Shown: positions 1 to 64,000, counted from the first letter of the stretch. The stretch is DNA of 64,000 nucleotides from Nemertoderma westbladi (GCA_032718475.1 JAUCBJ010000548.1:1-64000), one strand, 5' to 3'. Notes: generated by a model not told the origin, from the letters alone. Program-made: numbers and translations.

Positions 1-740
1 ATGTATTGGGTGCATTCAGCATATAGCTGGAAGGCAGGACCTCCGACAAATTAAAGGGATTGGGTGGGTTATGCCCTATCTCTCTGCTATGTGTGGGGTG
101 TGTATGCTTGGGCTTTCAGGGGTTCCGATGGTTTTTATTTGGTGAAGAAAGCATCTAATTATAGACGCAATTAGACATTTTCTTTTTTTTAGTGCTTTTT
201 TTTATATGCTCTTTTTTTTTTCTTGTTTTTTCTCTGTATTTTATTGCTTTAAGGCATTTTTTTTTATTTTTTACCCGACTGTAGGTGGGGTAAATAAATT
301 TGTGGCCACAGGTCAGTTTTTTTATACTAGGGTAGTGTCTTGGGGGTTCCTACTAATTTTTTTTTGTTGTTATTTTACAAGAGTTGCATATTTTAATCAT
401 TTTTTTTTTATTGGGGGAGCTAATTGAGAGCTTTCAACTTTTAGCTGAGTTTGGGGAGCAGCCATGCTAATTTGGTTTTTTTTTATATTTGAGATTTTTT
501 TTTTTGGAGTTCATGGCGCCTCTGGGTGGGTGTTTAGGTTTTTTTATAAAGCTCTCGTTTGGGTTGGGAATATTGAAATTTTTTGATTTTATTTTTTCAA
601 GTATTTTTTTTGAGTTTTTAAGTTTAGCGAGGTATTCGGCTCACAAAAATTTGTTTATTTTAGGGTCAGGTTTTTTATGGTTATGGTTTTTTTTACAGTC
701 GGGATGGTGTTTCTTTATTAGAGACTGGGTTACATTGTAG
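1..740 (+). pseudogene. nad5: NUMT: 3' part of mitochondrial NADH dehydrogenase subunit 5
   Basis: From position 2 the frame reads CIGCIQH..G.QDLRQIKGIGWVMP...LGLSGVP, matching the ND5 'G.IIH...QDIR.MGG...P...LALxGxP' region. The strand is extremely T/G-rich and Phe-rich, with frameshifts in poly-T runs, and ends at TAG 738-740. Confidence 0.75.
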
Positions 741-744
741 GGTA

Positions 745-1110
745 TAAAAAAAATATTTTTTTGAAAATATACGTTTATTTCTTCTTTTTCTAAGGGACTT
801 GTTGTAAGTTATTTTACCCCATCTAGAGTGTCGTATATGTGAAATTACGGGGTCTCTCTTGGGTTTATTTTTATGGTGCAGTTTGCAACTGGAGTGTTTC
901 TATCTTGTCATTATGCGAGAAGTGATATTCTAGCGTTTAGTTCGGTTGTGTATATTTCACGAGATGTAAATTTTGGATGAATTCTACGGGATATTCACTC
1001 TAATGGGGCTTCTTTTTTTTTTTTTTGTATGTATGTTCATATAATACGCGGTCTGTATTTTGGTTCTTTTTTCAACATTTTTGTTTGGTACATTGGAATT
1101 CTTTTTTTTT
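745..1110 (+). pseudogene. cob: NUMT: 5' part of mitochondrial cytochrome b
   Basis: SYMW(TGA)NY-G-SLLG, VQFATGVFLSCHYA and AFSSVVYISRDVNFGW(TGA)[29 protein letters not shown] are diagnostic cytb motifs with TGA=Trp. There are homopolymer frameshifts, and the gene is truncated at about 1110. Confidence 0.92.
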
Positions 1111-2170
1111 TGAAAGGTCCATAGCTTCCCCTTACTCTTTTCGAATGTGTTGTTTGTTGGTATCAATTCACATTCTTCCATTAGGTCTACAAGTAAGTAC
1201 CCATTTCTGTTAGAACTGGTGTTATAGGTGTAACCCTTGATGTCTTCTGGGCCAATTTGCGCATTCAGATCACCAGCAATGACTTTAACATTGTGTTTCG
1301 GGATGTCCTTAATAAGTCCAGTCAGTTCTTCATAAAACTTGACTGCTTGTTCTGGCTCTGATGCATTGGTAGCAACATATAACTGTTGTCTTGGGATTCC
1401 CATCAAATGTTGCGATCATAACCCTGGAATTTATAAATTCGATGTTGCAAATGGGCTTAGCAGAATTCCTACTCCACCAATTGATGCATTGGCCGAGTTT
1501 CTTACTGCTGAGCTTGTTACTAACGTCCAATCATTTCCAATGTCATTGTACTTCATGGCAATGTCTTCATGACAAATCCGATGTTCTTGGATGCAGATGA
1601 TGTTGATGTTATATTCCATTGCCAGAGCGACCATGTCACCCTGTTTGCTCTGTGCTTTCAGCGTGCGTGCGTTCATTGTAGCAATCTTTAGTGTCTTTTT
1701 ACATTTCAACAGGTTGGTTCTTCTTTCTTCTCTGTCTTCTGTTCCAGTAGCCAATTTATCGACCCCAGCCTGGTGTACCACTGAGGGACGCGGTCCTTGT
1801 TGACCCGGGCGACGACCGAGCCGGTATTTCTCCTGGAGGGTTCACATACTCATATCTTTCAGTTGCGGGAGTAAACCGCTTGTGGTCGCAACTCCTACAA
1901 GCGTCTACGCAGTAGGTCGCCGTTGGTTGATTACCTTCCGCCGACCTTGTCAGCATTTCTAGCCGTTGGTTGATTACCTTCCGCCTATCCATGGCCTACA
2001 GCCCTGCTGCCGACTGTAGGGGTCGATTTGTTACACCCTGAACCAAGTGTGCCTCCTGGGTTAGGTTACCTAACACTGGTAGAGGAGCATCCAGTATAGA
2101 CAGGGTGGGGCTTGTATCATCTCTAATGCAGATGCGTGTCAAGCCTTTGCCTTCAATGGTGCCCTAGGCG
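1110..2170 (-). mobile_element. LINE fragment (RTE-like), 5' region with AP-endonuclease, frameshifted and 3'-truncated
   Basis: ORFs 1431-1781, 1330-1530 and 984-1406 (-) carry LKIATMNARTL, IICIQEHR, GGVGILLS, VIAGDLNAQIG, NRNGYLLVDL and KLWTF, which are APE-domain motifs of LINE ORF2. The right boundary is approximate. Confidence 0.85.
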
Positions 2171-3640
2171 CTATAGCCCTCAATTTTTTTCAAACTTTAT
2201 TTTAAATTAATTAATTGTATTACTTTTACTTTATACATTGATTTCTATTTTTAGATTAATTAGTTTTTATATTACCAATGAGATCACTATGACATAATGT
2301 CTATATTTATCTTTATAATGTCTATGGTATACGGCTCCCAACTGGCAACTAATTACTCTATCGCATCCCACGTGCAACATTTCAGTGAGGCAACTATAAA
2401 CTACGCTCATCGGCGGGCCCCCTCCTCTGCCGTCGTTATTCATTAAGTAGATATGACACGGTCTCTACTGTATTGAATCTACACGTATACCCCCATGGCA
2501 AATATATATCAGCGGCCCCCTCCGCTAGCAGCCCCTTTGATGACTCACTAATAATCCCAGTGCGGCCTTGACTACACCAAATCCGTATATCGCCCGAGGC
2601 TAATGTTCCAATGGCCCTCCTTTGTTCTCACTATAGCCGGCATCACTTGGGTCCTTTCCTATATCCAGGCATCCCGTATCATAACAATGAAGCGCCTCTA
2701 AACACGCATTCCTCCCTACTAATCCCATTCCTATGCAACGGACCTATTTACTAAAACGCTCTCTCCGAGAAGGCATCTCTCTCCCGCAGCAAACACACCT
2801 TAATCTATTTCACCCCCCAGGAAAAGGTTATCTCAACAAACTATTAAAGAGAAAATTATCGCAGCCATTAATAGTATCGGACCCTAAAAGGGATAAACCA
2901 AACGTTATTTTCGGAGACCAGCAACCCTATTAATATAAACAGTCTCTATTTAATAAAAACTGTTCTGAGTAGTATATATTACTAGCCCCCCACATCAAAG
3001 TCACCCATAGCCCATCATTACCATCCATTTCTACTCCTTCCTCCAATCAGAAGCCACCATTTCAACCATTAGCAGTGGTCGTTATTATTTCAACCAATCA
3101 GATGTCAGCATTTCAACCGTAACCATGGTAACTTCTTATGTTCCCGCATCTTCCGTTAGAGGTGTTATTAGTCACCCAACGCTACTCCTTCCTCCAATCA
3201 TAAGCCTTTGCCTTACAGACGCTAGGGGTGTCTACAGGTAACTTCTACTATTTTTCAAATCGCATTTTTTCAGCAACCAGTATTTTCATATTCACCAACC
3301 TTTATTTTACAGACGCTAGAGGTGTCTACAGGTAACTTTTACTATTTTTCATTTCGCTATTTTTCACCAGTAACTAAATTTAATTTTGCAATTTTTCAGA
3401 TAACAAAATATTCAACCGGATTCGAACTCGGGACCGTTATAACTCCCCACAATTCACCAATCACTCTTCCATCCAACCTCGAGAGAAAAAGGCGATAAAT
3501 ATCTGACTTATACCGTAGCCTGACCTATTTTGCTTCATTTACTGTTATTATTTACTTTCTATTGGTTACATGTGACACGTGTTCTTAGTTGATTGGTTGT
3601 ATATATATATATAAAATGATCTATATATATATATGAATCA

Positions 3641-3822
3641 TGTGGCAACCCGCATACATAACACATGTAATATACAGTCCCGAAACTTTGTTATTACGGT
3701 TACCTAGCAACCCTAGAGATTTTAGCCTAGGCCCACCTACATAATGGTACAACAGGACTGCAGTATGCCATCAGCGAACTTGAATCCGACTTGAATCCGA
3801 GTTTTTCATACGTTTTTATTTC
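3641..3822 (+). repeat. Gypsy 5' LTR (diverged, appears 3'-truncated)
   Basis: Matches 7745-7923 up to ...TTTTTATTTCG, then lacks the GTGGCTAGACGCCATCTCCACA end and any TGG PBS. Confidence 0.85.
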
Positions 3823-3891
3823 GCAACACGCAGACACGATTGACGATCCTGCAAGCAAACTGGAACTGCCACCGAAACTGTGTTGACGACA

Positions 3892-4596
3892 ATGGCCGAA
3901 GCGACCGCCAACGCCGTTTCTATTAAACTGCCTCCATTCTGGACCACCCAACCCGAGGTGTGGTTCGCCCAGGCGGAGGCGCAGTTCCACATTCGTAGCA
4001 TCACCGAGGACACTACAAAATATTATTACGTGGTGGGGGCCCTCGACCAGGAGACAGCCGCTCGCCTCCTAAAACTCATCCGGAACCCTCCCGCTACTGA
4101 GAAGTACCTCAAACTCAAGGGCCAACTTCTCAAAGCCTTCGGGCTCTCCCGACGCGAGCGCGCAGCCCGACTCTGGGACCTCGACGGCCTCGGTGACCGG
4201 CGCCCCTCGCAACTCCTCGGAGAAATGCAGGCGCTCCTCGGCGACGACAACGCGGGACTCCTCTTCGAGGAGGCCTTCCTCCGGCAGATGCCCGCCGCAA
4301 TCCGCCTCCAACTCGCGGAGGAGGACTTCCGCGACCTCGACAGGGTTGCGGACCGGGCCGACGCGCTGTGGGAGGCCTCCCGGCAGACCTCACTCGCGGC
4401 CCACGCCGTCAGGAAACCGACGCCGGTCCCGCCGCAGCGAACCGGCAAGAACTCCTCGTCGGCGTCGACTCCCGCCCCGCGGGCCCCGAACTCGAACCCG
4501 GACTGGTGCTATTATCACCAGACGTTCGGCCCCACAGCCAGGAAGTGCCGCCCGCCCTGCAGTTACCAGGGAAACGCCCCGGCCGGCCGTTTGTAG
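3892..4596 (+). CDS. gag: Gypsy Gag
   Basis: KLPPFW...[13 protein letters not shown]-terminus and C-terminal CYYHQTFG...KCRPPC motif are typical of small Gypsy gags. ATG at 3892. Confidence 0.9.
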
Positions 4597-4613
4597 CAGC
4601 TGCAACGGCCGGC
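4569..4613 (+). promoter_or_regulatory. -1 programmed ribosomal frameshift signal
   Basis: Slippery heptamer G GGA AAC (4569-4575) is in the gag frame and pol is in the -1 frame. Five nt downstream is a long GC stem, GGCCGGCCGTT...ACGGCCGGCC (4581-4613). Confidence 0.85.
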
Positions 4614-7600
4614 CACACCGACCTGCTGCTGTTTGCCTGGGACCGCGTTTCCGGGCAACGCTTCTTGGTCGACACCGGGGCGGAGGTGAGCGTTATTCCC
4701 GCGACGACTCGCGAGGAACGTTCGGGACAGAGCGGGCCGCCCCTCCTCGCCGCCAACAAAACGTACATTCGAACGTACGGCGACCGCTCCGTCAAACTCG
4801 ACTTCCACTCCCGCCGGTTCCAGTGGAAGTTTATCGCGGCCGACGTCGCCCAGCCTCTCCTCGGTGCCGACTTCCTCCGAGCGAACAACATGTTGGTCGA
4901 CCTGAGAGGCCGCCGTCTGGTCGACGCCGAGACGTTGACCTCGATCCCGTGCGGGCGGACTACGGGCCACGCCCCCCACCTCGGTTCGGTCACCGCCTCG
5001 GACGACGAGTTCGCTCGGCTCCTCGCCGAGTTCCCCGATATTACGATCCCTCGGTTCTCCGACCCCACCGCGAAACACGGGGTCGAACATTACATCCCCA
5101 CCGAGGGACCCCCGGTCTACTCCCGCGCCCGTCGTCTGCCTCCAGACAAACTCGAGATCGCGCGGGACGAGTTCCGGAAGATGGAGGAGATGGGGATCAT
5201 CCGCCGGTCCAACAGTCCCTGGGCGTCGCCCCTCCACATGGCCCCTAAACCCTCGGGTGGATGGCGGCCGTGTGGCGACTACCGACGCCTCAACGACGCC
5301 ACGACTCCGGACCGGTACCCCATCCCCCATATCCAGGACTTCTCCTCCAGACTGGCTGGGGCGAAGATCTTTTCTAAGATCGATCTGGTGCGCGGCTACC
5401 ACCAGATCCCCGTAACCGAGGCCGACATCGCCAAGACCGCGGTTATAACCCCGTTCGGCCTGTTTGAATTCCTTCGAATGCCGTTCGGGCTGAAGAACGC
5501 GGCCCAGGCCTTCCAGAGACTGATGGACACGGTGTGCCAGGGACTCGACTTCCTCTTCGTCTACCTAGACGACGTCCTCGTCGCGAGTCGGTCCCCCAAG
5601 GAACACCGTGACCACCTCCGTCAGCTCTTCACGCGCCTCCAAGAACACGGCCTCGTGATCAACCTCGCCAAGTGCGAGTTCGGTCGGTCGACCATCGACT
5701 TCCTCGGCCACCGAATCTCGGCCCACGGCGCCGTCCCGCTCCCCGACAAGGTCGCCGCCATCCGGGAGTTCACCCAACCGACCACCGTCAAGGGCCTGCA
5801 GGAGTTCGTGGGGATGGTGAACTTCTATCATCGGTTCGTCCCCGCGGCCGCCGCCATCATGCGGCCCCTCTACGCGGCCCTTGCCGGTAAACCCAAGTCC
5901 CTCGACTGGACCCCCGACATGGCGGCGGCGTTCCGGAACGCCAAGGAAGCCCTCGCCAACGCCACGATGCTCGCCCACCCCAACGCCAACGCACCGACGG
6001 CGCTCACCGTGGACGCATCCGGCACGGCGGTGGGCGCCGTTCTAGAACAGCTCGTCGGCGACTCGTGGCGCCCCCTGGCGTTCTTCAGCCGCCAACTTCG
6101 ACCCCCGGAGGTGAAGTACAGCGCGTTCGACCGGGAACTCCTCGCGCTGTACCTCGCTGTTCGCCACTTCCGGTACTACCTGGAGGGCCGCGTATTCACC
6201 GCCTACACAGACCACAAACCCCTGACGTTCGCATTCGCCAAGATCAGCGACCCGTGGTCGAATCGGCAACAACGACACATCGCCTACATTTCCGAGTTTA
6301 CCACGGCGATCAAACACGTCGCCGGCAAAGACAACTGTGTGGCGGATGCGCTCTCCAGGACTACCGTCAGCGCGGTTCGAACCCTCCTCCCCGGCCTCGA
6401 CTACACGGCTATGGCGGCTGCCCAACTCGCCGACCCCGAGCTGCCAACCTACCGCTCCGCCGTGTCCGGCCTCCAACTGGAAGACGTCCCGCTCGGCCCC
6501 GCCAACGCCACTCTACTTTGCGACGTTTCTCTCGGACACCCGCGCCCCGTCGTCCCCGTCGCCTGGCGACGGCGCGTTTTCGACGCCCTACACGGCCTGT
6601 CTCACCCCGGCGCTCGTACCACCAAGAAACTCGTCGCCGACAGGTTCGTGTGGCACGGCCTCCGCAAAGAGGTGGGCGAGTGGGCGAAGACCTGCGTCCC
6701 TTGCCAGTCTTCCAAGGTGCAACGCCACGTCCGCGCGCCCCTCGGCACCTTCGCCAACCCCCACCGCCGGTTCGACCACATCCACGTGGATCTGGTCGGC
6801 CCTCTACCACCATCGCGCGGGTTCACTCACCTGCTAACGATGGTAGACCGGTTCACTCGGTGGCCAGAGGCCGTGCCTCTCAACCAGACCTCCACCGAGA
6901 CTTGCGCCCGGGCTCTCATCTCCAACTGGATATCTCGGTTCGGCGTCCCCGCGGATCTCTCCTCCGACCGCGGTTCGCAGTTTACCTCCCAGCTCTGGTC
7001 CGCCGTCAACCAGCTGCTGGGCACCCAACTGCACCGCACCACGGCCTACCACCCGCAGGCGAACGGACTGGTGGAACGTTTCCACCGCCACCTAAAGTCC
7101 GCCCTGCGGGCCTCGCTCACCGGCCCCGATTGGGTCGACGAGTTGCCGTGGGTCCTCCTCGGAATCCGGACCGCTCCCAAGGACGACTTGGGGACCTCCT
7201 CCGCCGAGCTGGTCTACGGTGCCCCCCTCACCGTCCCGGGCGAGTTCCTTCCGCCGGCTACGGGCGCCCAGCACTCGCCGTCTACGATCCTCCCCCAACT
7301 CCGGGATACGGTCGGGCGGTTCGCTCCGGTACCGACGTCACGCCACGGATTGACTCCGTCGTCGGTTCCACCGGACCTCCACGACGCTACCTACGTTTTC
7401 GTCCGGCGCGACGCCCACCGGACGCCATTCGAACGCCCCTACGAGGGGCCTTACAAGGTCCTCACCCCCGGACCCAAAACATTTAAGATCGAGATGGGCG
7501 GTCGAACTGAAACGATTTCAGTCGACCGACTCAAACCGGCCCATCTCGATTTTGCCGAGCCGGTCGTCCTCGGCCAACCGCGGCGCCGAGGTCGACCCCC

Positions 7601-7718
7601 GAACGCACCTCCGGTACCTCCTACACCGCCGGTACTAACGCAAAGACCACCAACCCCAGCCCAACCGCCCGTACAAACTCGATCGGGCCGGACGGTCCGT
7701 CCACCCGAATATCTATAA
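4569..7718 (+). CDS. pol: Gypsy Pol (PR-RT-RNaseH-IN), uninterrupted
   Basis: FLVDTGA protease; RMPFGLKNA and YLDD RT; VDAS...[10 protein letters not shown]...TDHKPL RNase H; HHCC plus [22 protein letters not shown] integrase; GPY motif. Confidence 0.97.
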
Positions 7719-7744
7719 TACGTTTCGAGACTGGGGGGGGGTCA

Positions 7745-7944
7745 TGTGGCAACCCGCATACATAACACATGTAATATACAGTCCCGAAACTTTGTTATTA
7801 CGGTTGCCTAGCAACCCGAGAGATTGAGTCTAGGCCCACCTACATAATGGTACAACAGGACTGCAGTATGCCATCAGCGATCGCTCGAACTTGAATCCGA
7901 GATTTTCATACGTTTTTATTTCGTGGCTAGACGCCATCTCCACA
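7745..7944 (+). repeat. Gypsy 3' LTR
   Basis: TGTGG...CCACA terminal inverted repeat, preceded by the PPT. Confidence 0.85.
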
Positions 7945-7949
7945 CAGCC

Positions 7950-8110
7950 TCATTATTTTGAAATATGGATTTTTTATAAAGGATTTCTTAGACTTTATTT
8001 TGGTCGAGTCATTTTAATAACGGATAAGACGGCTATAATAGACATTCACAACAAACCAACGAAAGTCACGATAGATCTAGTGAAACCTGCTAATTTACTG
8101 TGTACTTGCT
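7950..8110 (+). pseudogene. Old Gypsy integrase C-terminal remnant
   Basis: KTAIIDIHNKPTKVTIDLVKPA resembles the 'KTF.I...GR...VSIDRLKPA' tail of Gypsy integrases. Confidence 0.5.
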
Positions 8111-9379
8111 TATTGTGTATTCTACCCACCAGCAGATATCGAAACTGAAATCTACAAACAAAGACATGCAGAATCAACCAATTCGCATCCACCGTGTACA
8201 TGTAGAAATTCAGCAGTGCTAAAGTAAAATTGTTAGTAGAAATGAATATACAAATTGCGAATAGACAGGTTTTTGTCGACAATCCCGGATGACCCTGGCT
8301 GTCATGGATACACCGCCATTCGGTCTGGGCAGTCTAAACTCTCTCATTGAGATGATCCCAGCATGTCAACATCATAAATAAATTTATAACAAAATACATT
8401 TTTACCGCTTATATTTTTAGTAATTGTATAATTTGTTGAAAAATTTCATTCTTAATTTGTGTATTTAAGTGTCCATATTAATTGACATTCTTTAATATTT
8501 TCTTTAATGTTAATTAATATCCTTTGATATTTTTAAATCGTTTACATTGATTATTGTTAGGTATATTTGTGATTTTAGTCTCGTGCGCTCTTTGAGTTTT
8601 CCGTGGTCTAATTTCATAACCAAAAATTATTAAAATTACAATTACAATATTCCAACAAGACTGACTGACGATCTACGATTAATTCTAAAATAAAAAATAG
8701 TCATAAATTAAAAACTGAGAAAAACAAAGTTAGATTTAAACTGACAAATAATTTATTATTTAATAATAATATAATGTAATGTAAATAAAGTAACGTGTGT
8801 GATGTGGTGTGTTGTAGGTATATGAGCTGTGATGTGTTTGAAAGATGTAAGTACAGTATATGCATATACCAATATTGAGAAATACAGAATTAATTTTCCA
8901 CACTCAAATAATGTGTAGAACATAAATAAACTTCTTACAGTGGCAATAAAAAAAATTGTCTCCAGCAACGGTTAAGACAATTCATCTGATTGCTTCCATA
9001 TATTTTAGTAAAAAAATTACTGCTGGAAATTAACAAAAGGTACATGCAACAATGCAACATGCAACAACAAGCACATTAAAATTAAACTTACATCACCGGA
9101 ATCTCCATCATATAGCACTTCTTATGACCACTTTCATTTCAGTCACACCTCACATGTTTGCTGCAGACGATTATGTAAAGTTAGTTATTCAAGTACACTC
9201 AATGCAATTGTTAAATTGTTTTTTAAATATATTATTATACAACCAGAAATTTATGATTGAGCGGGAAATTCAAATTTTTTTATTCAGAATAATAATATTA
9301 TACAGGGTTTTACGGTAGGCCTAATACAGTAATAGTTTAGTGTGATGCACCCCATTGGACCTGTAATCTAGAAGTCTAG

Positions 9380-10510
9380 AACTGGTTTGCCAGCCCGTTG
9401 CCACCCAGACCAGCCCCGTCTCCAAACCCCAACCCACTCCAGGAGCGACGGCTACCCCGGAGGCAGAGGGAATTGGACTGGAGGAGTGCGAACTGCAGCC
9501 ACCGGCGAACACCCCCCAACACGCACGCGAGACCCCTCTCATGCATACTGCCCCGTCTCGACACAAGTGTCTCAGCAAGGTGGCATATAAGAATCTGGGC
9601 CTCGGTACACCAGACACCATCTGTGGTGCCGACAAGAGGGCTGAACGCCATCCTCCGGTCTTCGCAGCCGGTTTGGTAGTGCAGCTTCTTTAGCTAACTG
9701 AGTCCGTTCCACATGGACTCAGTGGAACGGTTGGCCGGAGCTTATGAGATGGTGTCTACATTTATTATCGCGATATCGAACGACGCCACTCTCATGGTTA
9801 GCCCAGACTCCCCGCGCAACCAAATCCACTCGCACTCCTAACATCACATCCTTCTCTGTCCAAATAACCCCGGGACAGGGTTACCTCCAACTCAATGCTC
9901 GATGCCCCGAATGTAGAGGCCAGTAGGTCGCCGAATACGCCGCGCACCTCATCGTGGCGTTTTACAATTAGGCCATCGGATTTGCAACTTGATGCAGGGG
10001 AGGTTGTGAATGGCCCCCCACTGCCCTCACATTTGGAAGGAAGGCCCGGCGGGACGAGGCAATACCAGAGGGCCAGATTATCCCTAAATTCCTCTGCAAT
10101 AAGGCCAGTTGCATTGCAGATACTGGGCTGGGCAGTCAACCAACCACCGGTTTTGTTCTGTACCACTCGTTCCACAGGTCTGCGTCGGCCTGCAAACTGG
10201 CGTTGTGGTCGGCTACATGGAGGGGTGGCATTGCCTGGATCGTATTTATTGTAACCGAAGTCCCCTCTAAGGAAGCGGAGCATGCTGGGTTCTGCTGCAT
10301 GGTGGGGTATCGCAGTCCAATACCTCCATGACGAGCCGGTAGAATAATAAATTCTTCATCAGCCCGATCCAGACAAGAACTACCAAAGAGTGCAGGTGTA
10401 AACATCCATAGTATCACTGTCCAGATGGGGGTGATTTCCTCTACATTGGTGGGGACAACTCGCAGGAGGTAATCCCATTATGCCCGTATACACCGGGACA
10501 GCCTGGTGTG
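9380..10510 (-). mobile_element. Degraded CRE-like (RLE-bearing) non-LTR retrotransposon fragment
   Basis: LPARHGGIGL, GGWLTAQP, FRDNLAL.Y, a C..G..F....SC...G....RHDEVR zinc/RLE region and RAD motif, spread over several frames. Confidence 0.7.
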
Positions 10511-10970
10511 TGCAGTCTGGTGGGCTTGGTGGTGGTGGGCTGGGCCTGGTATTTGTGGGTGGCGGTGGGCTGGGTAGTGGTGGGCCAGGCCCAGTGTTTG
10601 TGGGTGGCAATGCATTGTGCCCAGGGTTGGTAGGTGGTGGTGGGTTGGGTTGGGGGGCGGCGGTGGGCTGGGCCCGGGGTTTGTGGGCTGGGCCTGGTAT
10701 TTGTGGGTGGCGGTGGGCTCGGTAGTGGTGGACCAGGCCCAGTGTTGGTGGGTGGCAATGCGTTGTGCCCAGGGTTGGGGGGCGGTGGTGGGCTGGGCCC
10801 GGGGTTGGTGGGCTGGGCCCAGTAGTGGTGGGTGGCCATGGGCTGGGTGGTGGTGGGCTGGGCCCGGTGTTGGTGGGCAGAGGTGGGCTGGGCCCGGTGT
10901 TGGTGGGCAGAGGTGGGCTGGGCCCGGTGTTGGTGGGTGGTGCTGGGTTGGGTTTGGTGTTGGTTGGTGA
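10510..10970 (+). repeat. G-rich degenerate minisatellite (GGTGGGCTGGGCCCGGTGTT-like units)
   Basis: Recurrent GGGCTGGGCCC/GGTGGTGGG units with a 30-bp period at 10850-10940. A homologous array lies at about 62045-62480. Confidence 0.85.
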
Positions 10971-11979
10971 TTGTAAACAGGGTACAGCCTCTCATAGGTC
11001 ATCAATCATTAAATTTATTTTTAAAATTAATATAACTGTACAAAACTTCATTATCGTTGAGATATAGCTCACCTTTATAACTTGAAACTGGGGCTGTTCC
11101 AATTGGAATGACAGTGAGTAAAAACGTTCTGGAACAAACCACTCGAAGATCGACAATCTTATTGGTTTTGCATATAGGCCTACTAAAGGCCATGATATAC
11201 CACAGGAGCGACAGCAGCAGGTGGCCACGGCGAGCAGCCGCTGTGAACAGCGACTTTTGTTATGATACACCAGAGGAGTGGCGAGCGGCAGCAGCCATTT
11301 GTGGTGTATCATCACCCATAGAAAATTATGTGTTCTATTTTTAAAAAGTGGCCGCTCGCCGCTCCTGTGGTCATGGTGTATTATGGCCTTAACAGTCATG
11401 ATCCGGAGAATTTGGTCTCATTTTGGAAAATCCTAAATGAAGCCAGTTTGGCATCATCACTCGGATTACTGTACTGATGCTAACAATAATGCCTTCCCGA
11501 ATCAGTTAAAATATTCACTTATACTTCCAAGCAAGGTAGAATGCTATGTCGGACTATTATGATGCACTTTTAAGACAATTTTCATTTTCACATTTCTCAT
11601 ATTTTTGCTGGAGACCGTTATATAAAGTCTAGTTATTGATTATAATGATTATAATGCAAAATCTTCGGACTATTACTGTATAATTTAATAATTTAATTAT
11701 GTTCATAATTAAGACTGAGTCTCAAATAATTTGAGTAATTAATTGTCATCTTATAACAAATTTATTATGAACAAAACCATCTAAAATTTAGAAATTAAAA
11801 ATATAGAGACAGGAATACAAAGCAAGCAAAAAGTCGGCCGAGGCTGGAGGCGACCCGAAGGCTCCTCTTTCGATAGCTGCTACGCGCAGGTAGGGTTGGG
11901 AGCTACTCCTACCCCTTGTTATGCTATTAATTCAACAAGTCCTAATTTCGTCGATCCCATGGGATGAAAGGCATAGTGG

Positions 11980-12045
11980 ACCCTGGCTGGGATAACCTAC
12001 AACCAATAGATTGCAGGCCCAGCACTCAACCAACTGAGTTACCCT
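11980..12045 (-). mobile_element. tRNA-derived SINE head
   Basis: Minus strand reads GGTAACTCAGTTGGTTGAGTGCTGGGCCTGCAATC...GTAGGTT, with an A box and a degenerate B box. A better copy lies at about 63315-63380. Confidence 0.55.
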
Positions 12046-12853
12046 TGCTTTTGGAATAACACCCCTTTCTTCTTTAAAGGTGCGGTTTGTAGTGGCCCGG
12101 GTATATGCCCTATGTCTAACTTTTCAACAGCTGTCTCACAAGACATTGGCATTATCACTTTCCAATCAAATTCATTCTCTATAATGGGAGTTGAATACTT
12201 AACGACTACTTTGTTTAATTCTGGCTTATCATATTGATCGATTGATATACTGTATCTGATCGAATAGCGGCCCACTTAACTTTTTCCCCCAATGAATCGT
12301 TATGATTTAGGGGGTAGAGTACAAGACTATCGTTCCAGTTCAATATATCTCGGTTAGATACTGGTATCGCTGTGTAGGGTTCTGGATTTAGTTTAGCATT
12401 GCTAATAATATGTAACCATTGTGATGGTACGTAAACGATCTTATTGTGAATCGACAGCTAAGTGTGACCAGGAATTACAAATTAATAACAGATGATGCAT
12501 CAACCTTTGAGCTATGCAAACGCAGACCAGCAACTAATAATAACATGCGATTTAATATCATTCAGCAGCCCTGGGAAATTATTGCTCAGATAAAAGTAAA
12601 AAGAATTAATTTTAAAATCAAATAATTATTATCTTTACATATGTTTTACATATCTTTACATTCATTATATGTGGAGATGATGTATGAATTGCGTGATGGG
12701 GTGCTTTATGTGTATTTATAATACTAAATGAATTGTTATTGTTAGGGTTTTTTTTGTTTAGAATTAATACATACAATTATTGCCAGTTTTAAAACCTAAC
12801 GGTTCAACTGTTTAACGTGGTTTCATATTTTAATGTTTCTTTAAATTTTAATC

Positions 12854-13897
12854 ATGATTGAAGCTATTAGAGAGTTCTTCACACCTTTGTTGTGGCCAAT
12901 TCCTCATATAATTGCAGCGATTCGTTTAAAAGATTCAGACCCTCCGCCAGAATTTAAAGCTGTTCCATATCTCACCGTACGAGGACATCTTACAGGCCTG
13001 GGTGGGGCACTTCGTTCTTTTCTGATTGGTATTTTTCTTGTTAACGGTCTCTATGATGGATACAGTTATCCGGCGTTTGGTCGAGGCCAGGTCTTCAACA
13101 TCTCATGGATGTGGCCGATCGTTTTGCGAAACATCATTGGGACCTGGTTGATTTGCAGTTTTTGGGATTGGTGGTTGTACTTTGGACCTCTAAAGGAGAA
13201 GTTGTTTAAACATAAAATATACAAAAGATATCCATCCATGGCACAAATGCGTCATGATGCCTTTTTTACAACCATAGCTTCATGTATTGCTGCAGCGCTT
13301 GAAATCACTCTGTGCCATTTTTGGGCCACTGGAACTTTACCTATGTCGCGGTCGCTGCTCGATAAACCTATTCTTAACTTGTTCATGGGTCTCACAATAA
13401 CTCATTTTCGAGAACCCCATTTCCATTTGATGCATCGCTTCATTCATCCATGGAAGATTGACAACATCCCTGATTTAGGAAAATTCCTATACCGCCAAGT
13501 TCATTCTCTGCACCATAAATCCAGCAACATCACCTCTTTCTCTGGTACTAACATGCACCCGGTAGAAGCAACTCTCTATTACTCAGCCGCACTCATCTCT
13601 ATTCCTTTTGGAGTCCATCCCAGTATTGTTTTAGGTTACTTTGTTGATCTTGCTATGATGGCATGGTTGGGTCACGATGGATTTGTCTTTCCCGGTTCTG
13701 GTGATTACTTCCATGAGCTCCATCACCTGCACTTCGACTGCAACTATGGAACCCCAAGGACTCCAATCGATTATTTTGTTGGAACATTCATAAATTCGAA
13801 AGAGGATGTTGAGAAAATTAGGGGAAAGAAGCCATCTGATTGGAAGGCAAATGAAACATACGTTCATTCGGACAGTACCTCAAATAAGGTCGATTAA
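12854..13897 (+). CDS. Sterol desaturase / fatty acid hydroxylase superfamily protein (ERG3/SC5D-like), intronless
   Basis: 347 aa with hydrophobic segments and di-iron His boxes HFHLMHRFIH, HSLHH, GHDG and HELHH, plus MHPVE and NYG motifs. Confidence 0.9.
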   Translation: MIEAIREFFTPLLWPIPHIIAAIRLKDSDPPPEFKAVPYLTVRGHLTGLGGALRSFLIGIFLVNGLYDGYSYPAFGRGQVFNISWMWPIVLRNIIGTWLICSFWDWWLYFGPLKEKLFKHKIYKRYPSMAQMRHDAFFTTIASCIAAALEITLCHFWATGTLPMSRSLLDKPILNLFMGLTITHFREPHFHLMHRFIHPWKIDNIPDLGKFLYRQVHSLHHKSSNITSFSGTNMHPVEATLYYSAALISIPFGVHPSIVLGYFVDLAMMAWLGHDGFVFPGSGDYFHELHHLHFDCNYGTPRTPIDYFVGTFINSKEDVEKIRGKKPSDWKANETYVHSDSTSNKVD

Positions 13898-14505
13898 ACA
13901 ATTAATTAATTGTTTAATCAATCGATTTGTATCAAATAATGTTGCCAAAGGCAATTTAATTTGATACAAATCAATCAGATAGGGGACGCGCAATGAATAG
14001 ATAGTACTACAGTAGGTACAGTAGATAAAATATACAATACAATAGGTACCATACAATACAATATACAGTACATTTGTATTATTTTTGTCATACAATAGAA
14101 TGATAGAATGAAATAAAAAGATGTGAGCGGGGCCCAAAACATAAATTACCCTTTCTGGAAAATACGTGGGCCAGTTTGGCTTTGACTCAGTCCCCCAATA
14201 ATCTGAGACTGTTTGGGCTCTTATTAGACGTAGCATGACTAATCCCATTGAATCCTATGTTGAGTTATACTGTATGCCAACATGGGGCTGCCACGAATTT
14301 TAAATTATTTAAACCTCCAGCTTCGTTATCATGTAGACCATTGTCAAATCGTCTGAGAAAATTACAACAAACATCTGGTTTGCAATAGATTGCATTCTTT
14401 CACATTATACTTTATGAAGCATCCTGTGCGCATGTTAAATTAATCCTCAACCATTTCTATACTAGATACTGTAGTTTTATGTTTGAAAGTAATGCATAAC
14501 CCCCT
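13889..14505 (-). repeat. Dispersed non-coding repeat with palindromic end (further copies at about 36110-36620 and 37400-38100, + strand)
   Basis: The reverse complement matches 36330-36620 and 37400-38098. It ends in the palindrome TCGATTAAACAATTAATTAATTGTTTAATCGA. Confidence 0.85.
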
Positions 14506-14728
14506 TAGCTATGAATTGGTTACTAGGCAATAATACTACATTTTGTATAGTTAGGCCTATTGCTGACCGAACGAAAACTGCCCTGGTTCATGCGAGGATC
14601 GAACCCACAACCTACTGGAGATGTGAATTCAAAGCAACCACTACACCAAGGTGGAACAGTAACGTTCGAATTTGTTCATTAACGTTCGAATTTGTAAGAC
14701 TCTGATTTAAGACCTCAGCCACAGCCTC
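14506..14728. repeat. Outer part of left arm of long inverted repeat (continues 33605-34027 after the BEL insertion)
   Basis: Reverse complement of 35385-35600. Confidence 0.9.
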
Positions 14729-15938
14729 TGTAAAAGCTTTTGCGGATATAATCAGTCCCCCTGCCCGCAAAGTACCGTTGTAGGTGTTTTAACGGACATA
14801 AAAGTCATTCTTCTATATGTGTGCTTTGGCGGACATGGTAAGGCACAAAACCCGCAATGCGTCAAATTCTCTAGCACAGTGTAGCCTTGATGATTCAGAT
14901 TACGACATCTAACAGCTGGTTGCTGGCATGGAAACGGCCGTTGGACACATGGTTCTTTGTTTCAGCTTAACAGCCAATCAGAGCGATTTTTACTGTCGAT
15001 GTGGAGATATTCTACAGATCGTGCTATCAGTATTCAGTCTTATAGTTTTCTGGTTTATAGTTTTGTTGTTTTTTCTATCTAGGCCAAGAACACCGGCTCT
15101 AGAGTCAATTCGTTTCAGACTTTAGAAGAAACATTAGTAGGCTTAGATTATAGAGCGTATAACTGTTACCGGCCCAATTATCAGCGCAGTAGCGCAGCGG
15201 TACAATCTTATATTGTTATAATCTTAACCTACCGTCTTAATGCTTTTTACTGTTGTTATTGTTTCTATCTAGTTGGTTGAATATTATTATTTGGAGAACA
15301 TCTATAAAGATCCCAAATTTCCCAATTTTCTTGATACACTACAGGTTAGAGAGACAGGTTACATATAGCGATTGCGACTTATATTATCGTGGTTTGTAGT
15401 GAGTTTAATGCTATTTGATAGGCACTACATGAGTCAATTGCTGTTCTCTTTATATATGATAAAATTCATTGACGGTCGGCAGATTAGTGTGCAGTATTGT
15501 GTGGTACCGGTAGTGTGCATGATTGTGGCTGCTAACTAAGCATTTCCTAAAGAATGCGCCTCATACGTGAATCATAAGCCTTACAGTCTTACAGTTGTGT
15601 TTAGTATAAGTCATATCTCTGTTTACCTAGATAGAGCGCCACGTCCTAAAGGAACTGTTAATATTTCCCGAAAGTGAATAATACTCGTCAGAAATTATTT
15701 ATTAACGATCAATCGAATAATACAGTAAGCTTACACTGCAATAATAAAATCTAAGCCCCATCCGAATCCAGTCTCCCGGGTATATCCAGCGGGTGAATGG
15801 ACGCGCACTAGGCTGGCTTCGGCTAATGTTGTGTTTATTGGTATTAAATACTTGTCATTTACTAAAGTCTATTTATAAACCAAAAGACATATAAATTTTG
15901 GCAGGTTAAACTGCTAAAGGTCTTCAAAAGCGCGTACA
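14729..15938 (+). repeat. BEL1 5' LTR
   Basis: TGTAAAAGC...GCGCGTACA, a direct repeat of 32390-33599. Confidence 0.97.
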
Positions 15939-16001
15939 GTAACAGTTATTTTCTTTATTGCAGTAAGCAATAAAGTTGAAAGTACCGGTCGACCGGTAAA
16001 C

Positions 16002-16318
16002 CTGAACCGGTACTGCTGTAGGTCCGTAGGCCCAACTGCCAGAATCGGTACTGCTGTAGGTCCGTAGGCCCAACTGCCAGAATCAGTACTGCTGTAGGTC
16101 CGTAGGCCCAACTGCCAGAACCGGTACTGCTGTAGGTCCGTAGGCCCAACTGCCAGAATCGGTACTGCTGTAGGTCCGTAGGCCCAACTGCCAGAATCGG
16201 TACTGCTGTAGGTCCGTAGGCCCAACTGCCAGAATCGGTACTGCTGTAGGTCCGTAGGCCTAACTGCCTGAACCGGTACTGCTGTAGGTCTGTAGGCCCA
16301 ACTGTCCTAACCGGTACT
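16002..16318 (+). repeat. 38-bp tandem repeat, about 8 copies, in BEL1 leader
   Basis: Unit GGTACTGCTGTAGGTCCGTAGGCCCAACTGCCAGAATC; the TACT core recurs at 16011, 16049, 16087, 16125, 16163, 16201, 16239, 16277 and 16315. Confidence 0.95.
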
Positions 16319-16489
16319 TCCAGTATAAGTACATTAGTATTATTCGATTTTGATTATTGTATACCGGTAGGTCTCGATATTAAATCGGGGACGCCTGGTT
16401 TTTATTGGGATTTTACTTAGGTCTATTTCTGTCGGTTTTATTTCCTAGTAAGTTAATATTGAGCTGAAGACGTGTAAGTCTGCTCAGAT

Positions 16490-17070
16490 TGTTCAGATAA
16501 TTGTAGGCCGGACTGTTGTCGGATTGTTGTTGGGTCTGGAGAGATTGCGGCGTGTGTAGAGTTTGTCCGATAAAGTGCCAGTTAGTAAGTTGGGGCAGCC
16601 AGAGCTGTAAGGTCAATCCCCTCTTAAAGAATAAGTCGTACTACCGTGTTAGAACGCATACTAACTAACCATTTTGGAATCTGCATATACTGTAGTTTAT
16701 TTAGGCTTGACAGTAGTCTGCCAGCATTTTGGCCTGTGTTTGTTTGTGTGGTCTGTTCAGGTACCGTAATAGTTATTACTCAGATATTTGTAGGCTGGAT
16801 TGTTGTCTAGCTATTATTAGGTCTGAAGAGATTGCTGCGTGTGTAGAGTTTGTCTGATAAAGTTCCAGTTAGTAAATTGGGGCAGCCAGAGCTGTAAGGT
16901 CAATCCCCTCTTAAAGAATAAGTCGTACTACCGTGTTAGAACGCATACTAACTAACCATTTTGGAATCTGCACATACTGTAGTTTATTTAGGCTTGATGG
17001 TAGTCTGCCAGCGTTTGGTTTGTATTTTGTTTGAGTATTCTGTACGGGTAGCGTAATATTTATTATTCAG
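16490..17070 (+). repeat. 287-bp tandem duplication in BEL1 leader
   Basis: AGAGCTGTAAGGTCAATCCCCTC at 16601 and 16888, with flanking identity. Confidence 0.9.
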
Positions 17071-18370
17071 AGTTTATGCGATTATTCGCAACATTCATGT
17101 TGCGAATAAGCCCCAAGTTTATTCCTACAGTAATTGTGCTTGTTACACATACCGTTATAGTTAAATTAACCCCGGTACTACACGGGCTGCTTGGCGTAGG
17201 TAAAGACTGGTGACTTTGTGCTCCGGTCACTCCAGCAGATGCCGTGGTTCTTTTAACTGTTCAAGTATATTTAACTGCTAGTTATCTGTTTTAATAAGTA
17301 CTTGTACCTAATTTAGGGTTTGGTGTACAGTGCTTTCTGAAAGTAATTAGTGTGTAGGCAGTGTATTGTGTTGTAAAGTGGTTAATAGGCACGTTGGATC
17401 TGGTAGTCCGCGGTAATTAACTTCTAGGTAGGAACACTCCGTGATACATAACGTAGTACCTATAGCGATACGGCTATAGGTCGTCAGGTGGTGGTATTTT
17501 CCTATCTGGACAGCGCAATATATATTTACTACTACTTATTATTTTCAAATACCGTAGTACCCTGTCCGTTGTAATAACCAGAATTCTAACCCTTTGTTAG
17601 GCTGGTTTGTAGACTTCCTGTAAAATTACCCTAAAATTTCATACGTAATATTTTGTTGTGTTTTAATTAGAGAATTAATCTCACCCGTATCGTAAGTAAT
17701 TTGTAGTATTAAGTAACTTAGGTAAATTAGAATTATTTGTTTTAGTGTCCAATAAGTAGCACTTCACTGAGAGCGCACAGCTTCTGTGTAGTGACTCCCC
17801 CCAGAAATAATAACATTTATTTAAAATATTGACAAAACCCATTTAAACGGGTATATATATATTATAAATCAACTCAAACGATTTATAAATAGTAGGCCTG
17901 CCATACAACAACTAGGTCTCAATATCAGTTGGACTACTGCTTAAATAACGGTAATAAAGTAAGTTAAAGTAACTAAGTAACCTTTAAAATTCAGAAATTC
18001 AATTATTTAAATAATTGATATACCAGTATTCACGATAGGCCTATTATCTTTATTTCTATAAATTTAGGCTGAAATTATACCGGTATTCTGTAATTAATTC
18101 TAGTCCAGAATTATACTTATATACTATAAGTGTAGGCTGTATACCGGTATTCACGATAGGCCTATTGTATATTTATATATATTTGTGTTAAAATTATATA
18201 CCGGTATTCTGAGACAAACCTAGTTTACAATACTTATATATATTATAAGTGTATACCGGTATTCTAATCTACTGTAATAAATTACCGGTACTAGGCCAAC
18301 GGTCATACTGAATTACTAGACTCGCTTTAACTGTAACTATAGCAGTAAGCATTCAACTGTATAGATAAAC

Positions 18371-21300
18371 ATGTCTGACACCCAGCAAAACCTGTCAGAC
18401 AGTCTAATCGATACAACCATCTGTGACACAGATAGGAGTGTGGAGCGATTAATAAAGGGGTTCAGCTCACCTCCTACTGAAAGAAAGGTCATCCCTCCAG
18501 TAGTAGTATCAGACCCTAGGCTAATCCAACACCGTAGGTCTATCATCGGCACTCAGGCCCAAGTCAAACGGAACCAGGAAGCAGCTGTCCAACAACAGCA
18601 ACATCCTAGTCAAGAAACTTGTTCCCAGCGACCCGATAGCTCCAGTAGTTCGGATACTGTAGAGCTGACCCCCGAACGCGGAGTGCAGATGGCGGTTACA
18701 GCCTACTCGGATCCCCTTCTCACCCTTCCTGCCGCAGTGCTAACTACTATATTGATTGCGGTGGAGGAACACCAAGTCGATTGGGCGAGAAGTAAGCGAG
18801 CGACCCAAGATAGTTATGCGGGATACGCCAGGGAAGAATTGATGTCTATTGTCGAGTCACAATGGAACTTTCCCGGACCCGGACTCCTGTTAGATTTGTC
18901 CGAAGCTACTTGGGAAGACATACACAGGATGGGAGTGACTAAAGATACGATGGATCCAGCTGTTTGGAAGAGGTCGGCAGCAGGATATGTGCAGGGATTC
19001 TTCGGCTCCTTAGAGCGATTAGAAGAACAACTGTTTCGACAACCCCAAGGACCTCAAGAGCAGGAAGAGCTGCTTTATCAAGTACGCGAAAGAACCCTAC
19101 GCATTAGACTAATCCTATCAGCCTTTGAGGAAACTTCTAAAAGAAGACAGGACACGTCGCTGCAGGTTGCAGTCAAGACTTGGTTCCAGCGGGTAGGTCT
19201 CAAAGTTCAAGAAACGGCCCAGTGGAAATCCCAGCTGGCTGAGAGACCAACCTATGAAGAATCAACCGATGCCACTTTCTCTCAAGTGGAAAGCGAAGTG
19301 ACAGCAGAGAGACCGCGAACGAGAGACGCCATCGACATCTATCTGTCAGACTATCAACGTTTTTTAGGTGATGAAGAGTTGAGGAGACGACTGGCTGGAC
19401 TTCGCCCCAATAGTGAAGGAGCCAAGCTTGTGTTGGACTCAATCGATGCGGAAATGTGGGCTGCAAACAAAGCTAAATTTGATGAAAAGCTCCACCTCGC
19501 TAGAGTCCAAGAAGAACAAGTAAAGAAAAAACGTATAGAGGACAGAAAGGCAGTAGCAGCGGCAAAGGCGGCAGCGACAGTGGAAGAGGCAAAGGCGGCA
19601 GCGGCAGTGGAAGAGGCAAAAGCGGCAGTGGAAGCAGCAAAAGCAGCAGCAGCAATGGCATTGGCAGAAGCAGAACAGAGAGCGTCAGAAGAGACCACCC
19701 AACTGGAGTTGGAAAATCTTCAAGAGACGCAAGACTGCATAAATAAACAGTTAACTGCTAGTCAAATGCAGATGATGAGTCAATCTACTCCCAAGCGCCA
19801 AGGATACACATCATCGGAGGAAAGCGAGACCACCGATCCTGAAGGCGGAGGAAATAGATCTCGTCTAAGCAGGCGTAGAAAAACATCTCACCGTCACAAA
19901 TTGCCTGATTTGCCCCCAGCGGTTAGAAGACAACTAGCTAGCACAGACTTAGGTAGTACAGAACCCACAGACCAAATTATTCAGGTCAAAAGACTCCCTA
20001 CAATAGTTGATGAGCCTGAAATAATTAGGCCTGTCGTTCCCAAAGCCACTCCTGTACTAGAGACCCCTGTACTTCCAGAGCTTAACTCTAAATTCCCTTT
20101 ACACAGTACTACACTGCCTGTACCCGGTAGAACAGTCCATGAGAAAATCCCTGTCCTGGACGCTGAGAGAGAAATCAAAGATTTGTCTCCCGTCGTCCCG
20201 CGTCGGCCCGCTACAATGTTGGCGACTCCCGCTTCGGCGGTCGAGTGGGTAGAGGAGGGACGGCGGGGGATGAATCTCCTGCTCGGACAGATGCAGGAGA
20301 CTGTCCATCAACTTAAGGGAACAGTAAGGGAAAGTAGGGCAGAATTGCAAGAAGTGCAGCAAAGTATCGCGCTAGAACGTGACAAATTAGTCAATATACA
20401 AAAGGGTATACCAATACCCCCAGTAACATTGTGTCAACCTGTTAGGTCTGAAGTATCACATGCGCAAGGTGTGGAGCCTACACGCATCTATACTGCTAGT
20501 GAAGTAGAAACTCCTATAGCAAACCCTATTAAGGGTGATTATAAACCTGTTGTTAATGATATTCCCTATAGACCTGATAATGATCCGAGAAATTTATATA
20601 CCGATAATTCGATATTAAATAACACGATGGCCCAAGAAAGCTTTACGTGTCAGATGGCTAGAACAGAAGCCCGCCAAGCGGTCAAAGTGGGAGAGATCGT
20701 CAAATTCAATGGAGATGAGATGAAATGGTTACCTTTCAATGAATATTGCAAAGATAGCATACAGAACTCTGTACTATCTAACGGAGAGAAACTTAGATTC
20801 CTCATCAAGTGCTTGGAAGGACCTCCCAAGTTAATGGCGTCAAAGTTCATTGGACATCCAGATGGATTAAGACAAGTTTGGGATACATTAAACATCAGGT
20901 ATGGTAACAAGGATAACATAGCTAAGTATTTGTATGCAAAATTAGAAGCCCCCCGAAACTTCCTTAGTAGCGGGATTATAGAGTTTTCCGATGAGATTCA
21001 GGAGATCTGTAGACAATTGGACTGGTTAGGTAAGTCTCATGAATATCAGAGTTCCATGGTTATTGGAGCCGTAGTCTCTACTTTACCAAAGGGTGGAGTA
21101 TGTACACGCTGGGATAAGAAAGTGTTGTATATGAATGAGCAGCAACGACGAAGCCCTACCATGGCTGATCTCATGTCCTTCTTAGATGGTGAAGTAAAAC
21201 TACAACTCATCATGCAGTCCAGAGAGAAAACATCGGAAAATAAGGTAAGTGAGAAACCCATTTCTAGGAGAAGAGTAACACCAGTGTGTTACACTGACGA

Positions 21301-24300
21301 CGGCGAAAGCCAAGCTTCTCAAGAAGAGGACAGTGGAAAAGACACTGATAGATTTTACTACGTTAACAAAACCTCAAAAGACGTAAGTAAATACAAGGCT
21401 CGAACCAACGATAGGAGAGAACAGGTTGCCAAGACTCCTCCTCAGTCTCCTAACAGAATGCACGGAAGAAAGACCGAAGAAAGAACGAGAGTGCATCAAG
21501 TTACCCAAGGTAAAGTGAGTAACATCAAACCAAACTGTGCGCTATGCGATGGGCCCCACCGTTTGAGTGCGTGTGCTGAATTTCTAAAGAAATCCCTTGT
21601 AGACAGACGTGCAGTCATGTGGGATAAGCGGTTATGCTATAATTGCCTCAGATCAGGACACCAACGGCGAACCTGTTACTCCGACGTAAAGTGTGCAAAG
21701 TGTGGCGCGAAACATCACATCTTGTTACACAGTGAGTTCGAACGAGACAACCCGAGTCAGGTAAGTGAGCCCGAACTACATGTCCAATTCAGTGATGTAA
21801 ATGACACTGATCAAGAGTCTGAGATGGAAGGATTCTATACTGACGAATTCTCTGACGCCAACGAATCCTGTTACTTAATAAATACCGCAGTGTATCGAGC
21901 ACTTACTTACGAAAAGGACACCGACAATGAGTTTCCCCCAACTACTTTTGCCAGACAACCATCTTGGAAAGCTCCAACTTCCAACGTAGGAATCAGAGAA
22001 TTTCCTGTAGTGCAGGTAAGAGTTCACGGTCCTAACAAAAGTTACATAGTGAACGCCCTCCTTGACTCCGGCAGCACAGGAACATTCATCGACCAAGAAC
22101 TAGCCGAAGATATCTTTGCTGGACAACCCAAATTCCGGACTAAATTGAATATGTCAGGAATTATGCAGGTTTGGAAATCTACCCTAACGGCAGATTACTA
22201 TGTAGGTGTGTTGTCCACCCCCCAGGATAAATTAGGAGCACAAGGTATAAGGTCGGTAAAAATGGTGGCTATAAAGAACTTCGCTACTACCCAAGCAGAT
22301 CTTTATAATTGGGACGAGGATGAGAGCATCCAACAGCTTAAGATACCTCGATTCCAGACAGATTATCCTGGAGTGCAAATACTCATCGGCCAAAACGCGC
22401 ATGAGGCGCTCGAGACATTGGAGAAACGGCCTGCTCAACCGCAGCCACTGCAAACCTATGCGGTAAGAACTAGAGTAGGTTGGTACTTTACTGGCCCTTC
22501 CCGCAGAACTCTCGAAGAGAGAATGCCACAAGAACGAATATACCAAGTAAACGATTGGGAAGTGGAGAGCAGTGAGGTGGAAGAACTAACTGAGGGAACA
22601 CCATACTCCTCAGATAATGACGACATATACCAACTCTTCGATGAAGAGAACACAATCGACCTACTTACAGAAAACAAAACGTGGAAAAACCAGGTGAACC
22701 TATGTCAACTGATTCGCCCATCGGGACCCATTGATTACAATGACGAACTAAATGATGAGATAGAGCGCTACAACGATAGAACTCGGGACGAACTCGCCGT
22801 ACGATTCTTTACTCAAGAATTGGTAGAGCCCAATTCATACGATAAGGCCCTATCGATAGAGGAAGAAAGAGCCAAGCAAATCCAGGAAACAACTATCCGT
22901 TTTTTAAAAGATCAAGGTAGATATGAAATCGGCCTACCATTTCGAAAACGAGAACCTAGATTTATAAATAACAGACCCTTGGCAGAGAAAAGAATCACTC
23001 AATTACATCGACGCCTTACGGCTAACGCTTCAGCTAAAGAAATGTACCAAACTCAGTTGAAGAAATTTATTACAAAGGGATACGCGGAGCGAGTACCGGA
23101 AGGAACACCAGTGACTGAGAGAACGTATTACTTAACACATCATTACGTTCCCAAACCCGGTAAACCCCATGAAGTACGAGTCGTATTCGATGGCTCCGCT
23201 CTATATATGGGCCAATCCCTCAATTCCGAGTTGTTACCAGGACCCAACTTACTCCAATCCTTGTTGGGAATACTTTTAAGATTAAGACAATATTCCATCG
23301 CGTTCGCCTCCGATATAGAAGGAATGTTCTTACAAGTCAAGGCGCTGGATAGAGATAGAGACAGCCTGAGATTTTTGTGGTGGCCTGAAGGAGATCTCAA
23401 CCAGAAACCGGTAGAGTACTGGATGACCATCCAGGCTTTTGGGATCATATCAAGCCCTTCCAACGCCTGCTCCGTGGTGCGGACCACTGCGAATGACAAC
23501 CGAGACGCCTTCTCAAAAGAGGTGATAGACAACATCAAGCGTAATATATACATGGACGACAATTTAAGGTCCCTTCCATCAGTAGAAGAAGCCATTGATG
23601 TCGCGAAAGGAACGGTAGAGTGTTTGAAAAGAGGTGGATTTCGACTGACGAAATTCACCAGCAACTCCCGTGAGTTTCTGGAAGCGATACCGGTAGAAGA
23701 CCGAGGAACGAAAGATCTAGACTTAATAAAGGACAATCTTCCAGAAACCAAGACGCTTGGCTTGAAGTGGGACACCGAAAGAGATATCCTGTTTTTTCAG
23801 CTAAAACAGCGAGATAATCCAGTTCGGACCAAACGGATTTGTTTAAGTATCCTGAGCACTTATTTCGACCCATTGTGATTTATTAGCCCAGTTATATTGA
23901 TTGCTCGGAGTTTAGTACAACAAATGTGGCTTGAAAACCACTCATGGGACGATCCACTTAAGGGAGAACTGTTAAAGAAATGGATGAAATGGGAAGATTC
24001 TCTACCTGCCATCGAGAGCTTTGTAATTTCCCGTGCATATTTTGGTCATGTTCTTCCTACGTATTCCTATCAACTCCGTGTTTGGAGACGCCAGCGACAT
24101 GGGAATAGGTATAGTAGCATATCTGCGAGTCGAAACTCCTGATGGAATCAAAGTCGCCTTGGTTACCTCTAAGGCATTGATTAACGACAAGTTAAAGGTT
24201 CCTCGAGCAGAGTTAAAAGCGGCTTTATACGCTACAGCCATCGGCCGGAACGTAACAGAACAAATCGACTATCCACTGGAGAAAACTGTTTATTGGACCG

Positions 24301-26432
24301 ACGCTTTACTCGTGTTGGAGTATATAACCAATGAAGTCTGTCAGTTCAGCGTTTTTGTTACTAACAGGGTAGCTATTATTCTTAGTCGCACAAAGATAGA
24401 TCAATGGAGACATTGCCCTGGTACGATTAATCCAGCTGATATCGCCTCCAGGGGAGCAACCCCACAGGAACTGATAGATACTCCAGACTGGTTGGGTGGA
24501 CCCGACTTCCTGAGTAAGGAAGAGGATGAATGGCCTCCTCACCTTACTACGGCGGAGATTAGACAAGCCAAGGGAGCGGAGAAAGTCAAACCTAAAACCC
24601 GGGCGAGTAAATCGAAGTTATTTAAACCGACGATCGATCTATCTGTATTGCATACTTCCGGAAACGATGCTTCGGATCCACAATCCCTCGCCACAAATAA
24701 GTCTGTTGTGGAAATTAGAGATAGAGATTGGAAATCTGGAACACCAGACGTCTCGCAAGGAATCTCACCCCTGCTGCAGAGAGCAATGCATCACTACAGT
24801 TCCTGGAATCGGCTTTGTAAAGCCGTCACATATTTAAGGCGATGTTTTCATCATCACTACTCCAGGACGAAGACCATTAGTGATACCGCTCCATTGACAT
24901 CTGCGCAAGTTCATGTTATTAAAAATTTACCCAAATATAAGACATCCGACCGGTTTCTAAAGGAAAAAATCAGTTACAAGGAGCATGAAGAAACCAATAA
25001 GCAGATACTGAGACTCCTGCAATGCTATGAGGATTCCGATAAGTATTTCCTGTTGTTGAGAAATCCGCAGATGCGCTTAAGGGATCGCTTCTCTAGCACA
25101 ATGATAGATGGGTTAATACGTGTTGGAGGAAGGCTCACCAATGCGCCATTATCCTTTGACACTAAATTCCCCATACTCATTAGAAATCTTGAAGTACAAA
25201 TCAAGATGATTGTAGATGTTCACAGTAAACTTTATCATGCTGGTAGAGAACGAGTTCTTAGCGAAATTCGAACTCGCTATTATTTTGATAAACCCCGTAG
25301 AGCTCTGAACCAAGTTCTTAGGAACTGCATACCCTGTAGGAAAGCATTCAGTAGGCCTTTAACACAGCGAGAGGCAGAATTACCTAGGGAACGAGTAAGC
25401 TTCTATGAACCACCTTTTACCAATACTGGTGTAGATTTATTTGGCCCCATTGAAGTATATCGTGCTAGGACTATAGTCAAGAGATGGTGTGTCATCTTCG
25501 TATGCATGACTTGTAGAGCCATCCATCTCGATATGGTGAACGATCTATCTACCAACAGCTTCGTCTTAAGTTTACGCCGACAGATCGCTCGCTTCGGGAC
25601 AAGTAATACCATGAGATCGGATAAGGGAACGAACTTCATTGGTGCCAACAACGAAATCCAGGCTTACGTGAAGGACTGGAACCAAAGACAGGTGGACGAT
25701 CAGCTAAGGATAACAGCGTCTAGCTGGACCTTCAACGCCGCCGACGCCCCTTGGTGGGGAGGAAGTTGGGAGAGATTAATTAGAAGTGTCAAGACCGCAT
25801 TTCACTTTATAGTGCCATGCCGCGCGTATCTCACCGACGAACTTTTGCGGACATTAATGGAGGAAATAGCTGCCTATCTCAACGAGAGACCGCTTATGCC
25901 AGTCTCATCGAGTCCCGATTCCCTGGAAGCGCTAACACCCGCGCACTTCCTACTGAAGAAACCTGTAGCCATGCTCCCACGATCGGAGATTGCCGACGGA
26001 GACGAATACTGCCGTCGAACTTGGCAACTTATGCAGTTGCTATCCCGTCGTTTTGCTGACCATTTCGAGAAACATTATCTGCCCACGCTACAACTTCGAA
26101 CTAAGTGGTTTGCGCAGCAAGAAAACGTCAGCGCCGGATCTATGGTGCTTATTGTAGATTCAGACCTCCCACGTAAACGGTGGCAGACAGGTCGTATCAT
26201 CGAGACTCACATCTCGAATGATGGTTTAGTACGCTCGGTAGAACTCGTCGTCATGCGGCGTAACTTCAAGAAGCCAGGCATAATCTTTGAGATGCAACAA
26301 CTCAACCGCCCAGTTGGTCGTTTATGTTTACTGGAAAGAGACAGAGAACTCTCCGGAAACTATGGAAGGCAAGACACTCTTCCCACGACCACCTCCCTAA
26401 TTCCTCAAACATCTAGGGACTCCCCAACGTGA
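18371..26432 (+). pseudogene. gag-pol: BEL1 gag-pol polyprotein, broken by one nonsense codon and one frameshift
   Basis: Three knuckles (CALCDGPHRLSAC, CYNCLRSGHQRRTC, CAKCGAKHHILLH), ALLDSGS protease, SDIEGMFLQV/YMDD RT, FGDAS/PRAEL/WTD/NPAD RNase H and GVDLFGP/SDKGTNF/GGSWERL integrase. TGA at 23876-23878 (FDPL*, normally FDPLG) and a frameshift near 24077. Confidence 0.95.
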
Positions 26433-26974
26433 TACGTCTGGAGTGGGTGCATGACTATATTATTCTATCTATTTTTTATTATATTTTTATATGCGAACTT
26501 TATTATGTACTTTATTATAATCGTTTTTATTCAATTTTATTTAGTAGAAGGTTATTTTAGATTATTTGGTAGATTAGTGCAATATATTAGTGTTTATTAC
26601 GTAATTACATATAATATATATTTAGTGTGACGGCGAGAAATAATTCTTTTTCTCTTTCCTTACTGTCCGTATTATATTATAAACACGAGACTACAGTAAG
26701 ATGACATGTCAGTACTTATTAAAGTACAATAAAGCCACTACTATATTTAAGTATTATTGGTAGGCAGAGTATTAGGAATGCAAAGTTCAGATCCTCGTGT
26801 CTCGGCTAAACCAAGCTCTGGGTAGACCTTGGAAACGACTTGCCTCTTCACACTGACATTGCTTCGTGCGATATTGCTCTTCTACCTTATATTAAATAAT
26901 ACATATAGTAGCGTGATGTCCCTCTAACAGTAGCGTAAAACGCAAATAAATCTGTTAAACCTTTGACCATCTGT

Positions 26975-27245
26975 AATTCTAGTCGATTAAGATATCGCGG
27001 CACCCACCGATATACTTGAAAGACAAATTCTAGAATCAGTGGTTAACGTCCCCAGACAAGTTCTGGAATAAATCGGTGCCCATCTTAAATATTAATTTAA
27101 TATTTATTAAAATCTGTAAAATTCAGATCCTTTAAAATTTCTAGTCAATTAAGATATCGCAGCACTTACCGATACTCTTAAAAGACAATTTTATAGAATT
27201 AAGGATCCTAAGTCCCCAGACATGCTCTGGAATAAAAATTGTGTC
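26975..27245 (+). repeat. About 160-bp imperfect duplication in BEL1 pol-ORF2 spacer
   Basis: TTCTAGTC(G/A)ATTAAGATATCGC...GTCCCCAGACA...CTGGAATAAA occurs twice (about 26977 and 27139). Confidence 0.75.
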
Positions 27246-28057
27246 AATTTTAACATCAAATAATAAAATTCACGGGAATAAATTTAAATTCATATCTTGG
27301 ATGAATTTCATAAATTGTCATTTTGTGCAATTTATAACATTCCCAAAATTCCATTAATTAATAGATCATGGGAGTGGAGATTCATTCTTTTGAGTGTATT
27401 AGAGTGCGAGAATCTCCAACATATAGTCAATAGCCGATAAAAATTTAATAAAATCATGCATAGAGAGGATATTGACAATTAAAGAATTACTATTAAATAG
27501 CATTCCAGATCTGTATGCATGAGAATTACCCTAATTCTACCGCTAGCTTTCCATAATGTCACCATAGCAACACCCACGCTAGAATTAGAAGCAAGTTAAA
27601 AGAACAATAGAAAGCTTGTCCCATTGCCTAGCATAGAGAATGCATAGCATACTGTTAGTATCCAAGGATACACAGTAATAACGTGACATTCTGGAAGGCA
27701 CTGACTAACGGACAAATGGCCTGTATGTGTACAATTGGTGACAGTTGTGTGGAATTTGTGCGTTTATAGGTGAATGTTACTGCTAAAGTATGTTTACAGT
27801 AGCTAGTCGCAATTGTGAAAGTAACCCAACTCTCCTATAGAAAGAACCTAAAGTGGATCCAAGCCTTTGGGACGGACAGTGGAGTGACTTGTGCCGGTTA
27901 TCGTTGTCGTGCTGTTGCTACATGTTGGCGTAAACACCGCGACGACGGTACATCGGTGCTGAGAATCCCACTGTCCGGGGGCAACGAGAGGTAGGCAGCG
28001 ACGCCCGCTAGCCTAAACATAAACTCATTTTGATATTAATAAACTCAGATAGCAGAT

Positions 28058-31000
28058 ATGACGGAGTTGATAGAAGATGATCTTGGTATTAGGGAGCGAT
28101 ATACTCTACCTTTACAAGCATTTGTGGATAGCTTAATACGCGGTGAAGCCGATCCAACCATTACGGAGGACGATGGTCGTTATATCGAACCGCCGATGTC
28201 CCAAGAGCAACTTGCGCGTGAATTTGACTATCGAAAATTCACCGCTCGCTATACGAATCGTAATGGTACGTATATGGACTTCTTAACTACCGGCCATCCT
28301 ATCGATTTACATGATACGGACGATGTAGACACAGAAAGGGAAATGGTTCTATTTAAATATCATACCCAGCGGAGTCGTAACGATAAACCGAGAATAGAAC
28401 ACGAAAATTCTATTCGTAACAGACTGGAAAGAGAAAACGTTGAAGAACCGGATAAACGCATCGACTTCAACGACTACCTGGAATTTTTGAGAGAAACTTA
28501 TCTCAACATCGCCAGTCAGCAGAACCTAGAGACTCGATATCCTCAAGGTATACATCATGACCCTATGGTAGAACTTAAACGGCTCTATTTCACTATGATG
28601 TATCTTACAGCCGATCGTCCACTACCTGTTATCCCGGATAGTTTTGAACAAATGGAAGAATATTGCAAAACTGGAGAACGATCACCCGCATTTCCTCTAC
28701 AGGACGTACGTCTTTGGTATTATTGTGACGAATGCCCTAGACCCAACCAACAAACTGAAAGACATAAACATCCGCGGAGACGTTGCGCTAAACACAGCTT
28801 TACACGTTATACTTACAGGAGTTTCGAGCGAAACCTGTTCGACGTATCACCTACGATCGCTCGTCTTAAACGATCACTGAATAAACCCATGATCAGAGTT
28901 CCGGAATACTCGGTCAGGCCTCCTCATTCCCTAGTGAGACCTCAAACTCTTGATCCTAACAGTATCACTGATCCTCCCGAACTATATTCCCTGTTCAAAG
29001 ACTTAGTGTTACCCGAACAATTAATCGGTGGTGCTCCGGTAGTGGGTTCGTTAGACATTTGCCCATCCTACTTAGCCGGATTGGGACGCGGGCAGCTAAT
29101 ATCGCCATTTGATCCTTACAATCGTCCAGGATTAAACCCGATGCAACCCGCCACGGAAGTTGAGGAGAGCGTTATAAGAAATGCTTTAGACGCTATTCAA
29201 CAGAAGATCGGAAAGGGAACACAAGATTGTTTAGAGAAACGTAAATTACAACAACAAGTCCAATCGGTGAAGGAGTTAGCCTTGCCACAGTTCGATAGAG
29301 AAATCCAAAACCTCGAGGAGGACATCGAGCTTGGACGTACGTATTCTCTACAAGAGTTTTTAGATGAACGCTTACAGAGACAAGCGGAAGAAAATCTACT
29401 CGAGGAGAAACACACGAAAATGGACGAGAGAGAAGAAGCCACTTTAGCCCAACCTGAAGCTCAAATCCTTATGACAGATCTCTACTCTAAAACCGTCCGT
29501 CATCCCTCGATGATTCCACATTTCGGAGACAAACTCTTCGCGACAATACAACCTCAACCGGTTGATATCAGTACAGGATCGCAAAATCTTATCGCTGACG
29601 CCCCTATGTTACAGCGTCCGCCAATCGAGGCCGCTCGTGTTGACGGTATACTCGTTGAACCTCCGGACAATCGAGCGGATCTTGTCCGTCGTATGGTACA
29701 CGATGTCAACATACGCGCTAGACCTTTACAGAACTCGTTTTATGGGATTAAAGACCACCCTTATTACGTTAATCTGACTCAATATTATATGGTAAAACCA
29801 GAAGACCCGACGCATAATTTAAAGTTTCTACCACTAATAAATCCTCTAGACATTGTCGAACTCGAACAATTGCAGAAACATCTGGATCAGTTAGTAAAGG
29901 TAAACTCATTTAGAAAACCATATAACATTTCTCGAATCGAGAAGGATATAGAACCTCCTTATAATCTCGATGGATTTATTAAAACTCGATTAGTCCATTG
30001 GAATCTAGATGTATTATTTGAAGAAGAGAAAATACAAAGATATGGAAATGTGGAGACGTATACCACTCGGCACATGAAGTATAGTGATCTCCCTGATGCT
30101 AACCAATGCGCCACCTTGTGGCATCCAGTAGGGATGACCCTAGAGAACGCCACCAAGGAGTGGAATGAAACTCTTAATGTTATTGAGATGTATGGAGTTG
30201 TCACCTACGATAATGAAGGTAGCGTTCCGGTCGGAGAACTAGGAACTACGCGCATGATCCACATACGCGGATTAGCTGGTTCTACACACGTGTTTACTCG
30301 AGCGTGTTCCGACGTGATTGATTATTCCTTTGAAACTCTCACCGAAACACAAAAGAATCTCCGACATGGACAATTCGAACTCGCGCAGCGTTACGTCATT
30401 GACACCGAACGCAAACCGGCCATGGGTATCGATGGATCGATGTTACCCCAGCCCGTACTCGAGATGTTGTTCAACGAAAGAATCCTTAAAATCGGCTCAG
30501 CTGTTTATGGAGATCTCCAAAACGACTTTCGGAATATGGAGAACATTCCATACCCTTTCGTTGATACTCAGCTGATTGCTCCCTGGGCAGAAGGTCGAGG
30601 TTTCTTCCGCACCATGTATGCTAATACGTCTAGCAACATTACAAAGGTGCAACGAACTTCCATCGGACATCTTGCCTTTCAGGAATACGGATGGAATTTC
30701 AAAGTCGGAAATCCCATCAACTATCAACAAGTATACGGAGACCATTATTCTCGATTATACTTTGATGGACCATTGACCGCACCTGGCGCCGTGTATAGCT
30801 TCATGAGTGTTCCACTCCGTCCCTCCTTAGCTATCTACACGATCTTTGAAAACACCGCACGTTCCGGTTGGCTAGCCGATGTGTGCAGTCGTACTATACA
30901 CGCCCATCCATTAATACTTGGGACCAAACTCGCTAAGCTAGATGAACATAATAAATTCATCCGCTTCGAATGTTTCCGGCGATTTTTAACCCCATTCCGC

Positions 31001-32311
31001 AACGTGGATAGCCAATTTAAAGACCGCGCTTTGACCAAGCTCAGCCTAAGAAACTCAGCTGCAGAGAAGTTAGATAGCGCTGGATTTGCCATTTTCAAGG
31101 AGATTTGTATGTCGAACTTACACTCCTCTGTTATACAAAGACCTCGAATCCCCACAGGTTATTCTGTCGTGGAAATTCAGACAATAGGTCCACTTGAAGA
31201 GACAGACACGCCCACCTCAGCTATGCACTGGGAAGACGAACCAATATGCCTAGAATCTGAGGAGATTCAGCCTATCGCCCCCCGGAACAGCGACAACGAT
31301 TACATCCTAGAATGGTATCAAGGTCCACAGTGTCTCACTGCGTACGATTATCGACATGCCAACTATGTTTCTCGGCAACGTTGTCGGTTATGCGCATCGA
31401 GAGACCATGTTACGCCCATGGACACAAACGTCCGCTGTTCCTATTTCCAAGAACAACCGACGATGGAAATTTATTGCGCATATTGCAGACTCAATAACTT
31501 GCATATTTTTGCGGTTTGCCCTCAATTTATGACTCAATGTCACCATTGTCAACTAAAGGGACACGCCAGTTTCGATTGCCCTTTTAATCACGATTTGGAA
31601 AGCGTAGATGAAATGATCACACTACGTTACATCAGAGCTTGGGAAGCGAACGCTGATTTACATTGTGATTCGCGCCATCGATATTATCCTGGACGCGCTT
31701 ACGAAGGAGTTTATGCGTTCCATCCTTATCTATTCGCTTCTGTCGAACAGAAATCACGCATATTGAGTTACGAACTACTGAAGCGCGTCGGAGAATGTAT
31801 TTCAACCAAATTCGTACGCAAATTTCTCAGGAGTGTTAATCCTAGCGACCTTCATTCCTATAACTTAATCAATTATATCCGTCAGGATCCGGACTATGGA
31901 GACTTATTTGTTAACTCACACCCCAAGTTACAGGAAGTATATCGACGGCCTTACGAATACCAAGCCCGCGAACGCGAGTTGGAAAGAACCATTAAACCCA
32001 GGAGGTTTCTGACTGCCTATGGTCCACCCACGGCTCTCGTTCAGACCACTCGTAAAGGACCCGTAAGAGCGGCTGTCCTAAAACGCGCTCTCAAGGCCGT
32101 TAGACCCCTCTCCCCCGACGTTGATGTCAATCAACCCGGCACTTCGACTGGCGGATACACCGACCATAATCCTACACCCTCTGATGCAATCATATTGCAC
32201 CCTTCACCCAGGAGTTATAGCCCTCCTTGTAAAGTGGCTCGCCCCAAAGAGAAAAGGACTCTGGCCAGCTTTAAAAAACTGCGTAAACGCCGTCTGCGCA
32301 AGAAAGACTAA
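28058..32311 (+). CDS. BEL1 accessory ORF2: DEDDy-like 3'-5' exonuclease domain plus three zinc knuckles, 1417 aa, intact
   Basis: ExoI VVTYDNEG, LPQPVLEMLFNERILKIGSAVYGD (ExoII), FVDTQ and YTIFE (ExoIII-like); CRLC..H..C, CAYC..H..C, CHHCQLKGHASFDC; basic C-terminus. It lies inside the LTRs. Confidence 0.8.
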   Translation: MTELIEDDLGIRERYTLPLQAFVDSLIRGEADPTITEDDGRYIEPPMSQEQLAREFDYRKFTARYTNRNGTYMDFLTTGHPIDLHDTDDVDTEREMVLFKYHTQRSRNDKPRIEHENSIRNRLERENVEEPDKRIDFNDYLEFLRETYLNIASQQNLETRYPQGIHHDPMVELKRLYFTMMYLTADRPLPVIPDSFEQMEEYCKTGERSPAFPLQDVRLWYYCDECPRPNQQTERHKHPRRRCAKHSFTRYTYRSFERNLFDVSPTIARLKRSLNKPMIRVPEYSVRPPHSLVRPQTLDPNSITDPPELYSLFKDLVLPEQLIGGAPVVGSLDICPSYLAGLGRGQLISPFDPYNRPGLNPMQPATEVEESVIRNALDAIQQKIGKGTQDCLEKRKLQQQVQSVKELALPQFDREIQNLEEDIELGRTYSLQEFLDERLQRQAEENLLEEKHTKMDEREEATLAQPEAQILMTDLYSKTVRHPSMIPHFGDKLFATIQPQPVDISTGSQNLIADAPMLQRPPIEAARVDGILVEPPDNRADLVRRMVHDVNIRARPLQNSFYGIKDHPYYVNLTQYYMVKPEDPTHNLKFLPLINPLDIVELEQLQKHLDQLVKVNSFRKPYNISRIEKDIEPPYNLDGFIKTRLVHWNLDVLFEEEKIQRYGNVETYTTRHMKYSDLPDANQCATLWHPVGMTLENATKEWNETLNVIEMYGVVTYDNEGSVPVGELGTTRMIHIRGLAGSTHVFTRACSDVIDYSFETLTETQKNLRHGQFELAQRYVIDTERKPAMGIDGSMLPQPVLEMLFNERILKIGSAVYGDLQNDFRNMENIPYPFVDTQLIAPWAEGRGFFRTMYANTSSNITKVQRTSIGHLAFQEYGWNFKVGNPINYQQVYGDHYSRLYFDGPLTAPGAVYSFMSVPLRPSLAIYTIFENTARSGWLADVCSRTIHAHPLILGTKLAKLDEHNKFIRFECFRRFLTPFRNVDSQFKDRALTKLSLRNSAAEKLDSAGFAIFKEICMSNLHSSVIQRPRIPTGYSVVEIQTIGPLEETDTPTSAMHWEDEPICLESEEIQPIAPRNSDNDYILEWYQGPQCLTAYDYRHANYVSRQRCRLCASRDHVTPMDTNVRCSYFQEQPTMEIYCAYCRLNNLHIFAVCPQFMTQCHHCQLKGHASFDCPFNHDLESVDEMITLRYIRAWEANADLHCDSRHRYYPGRAYEGVYAFHPYLFASVEQKSRILSYELLKRVGECISTKFVRKFLRSVNPSDLHSYNLINYIRQDPDYGDLFVNSHPKLQEVYRRPYEYQARERELERTIKPRRFLTAYGPPTALVQTTRKGPVRAAVLKRALKAVRPLSPDVDVNQPGTSTGGYTDHNPTPSDAIILHPSPRSYSPPCKVARPKEKRTLASFKKLRKRRLRKKD

Positions 32312-32389
32312 CTGTTTAGAGTATTTACGTATATTAGAAACTGTGATTTTTGTATATTTATAGACTTGAATCCCATTTTCTGGGAGCGG

Positions 32390-33599
32390 TGTAAAAGCTT
32401 TTGCGGATATAATCAGCCCCCCTGCCCGCAAAGTACCGTTGTAGGTGTTTTAACGGACATAAAAGTCATTCTTCTATATGTGTGCTTTGGCGGACATGGT
32501 AAGGCACAAAACCCGCAATGCGTCAAATTCTCTAGCACAGTGTAGCCTTGATGATTCAGATTACGACATCTAACAGCTGGTTGCTGGCATGGAAACGGCC
32601 GTTGGACACATGGTTCTTTGTTTCAGCTTAACAGCCAATCAGAGCGATTTTTACTGTTGATGTGGAGATATTCTACAGATCGTGCTAGCAGTATTCAGTC
32701 TTATAGTTTTCTGGGTTATAGTTTTGTTGTTTTTTCTATCTAGGCCAAGAGCACCGGCTCTAGAGTCAATTCGTTTCAGACTTTAGAAGAAACATTAGTA
32801 GGCTTAGATTATAGAGCGTATAACTGTTACCGGCCCAATTATCAGCGCAGTAGCGCAGCGGTACAATCTTATATTGTTATAATCTTAACCTACCGTCTTA
32901 ATGCTTTTTACTGTTGTTATTGTTTCTATCTAGTTGGTTGAATATTATTATTTGGAGAACATCTATAAAGAACCCAAATTTCCCAATTTTCTTGATACAC
33001 TACAGGTTAGAGAGACAGGTTACATATAGCGATTGCGACTTATATTATCGTGGTTTGTAGTGAGTTTAATGCTATTTGATAGGCACTACATGAGTCAATT
33101 GCTGTTCTCTTTATATATGATAAAATTCATTGACGGTCGGCAGATTAGTGTGCAGTATTGTGTGGTACCGGTAGTGTGCATGATTGTGGCTGCTAACTAA
33201 GCATTTCCTAAAGAATGCGCCTCATACGTGAATCATAAGCCTTACAGTCTTACAGTTGTGTTTAGTATAAGTCATATCTCTGTTTACCTAGATAGAGCGC
33301 CACGTCCTAAAGGAACTGTTAATATTTCCCGAAAGTGAATAATACTCGTCAGAAATTATTTATTAACGATCAATCGAATAATACAGTAAGCTTACACTGC
33401 AATAATAAAATCTAAGCCCCATCCGAATCCAGTCTCCCGGGTATATCCAGCGGGTGAATGGACGCGCACTAGGCTGGCTTCGGCTAATGTTGTGTTTATT
33501 GGTATTAAATACTTGTCATTTACTAAAGTCTATTTATAAACCAAAAGACATATAAATTTTGGCAGGTTAAACTGCTAAAGGTCTTCAAAAGCGCGTACA
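32390..33599 (+). repeat. BEL1 3' LTR
   Basis: Direct repeat of 14729-15938. Confidence 0.97.
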
Positions 33600-33876
33600 G
33601 CCTCAGCCACAGTCACAACCTCAGCCACAGCCTAGGCCACAGCCTCAGCCACAGCCTCACCCTCAGCCACTTCTCCAGCAGACCACTTCTCCCCACAGGA
33701 GAATATTTGTTTATCTGTTGTCAAAAAGTTTAACTAATTTGATGTTTTGGTTACCCATTCATTATGCATTTAAAATAGGATCAAGTTGACTTTATTTGTC
33801 TAATTAAACATATTATTATGAAATTACATAATTAATACGACTAAATATAATAAATATTTCAAACAATCAGTTATAA

Positions 33877-34620
33877 TTAATGTCTCGCATTAACTGTACG
33901 ACTGTTCATACGCCTTGGTCGATATACAACAGTTGCTGGAGATATAACTTTTCCTTTCCCTACTCTGATTTTCTGTCCATTTTCATTGTCATTTTCCTCT
34001 GATTCTTCCTCACTGCCATCGCTACTCTCCTCTGCTTCTTCTACACTACCATCATTACTCTCATCCGATTCATCCTCATAACTCTCATTTCCATCATTAT
34101 CACTCTCCTTATGCGAATGTTTCTGCATTTCATTCAATTGTCTAATTATTTTCTGAAGTTTATTTTTATTTCCTATTACATGTCTTAATATCTCCTCATT
34201 ATCTGAGTCATTCTCCTCCTCACTTTCGTGTTCCTCGACTTCTTTCTCGCTCTCATTTTCTTCATCACCACTCTCATTTTCTTCTTCCTCTATCTCACTC
34301 TCTGTTTCATCATTCTCACTTTCCTCTGATTTATCATCTTCCTCACTTTCATCATCCTTTTCACTAGGTGGCTGCTTCTGTATATTTTTCAAAATATTCA
34401 TTATTTTCTCGAATTTATGTTCCATCATTTGTTTAATCTCTAGAAAGTCACTCTCAACTCTCTTTTTGTTCTCATCTTCACTAAAAATATCATCATTATT
34501 TTTTAATTTTTTTGGAGAAGGTTCCATTTCACCTTCCTTTCTATGTATACTCATATGGCGGGATATACTGTCTCGTCTCATTTCTTTATCACAAACCATG
34601 CACTTTTCATAACTAGACAT
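33877..34620 (-). CDS. Small protein with N-terminal C2H2-like zinc finger and long acidic tract
   Basis: 247-aa open frame in AT-rich DNA; CMVCDKEMRRDSISRHMSIH, NLS-like PSPKKLK, E/D/S-rich region. Confidence 0.55.
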   Translation of the reverse strand: MSSYEKCMVCDKEMRRDSISRHMSIHRKEGEMEPSPKKLKNNDDIFSEDENKKRVESDFLEIKQMMEHKFEKIMNILKNIQKQPPSEKDDESEEDDKSEESENDETESEIEEEENESGDEENESEKEVEEHESEEENDSDNEEILRHVIGNKNKLQKIIRQLNEMQKHSHKESDNDGNESYEDESDESNDGSVEEAEESSDGSEEESEENDNENGQKIRVGKGKVISPATVVYRPRRMNSRTVNARH

Positions 34621-34914
34621 TTTATGAAAGAAAACTGTATTATGTTTTTAAATGTCTACAGCTATATTTTTTCAAAATTTTCAGTTTGTTTAGCTAGGGA
34701 TTGATTCACTTACAAATATAATTATCAGTAAATATATATCAGAAGATGGAACATTATTAATAGAGTTCAAATTTAATGTTTAAAGATTAATGTTAATAAT
34801 TGAAATTTATATATGGGAGGCTATCGCTTATTAAGTGAGGTTTGTGTATGGTATAGTGAGGCACAAAGTTAGGCATACAATACATACACTCCCAGTACAT
34901 ACATACACTCCCAG

Positions 34915-35600
34915 TAGCGATGGCAGTGAGGAAGAATCAGAACAGAATGACAATGAAAATGTAGAGAAAATCAGAGTAGGGAATGGAAAAGTTATATCTC
35001 CAGCAACTGTTGTATATCGACCTAGGCGTATGAATAGTCGTACAGTTAATGCGAGACATTAATTATAACTGATTGTTTGAAATATTTATTATATTTAGTC
35101 GTATTAATTATGTAATTTCATAATAATAAGTTTAATTAGACAAATAAAGTCAACTTGATCCTATTTTAAATGCATAATGAATGGGTAACCAAAACATCAA
35201 ATTAGTTAAAATATTTGACAACAGATAAACAATTATTCTCCTGTGGGGAGAAGTGGTGTGCTGGAGAAGTGGCTGAGGGTGAGGCTGTGGCTGTGGCTGT
35301 GGCTGTGGCTGTGGCTGTGGCTGTGGCTGTGGCTGCGGCTGAGGCTGTGGCTGTGGCTGAGGCTGTGGCTGAGGCTGTGGGGGTGCCTCAGGTCTTAAAT
35401 CAGAGTCTTACAAATTCGAACGTTAACGAACAAATTCGAACATTACTGTTCCACCTTGGTGTAGTGGTTGCTTTGAATTCACATCTCCAGTAGGTCGTGG
35501 GTTCGATCCTCGCATGGACCAGGGCAGTTTTCGTTCCGGTCAGCAATAGGCCTAACTATACAAAATGTAGTATTATTGCCTAGTAACCAATTCATAGCTA
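34915..35600. repeat. Right arm of long inverted repeat, including (TGTGGC/TGAGGC)n microsatellite and tRNA-like segment
   Basis: Reverse complement of 14506-14728 plus 33605-34027. It re-encodes the ORF C-terminus KVISPATVVYRPRRMNSRTVNARH. Confidence 0.9.
35452..35525 (+). mobile_element. tRNA-derived Pol III promoter/SINE head (mirror copy at about 14580-14655, - strand)
   Basis: A box TGGTGTAGTGG and B box GGTTCGATCC at tRNA-like spacing; no intact cloverleaf. Confidence 0.65.
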
Positions 35601-36109
35601 CTGTATGGTTTTCACTTTGAGACATTTCGCCCTCTAGCGGCAGACTAGGGAACTTCAGACTACTATGTGACTCCGCAAAAAGATATAGCCTATATTGTAA
35701 TAGATACCGACTGGGGGGTCAAAATTAAGTAATAATATATCTAAAAAAGTCTCAAACATCTTGCCTCATGGCTCGCCCCTCAGAACTCTTAAGCAATATC
35801 GCTTCATAGTTTTTAAGGAAAACTGGTAAACGAGATTTGTTACTTACGCATACCTCGCAGACTTAAGTAATTAATTATACAGTAGGTTAGATCGTTTTGA
35901 GAATAGGACCATTGGAAACAGCGCCCTCGAAAACCTCAGTACAAATAAAATTAATAAAGATTAACAGGATATAGCTTGTTATAATAAAACATAAATTATA
36001 ATACAGTAGAACAATTAGGGTTGTAAATAAAAACAAATTAAATAAATTGAAGATAAACTGTATATAACTTATGTATTAAAAGAGGGCCTTATTTAATTAT
36101 GTGCGGTCA

Positions 36110-36620
36110 GGCGCACAGGCTGCTTCATAAAGTACAATGTGAAAGAAGTCAATCTATTGCAAACCAGATGTTTATTGTAATTTTCTCAGGCGATTTGACA
36201 ATGGTCGTATGGTACATAAAACTACAGTATCTAGTATAGAAATGGTTGAGGATTAATTTAACATATGCGCAGGCTGCTTCATACATTACTGTACAATGTG
36301 AAAGAAGGCAATCAGACCAACAGCCTCAGATTATTGGGGGACTGAGTCAGGGCCAAACTGGCCCACGTATTTTCCTGAAAGGGTAATTTATGTTTTGGGC
36401 CCCGCTCGCATCTTTTTATTTCATTCTCATTACCTTCTACTGTATGACAAAAATAATACAAATGTACTGTATATTGTATTGTATGGTACCTATTGTATTG
36501 TATATTTTATCTACTGTACCTACTGTAGTACTATCTATTCATCGCGCGTCCCCTATCTGATTGATTTGTGTCAAATTAAATTGCCTTTGGCAACATTATT
36601 TGATACAAATCGATCGATTA
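36110..36620 (+). repeat. Copy of the 13889-14505 repeat family
   Basis: Shared blocks such as GGCCAAACTGGCCCACGTATTTTCC and TTGCCTTTGGCAACATTATTTGATACAAATCG. Confidence 0.85.
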
Positions 36621-37399
36621 AGTAAGGTGTCACAACAATCGCATGAATATTGTTATAAATGAGTTCCGAGATGTTTGTTGAGATTATCACTACGCATGTT
36701 CTTATTGCAGACAGGACAGTCAACGAATGTTGATGATCTAGGCATGTTTGCTATAAAATAAAAAAAACTAAATAATAATAATAATAAGTTTGGGGTGGTT
36801 TCGCGGGGTTGATTTTTATTTTGAGGCAATAATGTTAAAACTAAACGAATTCATAAAAATACAAATTTATTGTTCTTACCTGCAGATTGATTCGTGGTTT
36901 TGGAAAAGAAAATTGCTCGATTAGGAATAAGAAGAAGGAAAATCAAATCACATTGATGTTATAAATGTTTTATATAACAATATATTATGTATAACAATTA
37001 ATGTATTATGTTTAACAATATATTATGAATAACAATAAATGTATTATAACCTTAAATAAAAAGTAAGATAGTCGATAATATTTTTGTAAGTAAAGTTCAA
37101 AGCGATGGATGGGGGTTTATAAGGGAAAGGGTAACCAATGAAAATAAAAGTGAAGCTTGGGGGAACCAATAGAAATAAAAAAAGAGAGAGAGACGTGCTA
37201 TTGGATTGAGGGAATAATAAACACATTTCATTGGGTTAATTAAATGTAAAACATTAGTTACGATGGGAAATGGGGTGATTTGAGAAGCAGGGAGTGTGCT
37301 GGAGAAAAGTGCTTGTAATGGGCTACTGCGTTAGATTGGGTATGTTAATTAATGTTAAACTATAGTATCTGAACAAATATTTTAGGCATTGCATACGTG

Positions 37400-38100
37400 G
37401 AGGGGGTTATGCATTACTTCAAACAAAAAACTACAGTATCTACTGTAGTATAGAGATGGTTGGGGATTAATTTAACATATGCGCAGGCTGCTTCATAAAG
37501 TACAATGTGAAAGAAGTCAATCTATTGCAAACCAGATGTTTATTGTAATTTCTCAGGCGATTTGACAATGGTCGTATGGTGCATAAAACTACAGTATCTA
37601 GTATAGAAATGGTTGAGGATTAATTTAACATAATATGCGCTCGTATGTGTGGTAATTAATGGTTGTAGTTGGCCTATGTGCGATTGAGGGAATGCTGGCG
37701 CGTAAGATGTAAACCTAAGTTTTCCAATCTTACATGATAACGAAGCTGAAGGCTACCATGGCAACATACCAAGGCAATCCCCACCTATACGTTTGAGCCA
37801 AGGCCAAACTGGTCCACGTATTTTCCTGAAACGGTAATTTATGTTTTGGGCCCCACTCGCATCTTTTTATTTCATTCTATCATTCTATTGTACGACAAAA
37901 ATAATACAAATGTTCTGTATATTGTATTGTATGGTACCTATTGTATTGTATATTTTATCTACTGTACCTACTGTAGTACTACTATCTATTCATTGTGCGT
38001 CCCCTATCTGATTGATTTGTGTCAATTTAAATTGCCTTTGGCAACATTATTTGATACAAATCGATCGATTAAACAATTAATTAATTGTTTAATCGACCAA
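37400..38100 (+). repeat. Copy of the 13889-14505 repeat family
   Basis: Same blocks, with a perfect terminal palindrome at about 38065-38096. Confidence 0.85.
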
Positions 38101-40458
38101 TTAATTAATTAATGACCTACTTAACACCTAAGGTGCGAAGTAGGTCCAACTGTCGCAGAAAAGGGGTTCATCTTACTACTTATATTATAGGGGTTATTTG
38201 TATTGAGTTAATTTAATTTAATTTTGCTTTTTCTTGCTGTCGGTGTTGGATCATTTTATGTTATTCAGAGTATATTGTAACATTTACAGTAAGTGTTAAT
38301 CAAATCATCATCGAATATATTGAGGTCTATTAAGAAACGTTAATTTATTAAATTTTGGTTAACCCAACCAATATTTCCCATAATTTAGATGTGTGGACAT
38401 TTATCAAATCAGAGCATTCACCCCGCCCCATATGAATAATATTCTTAAATACAACATATGTAGTTAAGTCTTTAACCTATTCGCACGAGTTAGCAAAAAA
38501 ATAAAATTAAAATATTTTTAATTTCTCTTTAGGGGCTCTGTAAGACCTAGACCTCTCGTGAAATTGTTACCATACCAACGCAAACATGCTCATTTCTTGC
38601 ACAAAGGAATCTCTTCCTTTCGATATTCTTCAATTTCTCGAATTATTATGCCAGATAAAATAACCTAGGAAAATTAGGTTAGTATCACTAAAAAAATAGG
38701 GTCCTACTAAACTCCCAAAAGAAACCAATAAAAGCCAAAAGAACCACCCAATAGAACCCAAAAGAACCCCAAAATACCCAAAAGAACATAATTTGGACAT
38801 TATGCATCACAGATTCGTAAAGCATCTTCGTTCCTGTCACTGCCTGTGGCATTAGGTATTATGGTGTCATATTATATGGTGTCTGGTGAGATGACACTCT
38901 GACTCTGTCAGTCTGTACTAACTGTATGTAATATGGATATATATAAATATATATATATATATGTAATATGTGTAGTATTGTAGCCTAGTTGGAATCAGGT
39001 TACAACTAGGTTACAAATAGTTGGGAGCAGTTTACAAAGGCGGGCTTTACTAACCAACCTGCTGTAGTAATAGATTTCTGCTTGCATTCGATTCTTGCAG
39101 TTGTAAGTGACCTACACAGTTATTGCTAAATCATACAGCTTTTTGAATGGCGCAGTATAGTTACAGAAGGTTGGTTACCTCTTGGTTATGGTGTTTTTTT
39201 TTCTTACTTATTACATTAATATATGTGATGTTTCATAAAGAATGAATTAAACACTGAAATATATTGAGTTACATAAGCCAGATTCCCTCTGGCTTGACTT
39301 GGAAGGTACAGTAATTAATGTTGGCCAAGTATAAGTCATGCCATATTATGCAAGGGATGTAAGTACAACAGTAAGTATCTGTGAGGGTTGAGTGACTGGG
39401 AGATGTTTTTCCAGATGTTATTAGATTTTAATTACCAGTTTTCTAGCAGTTGTAAATATTACTATTAATTAACCTACATAATAATTGTTCAAATTCATTC
39501 GCAGAATGGTACAATATAGTAAACTAAAACAGATTACGGCTGGGTCTGAGTTGACTGAATCATGTGGGGCGAGCCACGCAGTGAGTGAGCCTTAGCGTAG
39601 GGGTACCATTAATCAACCTGTCGTTCTGTCGCGTTTTTTTTCGGTATTTTATTTTAAACGTTAATAACTCGGCCAATCCTTGATGAAATCTATCCAAACT
39701 TGGTACACATGTTGTTTGGCAAAAGTTTGAAAATTTTCCAAGTAGAATTTGCGTGGGGCCTTCAGCAGGGTGGAGCAGCTGGTGCTTGCAGCATCAGTGT
39801 AACTGTTATTGCAGTTATAATAAATTTATTTATCCAAATTTAAAATGCGTTAAATTATTATTACTGTAGGATAAATCATCTGGGTTTCTGACAAATTTTG
39901 CAATACATTGGGGCTGTCTGCCAATCTGCATGTACCATGTGTACCGGTACTGTCAGGCTGTACTCAATCCCTGAATCGAGAATCCTGCAATCAGTCAATA
40001 CTGCAATACTGGTCAGCCGGTACCATATACTGCAGACATGCCATATCATGTAATCTAATTAAACATGGCCCCGGCAACCCTTGCGGTGATTATAGTTTAG
40101 GCCTAATTAGCCCAGTACCGGCACCGGTAATAATAATATAATAGTTTAGATAGTTACCGCTAATCATTCAGTCATTGGCACGGTACACCGTATTGCTGTA
40201 CTGCCGTTGTAGTGCGCACCGTAGGTACCACCCTACTACCGGTACCGGCTGACCGGTGGCAAACGAGCACTTCAGCACTTGCACAGCAACAGCACTACCG
40301 GCGATACACAGGTTGGAATTTATGTAGAGTTTGCTCAACAGTACAGATATAAAATAGTTATCTAAATTATATATATTACTATTGACAAGTATTGAAATAT
40401 ATACCGTTATTCGTGTTATCAGTATTTGCAACATCTGACATTGAAGAGGTGAGAGAAG

Positions 40459-40800
40459 ATGAATACCGGCACTCAACAAAACCAACGCTTATCACAGGTC
40501 GGTATGGTTACCTCGAAACCGGCGCGACTGTCCACTCGAATACAACTTCAAAACACAAACGCCAACAATAAACTGAAAGCGAATCGAACGTCTTCAGAAG
40601 AATCTGTCATTGGGACGAAGAAAAGGAAGCTGAAACCACGGGAATGGACCACAGCTGAGATTGAATGCTCCCATTGTCAGAGTTCCTGGACCGAAATTGA
40701 AACACCAATTGCCGATGGGCTTGATCTCTCAAACCAAAACTTCCTCTGCGGGGTTTGCGCGGCAGTAAAGATTGAAAGTCTGGAAGCTGGCATCCCTAGG
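40459..40800 (+). pseudogene. Possible truncated LINE ORF1-like fragment with partial PHD-type Cys cluster
   Basis: IECSHCQSSW...NFLCGVC after a basic stretch; coding-like composition ends abruptly near 40795. Confidence 0.35.
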
Positions 40801-43479
40801 TATTATTATTATAAAGAGCGTCAGCCTTCGTTTAATAAATATATTTTAATACAAAACAGGTCGAACGCAAAGAGGCTTATAATGAAGACGAGTACTGCAT
40901 TGATTATATTCCTATAAACCACCTGGCTTTGCATATTGAACATGCGTTTGGAAATAAGTTCGTGCTACCCTTCCGTGGGTGGTAGATGTCGCGGTTATGT
41001 ATTGGTGGGTGGGGGGAGGGGGGGGGTGCAGATTAAAAGGGGTGAACACGTACTGTCCCCGTTTCTTTGATTAATTGGTGGTGTGGGTTAATCTCTCATA
41101 ACCTGATTTTGTGATACAGTCGCACAATTTTAATTTGTATCTCATAACTGGGCCTCGTGCTGCGCGAAGACCCCACGAACGTGTAATTAATGTTTGCCAA
41201 GTTAAGTCATTAACCTCTCTCGCACAATTTTAAATACAACAATTACTTAGAGCTATATGACAGTCCGCCCATGTGAAGAATACCAGGATTTCACTTTTCG
41301 GTCGACTTATTATTGGAATTTTATATATGAAGATTTTTTATTTTTTTAAATTTATCTTTATTAAGTGTTTTATAGCGCTTATTTCTGTCTTATAACCTGT
41401 ACATATACTAATTCGTTTATTGTTTTGGTTAGATTCAGCCCTTCTGTGACCTGTTTTGGTGAAAACCTGGTATTCTTCACATGGGGGTAACTGCAAAGTG
41501 AAATATAACGGCAGAAAGTCTGGTATTCTTCACATGGGCCTGACAGTCAACTCCACAGTAATGTTGGCCCAAAGATTTTTAAATACAACAATTAATTATT
41601 ATTATTAGATGAGAATACAGTGTAATAGGATACAGCATACTGCGTTGTGTAATTAAAATTCATTAACCTGATCCACCACCTAACATACTGTAGCAGAGTG
41701 AGTAACCTTTGTAGATCTACCCTTAGGAAGCACTCCAAGCAGGACCTTATCGCCCCTATAAATTGCATTTTTGTTGGGAACTTATCGCCTCCCAGTTCTG
41801 AGTTTTGAGGAACTTATCGCCACTGGGTCTTTATCGCCCCCGAGTCTTTATCAGCTCCTGTAAATTTATTTGGCTCTGGCAAACTTCTGTTATGTTCGGT
41901 TGTTATGGTTGTTGTAGGTTGTGCCCTAGTTGTGGGATCGTGGTGGGGGGCTCCCCCCCCCCCCCCCCCCCCCCTGATAAACCATCCTCTAAGAGCCTAC
42001 TGTATATCCAATGAATACAAGCCCAAAAGAAACCACACACTTATTGTTAATAAGTCACAGTGGGATTTTGAGTCCATTTGGTCATCAAAGGACCAACTAA
42101 CAAATTGTAACATTTGTTGTCATATTACCAGTACTACAATTCATCTCCTACTGTAAGGTAACGCGGAATTATAAACAATAAAATAAATTCCCTATGTTGT
42201 CTGGTATTGATAACGAAATCGTTTTTGTTAGAAAATGAGTGTTTTGCAACATGCATAGGGAAATTGACTATCTCACAGTCCAGAAATCATCAAATTTTCA
42301 TTGTCCTACCAAAGGCATTGCTAAATACACTATCTTACAGTCCAGATATCAATAAAGTTTAAATATTTTGGCACAGGAATGGTGAGATGAGCTGTCTGAC
42401 AGTCCAGAAATCAGTCATGCAATTTGAAAAAAACGGACATAAAAAGTCATTAAATAGACAAAAAAGCCATTATGCAAAATTGTTTTTAAAAAAAAATACT
42501 GAGAAAAAAGTAAAAAAATGACATAAAATATCCTTGGACTATTTAAAATGATGTCAAATGTATATAACCAATAAATTATTCAAATTATTTAACAACCAAA
42601 GGGCCTTCTAATTACATTATTTGTAAAAACTGCCCTGGACTCCCTTAGTATGCAACTATTTGATCAGAATTTTTTACCACCCGGTTATCAATATATGGGT
42701 CAAAAATATAGATTACTCCATGTTTATCAACAAAATACCAATTACCTTTTAACTTTAACTTTTACATTTACATTTTCACCAACTTACTTTTTATAAACAG
42801 TTGTATTAATTTAATTAATTAAGTAAATTAATTAATAATATAATAAACTAAAATAATGTTCAAAACTTAAAAAACAAAATATTTAGGAGCTTATGTAAGG
42901 TTTTTAACCATTTGAGTGTTTTCGGGAACAAATTAGAATTTTATTCACTTTAGAAATTGGCTTAGAAAAAGTGTGCCTTAAAAGGCCCATGGTTGGTAAG
43001 GGGCTAAATCATTATAATTGGCTACTTGGTTAACAAATCCAAATCATCACCGATCATGAGACACTAGTATATTGTTTAGACATGAAAAATACAAACCCAT
43101 GGTATGTCTGCACTATCAGAATATCCCCAATAATATATCAATAGATAAGATACGTAAGATATCAGGCAGATATGTATAATATCATATCATAGTGTAGTAC
43201 AGTAGTTCAATACAGCAATAGGTAAACCCTCCACGTACATGCTACATGCAGTGGTACCGGTATCTTAGGTAGATAGTCCTGTAATGGACGAGCCATGTAT
43301 CTTGTACATCTCAGTACATATCAGCCCTCAACAATCCAGATGGCTATCTATCATATATATCTGAATCCTCCTGCACTTTCTCACACTATCCGACTCAACA
43401 TTGCAAGCCTTCTTCAATAGCACAACATTATTACTGACGATATTTTACACTAGCGAAAACTCATTCACTTTTTGTGACA

Positions 43480-44000
43480 ACTCCAAACCCTCACCTAGAC
43501 CATTAGGACTCACTTACGAGAAACCATGCATTTCAATATGTATCAACACCTACACAACTTAGCACACCAAAGAACACTATAAAAATAATCGTGCAACACT
43601 TCGTCTGGCCTTCCTTGAAAAACAAGTGGAAGAACTGGCTAAACAATGTTTACATTGTCAAAACAGTGTAAAATTACACACAAAGTCTGTAGTAGGGCCA
43701 ATTCCTTACTACAGTAGTGTCCCGATTGCATACTGTTCATACAGACTTGATTAGACCCCTACCTCACTCACAATATTATCTATATTATACTAACCGCTAT
43801 AGATCACAACCCTAGGTTGGTAGAAGCCATTACGCTCCGTGATATATCAACTCAGTCGCTGAGGTATTTATTAACACATGGATCAGTCGATTCGCCTTAC
43901 CAAAAATACTTACAAACCTCTTACCATCCTGCATGTAATGGGTTGATCGAAAGATTTTATCGACAGGTAAAACCAGCACAATTACTGTATTGTACTGAAC
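43480..44000 (+). pseudogene. Degenerate Gypsy integrase remnant
   Basis: Fragments FVWPSL, C..CQ, VHTDLIRPLP, WVEAI.L and TSYHPACNGLIERF, across stops and frameshifts. Confidence 0.75.
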
Positions 44001-44069
44001 TTCAACTGTTATTAGTTTATTAGTTTATTAACTCCAAAAAGACCAAAAGTTTGACAGTTAACTTTGAAA

Positions 44070-44131
44070 GTCCTCAGCAAGTCTCTGACCGGATGAGCAT
44101 AAGCTCAAAGGATGGTATGCTTGAGCATGTG
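44070..44131 (+). mobile_element. 5' piece of RTE-like LINE RT fragment, split by BEL2
   Basis: Removing BEL2 and one TSD restores the frame SISSKDGMLEHV|ADFCYLGSW. Confidence 0.8.
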
Positions 44132-44671
44132 TGTTAGCTTATTCAATTCCGCTAACACAAACCCATAAAGTCAACCGTTAAGCAATATTGGGGGCCACGA
44201 GATTGGGTAACCAACAACTCGTGTCACCCCAACAAAGTGGGAAGGAGAAACACACAATAAGGGTCAGGGGCCAAACCCCTAACCGAGAGAGAATAGGTGG
44301 AGTGAACGGAAACACTCCAAAGGGCGCCAATAGGGACCTTAGCCAATCAGAGGGGGGAAAGGCATCGGTTAGGTACAGTAACAAGGCCAACCCGTGCAAT
44401 ATAACCAGTTGGCAGTAATCATCTCATTCAGTTATCTCAGTGTTATTGGTGTTACAGTAGCAATAGTTTAGCTAGGGAAGTACCGGGATTTCAATTACCG
44501 TTTCCCGCCTTCCGCGTACAACAATATATTACCAGCCATTATCTATATCTATACTATATATCCCGAATATTATATACGACGAACAACGCAAACTCTTTTA
44601 TCTTTCACACACGGCGGGGACGCATGAATTGACAACCGGATAAACCGGGATCCTTCCTGGATCCCGTCACA
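44132..44671 (+). repeat. BEL2 5' LTR (two CCAAT boxes, TATA-like AATATAA about 44398, Inr-like TCATTC/TCAGTT about 44424)
   Basis: Direct repeat of 57807-58347. Confidence 0.97.
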
Positions 44672-44768
44672 GTAATTTAAACCTAGCAGCTACCCTGACA
44701 GTAATTGAATCAGAGCTGCCGCCCTAGTTGAACTCAGTGACTACCAGCCACCAATCTATTGAAGAGAG

Positions 44769-47700
44769 ATGAGTCAGTCAGGAGAGACGACACTGACGCG
44801 GACCCCGGACGAAGAACTAACGATCCGTGAGGCCGCGACCAGACGGTATAGGCCCACGACGCCGGACCCATCGGTAACGGGTGATCCGGCAGTTCAGGAC
44901 GAGGGGGGCCGTCTGGAGCCAGAGGTCGAGTCGAGAGGAGGGGGAGTCGAGTTGAGAGACCGAGAGGGTGAGTTGGAAGGAGACGAGTCGACACGGAACG
45001 AGGGTCGACGTGCCGACGTCGCCGGCCAGCCACAGGCCGAGGGCGACGAACGGCCCACCGAAACGGCGACAGTGGGACCGACGGTACAACGCCGGACCCG
45101 GAGAGACGAGGGAGATGCCGATACCGATGTTGCCGGCCAGCCACAGGCCGAGGGCGACGGACAGCCCACCGGAACGGCGACGGTGGGGCCACCGGTACGA
45201 CGTCGGACCCGGAGAGACGGAGGAGAGGTCGGCAACGAGGACGTCGGGGTTTCTGATCGACTTCGACAGGCCTACAACGCGACCCGGAAGCTACTAAAGG
45301 AGGCCAAGAAGGGGGCGGAGATAGATGAGGTGAAGTTAACGAGAGGACTAGGTGAGTCGAATAGACATTTTAGCTATCTAATGCGTTTAGGGCAGAGAGA
45401 ACTGGCCCAGGAGAGAGCGAGAGGGGTTGCAGAGGAACTGTGTGATTTATGGCGGTGTAGGGGTATGCAACCTAGTGCAGTGTACGTAGGGCCATACTTA
45501 GTCGATGCCCAGGGTGTACAATTTGAGGGTTGGAGGAGACCTGAGGAGGGCGAATCTGAGGTTGAGCCTGAGGATTCGATCTCGTCGGTCGGGGGAAGTT
45601 CTGGGAAGAGGGGGAAAGTTAGTAGGTCGGGAAGGCGGAGGGAATCCGTCGTAACCGATAAGTCTGCTACATCCTCCGTAAAAGAAAGACGGGTGAGAGA
45701 GATAAATGCCACGTACCATCTCGAGCTGATAGAGCAAGGTCAGAGAGACATAAATAGACGGATAGAAGAGGGGAGAGTGCATCTAGAGAGGGAAGCGGTA
45801 TTGATTAGAGAAACCAGAGAGAGGGCTGAAAAGGCCGTGGAAAGCCTTAAAGAGTGTGAGGAAATAGAAAGGAGGTAACAAGAGGAGCGTGTGGCGAGAG
45901 AGAAAAGTGAACGCAAAGAGCGTGAGGCAGAACGCAAGGAACGTGAGGCGAGGGAGGAAAAGGAATGCAAGGAACGTGAGGCGAGAGAGGAAAGTGTGCG
46001 TAGAGAGCGTGAGGCGATACGAAGGGAGCGAGCTAAGAGAGAGGCGGAATTGGCCGACCAGAACGCACGGGAGGATCGGGAGAGAGTAGCAAGAGAGGAG
46101 CGTGTGCGAGAGAAATTGGAAAGAGAGCAAAAGGAGCTTATAGAGTACAAAGCTAGACGCACGCGCGAACTAGAATTGGCGCGGATAGGGGCGTCTGAGA
46201 GCGGGACTGGCTCGAATATTTTCGAGGAGCCAAGGGCCGTGGATACATTTATTGATGCCCCACTTACAGGGACCGCACGACAGACACAAAACTGGTGTGA
46301 CCGTACGGGCGGGGGGGGGGGGGGGTAATAATAATGCTACCGTAGACGACGTTAATATTGATGGTACCGTATCGGATAATCCTAACCAAACTTATATTGC
46401 AGGAAATACTTTGCCTGGTAGTAGTAATTTTAATTTAAATACAGATAGCCTAAATAATAATTTTGATTTAAACATGCAAAATAATCCGAATAATAATTTA
46501 AATTTAGAAAATAATAATAACTCAAATAATTTAAATAATAATCCAAGCCCGAATTTACAAAATAATTCAAATAACGTAGTCGCGCAAAATAATCCAAATG
46601 ATTCTATTTCAAACGAACAAAATAATTCCGTTTCTAATATAGGTGCTATTAACGCGAACGCGTCGGACGTGTATGAGCCGACAGGCGGCGGCCTGGTAGG
46701 CCACGTAGTTAGTAGGCAGGAGGTGGCGGGGTTGAATCGACCCGACGGTGGCCTGGTAGGCCACGTAGTTAGTAGGCAGGAGGTGGCGGGGTTGAGTCGA
46801 CCCGACAGTGGCCTGGTAGGCCACGTAGTTAGTAGGCAGGAGGTGGCGGGGTTGAGCCAACCCGGAGTAGGCCCGATAGGCCAAGTAGTAGTGGAGAGAG
46901 AAGCAGGGGTAAGCGAACCCAGCCGCAGTAGAAACATTGTGTCGACTGGAGGGGGGTGTAGAAGAGAAGTTAGAGGTAGCGGTGTGATATGTGGCGAGTG
47001 GGGGGGGGGGCTACAGGAGCCCCACAACGAGGAGTTAGTGGCGAGAGGGGGGGGTAGAGAGTGTCCCACAGCCGTCAGCGGATAATGCGCGGGCCGAATC
47101 AGGTAAACCGCAACACCCGGCGACGGAGAGTAATAGGGGGATTGCGAGTATCCCCAGCGGCGTGCGATCGAGCAGAGAGAAGCAGGTCGACGTCGCGAGA
47201 GGGCGGACGAAGCGTCGAGCCCGATCAGAAGAGGGAAGAAGAACAGTGGAGTTTAACCGGGAGGTCGACGAGAGATCTCGCGAGCGGGAATACTGCACTG
47301 AGAGGAGAAGAAGAGAAGACAGCAGAAGAAGTATCGCCGCGAACGACAGGAGAATGAGGACGGACAGCGAGCCGTCGGTGGTGGAGATGGAAAGGGAGAG
47401 TCGGTGGGGTCGAACTTCGGGAGATTGCCGTCGCCCCGGAGAGACGCGACCTGACGAGACGCGTTACGCGTCGAGAGAGGGGTACGCGATGTACCGGAAC
47501 GTAGACGAGAGTAGTAGAGAGGGTCGAGGAGAAACTTTCCGACGGGATATACCTACAGACCGAGAGTACGGTAGCCGCGGGGAGGATTATTCGAGAAGAA
47601 TAAACTTCGATCCCGAGGAATACATACAGACTGTAGGACATACTGTAGGCCTTACTGTACATACCATAGGCCATGCTGACAGGAATAATGTAGGCGATAG

Positions 47701-50700
47701 GATAGCGCGGACGACGGAATTAAACCCGGAAGTCGCGGAGTACATACCGGCAGGTAGGCCAGAAGCTGATAGGCCTATACCGGTACCAGTGCAGCAGTAT
47801 GACTACAGCACGAAAGGATATAACATATACCCAGGGGAGGGGGGAATTATTGCGGATAGGTGCATGGGCCCCAATATATTGACATCAACCCCAATACCAA
47901 ACATACCGGTGGGGGGGGGACAGGGTGACATTCCCCCATCGCAATATCAACAATATACCCCGATAGGAGCAAGGACAACGAGACCATTGGATGAAAATAG
48001 GTCATGTGACACAGAAATATGGAGGGGGCCGCTACCCCCAATGATATACCCATGCCATAGAAAGGCAGAAAATAGAACGAGCGGACCACACCCAACAGGA
48101 ACTATACAACATCCATCGAATCCATTGGAAGCACAGGCGATGGGGATGGCCACATTGATCGATGCATTAAAAACAAGGATCGAATTACCACCCGTGGAAC
48201 CATTCAAATTCGATGGGAGTAGGCTGGAAGAATATCTCCAGTTTCGGCATATGTATAGTAGTGAAATACTAACAAAGAACTTAACGCAGGCGGAGTGCCT
48301 AAAGTATTTGCAAGTATACACAGGAGGCCCAGCATATGACATCGTGAGGCAATATCAGGGCATAGAGGGCGGCTTCACGACAGCATGGCGGGCACTGGAC
48401 AGGGAATACGGACACCCGGCCAAGATCATCAGGCAGACCCTGAGAGGCATAACATCGGGTGGCCTACAGGATAATCCCGTTAGCATTAAGACATTTGCGA
48501 ACAAGGTCGAGAAGGCGCTGATCGTGTTAAAGACGCTAGACGCGCCATACGAACTCAACGCGTCCAACAACATCACCACGATAGCGCAGGCACTACCGAT
48601 GTGGTTGCGCAACAAGTGGAGGGAAATCGCTTTCTCCACTCGAGATAGGAAGGGTGCGGAACCGGGTTTAGAAGAAATGTCGAGCTTCTTAAACTACGAA
48701 GCTGAACTAATAACCGACCCAGTCTATAGCGAATATAGCCTGGGGAAGGGACCGAAGACGGATTACCATAGACCGAAACCAGAGCACAACACGTCAAACG
48801 CATTACCGAAGCTCAGGCAATCACTGCCATATGCAGCGACGCAGGGGACTGCAAGTCCACAGGTAGCCGAAGGTAAGACCACACCATGGAATGGACAGGG
48901 GAACAATAACAACACGAATAAATATAACCCCAGTACGTCCAGTAGGCCGAACCCAAACAATAAGAATAGTAGGGACTTTGGTACAAACGCAGCTGCGATA
49001 CGCGATGCACTGTATAAGGAGGGCTACGACCCAAAGAGCAAATGCCAGCTACATACAAATGCGCTTCATCAAACCATGAACTGCAGGTACTGGCAAGCGC
49101 TACCTAGGGAAGATCAGATAGATTACGCGAGGAGGAATGAGATCTGCTCGCGATGTGTGATGAGTGGACACAGAGCTAGGCAATGCAAGGAGACGCCAGT
49201 CAAGTTCGGTCAAAGGAAAGGCCAAACGATGGCAACGAGCACAGTAGGGGCGAAAAGGAGGGGAACGGTGCTACTTGGGGTAGTACCCGTGCGAGTGATT
49301 GGAGAAGGCAATCGATCAGTAACAACACTAATGCTGGTTGATAGTGGAGCTGCCTTCACACTAGTCGAGGATTGGGTGGCCGAAGAAATAGGATTGAGAA
49401 CGAGGCCAAGCAGAATGGCGGTAACAACCATCTCCAGCAAAGACGAGGTCCTGGAGATGAGAACCGGATGGTGCACCATCGCAGCAATAGCACCAGGATG
49501 CGACTATGGGGCGAGCATCGACCCCATCCAAGTGATAGAGTCAATAAACATCAATGCCAGACGGCCAACCAACATCGAGGTCGAACAATATAAATTTCTG
49601 GACGATATTGACTTCTCAATCCCAGATGTGGACGTTAGGAAGGTATCCATCATAGTAGGAATGGACTGCCCAACGGCCCACGAAAGAATGCAAACGGTCT
49701 TCGGCGAAGACAAGCAGTGTGACCCGGTGGCGATACTGACACCATTCGGGTGGACGCTAAGTGGCCCAATCAAGAGCAAGATACCATTTAGGATGTCGGA
49801 GACATCAGGATGCATGTTCGCGGGAACTATGCAGGAAATGAGTGATGAGAGAGCAGAGGAGCAACTTAAAAGACTGCTCAAACAGGATTTTGAAGGATTA
49901 AAGGAAATCGGGGTCGGGACCTCGGTGGAAGACAAACAGGCTCAGCAGAGCGTAGAGGAGTCTATGAAGTGCGACGAGGGGCGGTACACCATAGGAATGG
50001 TATGGAAACTACCGAAGATACCACTGCCCGATAATAGAGGGATGGTACTCACGAGACTCCGCAAGCTGAAACAAACACTAAAACGGAGCCCCGAGAAGAA
50101 TGAGTACATCCACAGAACGATTAAGAAGTACGTCGAGAAAGGATGGGCCGTGGAGTTACCGGTCGACGAACCAAACACGGACAGGACATATTACCTGCCA
50201 CTCCACGTGGCTTTAGACCCAAAGAAAGGTAAACTGCGGATGGTAGTTGACGCATCGGCAAAGACCAACGGAAAATGCTTAAACGACTACATGTTAGAAG
50301 GTCCAAACATATACAACTCGGGCATAGAGGTCCTACTTAGATTTAGAAATGGGAAACACGCCTTCACGTGTGACATAGAAGGCATGTTCAACCAAGTCCG
50401 TGTAACGGAGGAAGATAGCGACAGTCAACGCTTCTTATGGTATAACGGCGAGGAAGAACCGTCGATAATACCGGCGTACAAGATGGTAGTACAGAACATG
50501 GGAGCCAAGTCGTCTTCGTTTACGACGACTATGGCAGTGAGAGATACAGTGAAGGGGAAGGAAGATAGATACAGCACTAGGGCCGTCGATATGATTCGAC
50601 GCGGCTTCTACGTAGACGACGGAATGGAGTCTGGAAATACGGTTAAGGAGATACTGGACACAGGGCGCGAGGTTCGCGACATCCTAAAAGGATCCGGCTT

Positions 50701-53253
50701 TAACCTGACCAAATTCCAATCCAGTTCGGAGGAATTTATCAAGGCGATTGAGGACAAGAGACCAGAATCGACCATGGATAATCCTACAACAGCCAAAGGG
50801 CAGGACATGGCGAACAAGAGAACAGAATCTCAACAGAAGGCATTGGGAATCGTGTGGAACAGAGAGACAGATGAACTGAAGTATCAGCTGAGCCAGGAGG
50901 GCGCAGACATCCACACGAAGAGGGGCTATGTGTCGTATATAGCAAGGATATACAATCACCTAGGTCTAGCATCCCCATTATTAGTCACGGGGAAACAGAT
51001 ACTCAAGAGAGTATACAAATTGAAGGATGAGTGGGACGTAGAGGTACCAGAGGAAATCAAGAAACAGTGGAGTAAGTGGACAGGAGACTTGGAGAAGATG
51101 GGAACATACAACATGCCACGAGTGTATTTCCCGGATGGGAACATGACGAATCTGGACCTACACATGTTCTCCGATGCGTCGTTGGAGGCGTACGGAGCGG
51201 CACTCTATTTAGTACAACGAGAGGGGGCTCACAAGCCCAGACTGGCCTTTAGCAAAGCAAAGTCAACGCCGCCAGATTCAGCATCAGTTCCCAAATTAGA
51301 ATTGACAGCTGCGAGACTAGGAGTTAGAGCCACAGCCTACCTAGTGGATACTATTCCCAACATAGTGGAGACACACTACTGGACGGACTCCATGGTAGTG
51401 CTTGGTTGGCTACATAACGAAAGGACGAGATACCCAATATTCGTCGCGAATAGGGTGGACGGATAAGGGCGACCACAGAATTGGAAAGGTGGCACTACTG
51501 CCCAACGGACGAGAACCCAGCGGACTTGTTATCAAGGGGCGTGGCACGCCACACTTTCTTAAAAAAGGAAGGATTGTGGCAACACGGGCCGCAGTTTCTG
51601 AGCGACAAGGAGGCCTGGCCGCCGATGAGAAAGGTGGACCCGGACTCAGGAGAGGTAGTGTCAGAAGGAGAAGAGGGAGATTCAGAGGGAGAAGAGATAT
51701 ACTCCCAGATGGTGAGGGAGATAAGGGACGTGCAACCTAAACCAGAAGAACTGTGCGATAACCCGACAGATAAACTCCTCAGCTACAGCTCTAGTTGGTA
51801 TAAGACCAAGAAATTAGTGGCGTACTGGAGAGCCTTCGGGAATTTCCTCGCGGGAGTTGGCAAACACAAGAAGATCAGGACAACCATAGATCTGGAAGGA
51901 GCGGCCAAGGCAGTCATCCGCTATGAACAATGGAAGAACTATGGCGACGAGGTGGAACACGTCGGTAACCAACAGCACCTTCGACGGGACAGCGAGCTGA
52001 TCACGCTGTCGCCACAACTTAACGACGACGGGATTCTAGTAATGAATTCTAGGGTGGGATACAACAACAGCATAGTCGTACCACCGAAACCCATCATCAT
52101 TCCCACAGGATCGCCAATAGTCCACCAGATTATCTGGGACTCCCATAAGTCGATATTGCACGGGGGCACCAACCGAACTCTCACGGAGATAAGGAGGACC
52201 TTTTGGGTCAAGCAGTTGAGGAAGAAGGTAAAAGCGGTAGTGGGGCAGTGCCAGACCTGCCGACGAGCGAAGAAGGAGCGAGCCATACAAGAGATGGCAC
52301 CACTACCAGCGAGTAGAGTAAGACAGCACGACCCGCCATTTACACATTGCGGTGTGGACATGTTCGGGCCGATAAAGATCAAGGTGATGCGGCAGACGGA
52401 GAAACGCTACGGTATTATCTTCGTATGTAACAACACGCGGGCGGTAGGGATAGAACTCGCCCAAGATGCAACCGCATCAGCATTTATTAATGCATTAGAA
52501 AGATTCAGAGACCGCAAAGGTGGGACGATCGCAGTAATGTACTCCGACAGCGGAACCAACTTTGTGGGAGCAGAGAACGAGATGGCAGAGGCCTTGGACA
52601 TCTTGGAAGGGGAGGAAGTCAGGGCGGCCATGAGATGACGACAAGTAAAGTGGGAGAGAAGGACGCCGTATGCACCACATACACTAGGATGCGTCGAGAG
52701 ACTGGTGGGCAGTTCAAAGCGTCTAATGACGAAGCTAATGAACACCCACATGGTCACTGAGGACGTCTTAAGGACAGTGCTTGCGAAGTGCGAGGGGATC
52801 ATTAATAGCAGACCGCTATATCCGGAGAATGATGACCCTGAGTCATTAGATGTGCTGACACCCAGCTATTTTCTAATGGAAAGGCCAGTGACCATCAATA
52901 TGCGGGGTGTAGACCCAGATGACATACATTCCCGCCAGAGTTGGAAGGTCGCTAAAGCAATAAGCGCAGAGTATTGGAGGAGGTGGGTTGAGGAATACCT
53001 ACCCACGCTTCATAAAAGAAGCAAGTGGAGGAAGTCAAATAGGGAGTTAAGAGAGGGAGATCTCGTAATCGTTACGGATGATACTATCATCAACAACCAG
53101 TGGCGGTTGGCGAGAGTCGTAGGCACTTACTCCGATGAGGACGGAAGAGTCCGATCGGTAGAAGTGCGGATAGGTGGAAAGATTGGTGCGAAAGACAGGA
53201 AAACCTACAGGAGAGCTGTAGGGAAATGCTGTCTATTAGAAGGGGCACCTTAG
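44769..53253 (+). pseudogene. gag-pol: BEL2 gag-pol polyprotein with several stops and frameshifts
   Basis: PFKFDG gag core, CSRCVMSGHRARQC knuckle, MLVDSGA protease, CDIEGMFNQV/FYVDD RT, FSDAS/PKLEL/WTDS RNase H and GVDMFGP/SDSGTNF integrase. Stops at 45876 and 52636; frameshifts near 46320, 47050 and 51460. Confidence 0.95.
46688..46870 (+). repeat. 60-bp coding tandem repeat x3 in BEL2 gag region
   Basis: GGCCTGGTAGGCCACGTAGTTAGTAGGCAGGAGGTGGCGGGGTTG recurs at 60-bp spacing (GLVGHVVSRQEVAGL). Confidence 0.9.
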
Positions 53254-53364
53254 GGTGGAGTTAGAGTGTAGTTTAGTCGTCCAAGTTTGGACTGAGGGGG
53301 GTGGGATTGAGGGCGAGACGCCCTTCCCACACATAAAAAATGAAAAATAAAATAAATAAAAATT

Positions 53365-54100
53365 AGAGTTAGTTAGTTAGGAGTTAGTTAGAAGGTATGT
53401 AGTACCTAAAGTTAGTCGGTTAGAAGGTACGTAGTACCTAGAGTTAGTTAGTTAGTTAGTTAGTCGGTTAGAAGGTACGTAGTACCTAGAGTTAGTTAGT
53501 TAGTTAGTTATTCAGATAGAAGGTACGTAGTACCTAGAGTGAGTTAGTTAGTTTGTTAGTCAGTTAGAAGGTACGTAGTACCTAGAGTTGGTTAGTGGAG
53601 TTAGAGAGTAGTAAGAGGGTACGTAGTACCGTTAGTAGAGTTGGAAGAGTAGTAAGAGGGTACGTAGTACCGTTAGTGGAGTTAGAGAGTAGTAAGAGGG
53701 TACGTAGTACCGTTAGTGGAGTTAGAGAGTAGTAAGAGGGTATGTAGTACCGATAGTTAGTGGAGTTAGAGAGTAGTAAGAGGGTACGTAGTACCGGTTA
53801 GTAAGAGTTAGTGGGAGTTAGAGGTTAGTAAGAGGGTATGTAGTACCGGTTAGTAAGAGTTAGTGGAGTTAGAGAGTAGTAAGAGGGTACGTAGTACCGT
53901 TAGTAGAGTTAGAGTAAGAGTTAGAGGGTACGTAGTACCATTAGTGGAGTTAGAGAGTAGTAAGAGGGTACGTAGTACCGTTAGTAGAGTTAGAGTAAGA
54001 GTTAGAGGGTACGTAGTACCGTTAGTTGGTTAGAGAGTAGTAAGAGGGTACGTAGTACCGATTAGTAAGAGAGAGAGGTAGAAGGGTATACATAGTATAG
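53365..54100 (+). repeat. Purine-rich tandem array (about 35-47-bp units with GGTACGTAGTACC core) in BEL2 pol-ORF2 spacer
   Basis: About 15 GGTA(C/T)GTAGTACC cores separated by GTTAG/GAGTAGTAAGAG runs. Confidence 0.9.
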
Positions 54101-54541
54101 ATATTAGTTAGTAGTTAGTAGCGAGAGGGGGGCATATGAGTACAGTTGGATAGATCGTGTAGGCCACGCGACATATACTGCTGTACTGCACAGGCCCATA
54201 GCGTAGGTCAGAATGTGGATTATGAAATAGAATAATCCATAAGCAGTAAATAGTAGAAATAGATTAGAAATAAAAATAGAATAAATAGGGCTAAGAAAAT
54301 TACAAATTATGGTAACAGGAGGAAAATTATTCTGGAACATAATTAAAGCAACGGACAGAAATTGCAAATAAGGTACATTTGTTAGCTACGAAATTAAGTA
54401 ATAGAAATTAGCCTAAAAGGGCATAGTTAGATAGAAAATAGGCCATTATCGGACCATACAGACCATCCTAACTGCATCACTCACTTATATTGCTCCTTGG
54501 TAAGGCACCACCTTATAGGTGAGCGATCGGAGGAGTTCGAA

Positions 54542-57105
54542 ATGGCGGGAAAACTGATCAGAAAGAGAAAGGCGGAGTCAGGAGGAAAGGAGATACTGGT
54601 GGATTTCACCAAGAGGCATCCGGAAGAGAAGACGAGAGGATACTACGAGAGGTTGGAAAAGGGTCACGCGGCCGAGCGCTGCAGGACCACTTCCGGGAGA
54701 TGCACGAACAGCGGCTGGTCGGGACCTACGGGACGCCGTCGCTGGACAACGCGATCTTCCAACACTTCCACTACGTGGTGAAAGGGGACGAGGCGAAGTT
54801 TGGGATTCCGAAGTACCCGAGGGAGTCGCCGAAGAAGGATTGGAAGAGATTCATAGAGTCCGTCAACAGGGGAGGATATATGATCCTAGACGACGAGGGA
54901 ACCGTGGAAGACGAGGAGGGTTCGAGACGAGGATCAGCGGGGTCGGCCAGGACCATACTCCTACATTTGGCCGCGCCAAATGGGGACATTTTCTTATTCG
55001 ATCTAGGAACGTATGGGAAGAAGGACGGGCCGAAATTAAACCGGTTGCCGAAAGCGGTGCAAGTCTTGGTAAGAGAGAAGTCGACGACGAAGGTGGGATC
55101 GGCGATTCGCGAAGACGCGGAGAGAATCATCGGTCCGGACGCCACCAACCTCCTGGATATGCAGAAGGTCTTCATGGCTATGACGGCACCAGATGGGTTG
55201 GGGGTAGTCGGGAACACAGGCCAATGCGGGGCGGTGGCAATGGGCCAGCTATTGGGGCTCGTATGCCACAAACCGATGGACTGGGGGAAGTTCAGGGAGG
55301 AATACGGAGCAGAACTAGCGAACTCGCTAAAGTGTGGAGCGAGACCGGGAAGGCAAGAGGTATATCAATTCCGCAGAGGAGCGATAAAGGTATATCAGAA
55401 GCGATATATCCTGCAGGAAGATTGGATGATGATAAGTTTGCTTAACTTATTTATGACCGTGGTTATCGAGAGGGAACCAGCGGCATTTCTGTTATCGGGA
55501 TCACCCCTAAGCTACAGGAGAGCCTTTAAGACGGTCTTCGACGGTCTGGTAGACCACCCGGGGCTGAAGGGCGAGTCGGTGTACTACAATAGCCGACATC
55601 TGATAGACGGGGAGACAGATACGCCGTATCAGAGATGGGAGCAGCTAGAGGCGGTTAGACGAGAGGCAAAGCGACTGGAAGAAGTCGCTAGACGGGAAAG
55701 GATAGAAGCAGAGGAGAGGGAAGATTAGGCCAGGACGCAGAGTTACGGCTTCGAGGAACAGGCAGGCTTAGACGAACTTCGTTGGACTTCATCATGGAGT
55801 TCGGGGGAGTCTCTAGGGCGAGAACTGGGATGGACGGTGGGATCGCCGAAACAGTCGACGTCGGGGTTGCAAGCGAGGCCCATACCAGCGGGCGCCGAAG
55901 GCGACCAACCGCCAAGGAAGTTAAGGGAGCTAGAGGGATGGAGAGCTACGGGCGAGAGCCAAGGCGGGAAGGGACATAGTGGATCCATCGGGATACCGGG
56001 GTTGGAGCCACTGCCAGAGGAGGAGGAAGACGACGACGAGTTCGGAGAGGTGCCGCCCATCGAGAGGATTGGCCACTCGGACACGGACTGGGTTGGTGGG
56101 AGGGTGGTGACGGCCAGTGGGGCGAGGGCCTTCTGGGATAGACCCGGCAAGCGGACCTGGATGCACGAGGAGCCGGCGATGGATTTCGCGGGGAGCACTA
56201 TCAGGTTGGGCGAGCAACCGGGGACGGCACCACGGGTAGTATTCGGGGAGACGATGCCCGAGAGGGGCGGAGAGATCGACGTAGACAGGGACACTAACGT
56301 GCAGAAGTTCGCCTACCAGCGACTCCACAGACCGCGGAGATCGCTTGGGACGAAAGACGACGTGGGGCGGGAGACATTGGTACTCGGTTGCGACTACTGT
56401 GGGAGACAGACCCACCAGGAAAGGAGCTGTTTGTACCGGTTCCAAAAGGGAACCTTTTGTCTCTACTGCCGCGAGTCGAGCCACAGGATGGGGGCATGTC
56501 CACGGTTGCATAACCGATGTCCGAAGTGCAACTTTCAGGGATACTACGGACGCCAGTGCGACTGGATGGACGACGAAGAGAAGTTCAGAAGATTCGAGGA
56601 GTGGGCCGACGTCGGGGCCATGACGCGCCAGTGCATGAAGGCCCAGGAGTTCAAGTGGGGTTTCTTCCTTATCAATCAGGAGGCTCACATGGAAATCATA
56701 AAGCGGAGGCTACCGTTTACCTATCAAGAGGTAGCAACGGCGGCGTCGTATGCCGGGGTGATGAATACACAAAGGTATTTGGACAGGTGGACGCCACAGA
56801 ACCGAGGGGAGTTTAGGGATTTCCTGGCGGAGCACGTGCCGCGGGCAAAGAAGGTGATCATATGGGACGCCACCAGGGGGAGACAACAGGGCCACTTGGA
56901 GGGGCCACCCGCGAAGCGATATCGGGAGCTGATAACACCAGCACCCAGGGAGCCAACGACTGGGATCAGTAAGGAGGTGGCGGCGAGGGTCCGAAGACAG
57001 AAAGCGGATCCCAGAGGAGCGGTAGTGACCAGGAAACGACCCAGGGAGGAGGACGGCAAAGGGAAAGACTTGAGGTGGTTCCCAAAGTCAGGGGGGATGA
57101 ACTGA
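54542..57105 (+). pseudogene. BEL2 accessory ORF2: DEDDy-like exonuclease plus three zinc knuckles, disrupted
   Basis: YMILDDEG, LPKAVQVLVREKSTTKVGSAIRED, LLDMQ and QKRYILQED; CDYCGRQTHQERSC, CLYCRESSHRMGAC, CPKCNFQGYYGRQC. Frameshift near 54690 and in-frame TAG at 55726. Confidence 0.8.
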
Positions 57106-57806
57106 GACTTCAATGTGGTACGCCTGGAAGGCGCCACGTGGGACGTACGAACTATTAAGTACAAATTCAAACTGATGCAAATAATTAAATAAGTGCAATT
57201 ATATGTACGTACGTAGTAATCAGTAGTTTAGCAATGAAATATACGTTCGAAGTAAGTACTATAGTCATTCAACCTTTCTCAATTAGCTACTGGGACTGGG
57301 GGGCTAACTGACTATGGTACTATGGACGAGACACCAGACGACTTCACATTTCTTGAGTGCGACGGCACAAAGGGGGAGTGAGATTCGTCAGAAGGGATGG
57401 GGTAGTCAAAGGGAGGTCGAGTAGAGGTGATAGTGCAGAGTGCAGAGAGAGTGCGAATGCAATTCAAGTGTGTGGGAGGAATAAGAGGCTGAGTGAGGGA
57501 CAGGGAAGTCCGAGAGTTAGAGCGGTAGTGAGGAGAAGTAGAGGAGAGTCAGGGTGAGAACAGAGTAGAGTTAAAGTGGCGAAGTGTTGGGGAAACAAAA
57601 GTCGTGTGAGGAGCACACGGTCGGCCCGACATGGGACGCCAGGCGAAACGGGTAGCGATATCATACCCATAGGGAGCGGCCTGGAAAGCCGGTTCCGAAA
57701 GAAAATAGTTCCACCCCACACCCGATAATAGATCGGGATCCAGCGGAATTGTAGCGCACTTTAAGGTGGATGCTATCTTCTCACCGGGAAGATAGCATGG
57801 GGGGAG

Positions 57807-58347
57807 TGTTAGCTTATTCAATTCCGCTAACACAAACCCATAAAGTCAACCGTTAAGCAATATTGGGGGCCACGAGATTGGGTAACCAACAACTCGTGTC
57901 ACCCCAACAAAGTGGGAAGGAGAAACACACAATAAGGGTCAGGGGCCAAACCCCTAACCGAGAGAGAATAGGTGGAGTGAACGGAAACACTCCAAAGGGC
58001 GCCAATAGGGACATTAGCCAATCAGAGGGGGGAAAGGCATCGGTTAGGTACAGTAACAAGGCCAACCCGTGCAATATAACCAGTTGGCAGTAATCATCTC
58101 ATTCAGTTATCTCAGTGTTATTGGTGTTACAGTAGCAATAGTTTAGCTAGGGAAGTACCGGGATTTCAATTACCGTTTCCCGCCTTCCGCGTACAACAAT
58201 ATATTACCAGCCATTATCTATATCTATACTATATATCCCGAATATTATATACGACGAACAACGCAAACTCTTTTATCTTTCACACACGGCGGGGACGCGT
58301 GAATTGACAAACCGGATAAACCGGGATCCTTCCTGGATCCCGTCACA
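57807..58347 (+). repeat. BEL2 3' LTR
   Basis: Direct repeat of 44132-44671. Confidence 0.97.
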
Positions 58348-58960
58348 ATGTGGCCGACTTCTGTTACCTGGGATCATGGATCCGGAAGTCAGGTGAGGAC
58401 CTTCGAATACGTAAGGGAAAGGCATGGGCAGCCTTGAATAGGCTTTCCAGGATTTGGAAGTCACAGAGAATTAATCGGAAACTTAAGGTCCGATTATTTA
58501 GAGCAGCAGTAGTTCCAGTACTCCTCTATGGGAGTCCATGCTGGGCTCTAACTGCTGAGGACACCAAATCTTTGGATGTCACATTCACAAGAAAGCTACG
58601 CCGGGTTTATTGTGTCAAGTACAATGCACACATCTCCAACCAGATACTATATAACATTGGAGGTGTCTCATTGGTTCCCACAAGCTTGACACTAGAACAA
58701 AGTCGCCTCCACTTTGCAGGACATTGCTTTCACCGTGAGGACCAGCCCGTGCATAATCTTGTGCTTTGGCAGCCTTATGGGGTGAATAAGCATGGAGGAC
58801 AGCCCATGACTTTCTTGAGACGCATCTTAAAGGACACTGGCCTTGAAGATGCGGATGATCTAGCAAATGTCATGGGTGATAGGGAGTTGTGGCGGCGCAA
58901 TTTTGTCGACAAGCCGGCACAGCATTCTTAAAAATGCAGCTGCAATGCAGCATGCCGATC
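58348..58960 (+). mobile_element. RTE-like LINE, 3' end of RT ORF (5'-truncated copy)
   Basis: FCYLGSW, RIRKGKAWAALNRLSRIWKS, LFRAAVVPVLLYG, RLHFAGHC and DRELWR are C-terminal RTE ORF motifs. Confidence 0.9.
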
Positions 58961-59019
58961 CTAGTAGTAGATGCGATACATAGATGGACGAGTGATAATG
59001 CCATGGCTCGGGGATAATG

Positions 59020-59760
59020 CCAATGGCATGGGGATAAATTCGAGTATATGTTATATCTTATAGAGGATAAGAAGCACGTCCGTGATTTGGGAATATTCCT
59101 AAGCGATTCCGGATATTTTTCAGTTATCCTATTTCAGAAATGTGCAAATCGGCCTCGGATCTATGCAGTTGGGTTCTTCGTGTATTAGACACCCGTGATA
59201 GTATTACAATGACCACCTTGTGCCAGTCACTAGTCTTGAGTATTACTGCCAGCTATGGAACCCGACAAATACATTCAGAGAGCATTCACTCAGAAAATAC
59301 AAGGAAATTACTGGAACCGACTGAAAAAGCTTAAGATATAATCATTGCAAAGACATGGAGAACGATATATTATAATATATATATGGAAGATGTTAGAACA
59401 AAAACTGCCGAATACTTGTGCATCACCATTAACAGCTGTGTATATTATATTATGCGGAGAGGACGGGCTTGCAAGATTCCACCTTTCACAAGAAACAGCA
59501 GCGCTAAAGTAAAATCGTTAGTAGAAATGAGCTTCACCTTCACGGTGTTTGGACCGAAAATGTTTAATGCTCTTCCGACTAGCATCCGAGATATATCCGG
59601 ATGCTCCTTGGAAATAATTATACAAATCGCGATTAGACAGGTTTTTGTTGATAATCCCGGACGAACCTGGCAGCCATGGATACACCGCCATTCGTTCTGG
59701 GCAGTCTAAACTCTCTCATTGAGATAATCCCTGCATATCAACATCATAAATAAATTTCAA
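59020..59760 (+). mobile_element. Degenerate CR1/L2-type LINE 3' fragment
   Basis: VRDLGI, L.RH.ERY.II, RGRAC.IP, GPKMFNALP..IRDI and LD..L..IPD.P motifs across frames. Confidence 0.65.
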
Positions 59761-62700
59761 ACAAAATACATTTTAACCGCTTATATTTTTAGTTTTCTTT
59801 CTCTTTTTTATCAATTTCATTCTTAATTTGTGTATTTAAGTGTCCATATTAATTGACATTTTTTAATATTTTCTTTAATGTCAATTGATATCCTTTGATA
59901 TTTTTAAATCGTGTACATTGATTATTAATATGAAAACAATAAAATAGGACACGGGGTCTTATTTGATTTGACATTGATTATTGTTAGGTATATTTGTGAT
60001 TTTAGTCTGGTGCGCTTTTTGAGTTTTCCGTGGTCTAATTTCATAATCAAAAATTATTAAAATTACAATTACAATATTCCAACAAGATCAATTATAAAAT
60101 AAAAAAATGGTCATAAATTAAAAACGGTGAAAAACAAAGTTCGATTTAAACTGATAAATAATTTATTATTTAATAATAATATAATGCAAATAAAGTAACG
60201 TGTGTGATGTGGTGTGTTGTAGGTATATGAGCTGTGATGTGTTTGAAAAATGTAAGTACAGTATATGCATATACCAATATTGAGAAATACAGAATTCATT
60301 TTCCACACTCAAATTATGTGTAGAACATAAAAAAAGTTCTGTTCTCCCAAAAACAGTGGCAATAAAAGAAATTGTCTCCAGGAACGGTTAAGACAATTCA
60401 TCTGATTGCTTCCATATATTTTAGTCAAAAAATTACTGCTGGAAATTAACAAAAGGTACATGTTTCCATTAAAATTAAACTTACATCACCGAAATCCAAC
60501 CCACGCCAGGAGCGACGGCCACCCTGGAGGTAGAGGGAATTGGACCGGAGGAGTGCGAATTGCAGCCACTGGCGAACACCCCCCAGCACGCACGCGAAAT
60601 ACCTATCATGCATACTGCCCCGCCTCGACACAAGTGTCTCAGCGAGGTGGCATATAAGAATCTGGGCCTCAGTACACCAGACACCATCTGTGATGCCGAC
60701 AAGAGGGCTGAACGCCATCCTCCAGTCCTCGCAGCCCGTTTGGTAGTGCAACTTCTTTAGCTGACACCACAGCTCGATGATGGACTCAGTGGAAAGGTTG
60801 GCCGGAGCTTTATGAGGTGGCGTCTGCGTTTATTATCGCGATATCGAATGACGCCACTCTTTGGTTAACACAGACTCCCCACGCAACCAAATCTGCTCGC
60901 ACTCCTCCTACATCCCGTCCTTCTCTGTCCAGATAACCCCGGGACAGGGTTACCTCCCACTTAACTCTAGATGCCCCGAATGCAAAGGCCAGTAGGGAGC
61001 TGAATACGTCGCACACCTCATCGTAGCGTTTTACAATTAGGCCACTGGATTTTTAAGTTAATGCATGGGAGGTTGTGAATGGCCCCCCACAGCCCTCACA
61101 TTTATTTGGAAGGAAGGCCCAGTGGGATGAGGCCATACCGGAGGGCCAGATTATCCCTAAATTCCTCTACACTAAGGTCGGTTGCATTGAGGATACTGGG
61201 CTGGGCAGTCAACCAACCACCGGTTTTGTTCTGTACCACTCGTTCCACAGGTCTCCATTGGATGACCAGTAGTGCCACCAAAGCTGCCTCCCGTTTCTCT
61301 ATGTAGGCTGCGTCCTGTGCGATGCGGCTTTTGTTGAGGACATCATGCAAACTGGCGTTGTGGTCGGCTACATGGAGGGGTGGTGTTGCCTGGATAGCAT
61401 TTATTATAACTGAGGTCCCCTCTAAGGAAGCGGAGCATGCTGGGCTCTGCTGCATCGTGGGGTCTCGCAGTCCAATACCTCCATGACGAGCCGGTAGAAT
61501 AATAAATTCTTCATCAGCCCGATCCAGACAAGAACTACCAAAGAGTGCGGGTGTAAACCTCCATAGTATCACTGTTCAGATGGGGGTGATTTCCTCTACA
61601 TTGGTGGGGACAACTCGCAGGAGGTAATCCCATTATGCCTGAATACACCAGAACAGCCCGGTGTGTGCCGTCTGGGGGAACTCCTTGGCGACTTCGGAAA
61701 GTTTGCCGACCTTCTCAATCCATCCCGCTACTTTGTCGGCAACAAAATCATTCCTGCCAATGTCACTGCTGATATAACCCCCCAGGAAATGGTGGCCTGC
61801 GACTATCTGGACCCCACATGAGCCAAACATCGCCTGGGCCTCGACTTCCAACCCCGGTTTGACCACAATGTAACTCTTTGGTCGGTTCGGAGTTGTAGCC
61901 TATTCTGGGACCCTGGGTTTGGACCTCCGACCACCAATTCCAGATTTCCAATAGACTACCTGCAGAAAGGCATCATCTGCTTACCAACACTGCTATTGAG
62001 TAGGATTGAAGGGAATGCCTGTTGTCTCAGTGTGAGGACTCAGTGGTGGTCTGGGCCCAGTGTTGGTTCGTAGTGGCAGTGGGCTCGGCCTGGTGTTGGT
62101 GGGTGGCCGGGGGCTAGGCCCGGTGTTGGTGGGCGGTGGTGGGGGCTGGGCCCGGTATTGGTGGGCGGCGTTGGGCTGGGCCCAGTGTTGGTGGGTGGTG
62201 GTGGGCTGGGCGATGGTGGACTGGGCCTGGTATTTGTGGGTGGTGGTGCGGGCTGGGTAGTGGTTGGCCAGGCCCAGTGTTGGTGGGTGGCAATGGGCTG
62301 TGCCCGGGGTTGGTAGGCATTAGTGGGCCGGGCCTAGTGTTGGGGGTGGCGGTGGGCTGGGCGCGGGGTTGGTGGGCAGTGGTGTACTGGGCCCAGCATT
62401 GGTGGGTGGCCGTGGCTGGGCGGTGGTGGGCTGGCTGTTGGTGGGTGGTGCTGGGTTGGGTTTGGTGTTGGTTGGTGGTTGTAAACAGGGTACAGCCTGC
62501 ACCTCTCGTAGGTCATCAATCATTTTTATGATTGATCATTAAATTTATTTTTAAAATTAATTTAACTGTACAAAACTTCATTATCGTTGAGATATAGCTC
62601 ACCTTTATAACTTGAAACTGGGGCTGTTCCCATTGAAATGACAGTGAGTAAAAACGTTCTGGAACAAACCACTCGAGGATCGATAATCTTATTGGTTTTG

Positions 62701-64000
62701 CATATAGGCCTACTAAAGGCCATGATACACCACAGGAGCGGCAGCAGCAGGCGGCCACGGCGAGCAGGCGGCCACGGCGAGCAGCCGCTGTGAACAGCGA
62801 CTTTTGTTATGATACACCAGAGGAGTGGCGAGCGGCAGCAGCCATTTGTGGTGTATCATGAAGCCAGTTGGGCATCATCACTCGGATTACTGTACTGATG
62901 CCAACAATAATGCCTTCCCGAATCAGTTAAAATATTTACCTTTACTTCCAAGCAAGGTATAATGCATGTCGGACTATTATGACGCACTTTTAAGACAATT
63001 TTCATTTTCACATATTTTTGCTGGAGACCGTTATATAAAGTCTAGTTATTGATTATAATGATTATAATGCAAAATCTTCGGACTATTACTGTATAATTTA
63101 ATAATTTAATTATGTTCATAATTAAGTCTCAAACAATTTGAGTAATTAATTGTCATCTTATAACAAATTTATTACGAACAAAGCCATCTAAAATTTAGAA
63201 ATTAAAAATATAGAGACAGGAATACAAAGCAAGCAAACAGTTGGCTGCGTATGGTTGGTTGGTTGGGTTGGGAGTGTTGGGAGTTACTCCTACCCCTTGT
63301 TTTGCTCCCATTAACCCTAGCTGGGCTGAACCTACAACCAATGGATTGCAGGCCCGGCACTCAACCAACTGAGCTATCCCGCCTTTTGGAATAACACCCC
63401 TTTCTTCTTTAAAGGTGCGGTTTGTAGTGGCCCCGGTATATGCCCTATGTATAACTTTACAACAGCTGTCTCACAAGACCTTGGCTTTATCACTTACCAA
63501 TCAAATTCATTCTCTATAAAGGGAGTTGAATACTTAACGACTACTTTGTTTAATTCTGGCTACTCATATTGATCGATTGATATATCTGATCAAATAGCGG
63601 CCCACTGAACTTTTTCCCCCAATGAATCGTTATGATTTAGGGGGTAGAGTACAAGACTATCGTTCCAGTTCAATATATCTCGGTTGGATACTGGTATCAC
63701 TGTATAGGGTTCTGGATTTAGTTTAGCATTGGTAATAATATGTAACCATTGTGATGGTACGTAAACGATCTTATTGCGAATCGACAGCTAAGTGTGACCA
63801 GGAATTACAAATTAATAACAGATGATGCATCAACCTTTGAGCTATGCAAACTCAGACTAGCAACTAATAATAACATGCAATTTAAAATCATTCAGCAACC
63901 CTGGGAAATTATTGCTCAGATAAAAGTAAAAAGAATTAATTTTAATATCAAATAATTATTATCTTTACATATGTTTTACATATCTTTACATGAATTATAT
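59350..64000 (+). repeat. Segmental duplication, copy 2 (runs off the window end)
   Basis: Colinear with 8160-12660. Confidence 0.92.
60495..62040 (-). mobile_element. Degraded CRE-like non-LTR retrotransposon fragment (longer copy)
   Basis: W*ADDA (decayed YADD) near 61975-61990, GPRIGY..EPTK, HFLGGYI, LPARHGGIGL, FRDNLALRYG and VRADLVAWGV. Confidence 0.75.

Follow-up and report, generated by a model that had tools for sequence, protein, structure and literature searches.

A predicted DEDDy exonuclease-zinc knuckle gene lies at the env position of a BEL/Pao retrotransposon in Nemertoderma westbladi

What is encoded by a long, intact gene that stands where env would sit in a BEL/Pao retrotransposon? 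The question is raised by a 64,000-nucleotide stretch of Nemertoderma westbladi DNA (here, the window; GCA_032718475.1 JAUCBJ010000548.1:1-64000), in which an open reading frame of 1,417 amino acids (aa), ORF3 (P0001; positions 28058 to 32311, plus strand), lies between the integrase ORF, which ends at 26432, and the 3' LTR, which starts at 32390. A stop-free run of this length has a probability of about 10^-34 at the local base composition, and the position, sense orientation, and intactness of the ORF, as reported in a first-pass annotation of the sequence, were confirmed.

The element that harbors ORF3 (element 1) is a young BEL/Pao element of 18.9 kb, with all features on the plus strand. 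Its 1,210-bp LTRs (5' LTR, 14729 to 15938; 3' LTR, 32390 to 33599) begin with TG and end with CA, differ from one another at 6 of the 1,210 bp (0.5% divergence), and are bordered by the TSD GCCTC (14724 to 14728, just before the 5' LTR, and 33600 to 33604, just after the 3' LTR). A 2.4-kb leader containing a tandem array of a 38-bp unit (family D1; 16001 to 16342) is followed by the gag-protease-RT ORF (18371 to 23878), which has DUF1759 and a weak Asp_protease_2 match. The pol gene is broken by a premature in-frame stop after the RT (23876 to 23878) and by a frameshift near 24080, such that the remainder, comprising the RNase H region, integrase, and DUF5641 (24027 to 26432), is in another frame. 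Between pol and ORF3 is a 1.6-kb noncoding spacer (26433 to 28057), in which the longest stop-free frame is 70 codons and which contains two copies of a ~98-bp repeat. Immediately 5' of the ORF3 ATG lie AG dinucleotides that may provide a splice acceptor. A short purine-rich tract (32382 to 32389) lies ahead of the 3' LTR.

The window contains a second element (element 2; 44132 to 58347, plus strand), which is 14.2 kb in length and represents a separate BEL/Pao family, the RTs of the two elements being 35% identical. Its LTRs of ~540 bp (44132 to 44671 and 57807 to 58347) are 99.4% identical and also run from TG to CA, its TSD is ATGTG, and its gag-pol is interrupted at several places. Assignment of both elements to BEL/Pao was based on domain families, and four of these (DUF1759, Peptidase_A17, Integrase_H2C2, and DUF5641) exceed the Pfam cut-offs in both elements, upholding the identity first proposed for element 1. 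Both have Pao-type gag/pol domains in the order PR-RT-RH-IN. They resemble the Belpaoviridae, as characterized in the sections of PMC8742986 and PMC3118150 that describe the family, in gag-PR-RT-RH-IN order, in Peptidase_A17, DUF1759, and DUF5641, in LTRs of 0.2 to 1.2 kb, and in a 5-bp TSD, but differ from that description in length (18.9 and 14.2 kb versus 4.2 to 10 kb), in having a nuclease-knuckle third gene rather than env, and in having no tRNA-Arg/Gly primer site. A length of 4.2 to 10 kb and an 18-nucleotide (nt) tRNA-complementary primer site are typical of the Belpaoviridae but are not the basis of their classification (PMC8742986). Searches of the whole 64-kb window returned no tRNA or Rfam matches.

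The protein encoded by ORF3 of element 1 comprises, in order, a family-specific N-terminal part of ~680 aa, a DEDDy-like domain, an acidic linker, three knuckles, and a basic tail. The predicted RNase D/WRN-type 3'-5' exonuclease domain (aa ~700 to 935; 30155 to 30862, plus strand) includes D718, E720, D819, Y927, and E931. Each of the motifs that the first-pass annotation had picked out (D-x-E, LP..V, SAV..D, FVD.Q, and Y-x-x-x-E) was located where claimed, as YDNEG, with D718 at 30209; LPQPVLEML at residue 796; SAVYGD at 814 to 819; FVDTQ at 834; and YTIFE at 927 to 931. An insertion of ~27 residues follows ExoI. The three tandem CCHC-type knuckles were likewise found, at aa 1109 to 1174 (31382 to 31579, plus strand); the first is irregular (CX2CX4HX9C, 1109 to 1127), the second is CX2CX5HX4C (1140 to 1154), and the third is canonical (CX2CX4HX4C, 1161 to 1174). 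This region resembles Gag/nucleocapsid-type knuckles in a profile search (best E = 0.0008). The basic tail, also as described, has lysine or arginine at 9 of the final 17 residues. An N-terminal CxxC..H..C..H cluster is indeed present (aa 223 to 246) but is unvalidated, the region being missing from both homologues, and the N-terminal 680 aa have no match elsewhere in the window or in Pfam, NCBIfam, or PHROGs. Because hydropathy peaks at only 1.27 (19-residue window) and the N terminus is acidic, neither a transmembrane (TM) segment nor a signal peptide is evident, in agreement with the initial reading. Hydropathy and a PDB profile search revealed none of the features of env (signal peptide, TM anchor, or fusion-protein homology).

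Sequence comparisons support the homology of the central domain to the PF01612/RNase D/WRN-type DEDDy exonucleases. A profile built from three ORF3 members (P0001, the ORF3 of element 2, and a third homologue, P0003) produced matches in 70 of 201 bacterial genomes (E ≤ 0.05). In the genomes that were also scanned with PF01612, all 22 matches fell inside PF01612 domains, 21 in RNase D-sized ORFs and 1 in a PolA-sized ORF, with none in the stand-alone PF01612 ORFs of ~210 to 250 aa in the same genomes. Profile-profile comparison with 56 RNase D-like domains gave a probability of 94 to 96% (equaled by 0 of 200 column shuffles), falling to 67% with element 2 as the master row, and these statistics are biased upward because half of the loci used to build the RNase D profile (30 of 60) had been chosen via ORF3-profile matches. 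The D-x-E of ExoI (D718 and E720) aligns with DTE, the ExoII aspartate (D819) with its counterpart, and Y-x3-E with Y-x3-D, and D-T-Q and the ExoIII tyrosine are also in register with RNase D. The strongest statistics come from the ExoII region, whereas ExoI and ExoIII occupy lower-confidence alignment columns. Within the latter, all three members have Y-x3-E as opposed to the Y-x3-D of the family, so that, by alignment, glutamate is in place of the fourth DEDD aspartate (D718, E720, D819, and E931), a change that could weaken or abolish catalysis.

Searches against curated families and structures were less productive. The Pfam check that had been suggested for the nuclease domain (DNA_pol_A_exo1/WRN_exo) failed, yielding no PF01612 match in ORF3. 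No NCBIfam family exceeded its cut-off, the best being RNase D (TIGR01388; E = 0.0028, 17 bits versus a cut-off of 299); PHROGs yielded nothing significant, and single-sequence PDB searches returned chance matches only. In the PDB profile search, gp120 ranked above RNase D and EXD2, a match that was judged spurious (E = 0.019 and weaker over 58 columns), and the LP..V..LL....K.G motif aligned with EXD2 (E = 0.24). Rows 2 and 3 of the Atlas results for P0001 bear PF01612 (score 0.92), and WRN-like clusters are also listed. One ORF3 alignment, in which ExoI was misplaced, was left out of the analysis. Two AlphaFold predictions, at pLDDT 32 and 31, are unusable as fold evidence; support for the DEDDy assignment therefore comes from homology and not from a predicted structure. 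Like cellular PF01612 proteins (E. coli RNase D, EXD2/WRN-exo, MUT-7/Nibbler, and Egalitarian), ORF3 has the ExoI, ExoII, D-T-Q, and ExoIII tyrosine positions in the RNase D register; unlike them, it scores below curated cut-offs, contains long insertions and Y-x3-E, and shows no HRDC match.

That the ORF3 cassette is a feature of a lineage is supported by the second family in the window and by the third homologue, both of which carry the same design. The ORF3 of element 2 (54523 to 57105, plus strand) shares the exonuclease motifs of element 1 and likewise has three knuckles and a basic tail; it is broken by an in-frame stop (55726 to 55728) and a frameshift near 54680. The two ORF3s are collinear, with exonuclease domains that are 24% identical, and their domain alignment was matched by 0 of 2,000 shuffles with loose gaps and by 12 of 2,000 with standard gaps. 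The third member, P0003, was retrieved by a profile of these two ORF3s (E = 1.2e-4 among 1.8 billion proteins) and is encoded on one 9,449-bp contig; in pairwise comparisons it matches P0001 (E = 5e-13) and the knuckle part of the element 2 protein (E = 4e-13). The top match of the same profile, P0002, was dropped as a repetitive 2,611-aa protein that scored via its 9 repeats. Overall identity among the three members, which range from 650 to 1,400 aa, is 18 to 24%, and D718, E720, D819, D836, Q838, Y927, and E931 are invariant. Because all three keep the five predicted active-site residues and the downstream CCHC knuckles, the cassette is both old and conserved. ORF3 DNA was covered in 4 of 4 runs, as a member of a many-copy family. 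Word-indexed searches over a limited length range returned 0 of 2,573 candidates for aa 600 to 1300 of P0001, 0 of 783 for the domain alone, and, for a four-row alignment, 1 of 7,988, which was P0003 itself. Locus searches of viral contigs, metagenome contigs, phages, and plasmids recovered no relatives.

DEDDy ORFs have a precedent in bdelloid rotifers, as the initial reading had correctly stated: the Juno and Vesta LTR retrotransposons and the Athena/Terminon elements carry a DEDDy ORF3, according to the portions of PMC5408684 that describe them. Judged from this published description rather than from rotifer sequences, the ORFs of Juno/Vesta and those reported here are both RNase D-like DEDDy ORFs at the env position, with no TM or env features and with one catalytic aspartate changed to glutamate. 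They differ in the host, which here is BEL/Pao, in the residue that is changed (D-E-D-E here versus DEED in bdelloids), and in the size (650 to 1,400 aa), triple knuckles, and basic tail of the present ORF3s; the term "CCHC" occurs 0 times in PMC5408684. In the passages that describe the carriers, PMC5408684 does not name BEL/Pao. ORF3 would be a variant of the DEDDy cargo known from rotifers, in a BEL/Pao host and with a knuckle module. A survey of the open literature turned up no BEL/Pao element described with an exonuclease ORF; Repbase, Dfam, GyDB, and subscription papers may contain such elements. An older report may mention a 3'-5' exonuclease in Cer13 of C. elegans, for which no literature support was found. 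PMC3118150, PMC13524379, and PMC9094657 do not contain the word "exonuclease."

Tandem CCHC fingers are also found C-terminal to the RNase D exonuclease domain in TbRND of T. brucei, which, in the sections of PMC7797062 concerned with its activity, works on the 3' ends of small RNAs and needs its zinc-finger domain for RNA binding and efficient trimming (PDB 7C42). TbRND, as described there, is a cellular enzyme that has four fingers and prefers U, whereas ORF3 is borne by a retroelement and has three knuckles after an acidic linker of ~170 residues, making the resemblance one of analogy only. The ORF3 profile matches the knuckle region of TbRND weakly (E = 0.14).

Our preferred reading, held at somewhat less than even confidence, is that ORF3 encodes an accessory protein, a 3'-5' exoribonuclease whose knuckles form an RNA clamp, which is predicted to trim RNAs and so weaken small-RNA silencing. 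Conserved in a BEL/Pao lineage as an accessory gene, ORF3 would be expressed from a separate, possibly spliced message; its knuckles, by analogy with RNase D of T. brucei, would hold short single-stranded RNAs, and its RNase D-type domain would cut these back from the 3' end through two-metal catalysis, with glutamate standing in for the ExoIII aspartate. Trimming would weaken host small-RNA silencing of the element. An RNA substrate is favored over proofreading because of the closeness to RNase D and the presence of knuckles. Trimming of small RNAs is known for DEDDy enzymes, MUT-7/Nibbler being an example, and the 2'-O-methylated ends of mature small RNAs withstand it; hence, unmethylated piRNA/siRNA precursors would be the preferred target, which is the least certain step. 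The broader scenario of an old and as yet undescribed BEL/Pao branch of giant elements with tRNA-free priming, in which env was replaced by an active exoribonuclease-zinc knuckle protein that destroys piRNA/siRNA precursors, is doubtful.

The manner of priming bears on a different role, in which the enzyme processes the RNA of its own element, trimming a self-primer or the 3' end of the genomic RNA to the paired end for a tRNA-free start. Rodriguez et al. propose 3'-end processing of element RNA in the pertinent part of PMC5408684, but we regard this role as rather unlikely here. Neither element has a tRNA-type primer site: TGG is absent from the first 80 nt after each 5' LTR. In element 1, the first 11 nt beyond the 5' LTR (15939 to 15949, plus strand) are exactly complementary to an LTR segment (15159 to 15169, plus strand) that is a candidate self-primer, with pair probabilities of 0.47 to 1.0 if the transcript begins there, and a 3'-5' exonuclease halting at a duplex would yield such a primer end. 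Eleven Watson-Crick pairs were reached by 4 of 1,000 dinucleotide shuffles (48 of 1,000 with G:U allowed), but this test was post hoc, TATA-like sites lie 3' of the match, and element 2 has no self-primer, either contiguous (287 of 1,000 shuffles equal) or splice-built (231 of 300). Moreover, Tf1 manages to make its primer with RNase H alone. A DNA exonuclease that proofreads RT products or trims cDNA ends would aid the copying of a long (19-kb) genome, as might suit elements that exceed the size range of the family, and the EXD2-aligned motif, the WRN-like Atlas clusters, and the single PolA-sized match point in this direction. Against this role, which is very unlikely, are the 21 of 22 matches that are RNase D-sized, the absence of matches among the stand-alone PF01612 ORFs, and the position of ORF3 apart from pol, 1.6 kb downstream of it; in addition, tandem zinc knuckles usually indicate single-stranded RNA.

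The domain might instead have little or no catalytic activity and serve, in the manner of EXD1 or Egalitarian, as an RNA-binding scaffold that, together with the knuckles, sequesters silencing RNAs or chaperones element RNA and does not cut it. This is unlikely: the glutamate at the fourth acidic position in all three members and, in P0001, the insertion after ExoI and the long unrelated N terminus are consistent with lost activity, but retention of four acidic positions and the tyrosine at 18 to 24% identity is rare for a dead domain. Both sides have support in the relevant passages of PMC5408684, where inactive DEDD derivatives function in piRNA biogenesis but the glutamate variant of bdelloid ORF3 (DEED) is read by the authors as possibly active. 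Finally, ORF3 could be captured host or viral cargo of no benefit to the element. The first-pass annotation had set the intact ORF3 against the broken pol, and this contrast is real but uninformative about selection because the LTRs are only 0.5% apart; ORF3 should have gained ~10 substitutions after the element inserted, and the probability that none of them created a stop codon is ~0.68. Nor is within-family selection established, since 5 of 9 changes among the ORF3 variants listed are synonymous versus 28% expected (P = 0.08). Deletion forms without the nuclease are present at the DNA level. The bdelloid ORF3s likewise show no clear departure from neutrality in the selection analysis as excerpted from PMC5408684. 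Captured cargo is nonetheless highly improbable, in that the layout recurs in the same slot of two families and active-site residues have been preserved despite such low overall identity; a passenger of 4.2 kb would not have remained open across that divergence.

These elements extend the DEDDy cargo to a second LTR superfamily, in which it is conserved across families whose RTs are 35% identical, and widen the described size range and gene content of BEL/Pao. The added RNA-binding module mirrors, by analogy, a characterized small-RNA trimmer, TbRND. They bear on whether animal retrotransposons have enzymes directed against small-RNA silencing, and they offer, for direct assay, a delimited stretch of protein with five predicted active-site residues. 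If the proposed function is true, an animal retrotransposon would encode an enzymatic suppressor of silencing.

ORF3, the third gene between pol and the 3' LTR, is a genuine, conserved accessory gene that at least two distant BEL/Pao families carry where env would sit. Its design joins a DEDDy-like nuclease to zinc knuckles. Element 1 is a complete LTR element (14729-33599; LTRs of 1210 bp differing at 6 sites; flanking duplication GCCTC), assigned to BEL/Pao because DUF1759, Peptidase_A17, Integrase_H2C2, and DUF5641 all score above the Pfam cut-offs. Its pol is disrupted by an in-frame stop (23876-23878) and a frameshift near 24080, and a 1.6-kb noncoding spacer separates it from ORF3. The open plus-strand frame of 1417 codons that the first-pass annotation placed at 28058-32311 is present, as are all the motifs listed for it, including three CCHC-like knuckles, only one of which is canonical, another having a five-residue spacer and the last being irregular. 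The absence of a transmembrane segment also held (top hydrophobic segment score, 1.27), and ORF3 is therefore not env. The first ~680 residues of its protein (P0001) match nothing in Pfam, NCBIfam, PHROGs, or the rest of the window; this part contains a C-x2-C ... H-x-H ... C-x2-H cluster (aa 223-246; 28724-28795) and, at aa ~365-465, a helical segment rich in charge. Within 16001-17071, the 2.4-kb leader of the element holds an array of 38-bp tandem repeats, and a ~290-bp segment is duplicated there (16493-16784 and 16780-17071).

Element 2 (44132-58347; LTRs of ~540 bp; flanking duplication ATGTG) is also BEL/Pao, with 35% identity to element 1 in the reverse transcriptase region (118 of 333 residues). 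Its ORF3 (54523-57105) lies 3' of the integrase, is interrupted by one stop and one frameshift, and keeps the nuclease motifs of element 1 in the same order, followed by three knuckles and a basic tail. By BLAST, the two ORF3s match weakly in the nuclease part (E = 0.016) and more clearly in the knuckle part (E = 6e-6); of 2000 shuffles, the nuclease alignment outscores 1988 when gaps are standard, 1955 when the alignment is global, and all when gaps are loose. The LTRs of element 2 are 99.4% identical, yet its gag, pol, and ORF3 are each disrupted, with several stops and frameshifts among them; the element may have been copied in trans when already defective, or else these may be assembly errors. 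A short, degenerate, strongly G-skewed repeat array occupies 53366-54129, between integrase and ORF3.

A profile built from both nuclease regions and searched against 1.8 billion representative proteins returned two matches. One, P0002, is a repetitive protein and was rejected as a false positive. The other, P0003 (648 aa, from a single 9449-bp contig), in pairwise comparisons matches P0001 (E = 5e-13) and, in the element 2 ORF3, the half that holds the knuckles (E = 4e-13). It has the layout nuclease, linker, three knuckles, and basic tail, with no counterpart of the N-terminal part of P0001. The BEL/Pao carriers identified are two, elements 1 and 2. The three sequences align at 18 to 24% identity, and D718, E720, L796, P797, K811, G813, S814, D819, D836, Q838, Y927, and E931 (P0001 numbering) are invariant in all three.

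The DEDDy reading of the first-pass annotation is supported by profile homology to RNase D, but not by the Pfam check: PF01612, the family with RNase D and WRN-exo, was not matched in the Pfam scans. The best NCBIfam match was RNase D (E = 0.0028), and a PDB profile search placed RNase D (E = 0.11) and EXD2 (E = 0.24) below a gp120 match judged to be chance. Atlas searches gave PF01612 clusters for P0001 in rows 2 and 3 (score, 0.92; row 1 had no family) and for the element 2 ORF3 (0.79), which we treat as leads only. Because the standard scans were negative or weak and these clusters only leads, the three-member profile was run against 201 bacterial genomes (E ≤ 0.05). It matched in 70 (best E = 4e-5), and in the 61 genomes covered by a PF01612 scan, all 22 matches fell inside a PF01612 domain, 21 in RNase D-sized frames and 1 in a frame the size of PolA. 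The ORF3 profile was also compared with a profile of 56 RNase D-like domains, half of whose underlying loci had been selected through the ORF3 search itself. This gave a probability of 94 to 96%, with confident columns confined to the surroundings of ExoII; the score was 52.7, whereas the highest of 200 column shuffles reached 23.2. With P0003 as the master row, the ExoII Asp and DTQ fall on identical residues of RNase D, D-x-E on its DTE, and the ORF3 Y-x3-E on its Y-x3-D; with element 2 as the master row, the probability was 67%, and the element 2 ORF3 alone gave no score against the RNase D profile. The domain very probably belongs to the DEDDy exonuclease family (RNase D type), and the predicted nuclease is likely to be catalytically active; a dead scaffold is the less likely reading.

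The first-pass annotation pointed out that ORF3 is intact while pol is broken. The contrast is true, but the copy is too young for it to bear on selection: with ~10 substitutions expected in this gene after insertion, the probability that none of them created a stop is ~0.68, so that the open frame is uninformative. The ORF3 stretch occurs whole or in part in 6 of the 7 sequencing runs listed. Contigs span 30 of 30 bins of element 1 in all four runs examined; in two of these runs, variant contigs number in the tens of thousands, which makes ORF3 part of a diversified, many-copy family. Some contigs bridge deletions within ORF3, with loss of aa 122-1057 in runs X4 and X5 and of aa 452-1365 in run X1, and similar ones were found for pol. 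Among the 40 variant rows listed, 5 of the 9 ORF3 variants are synonymous (28% expected; P = 0.08), and with 3289 further rows this count is no test of selection. Neutral cargo is, like a dead scaffold, a less likely account of ORF3.

MUT-7/Nibbler-type enzymes trim small RNAs. A study of Trypanosoma brucei RNase D describes a layout like that of ORF3, with tandem CCHC knuckles downstream of an RNase D-type domain, and finds the fingers to be required for RNA binding and efficient guide-RNA 3' trimming (PMC7797062). In profile searches, the knuckles of ORF3 match those of nucleocapsid type (best E = 0.0008). By analogy, the ORF3 protein would be a 3'-5' exoribonuclease whose knuckles grip short single-stranded RNA; a DNA proofreading nuclease is less likely. 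Host silencing RNAs or their precursors are the favored target, the weakest step of the proposal, on the strength of MUT-7/Nibbler-type trimming and of an arenavirus exonuclease that suppresses host immune signaling (PMC7968707).

The main rival is that the nuclease processes the element's own RNA. No tRNA-type primer site was found after the 5' LTR of element 1, and the 11 nt directly following it (15939-15949) are exactly complementary to LTR positions 15159-15169, a match that 4 of 1000 shuffles equal, or 48 when G:U pairs are permitted. This pairing suggests that element 1 self-primes reverse transcription, resembling Tf1-type self-priming (PMC4600332). A second GTTAC follows AG at 15357, and removal of a 193-nt GT-AG intron would yield an identical 11-mer. 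Element 2, however, has GTAA in place of TGG directly after its 5' LTR (44672-44750), and neither a contiguous nor a spliced search found a self-primer there, which weakens the idea that the nuclease and the mode of priming always go together. A repeated CAGTAATT lies 29 nt beyond the GTAA that adjoins the LTR.

Elsewhere in the window, a compact, GC-rich gypsy-type element (3638-7923; LTRs of ~186 bp; open pol frame, 4197-7718) has no third gene, as judged by eye from the translation. A 350-codon frame with several His-rich motifs (12845-13897) presumably resembles sterol desaturase/fatty-acid hydroxylase. Element 1 inserted at a GCTGTG/CACAGC-type repeat, and directly to its right is an inverted repeat (33598-35341; 429 bp, 95%); the minus-strand ORF inside it (33877-34620) encodes 247 aa, is acidic, and has a weakly C2H2-like beginning. 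Two copies of a ~4.4-kb repeat (8239-12670 and 59611-64000) stand ~51 kb apart and are 82 to 94% identical. Element 2 appears to have inserted into a non-LTR-type reverse transcriptase C-terminal fragment (58320-58931; DUF6451 weak, below the cut-off).

The bdelloid rotifer precedent cited for DEDDy ORFs is borne out: Rodriguez et al. (PMC5408684) describe RNase D-like ORF3s with a DEED motif, a predicted function, and no clear selection in Juno, Vesta, and Terminons, and later reviews repeat these cases (PMC6431247, PMC5718144, PMC6338049). The ICTV profile of Belpaoviridae gives gag, pol, and env only, a length of 4.2 to 10 kb, and a tRNA primer site (PMC8742986). Our literature searches found no published report of an exonuclease in BEL/Pao elements. 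Cer13 of Caenorhabditis elegans may have been described as carrying a 3'-5' exonuclease, for which our searches brought up no support; if that is true, the novelty of ORF3 rests on the fusion to zinc knuckles and on the Glu variant.
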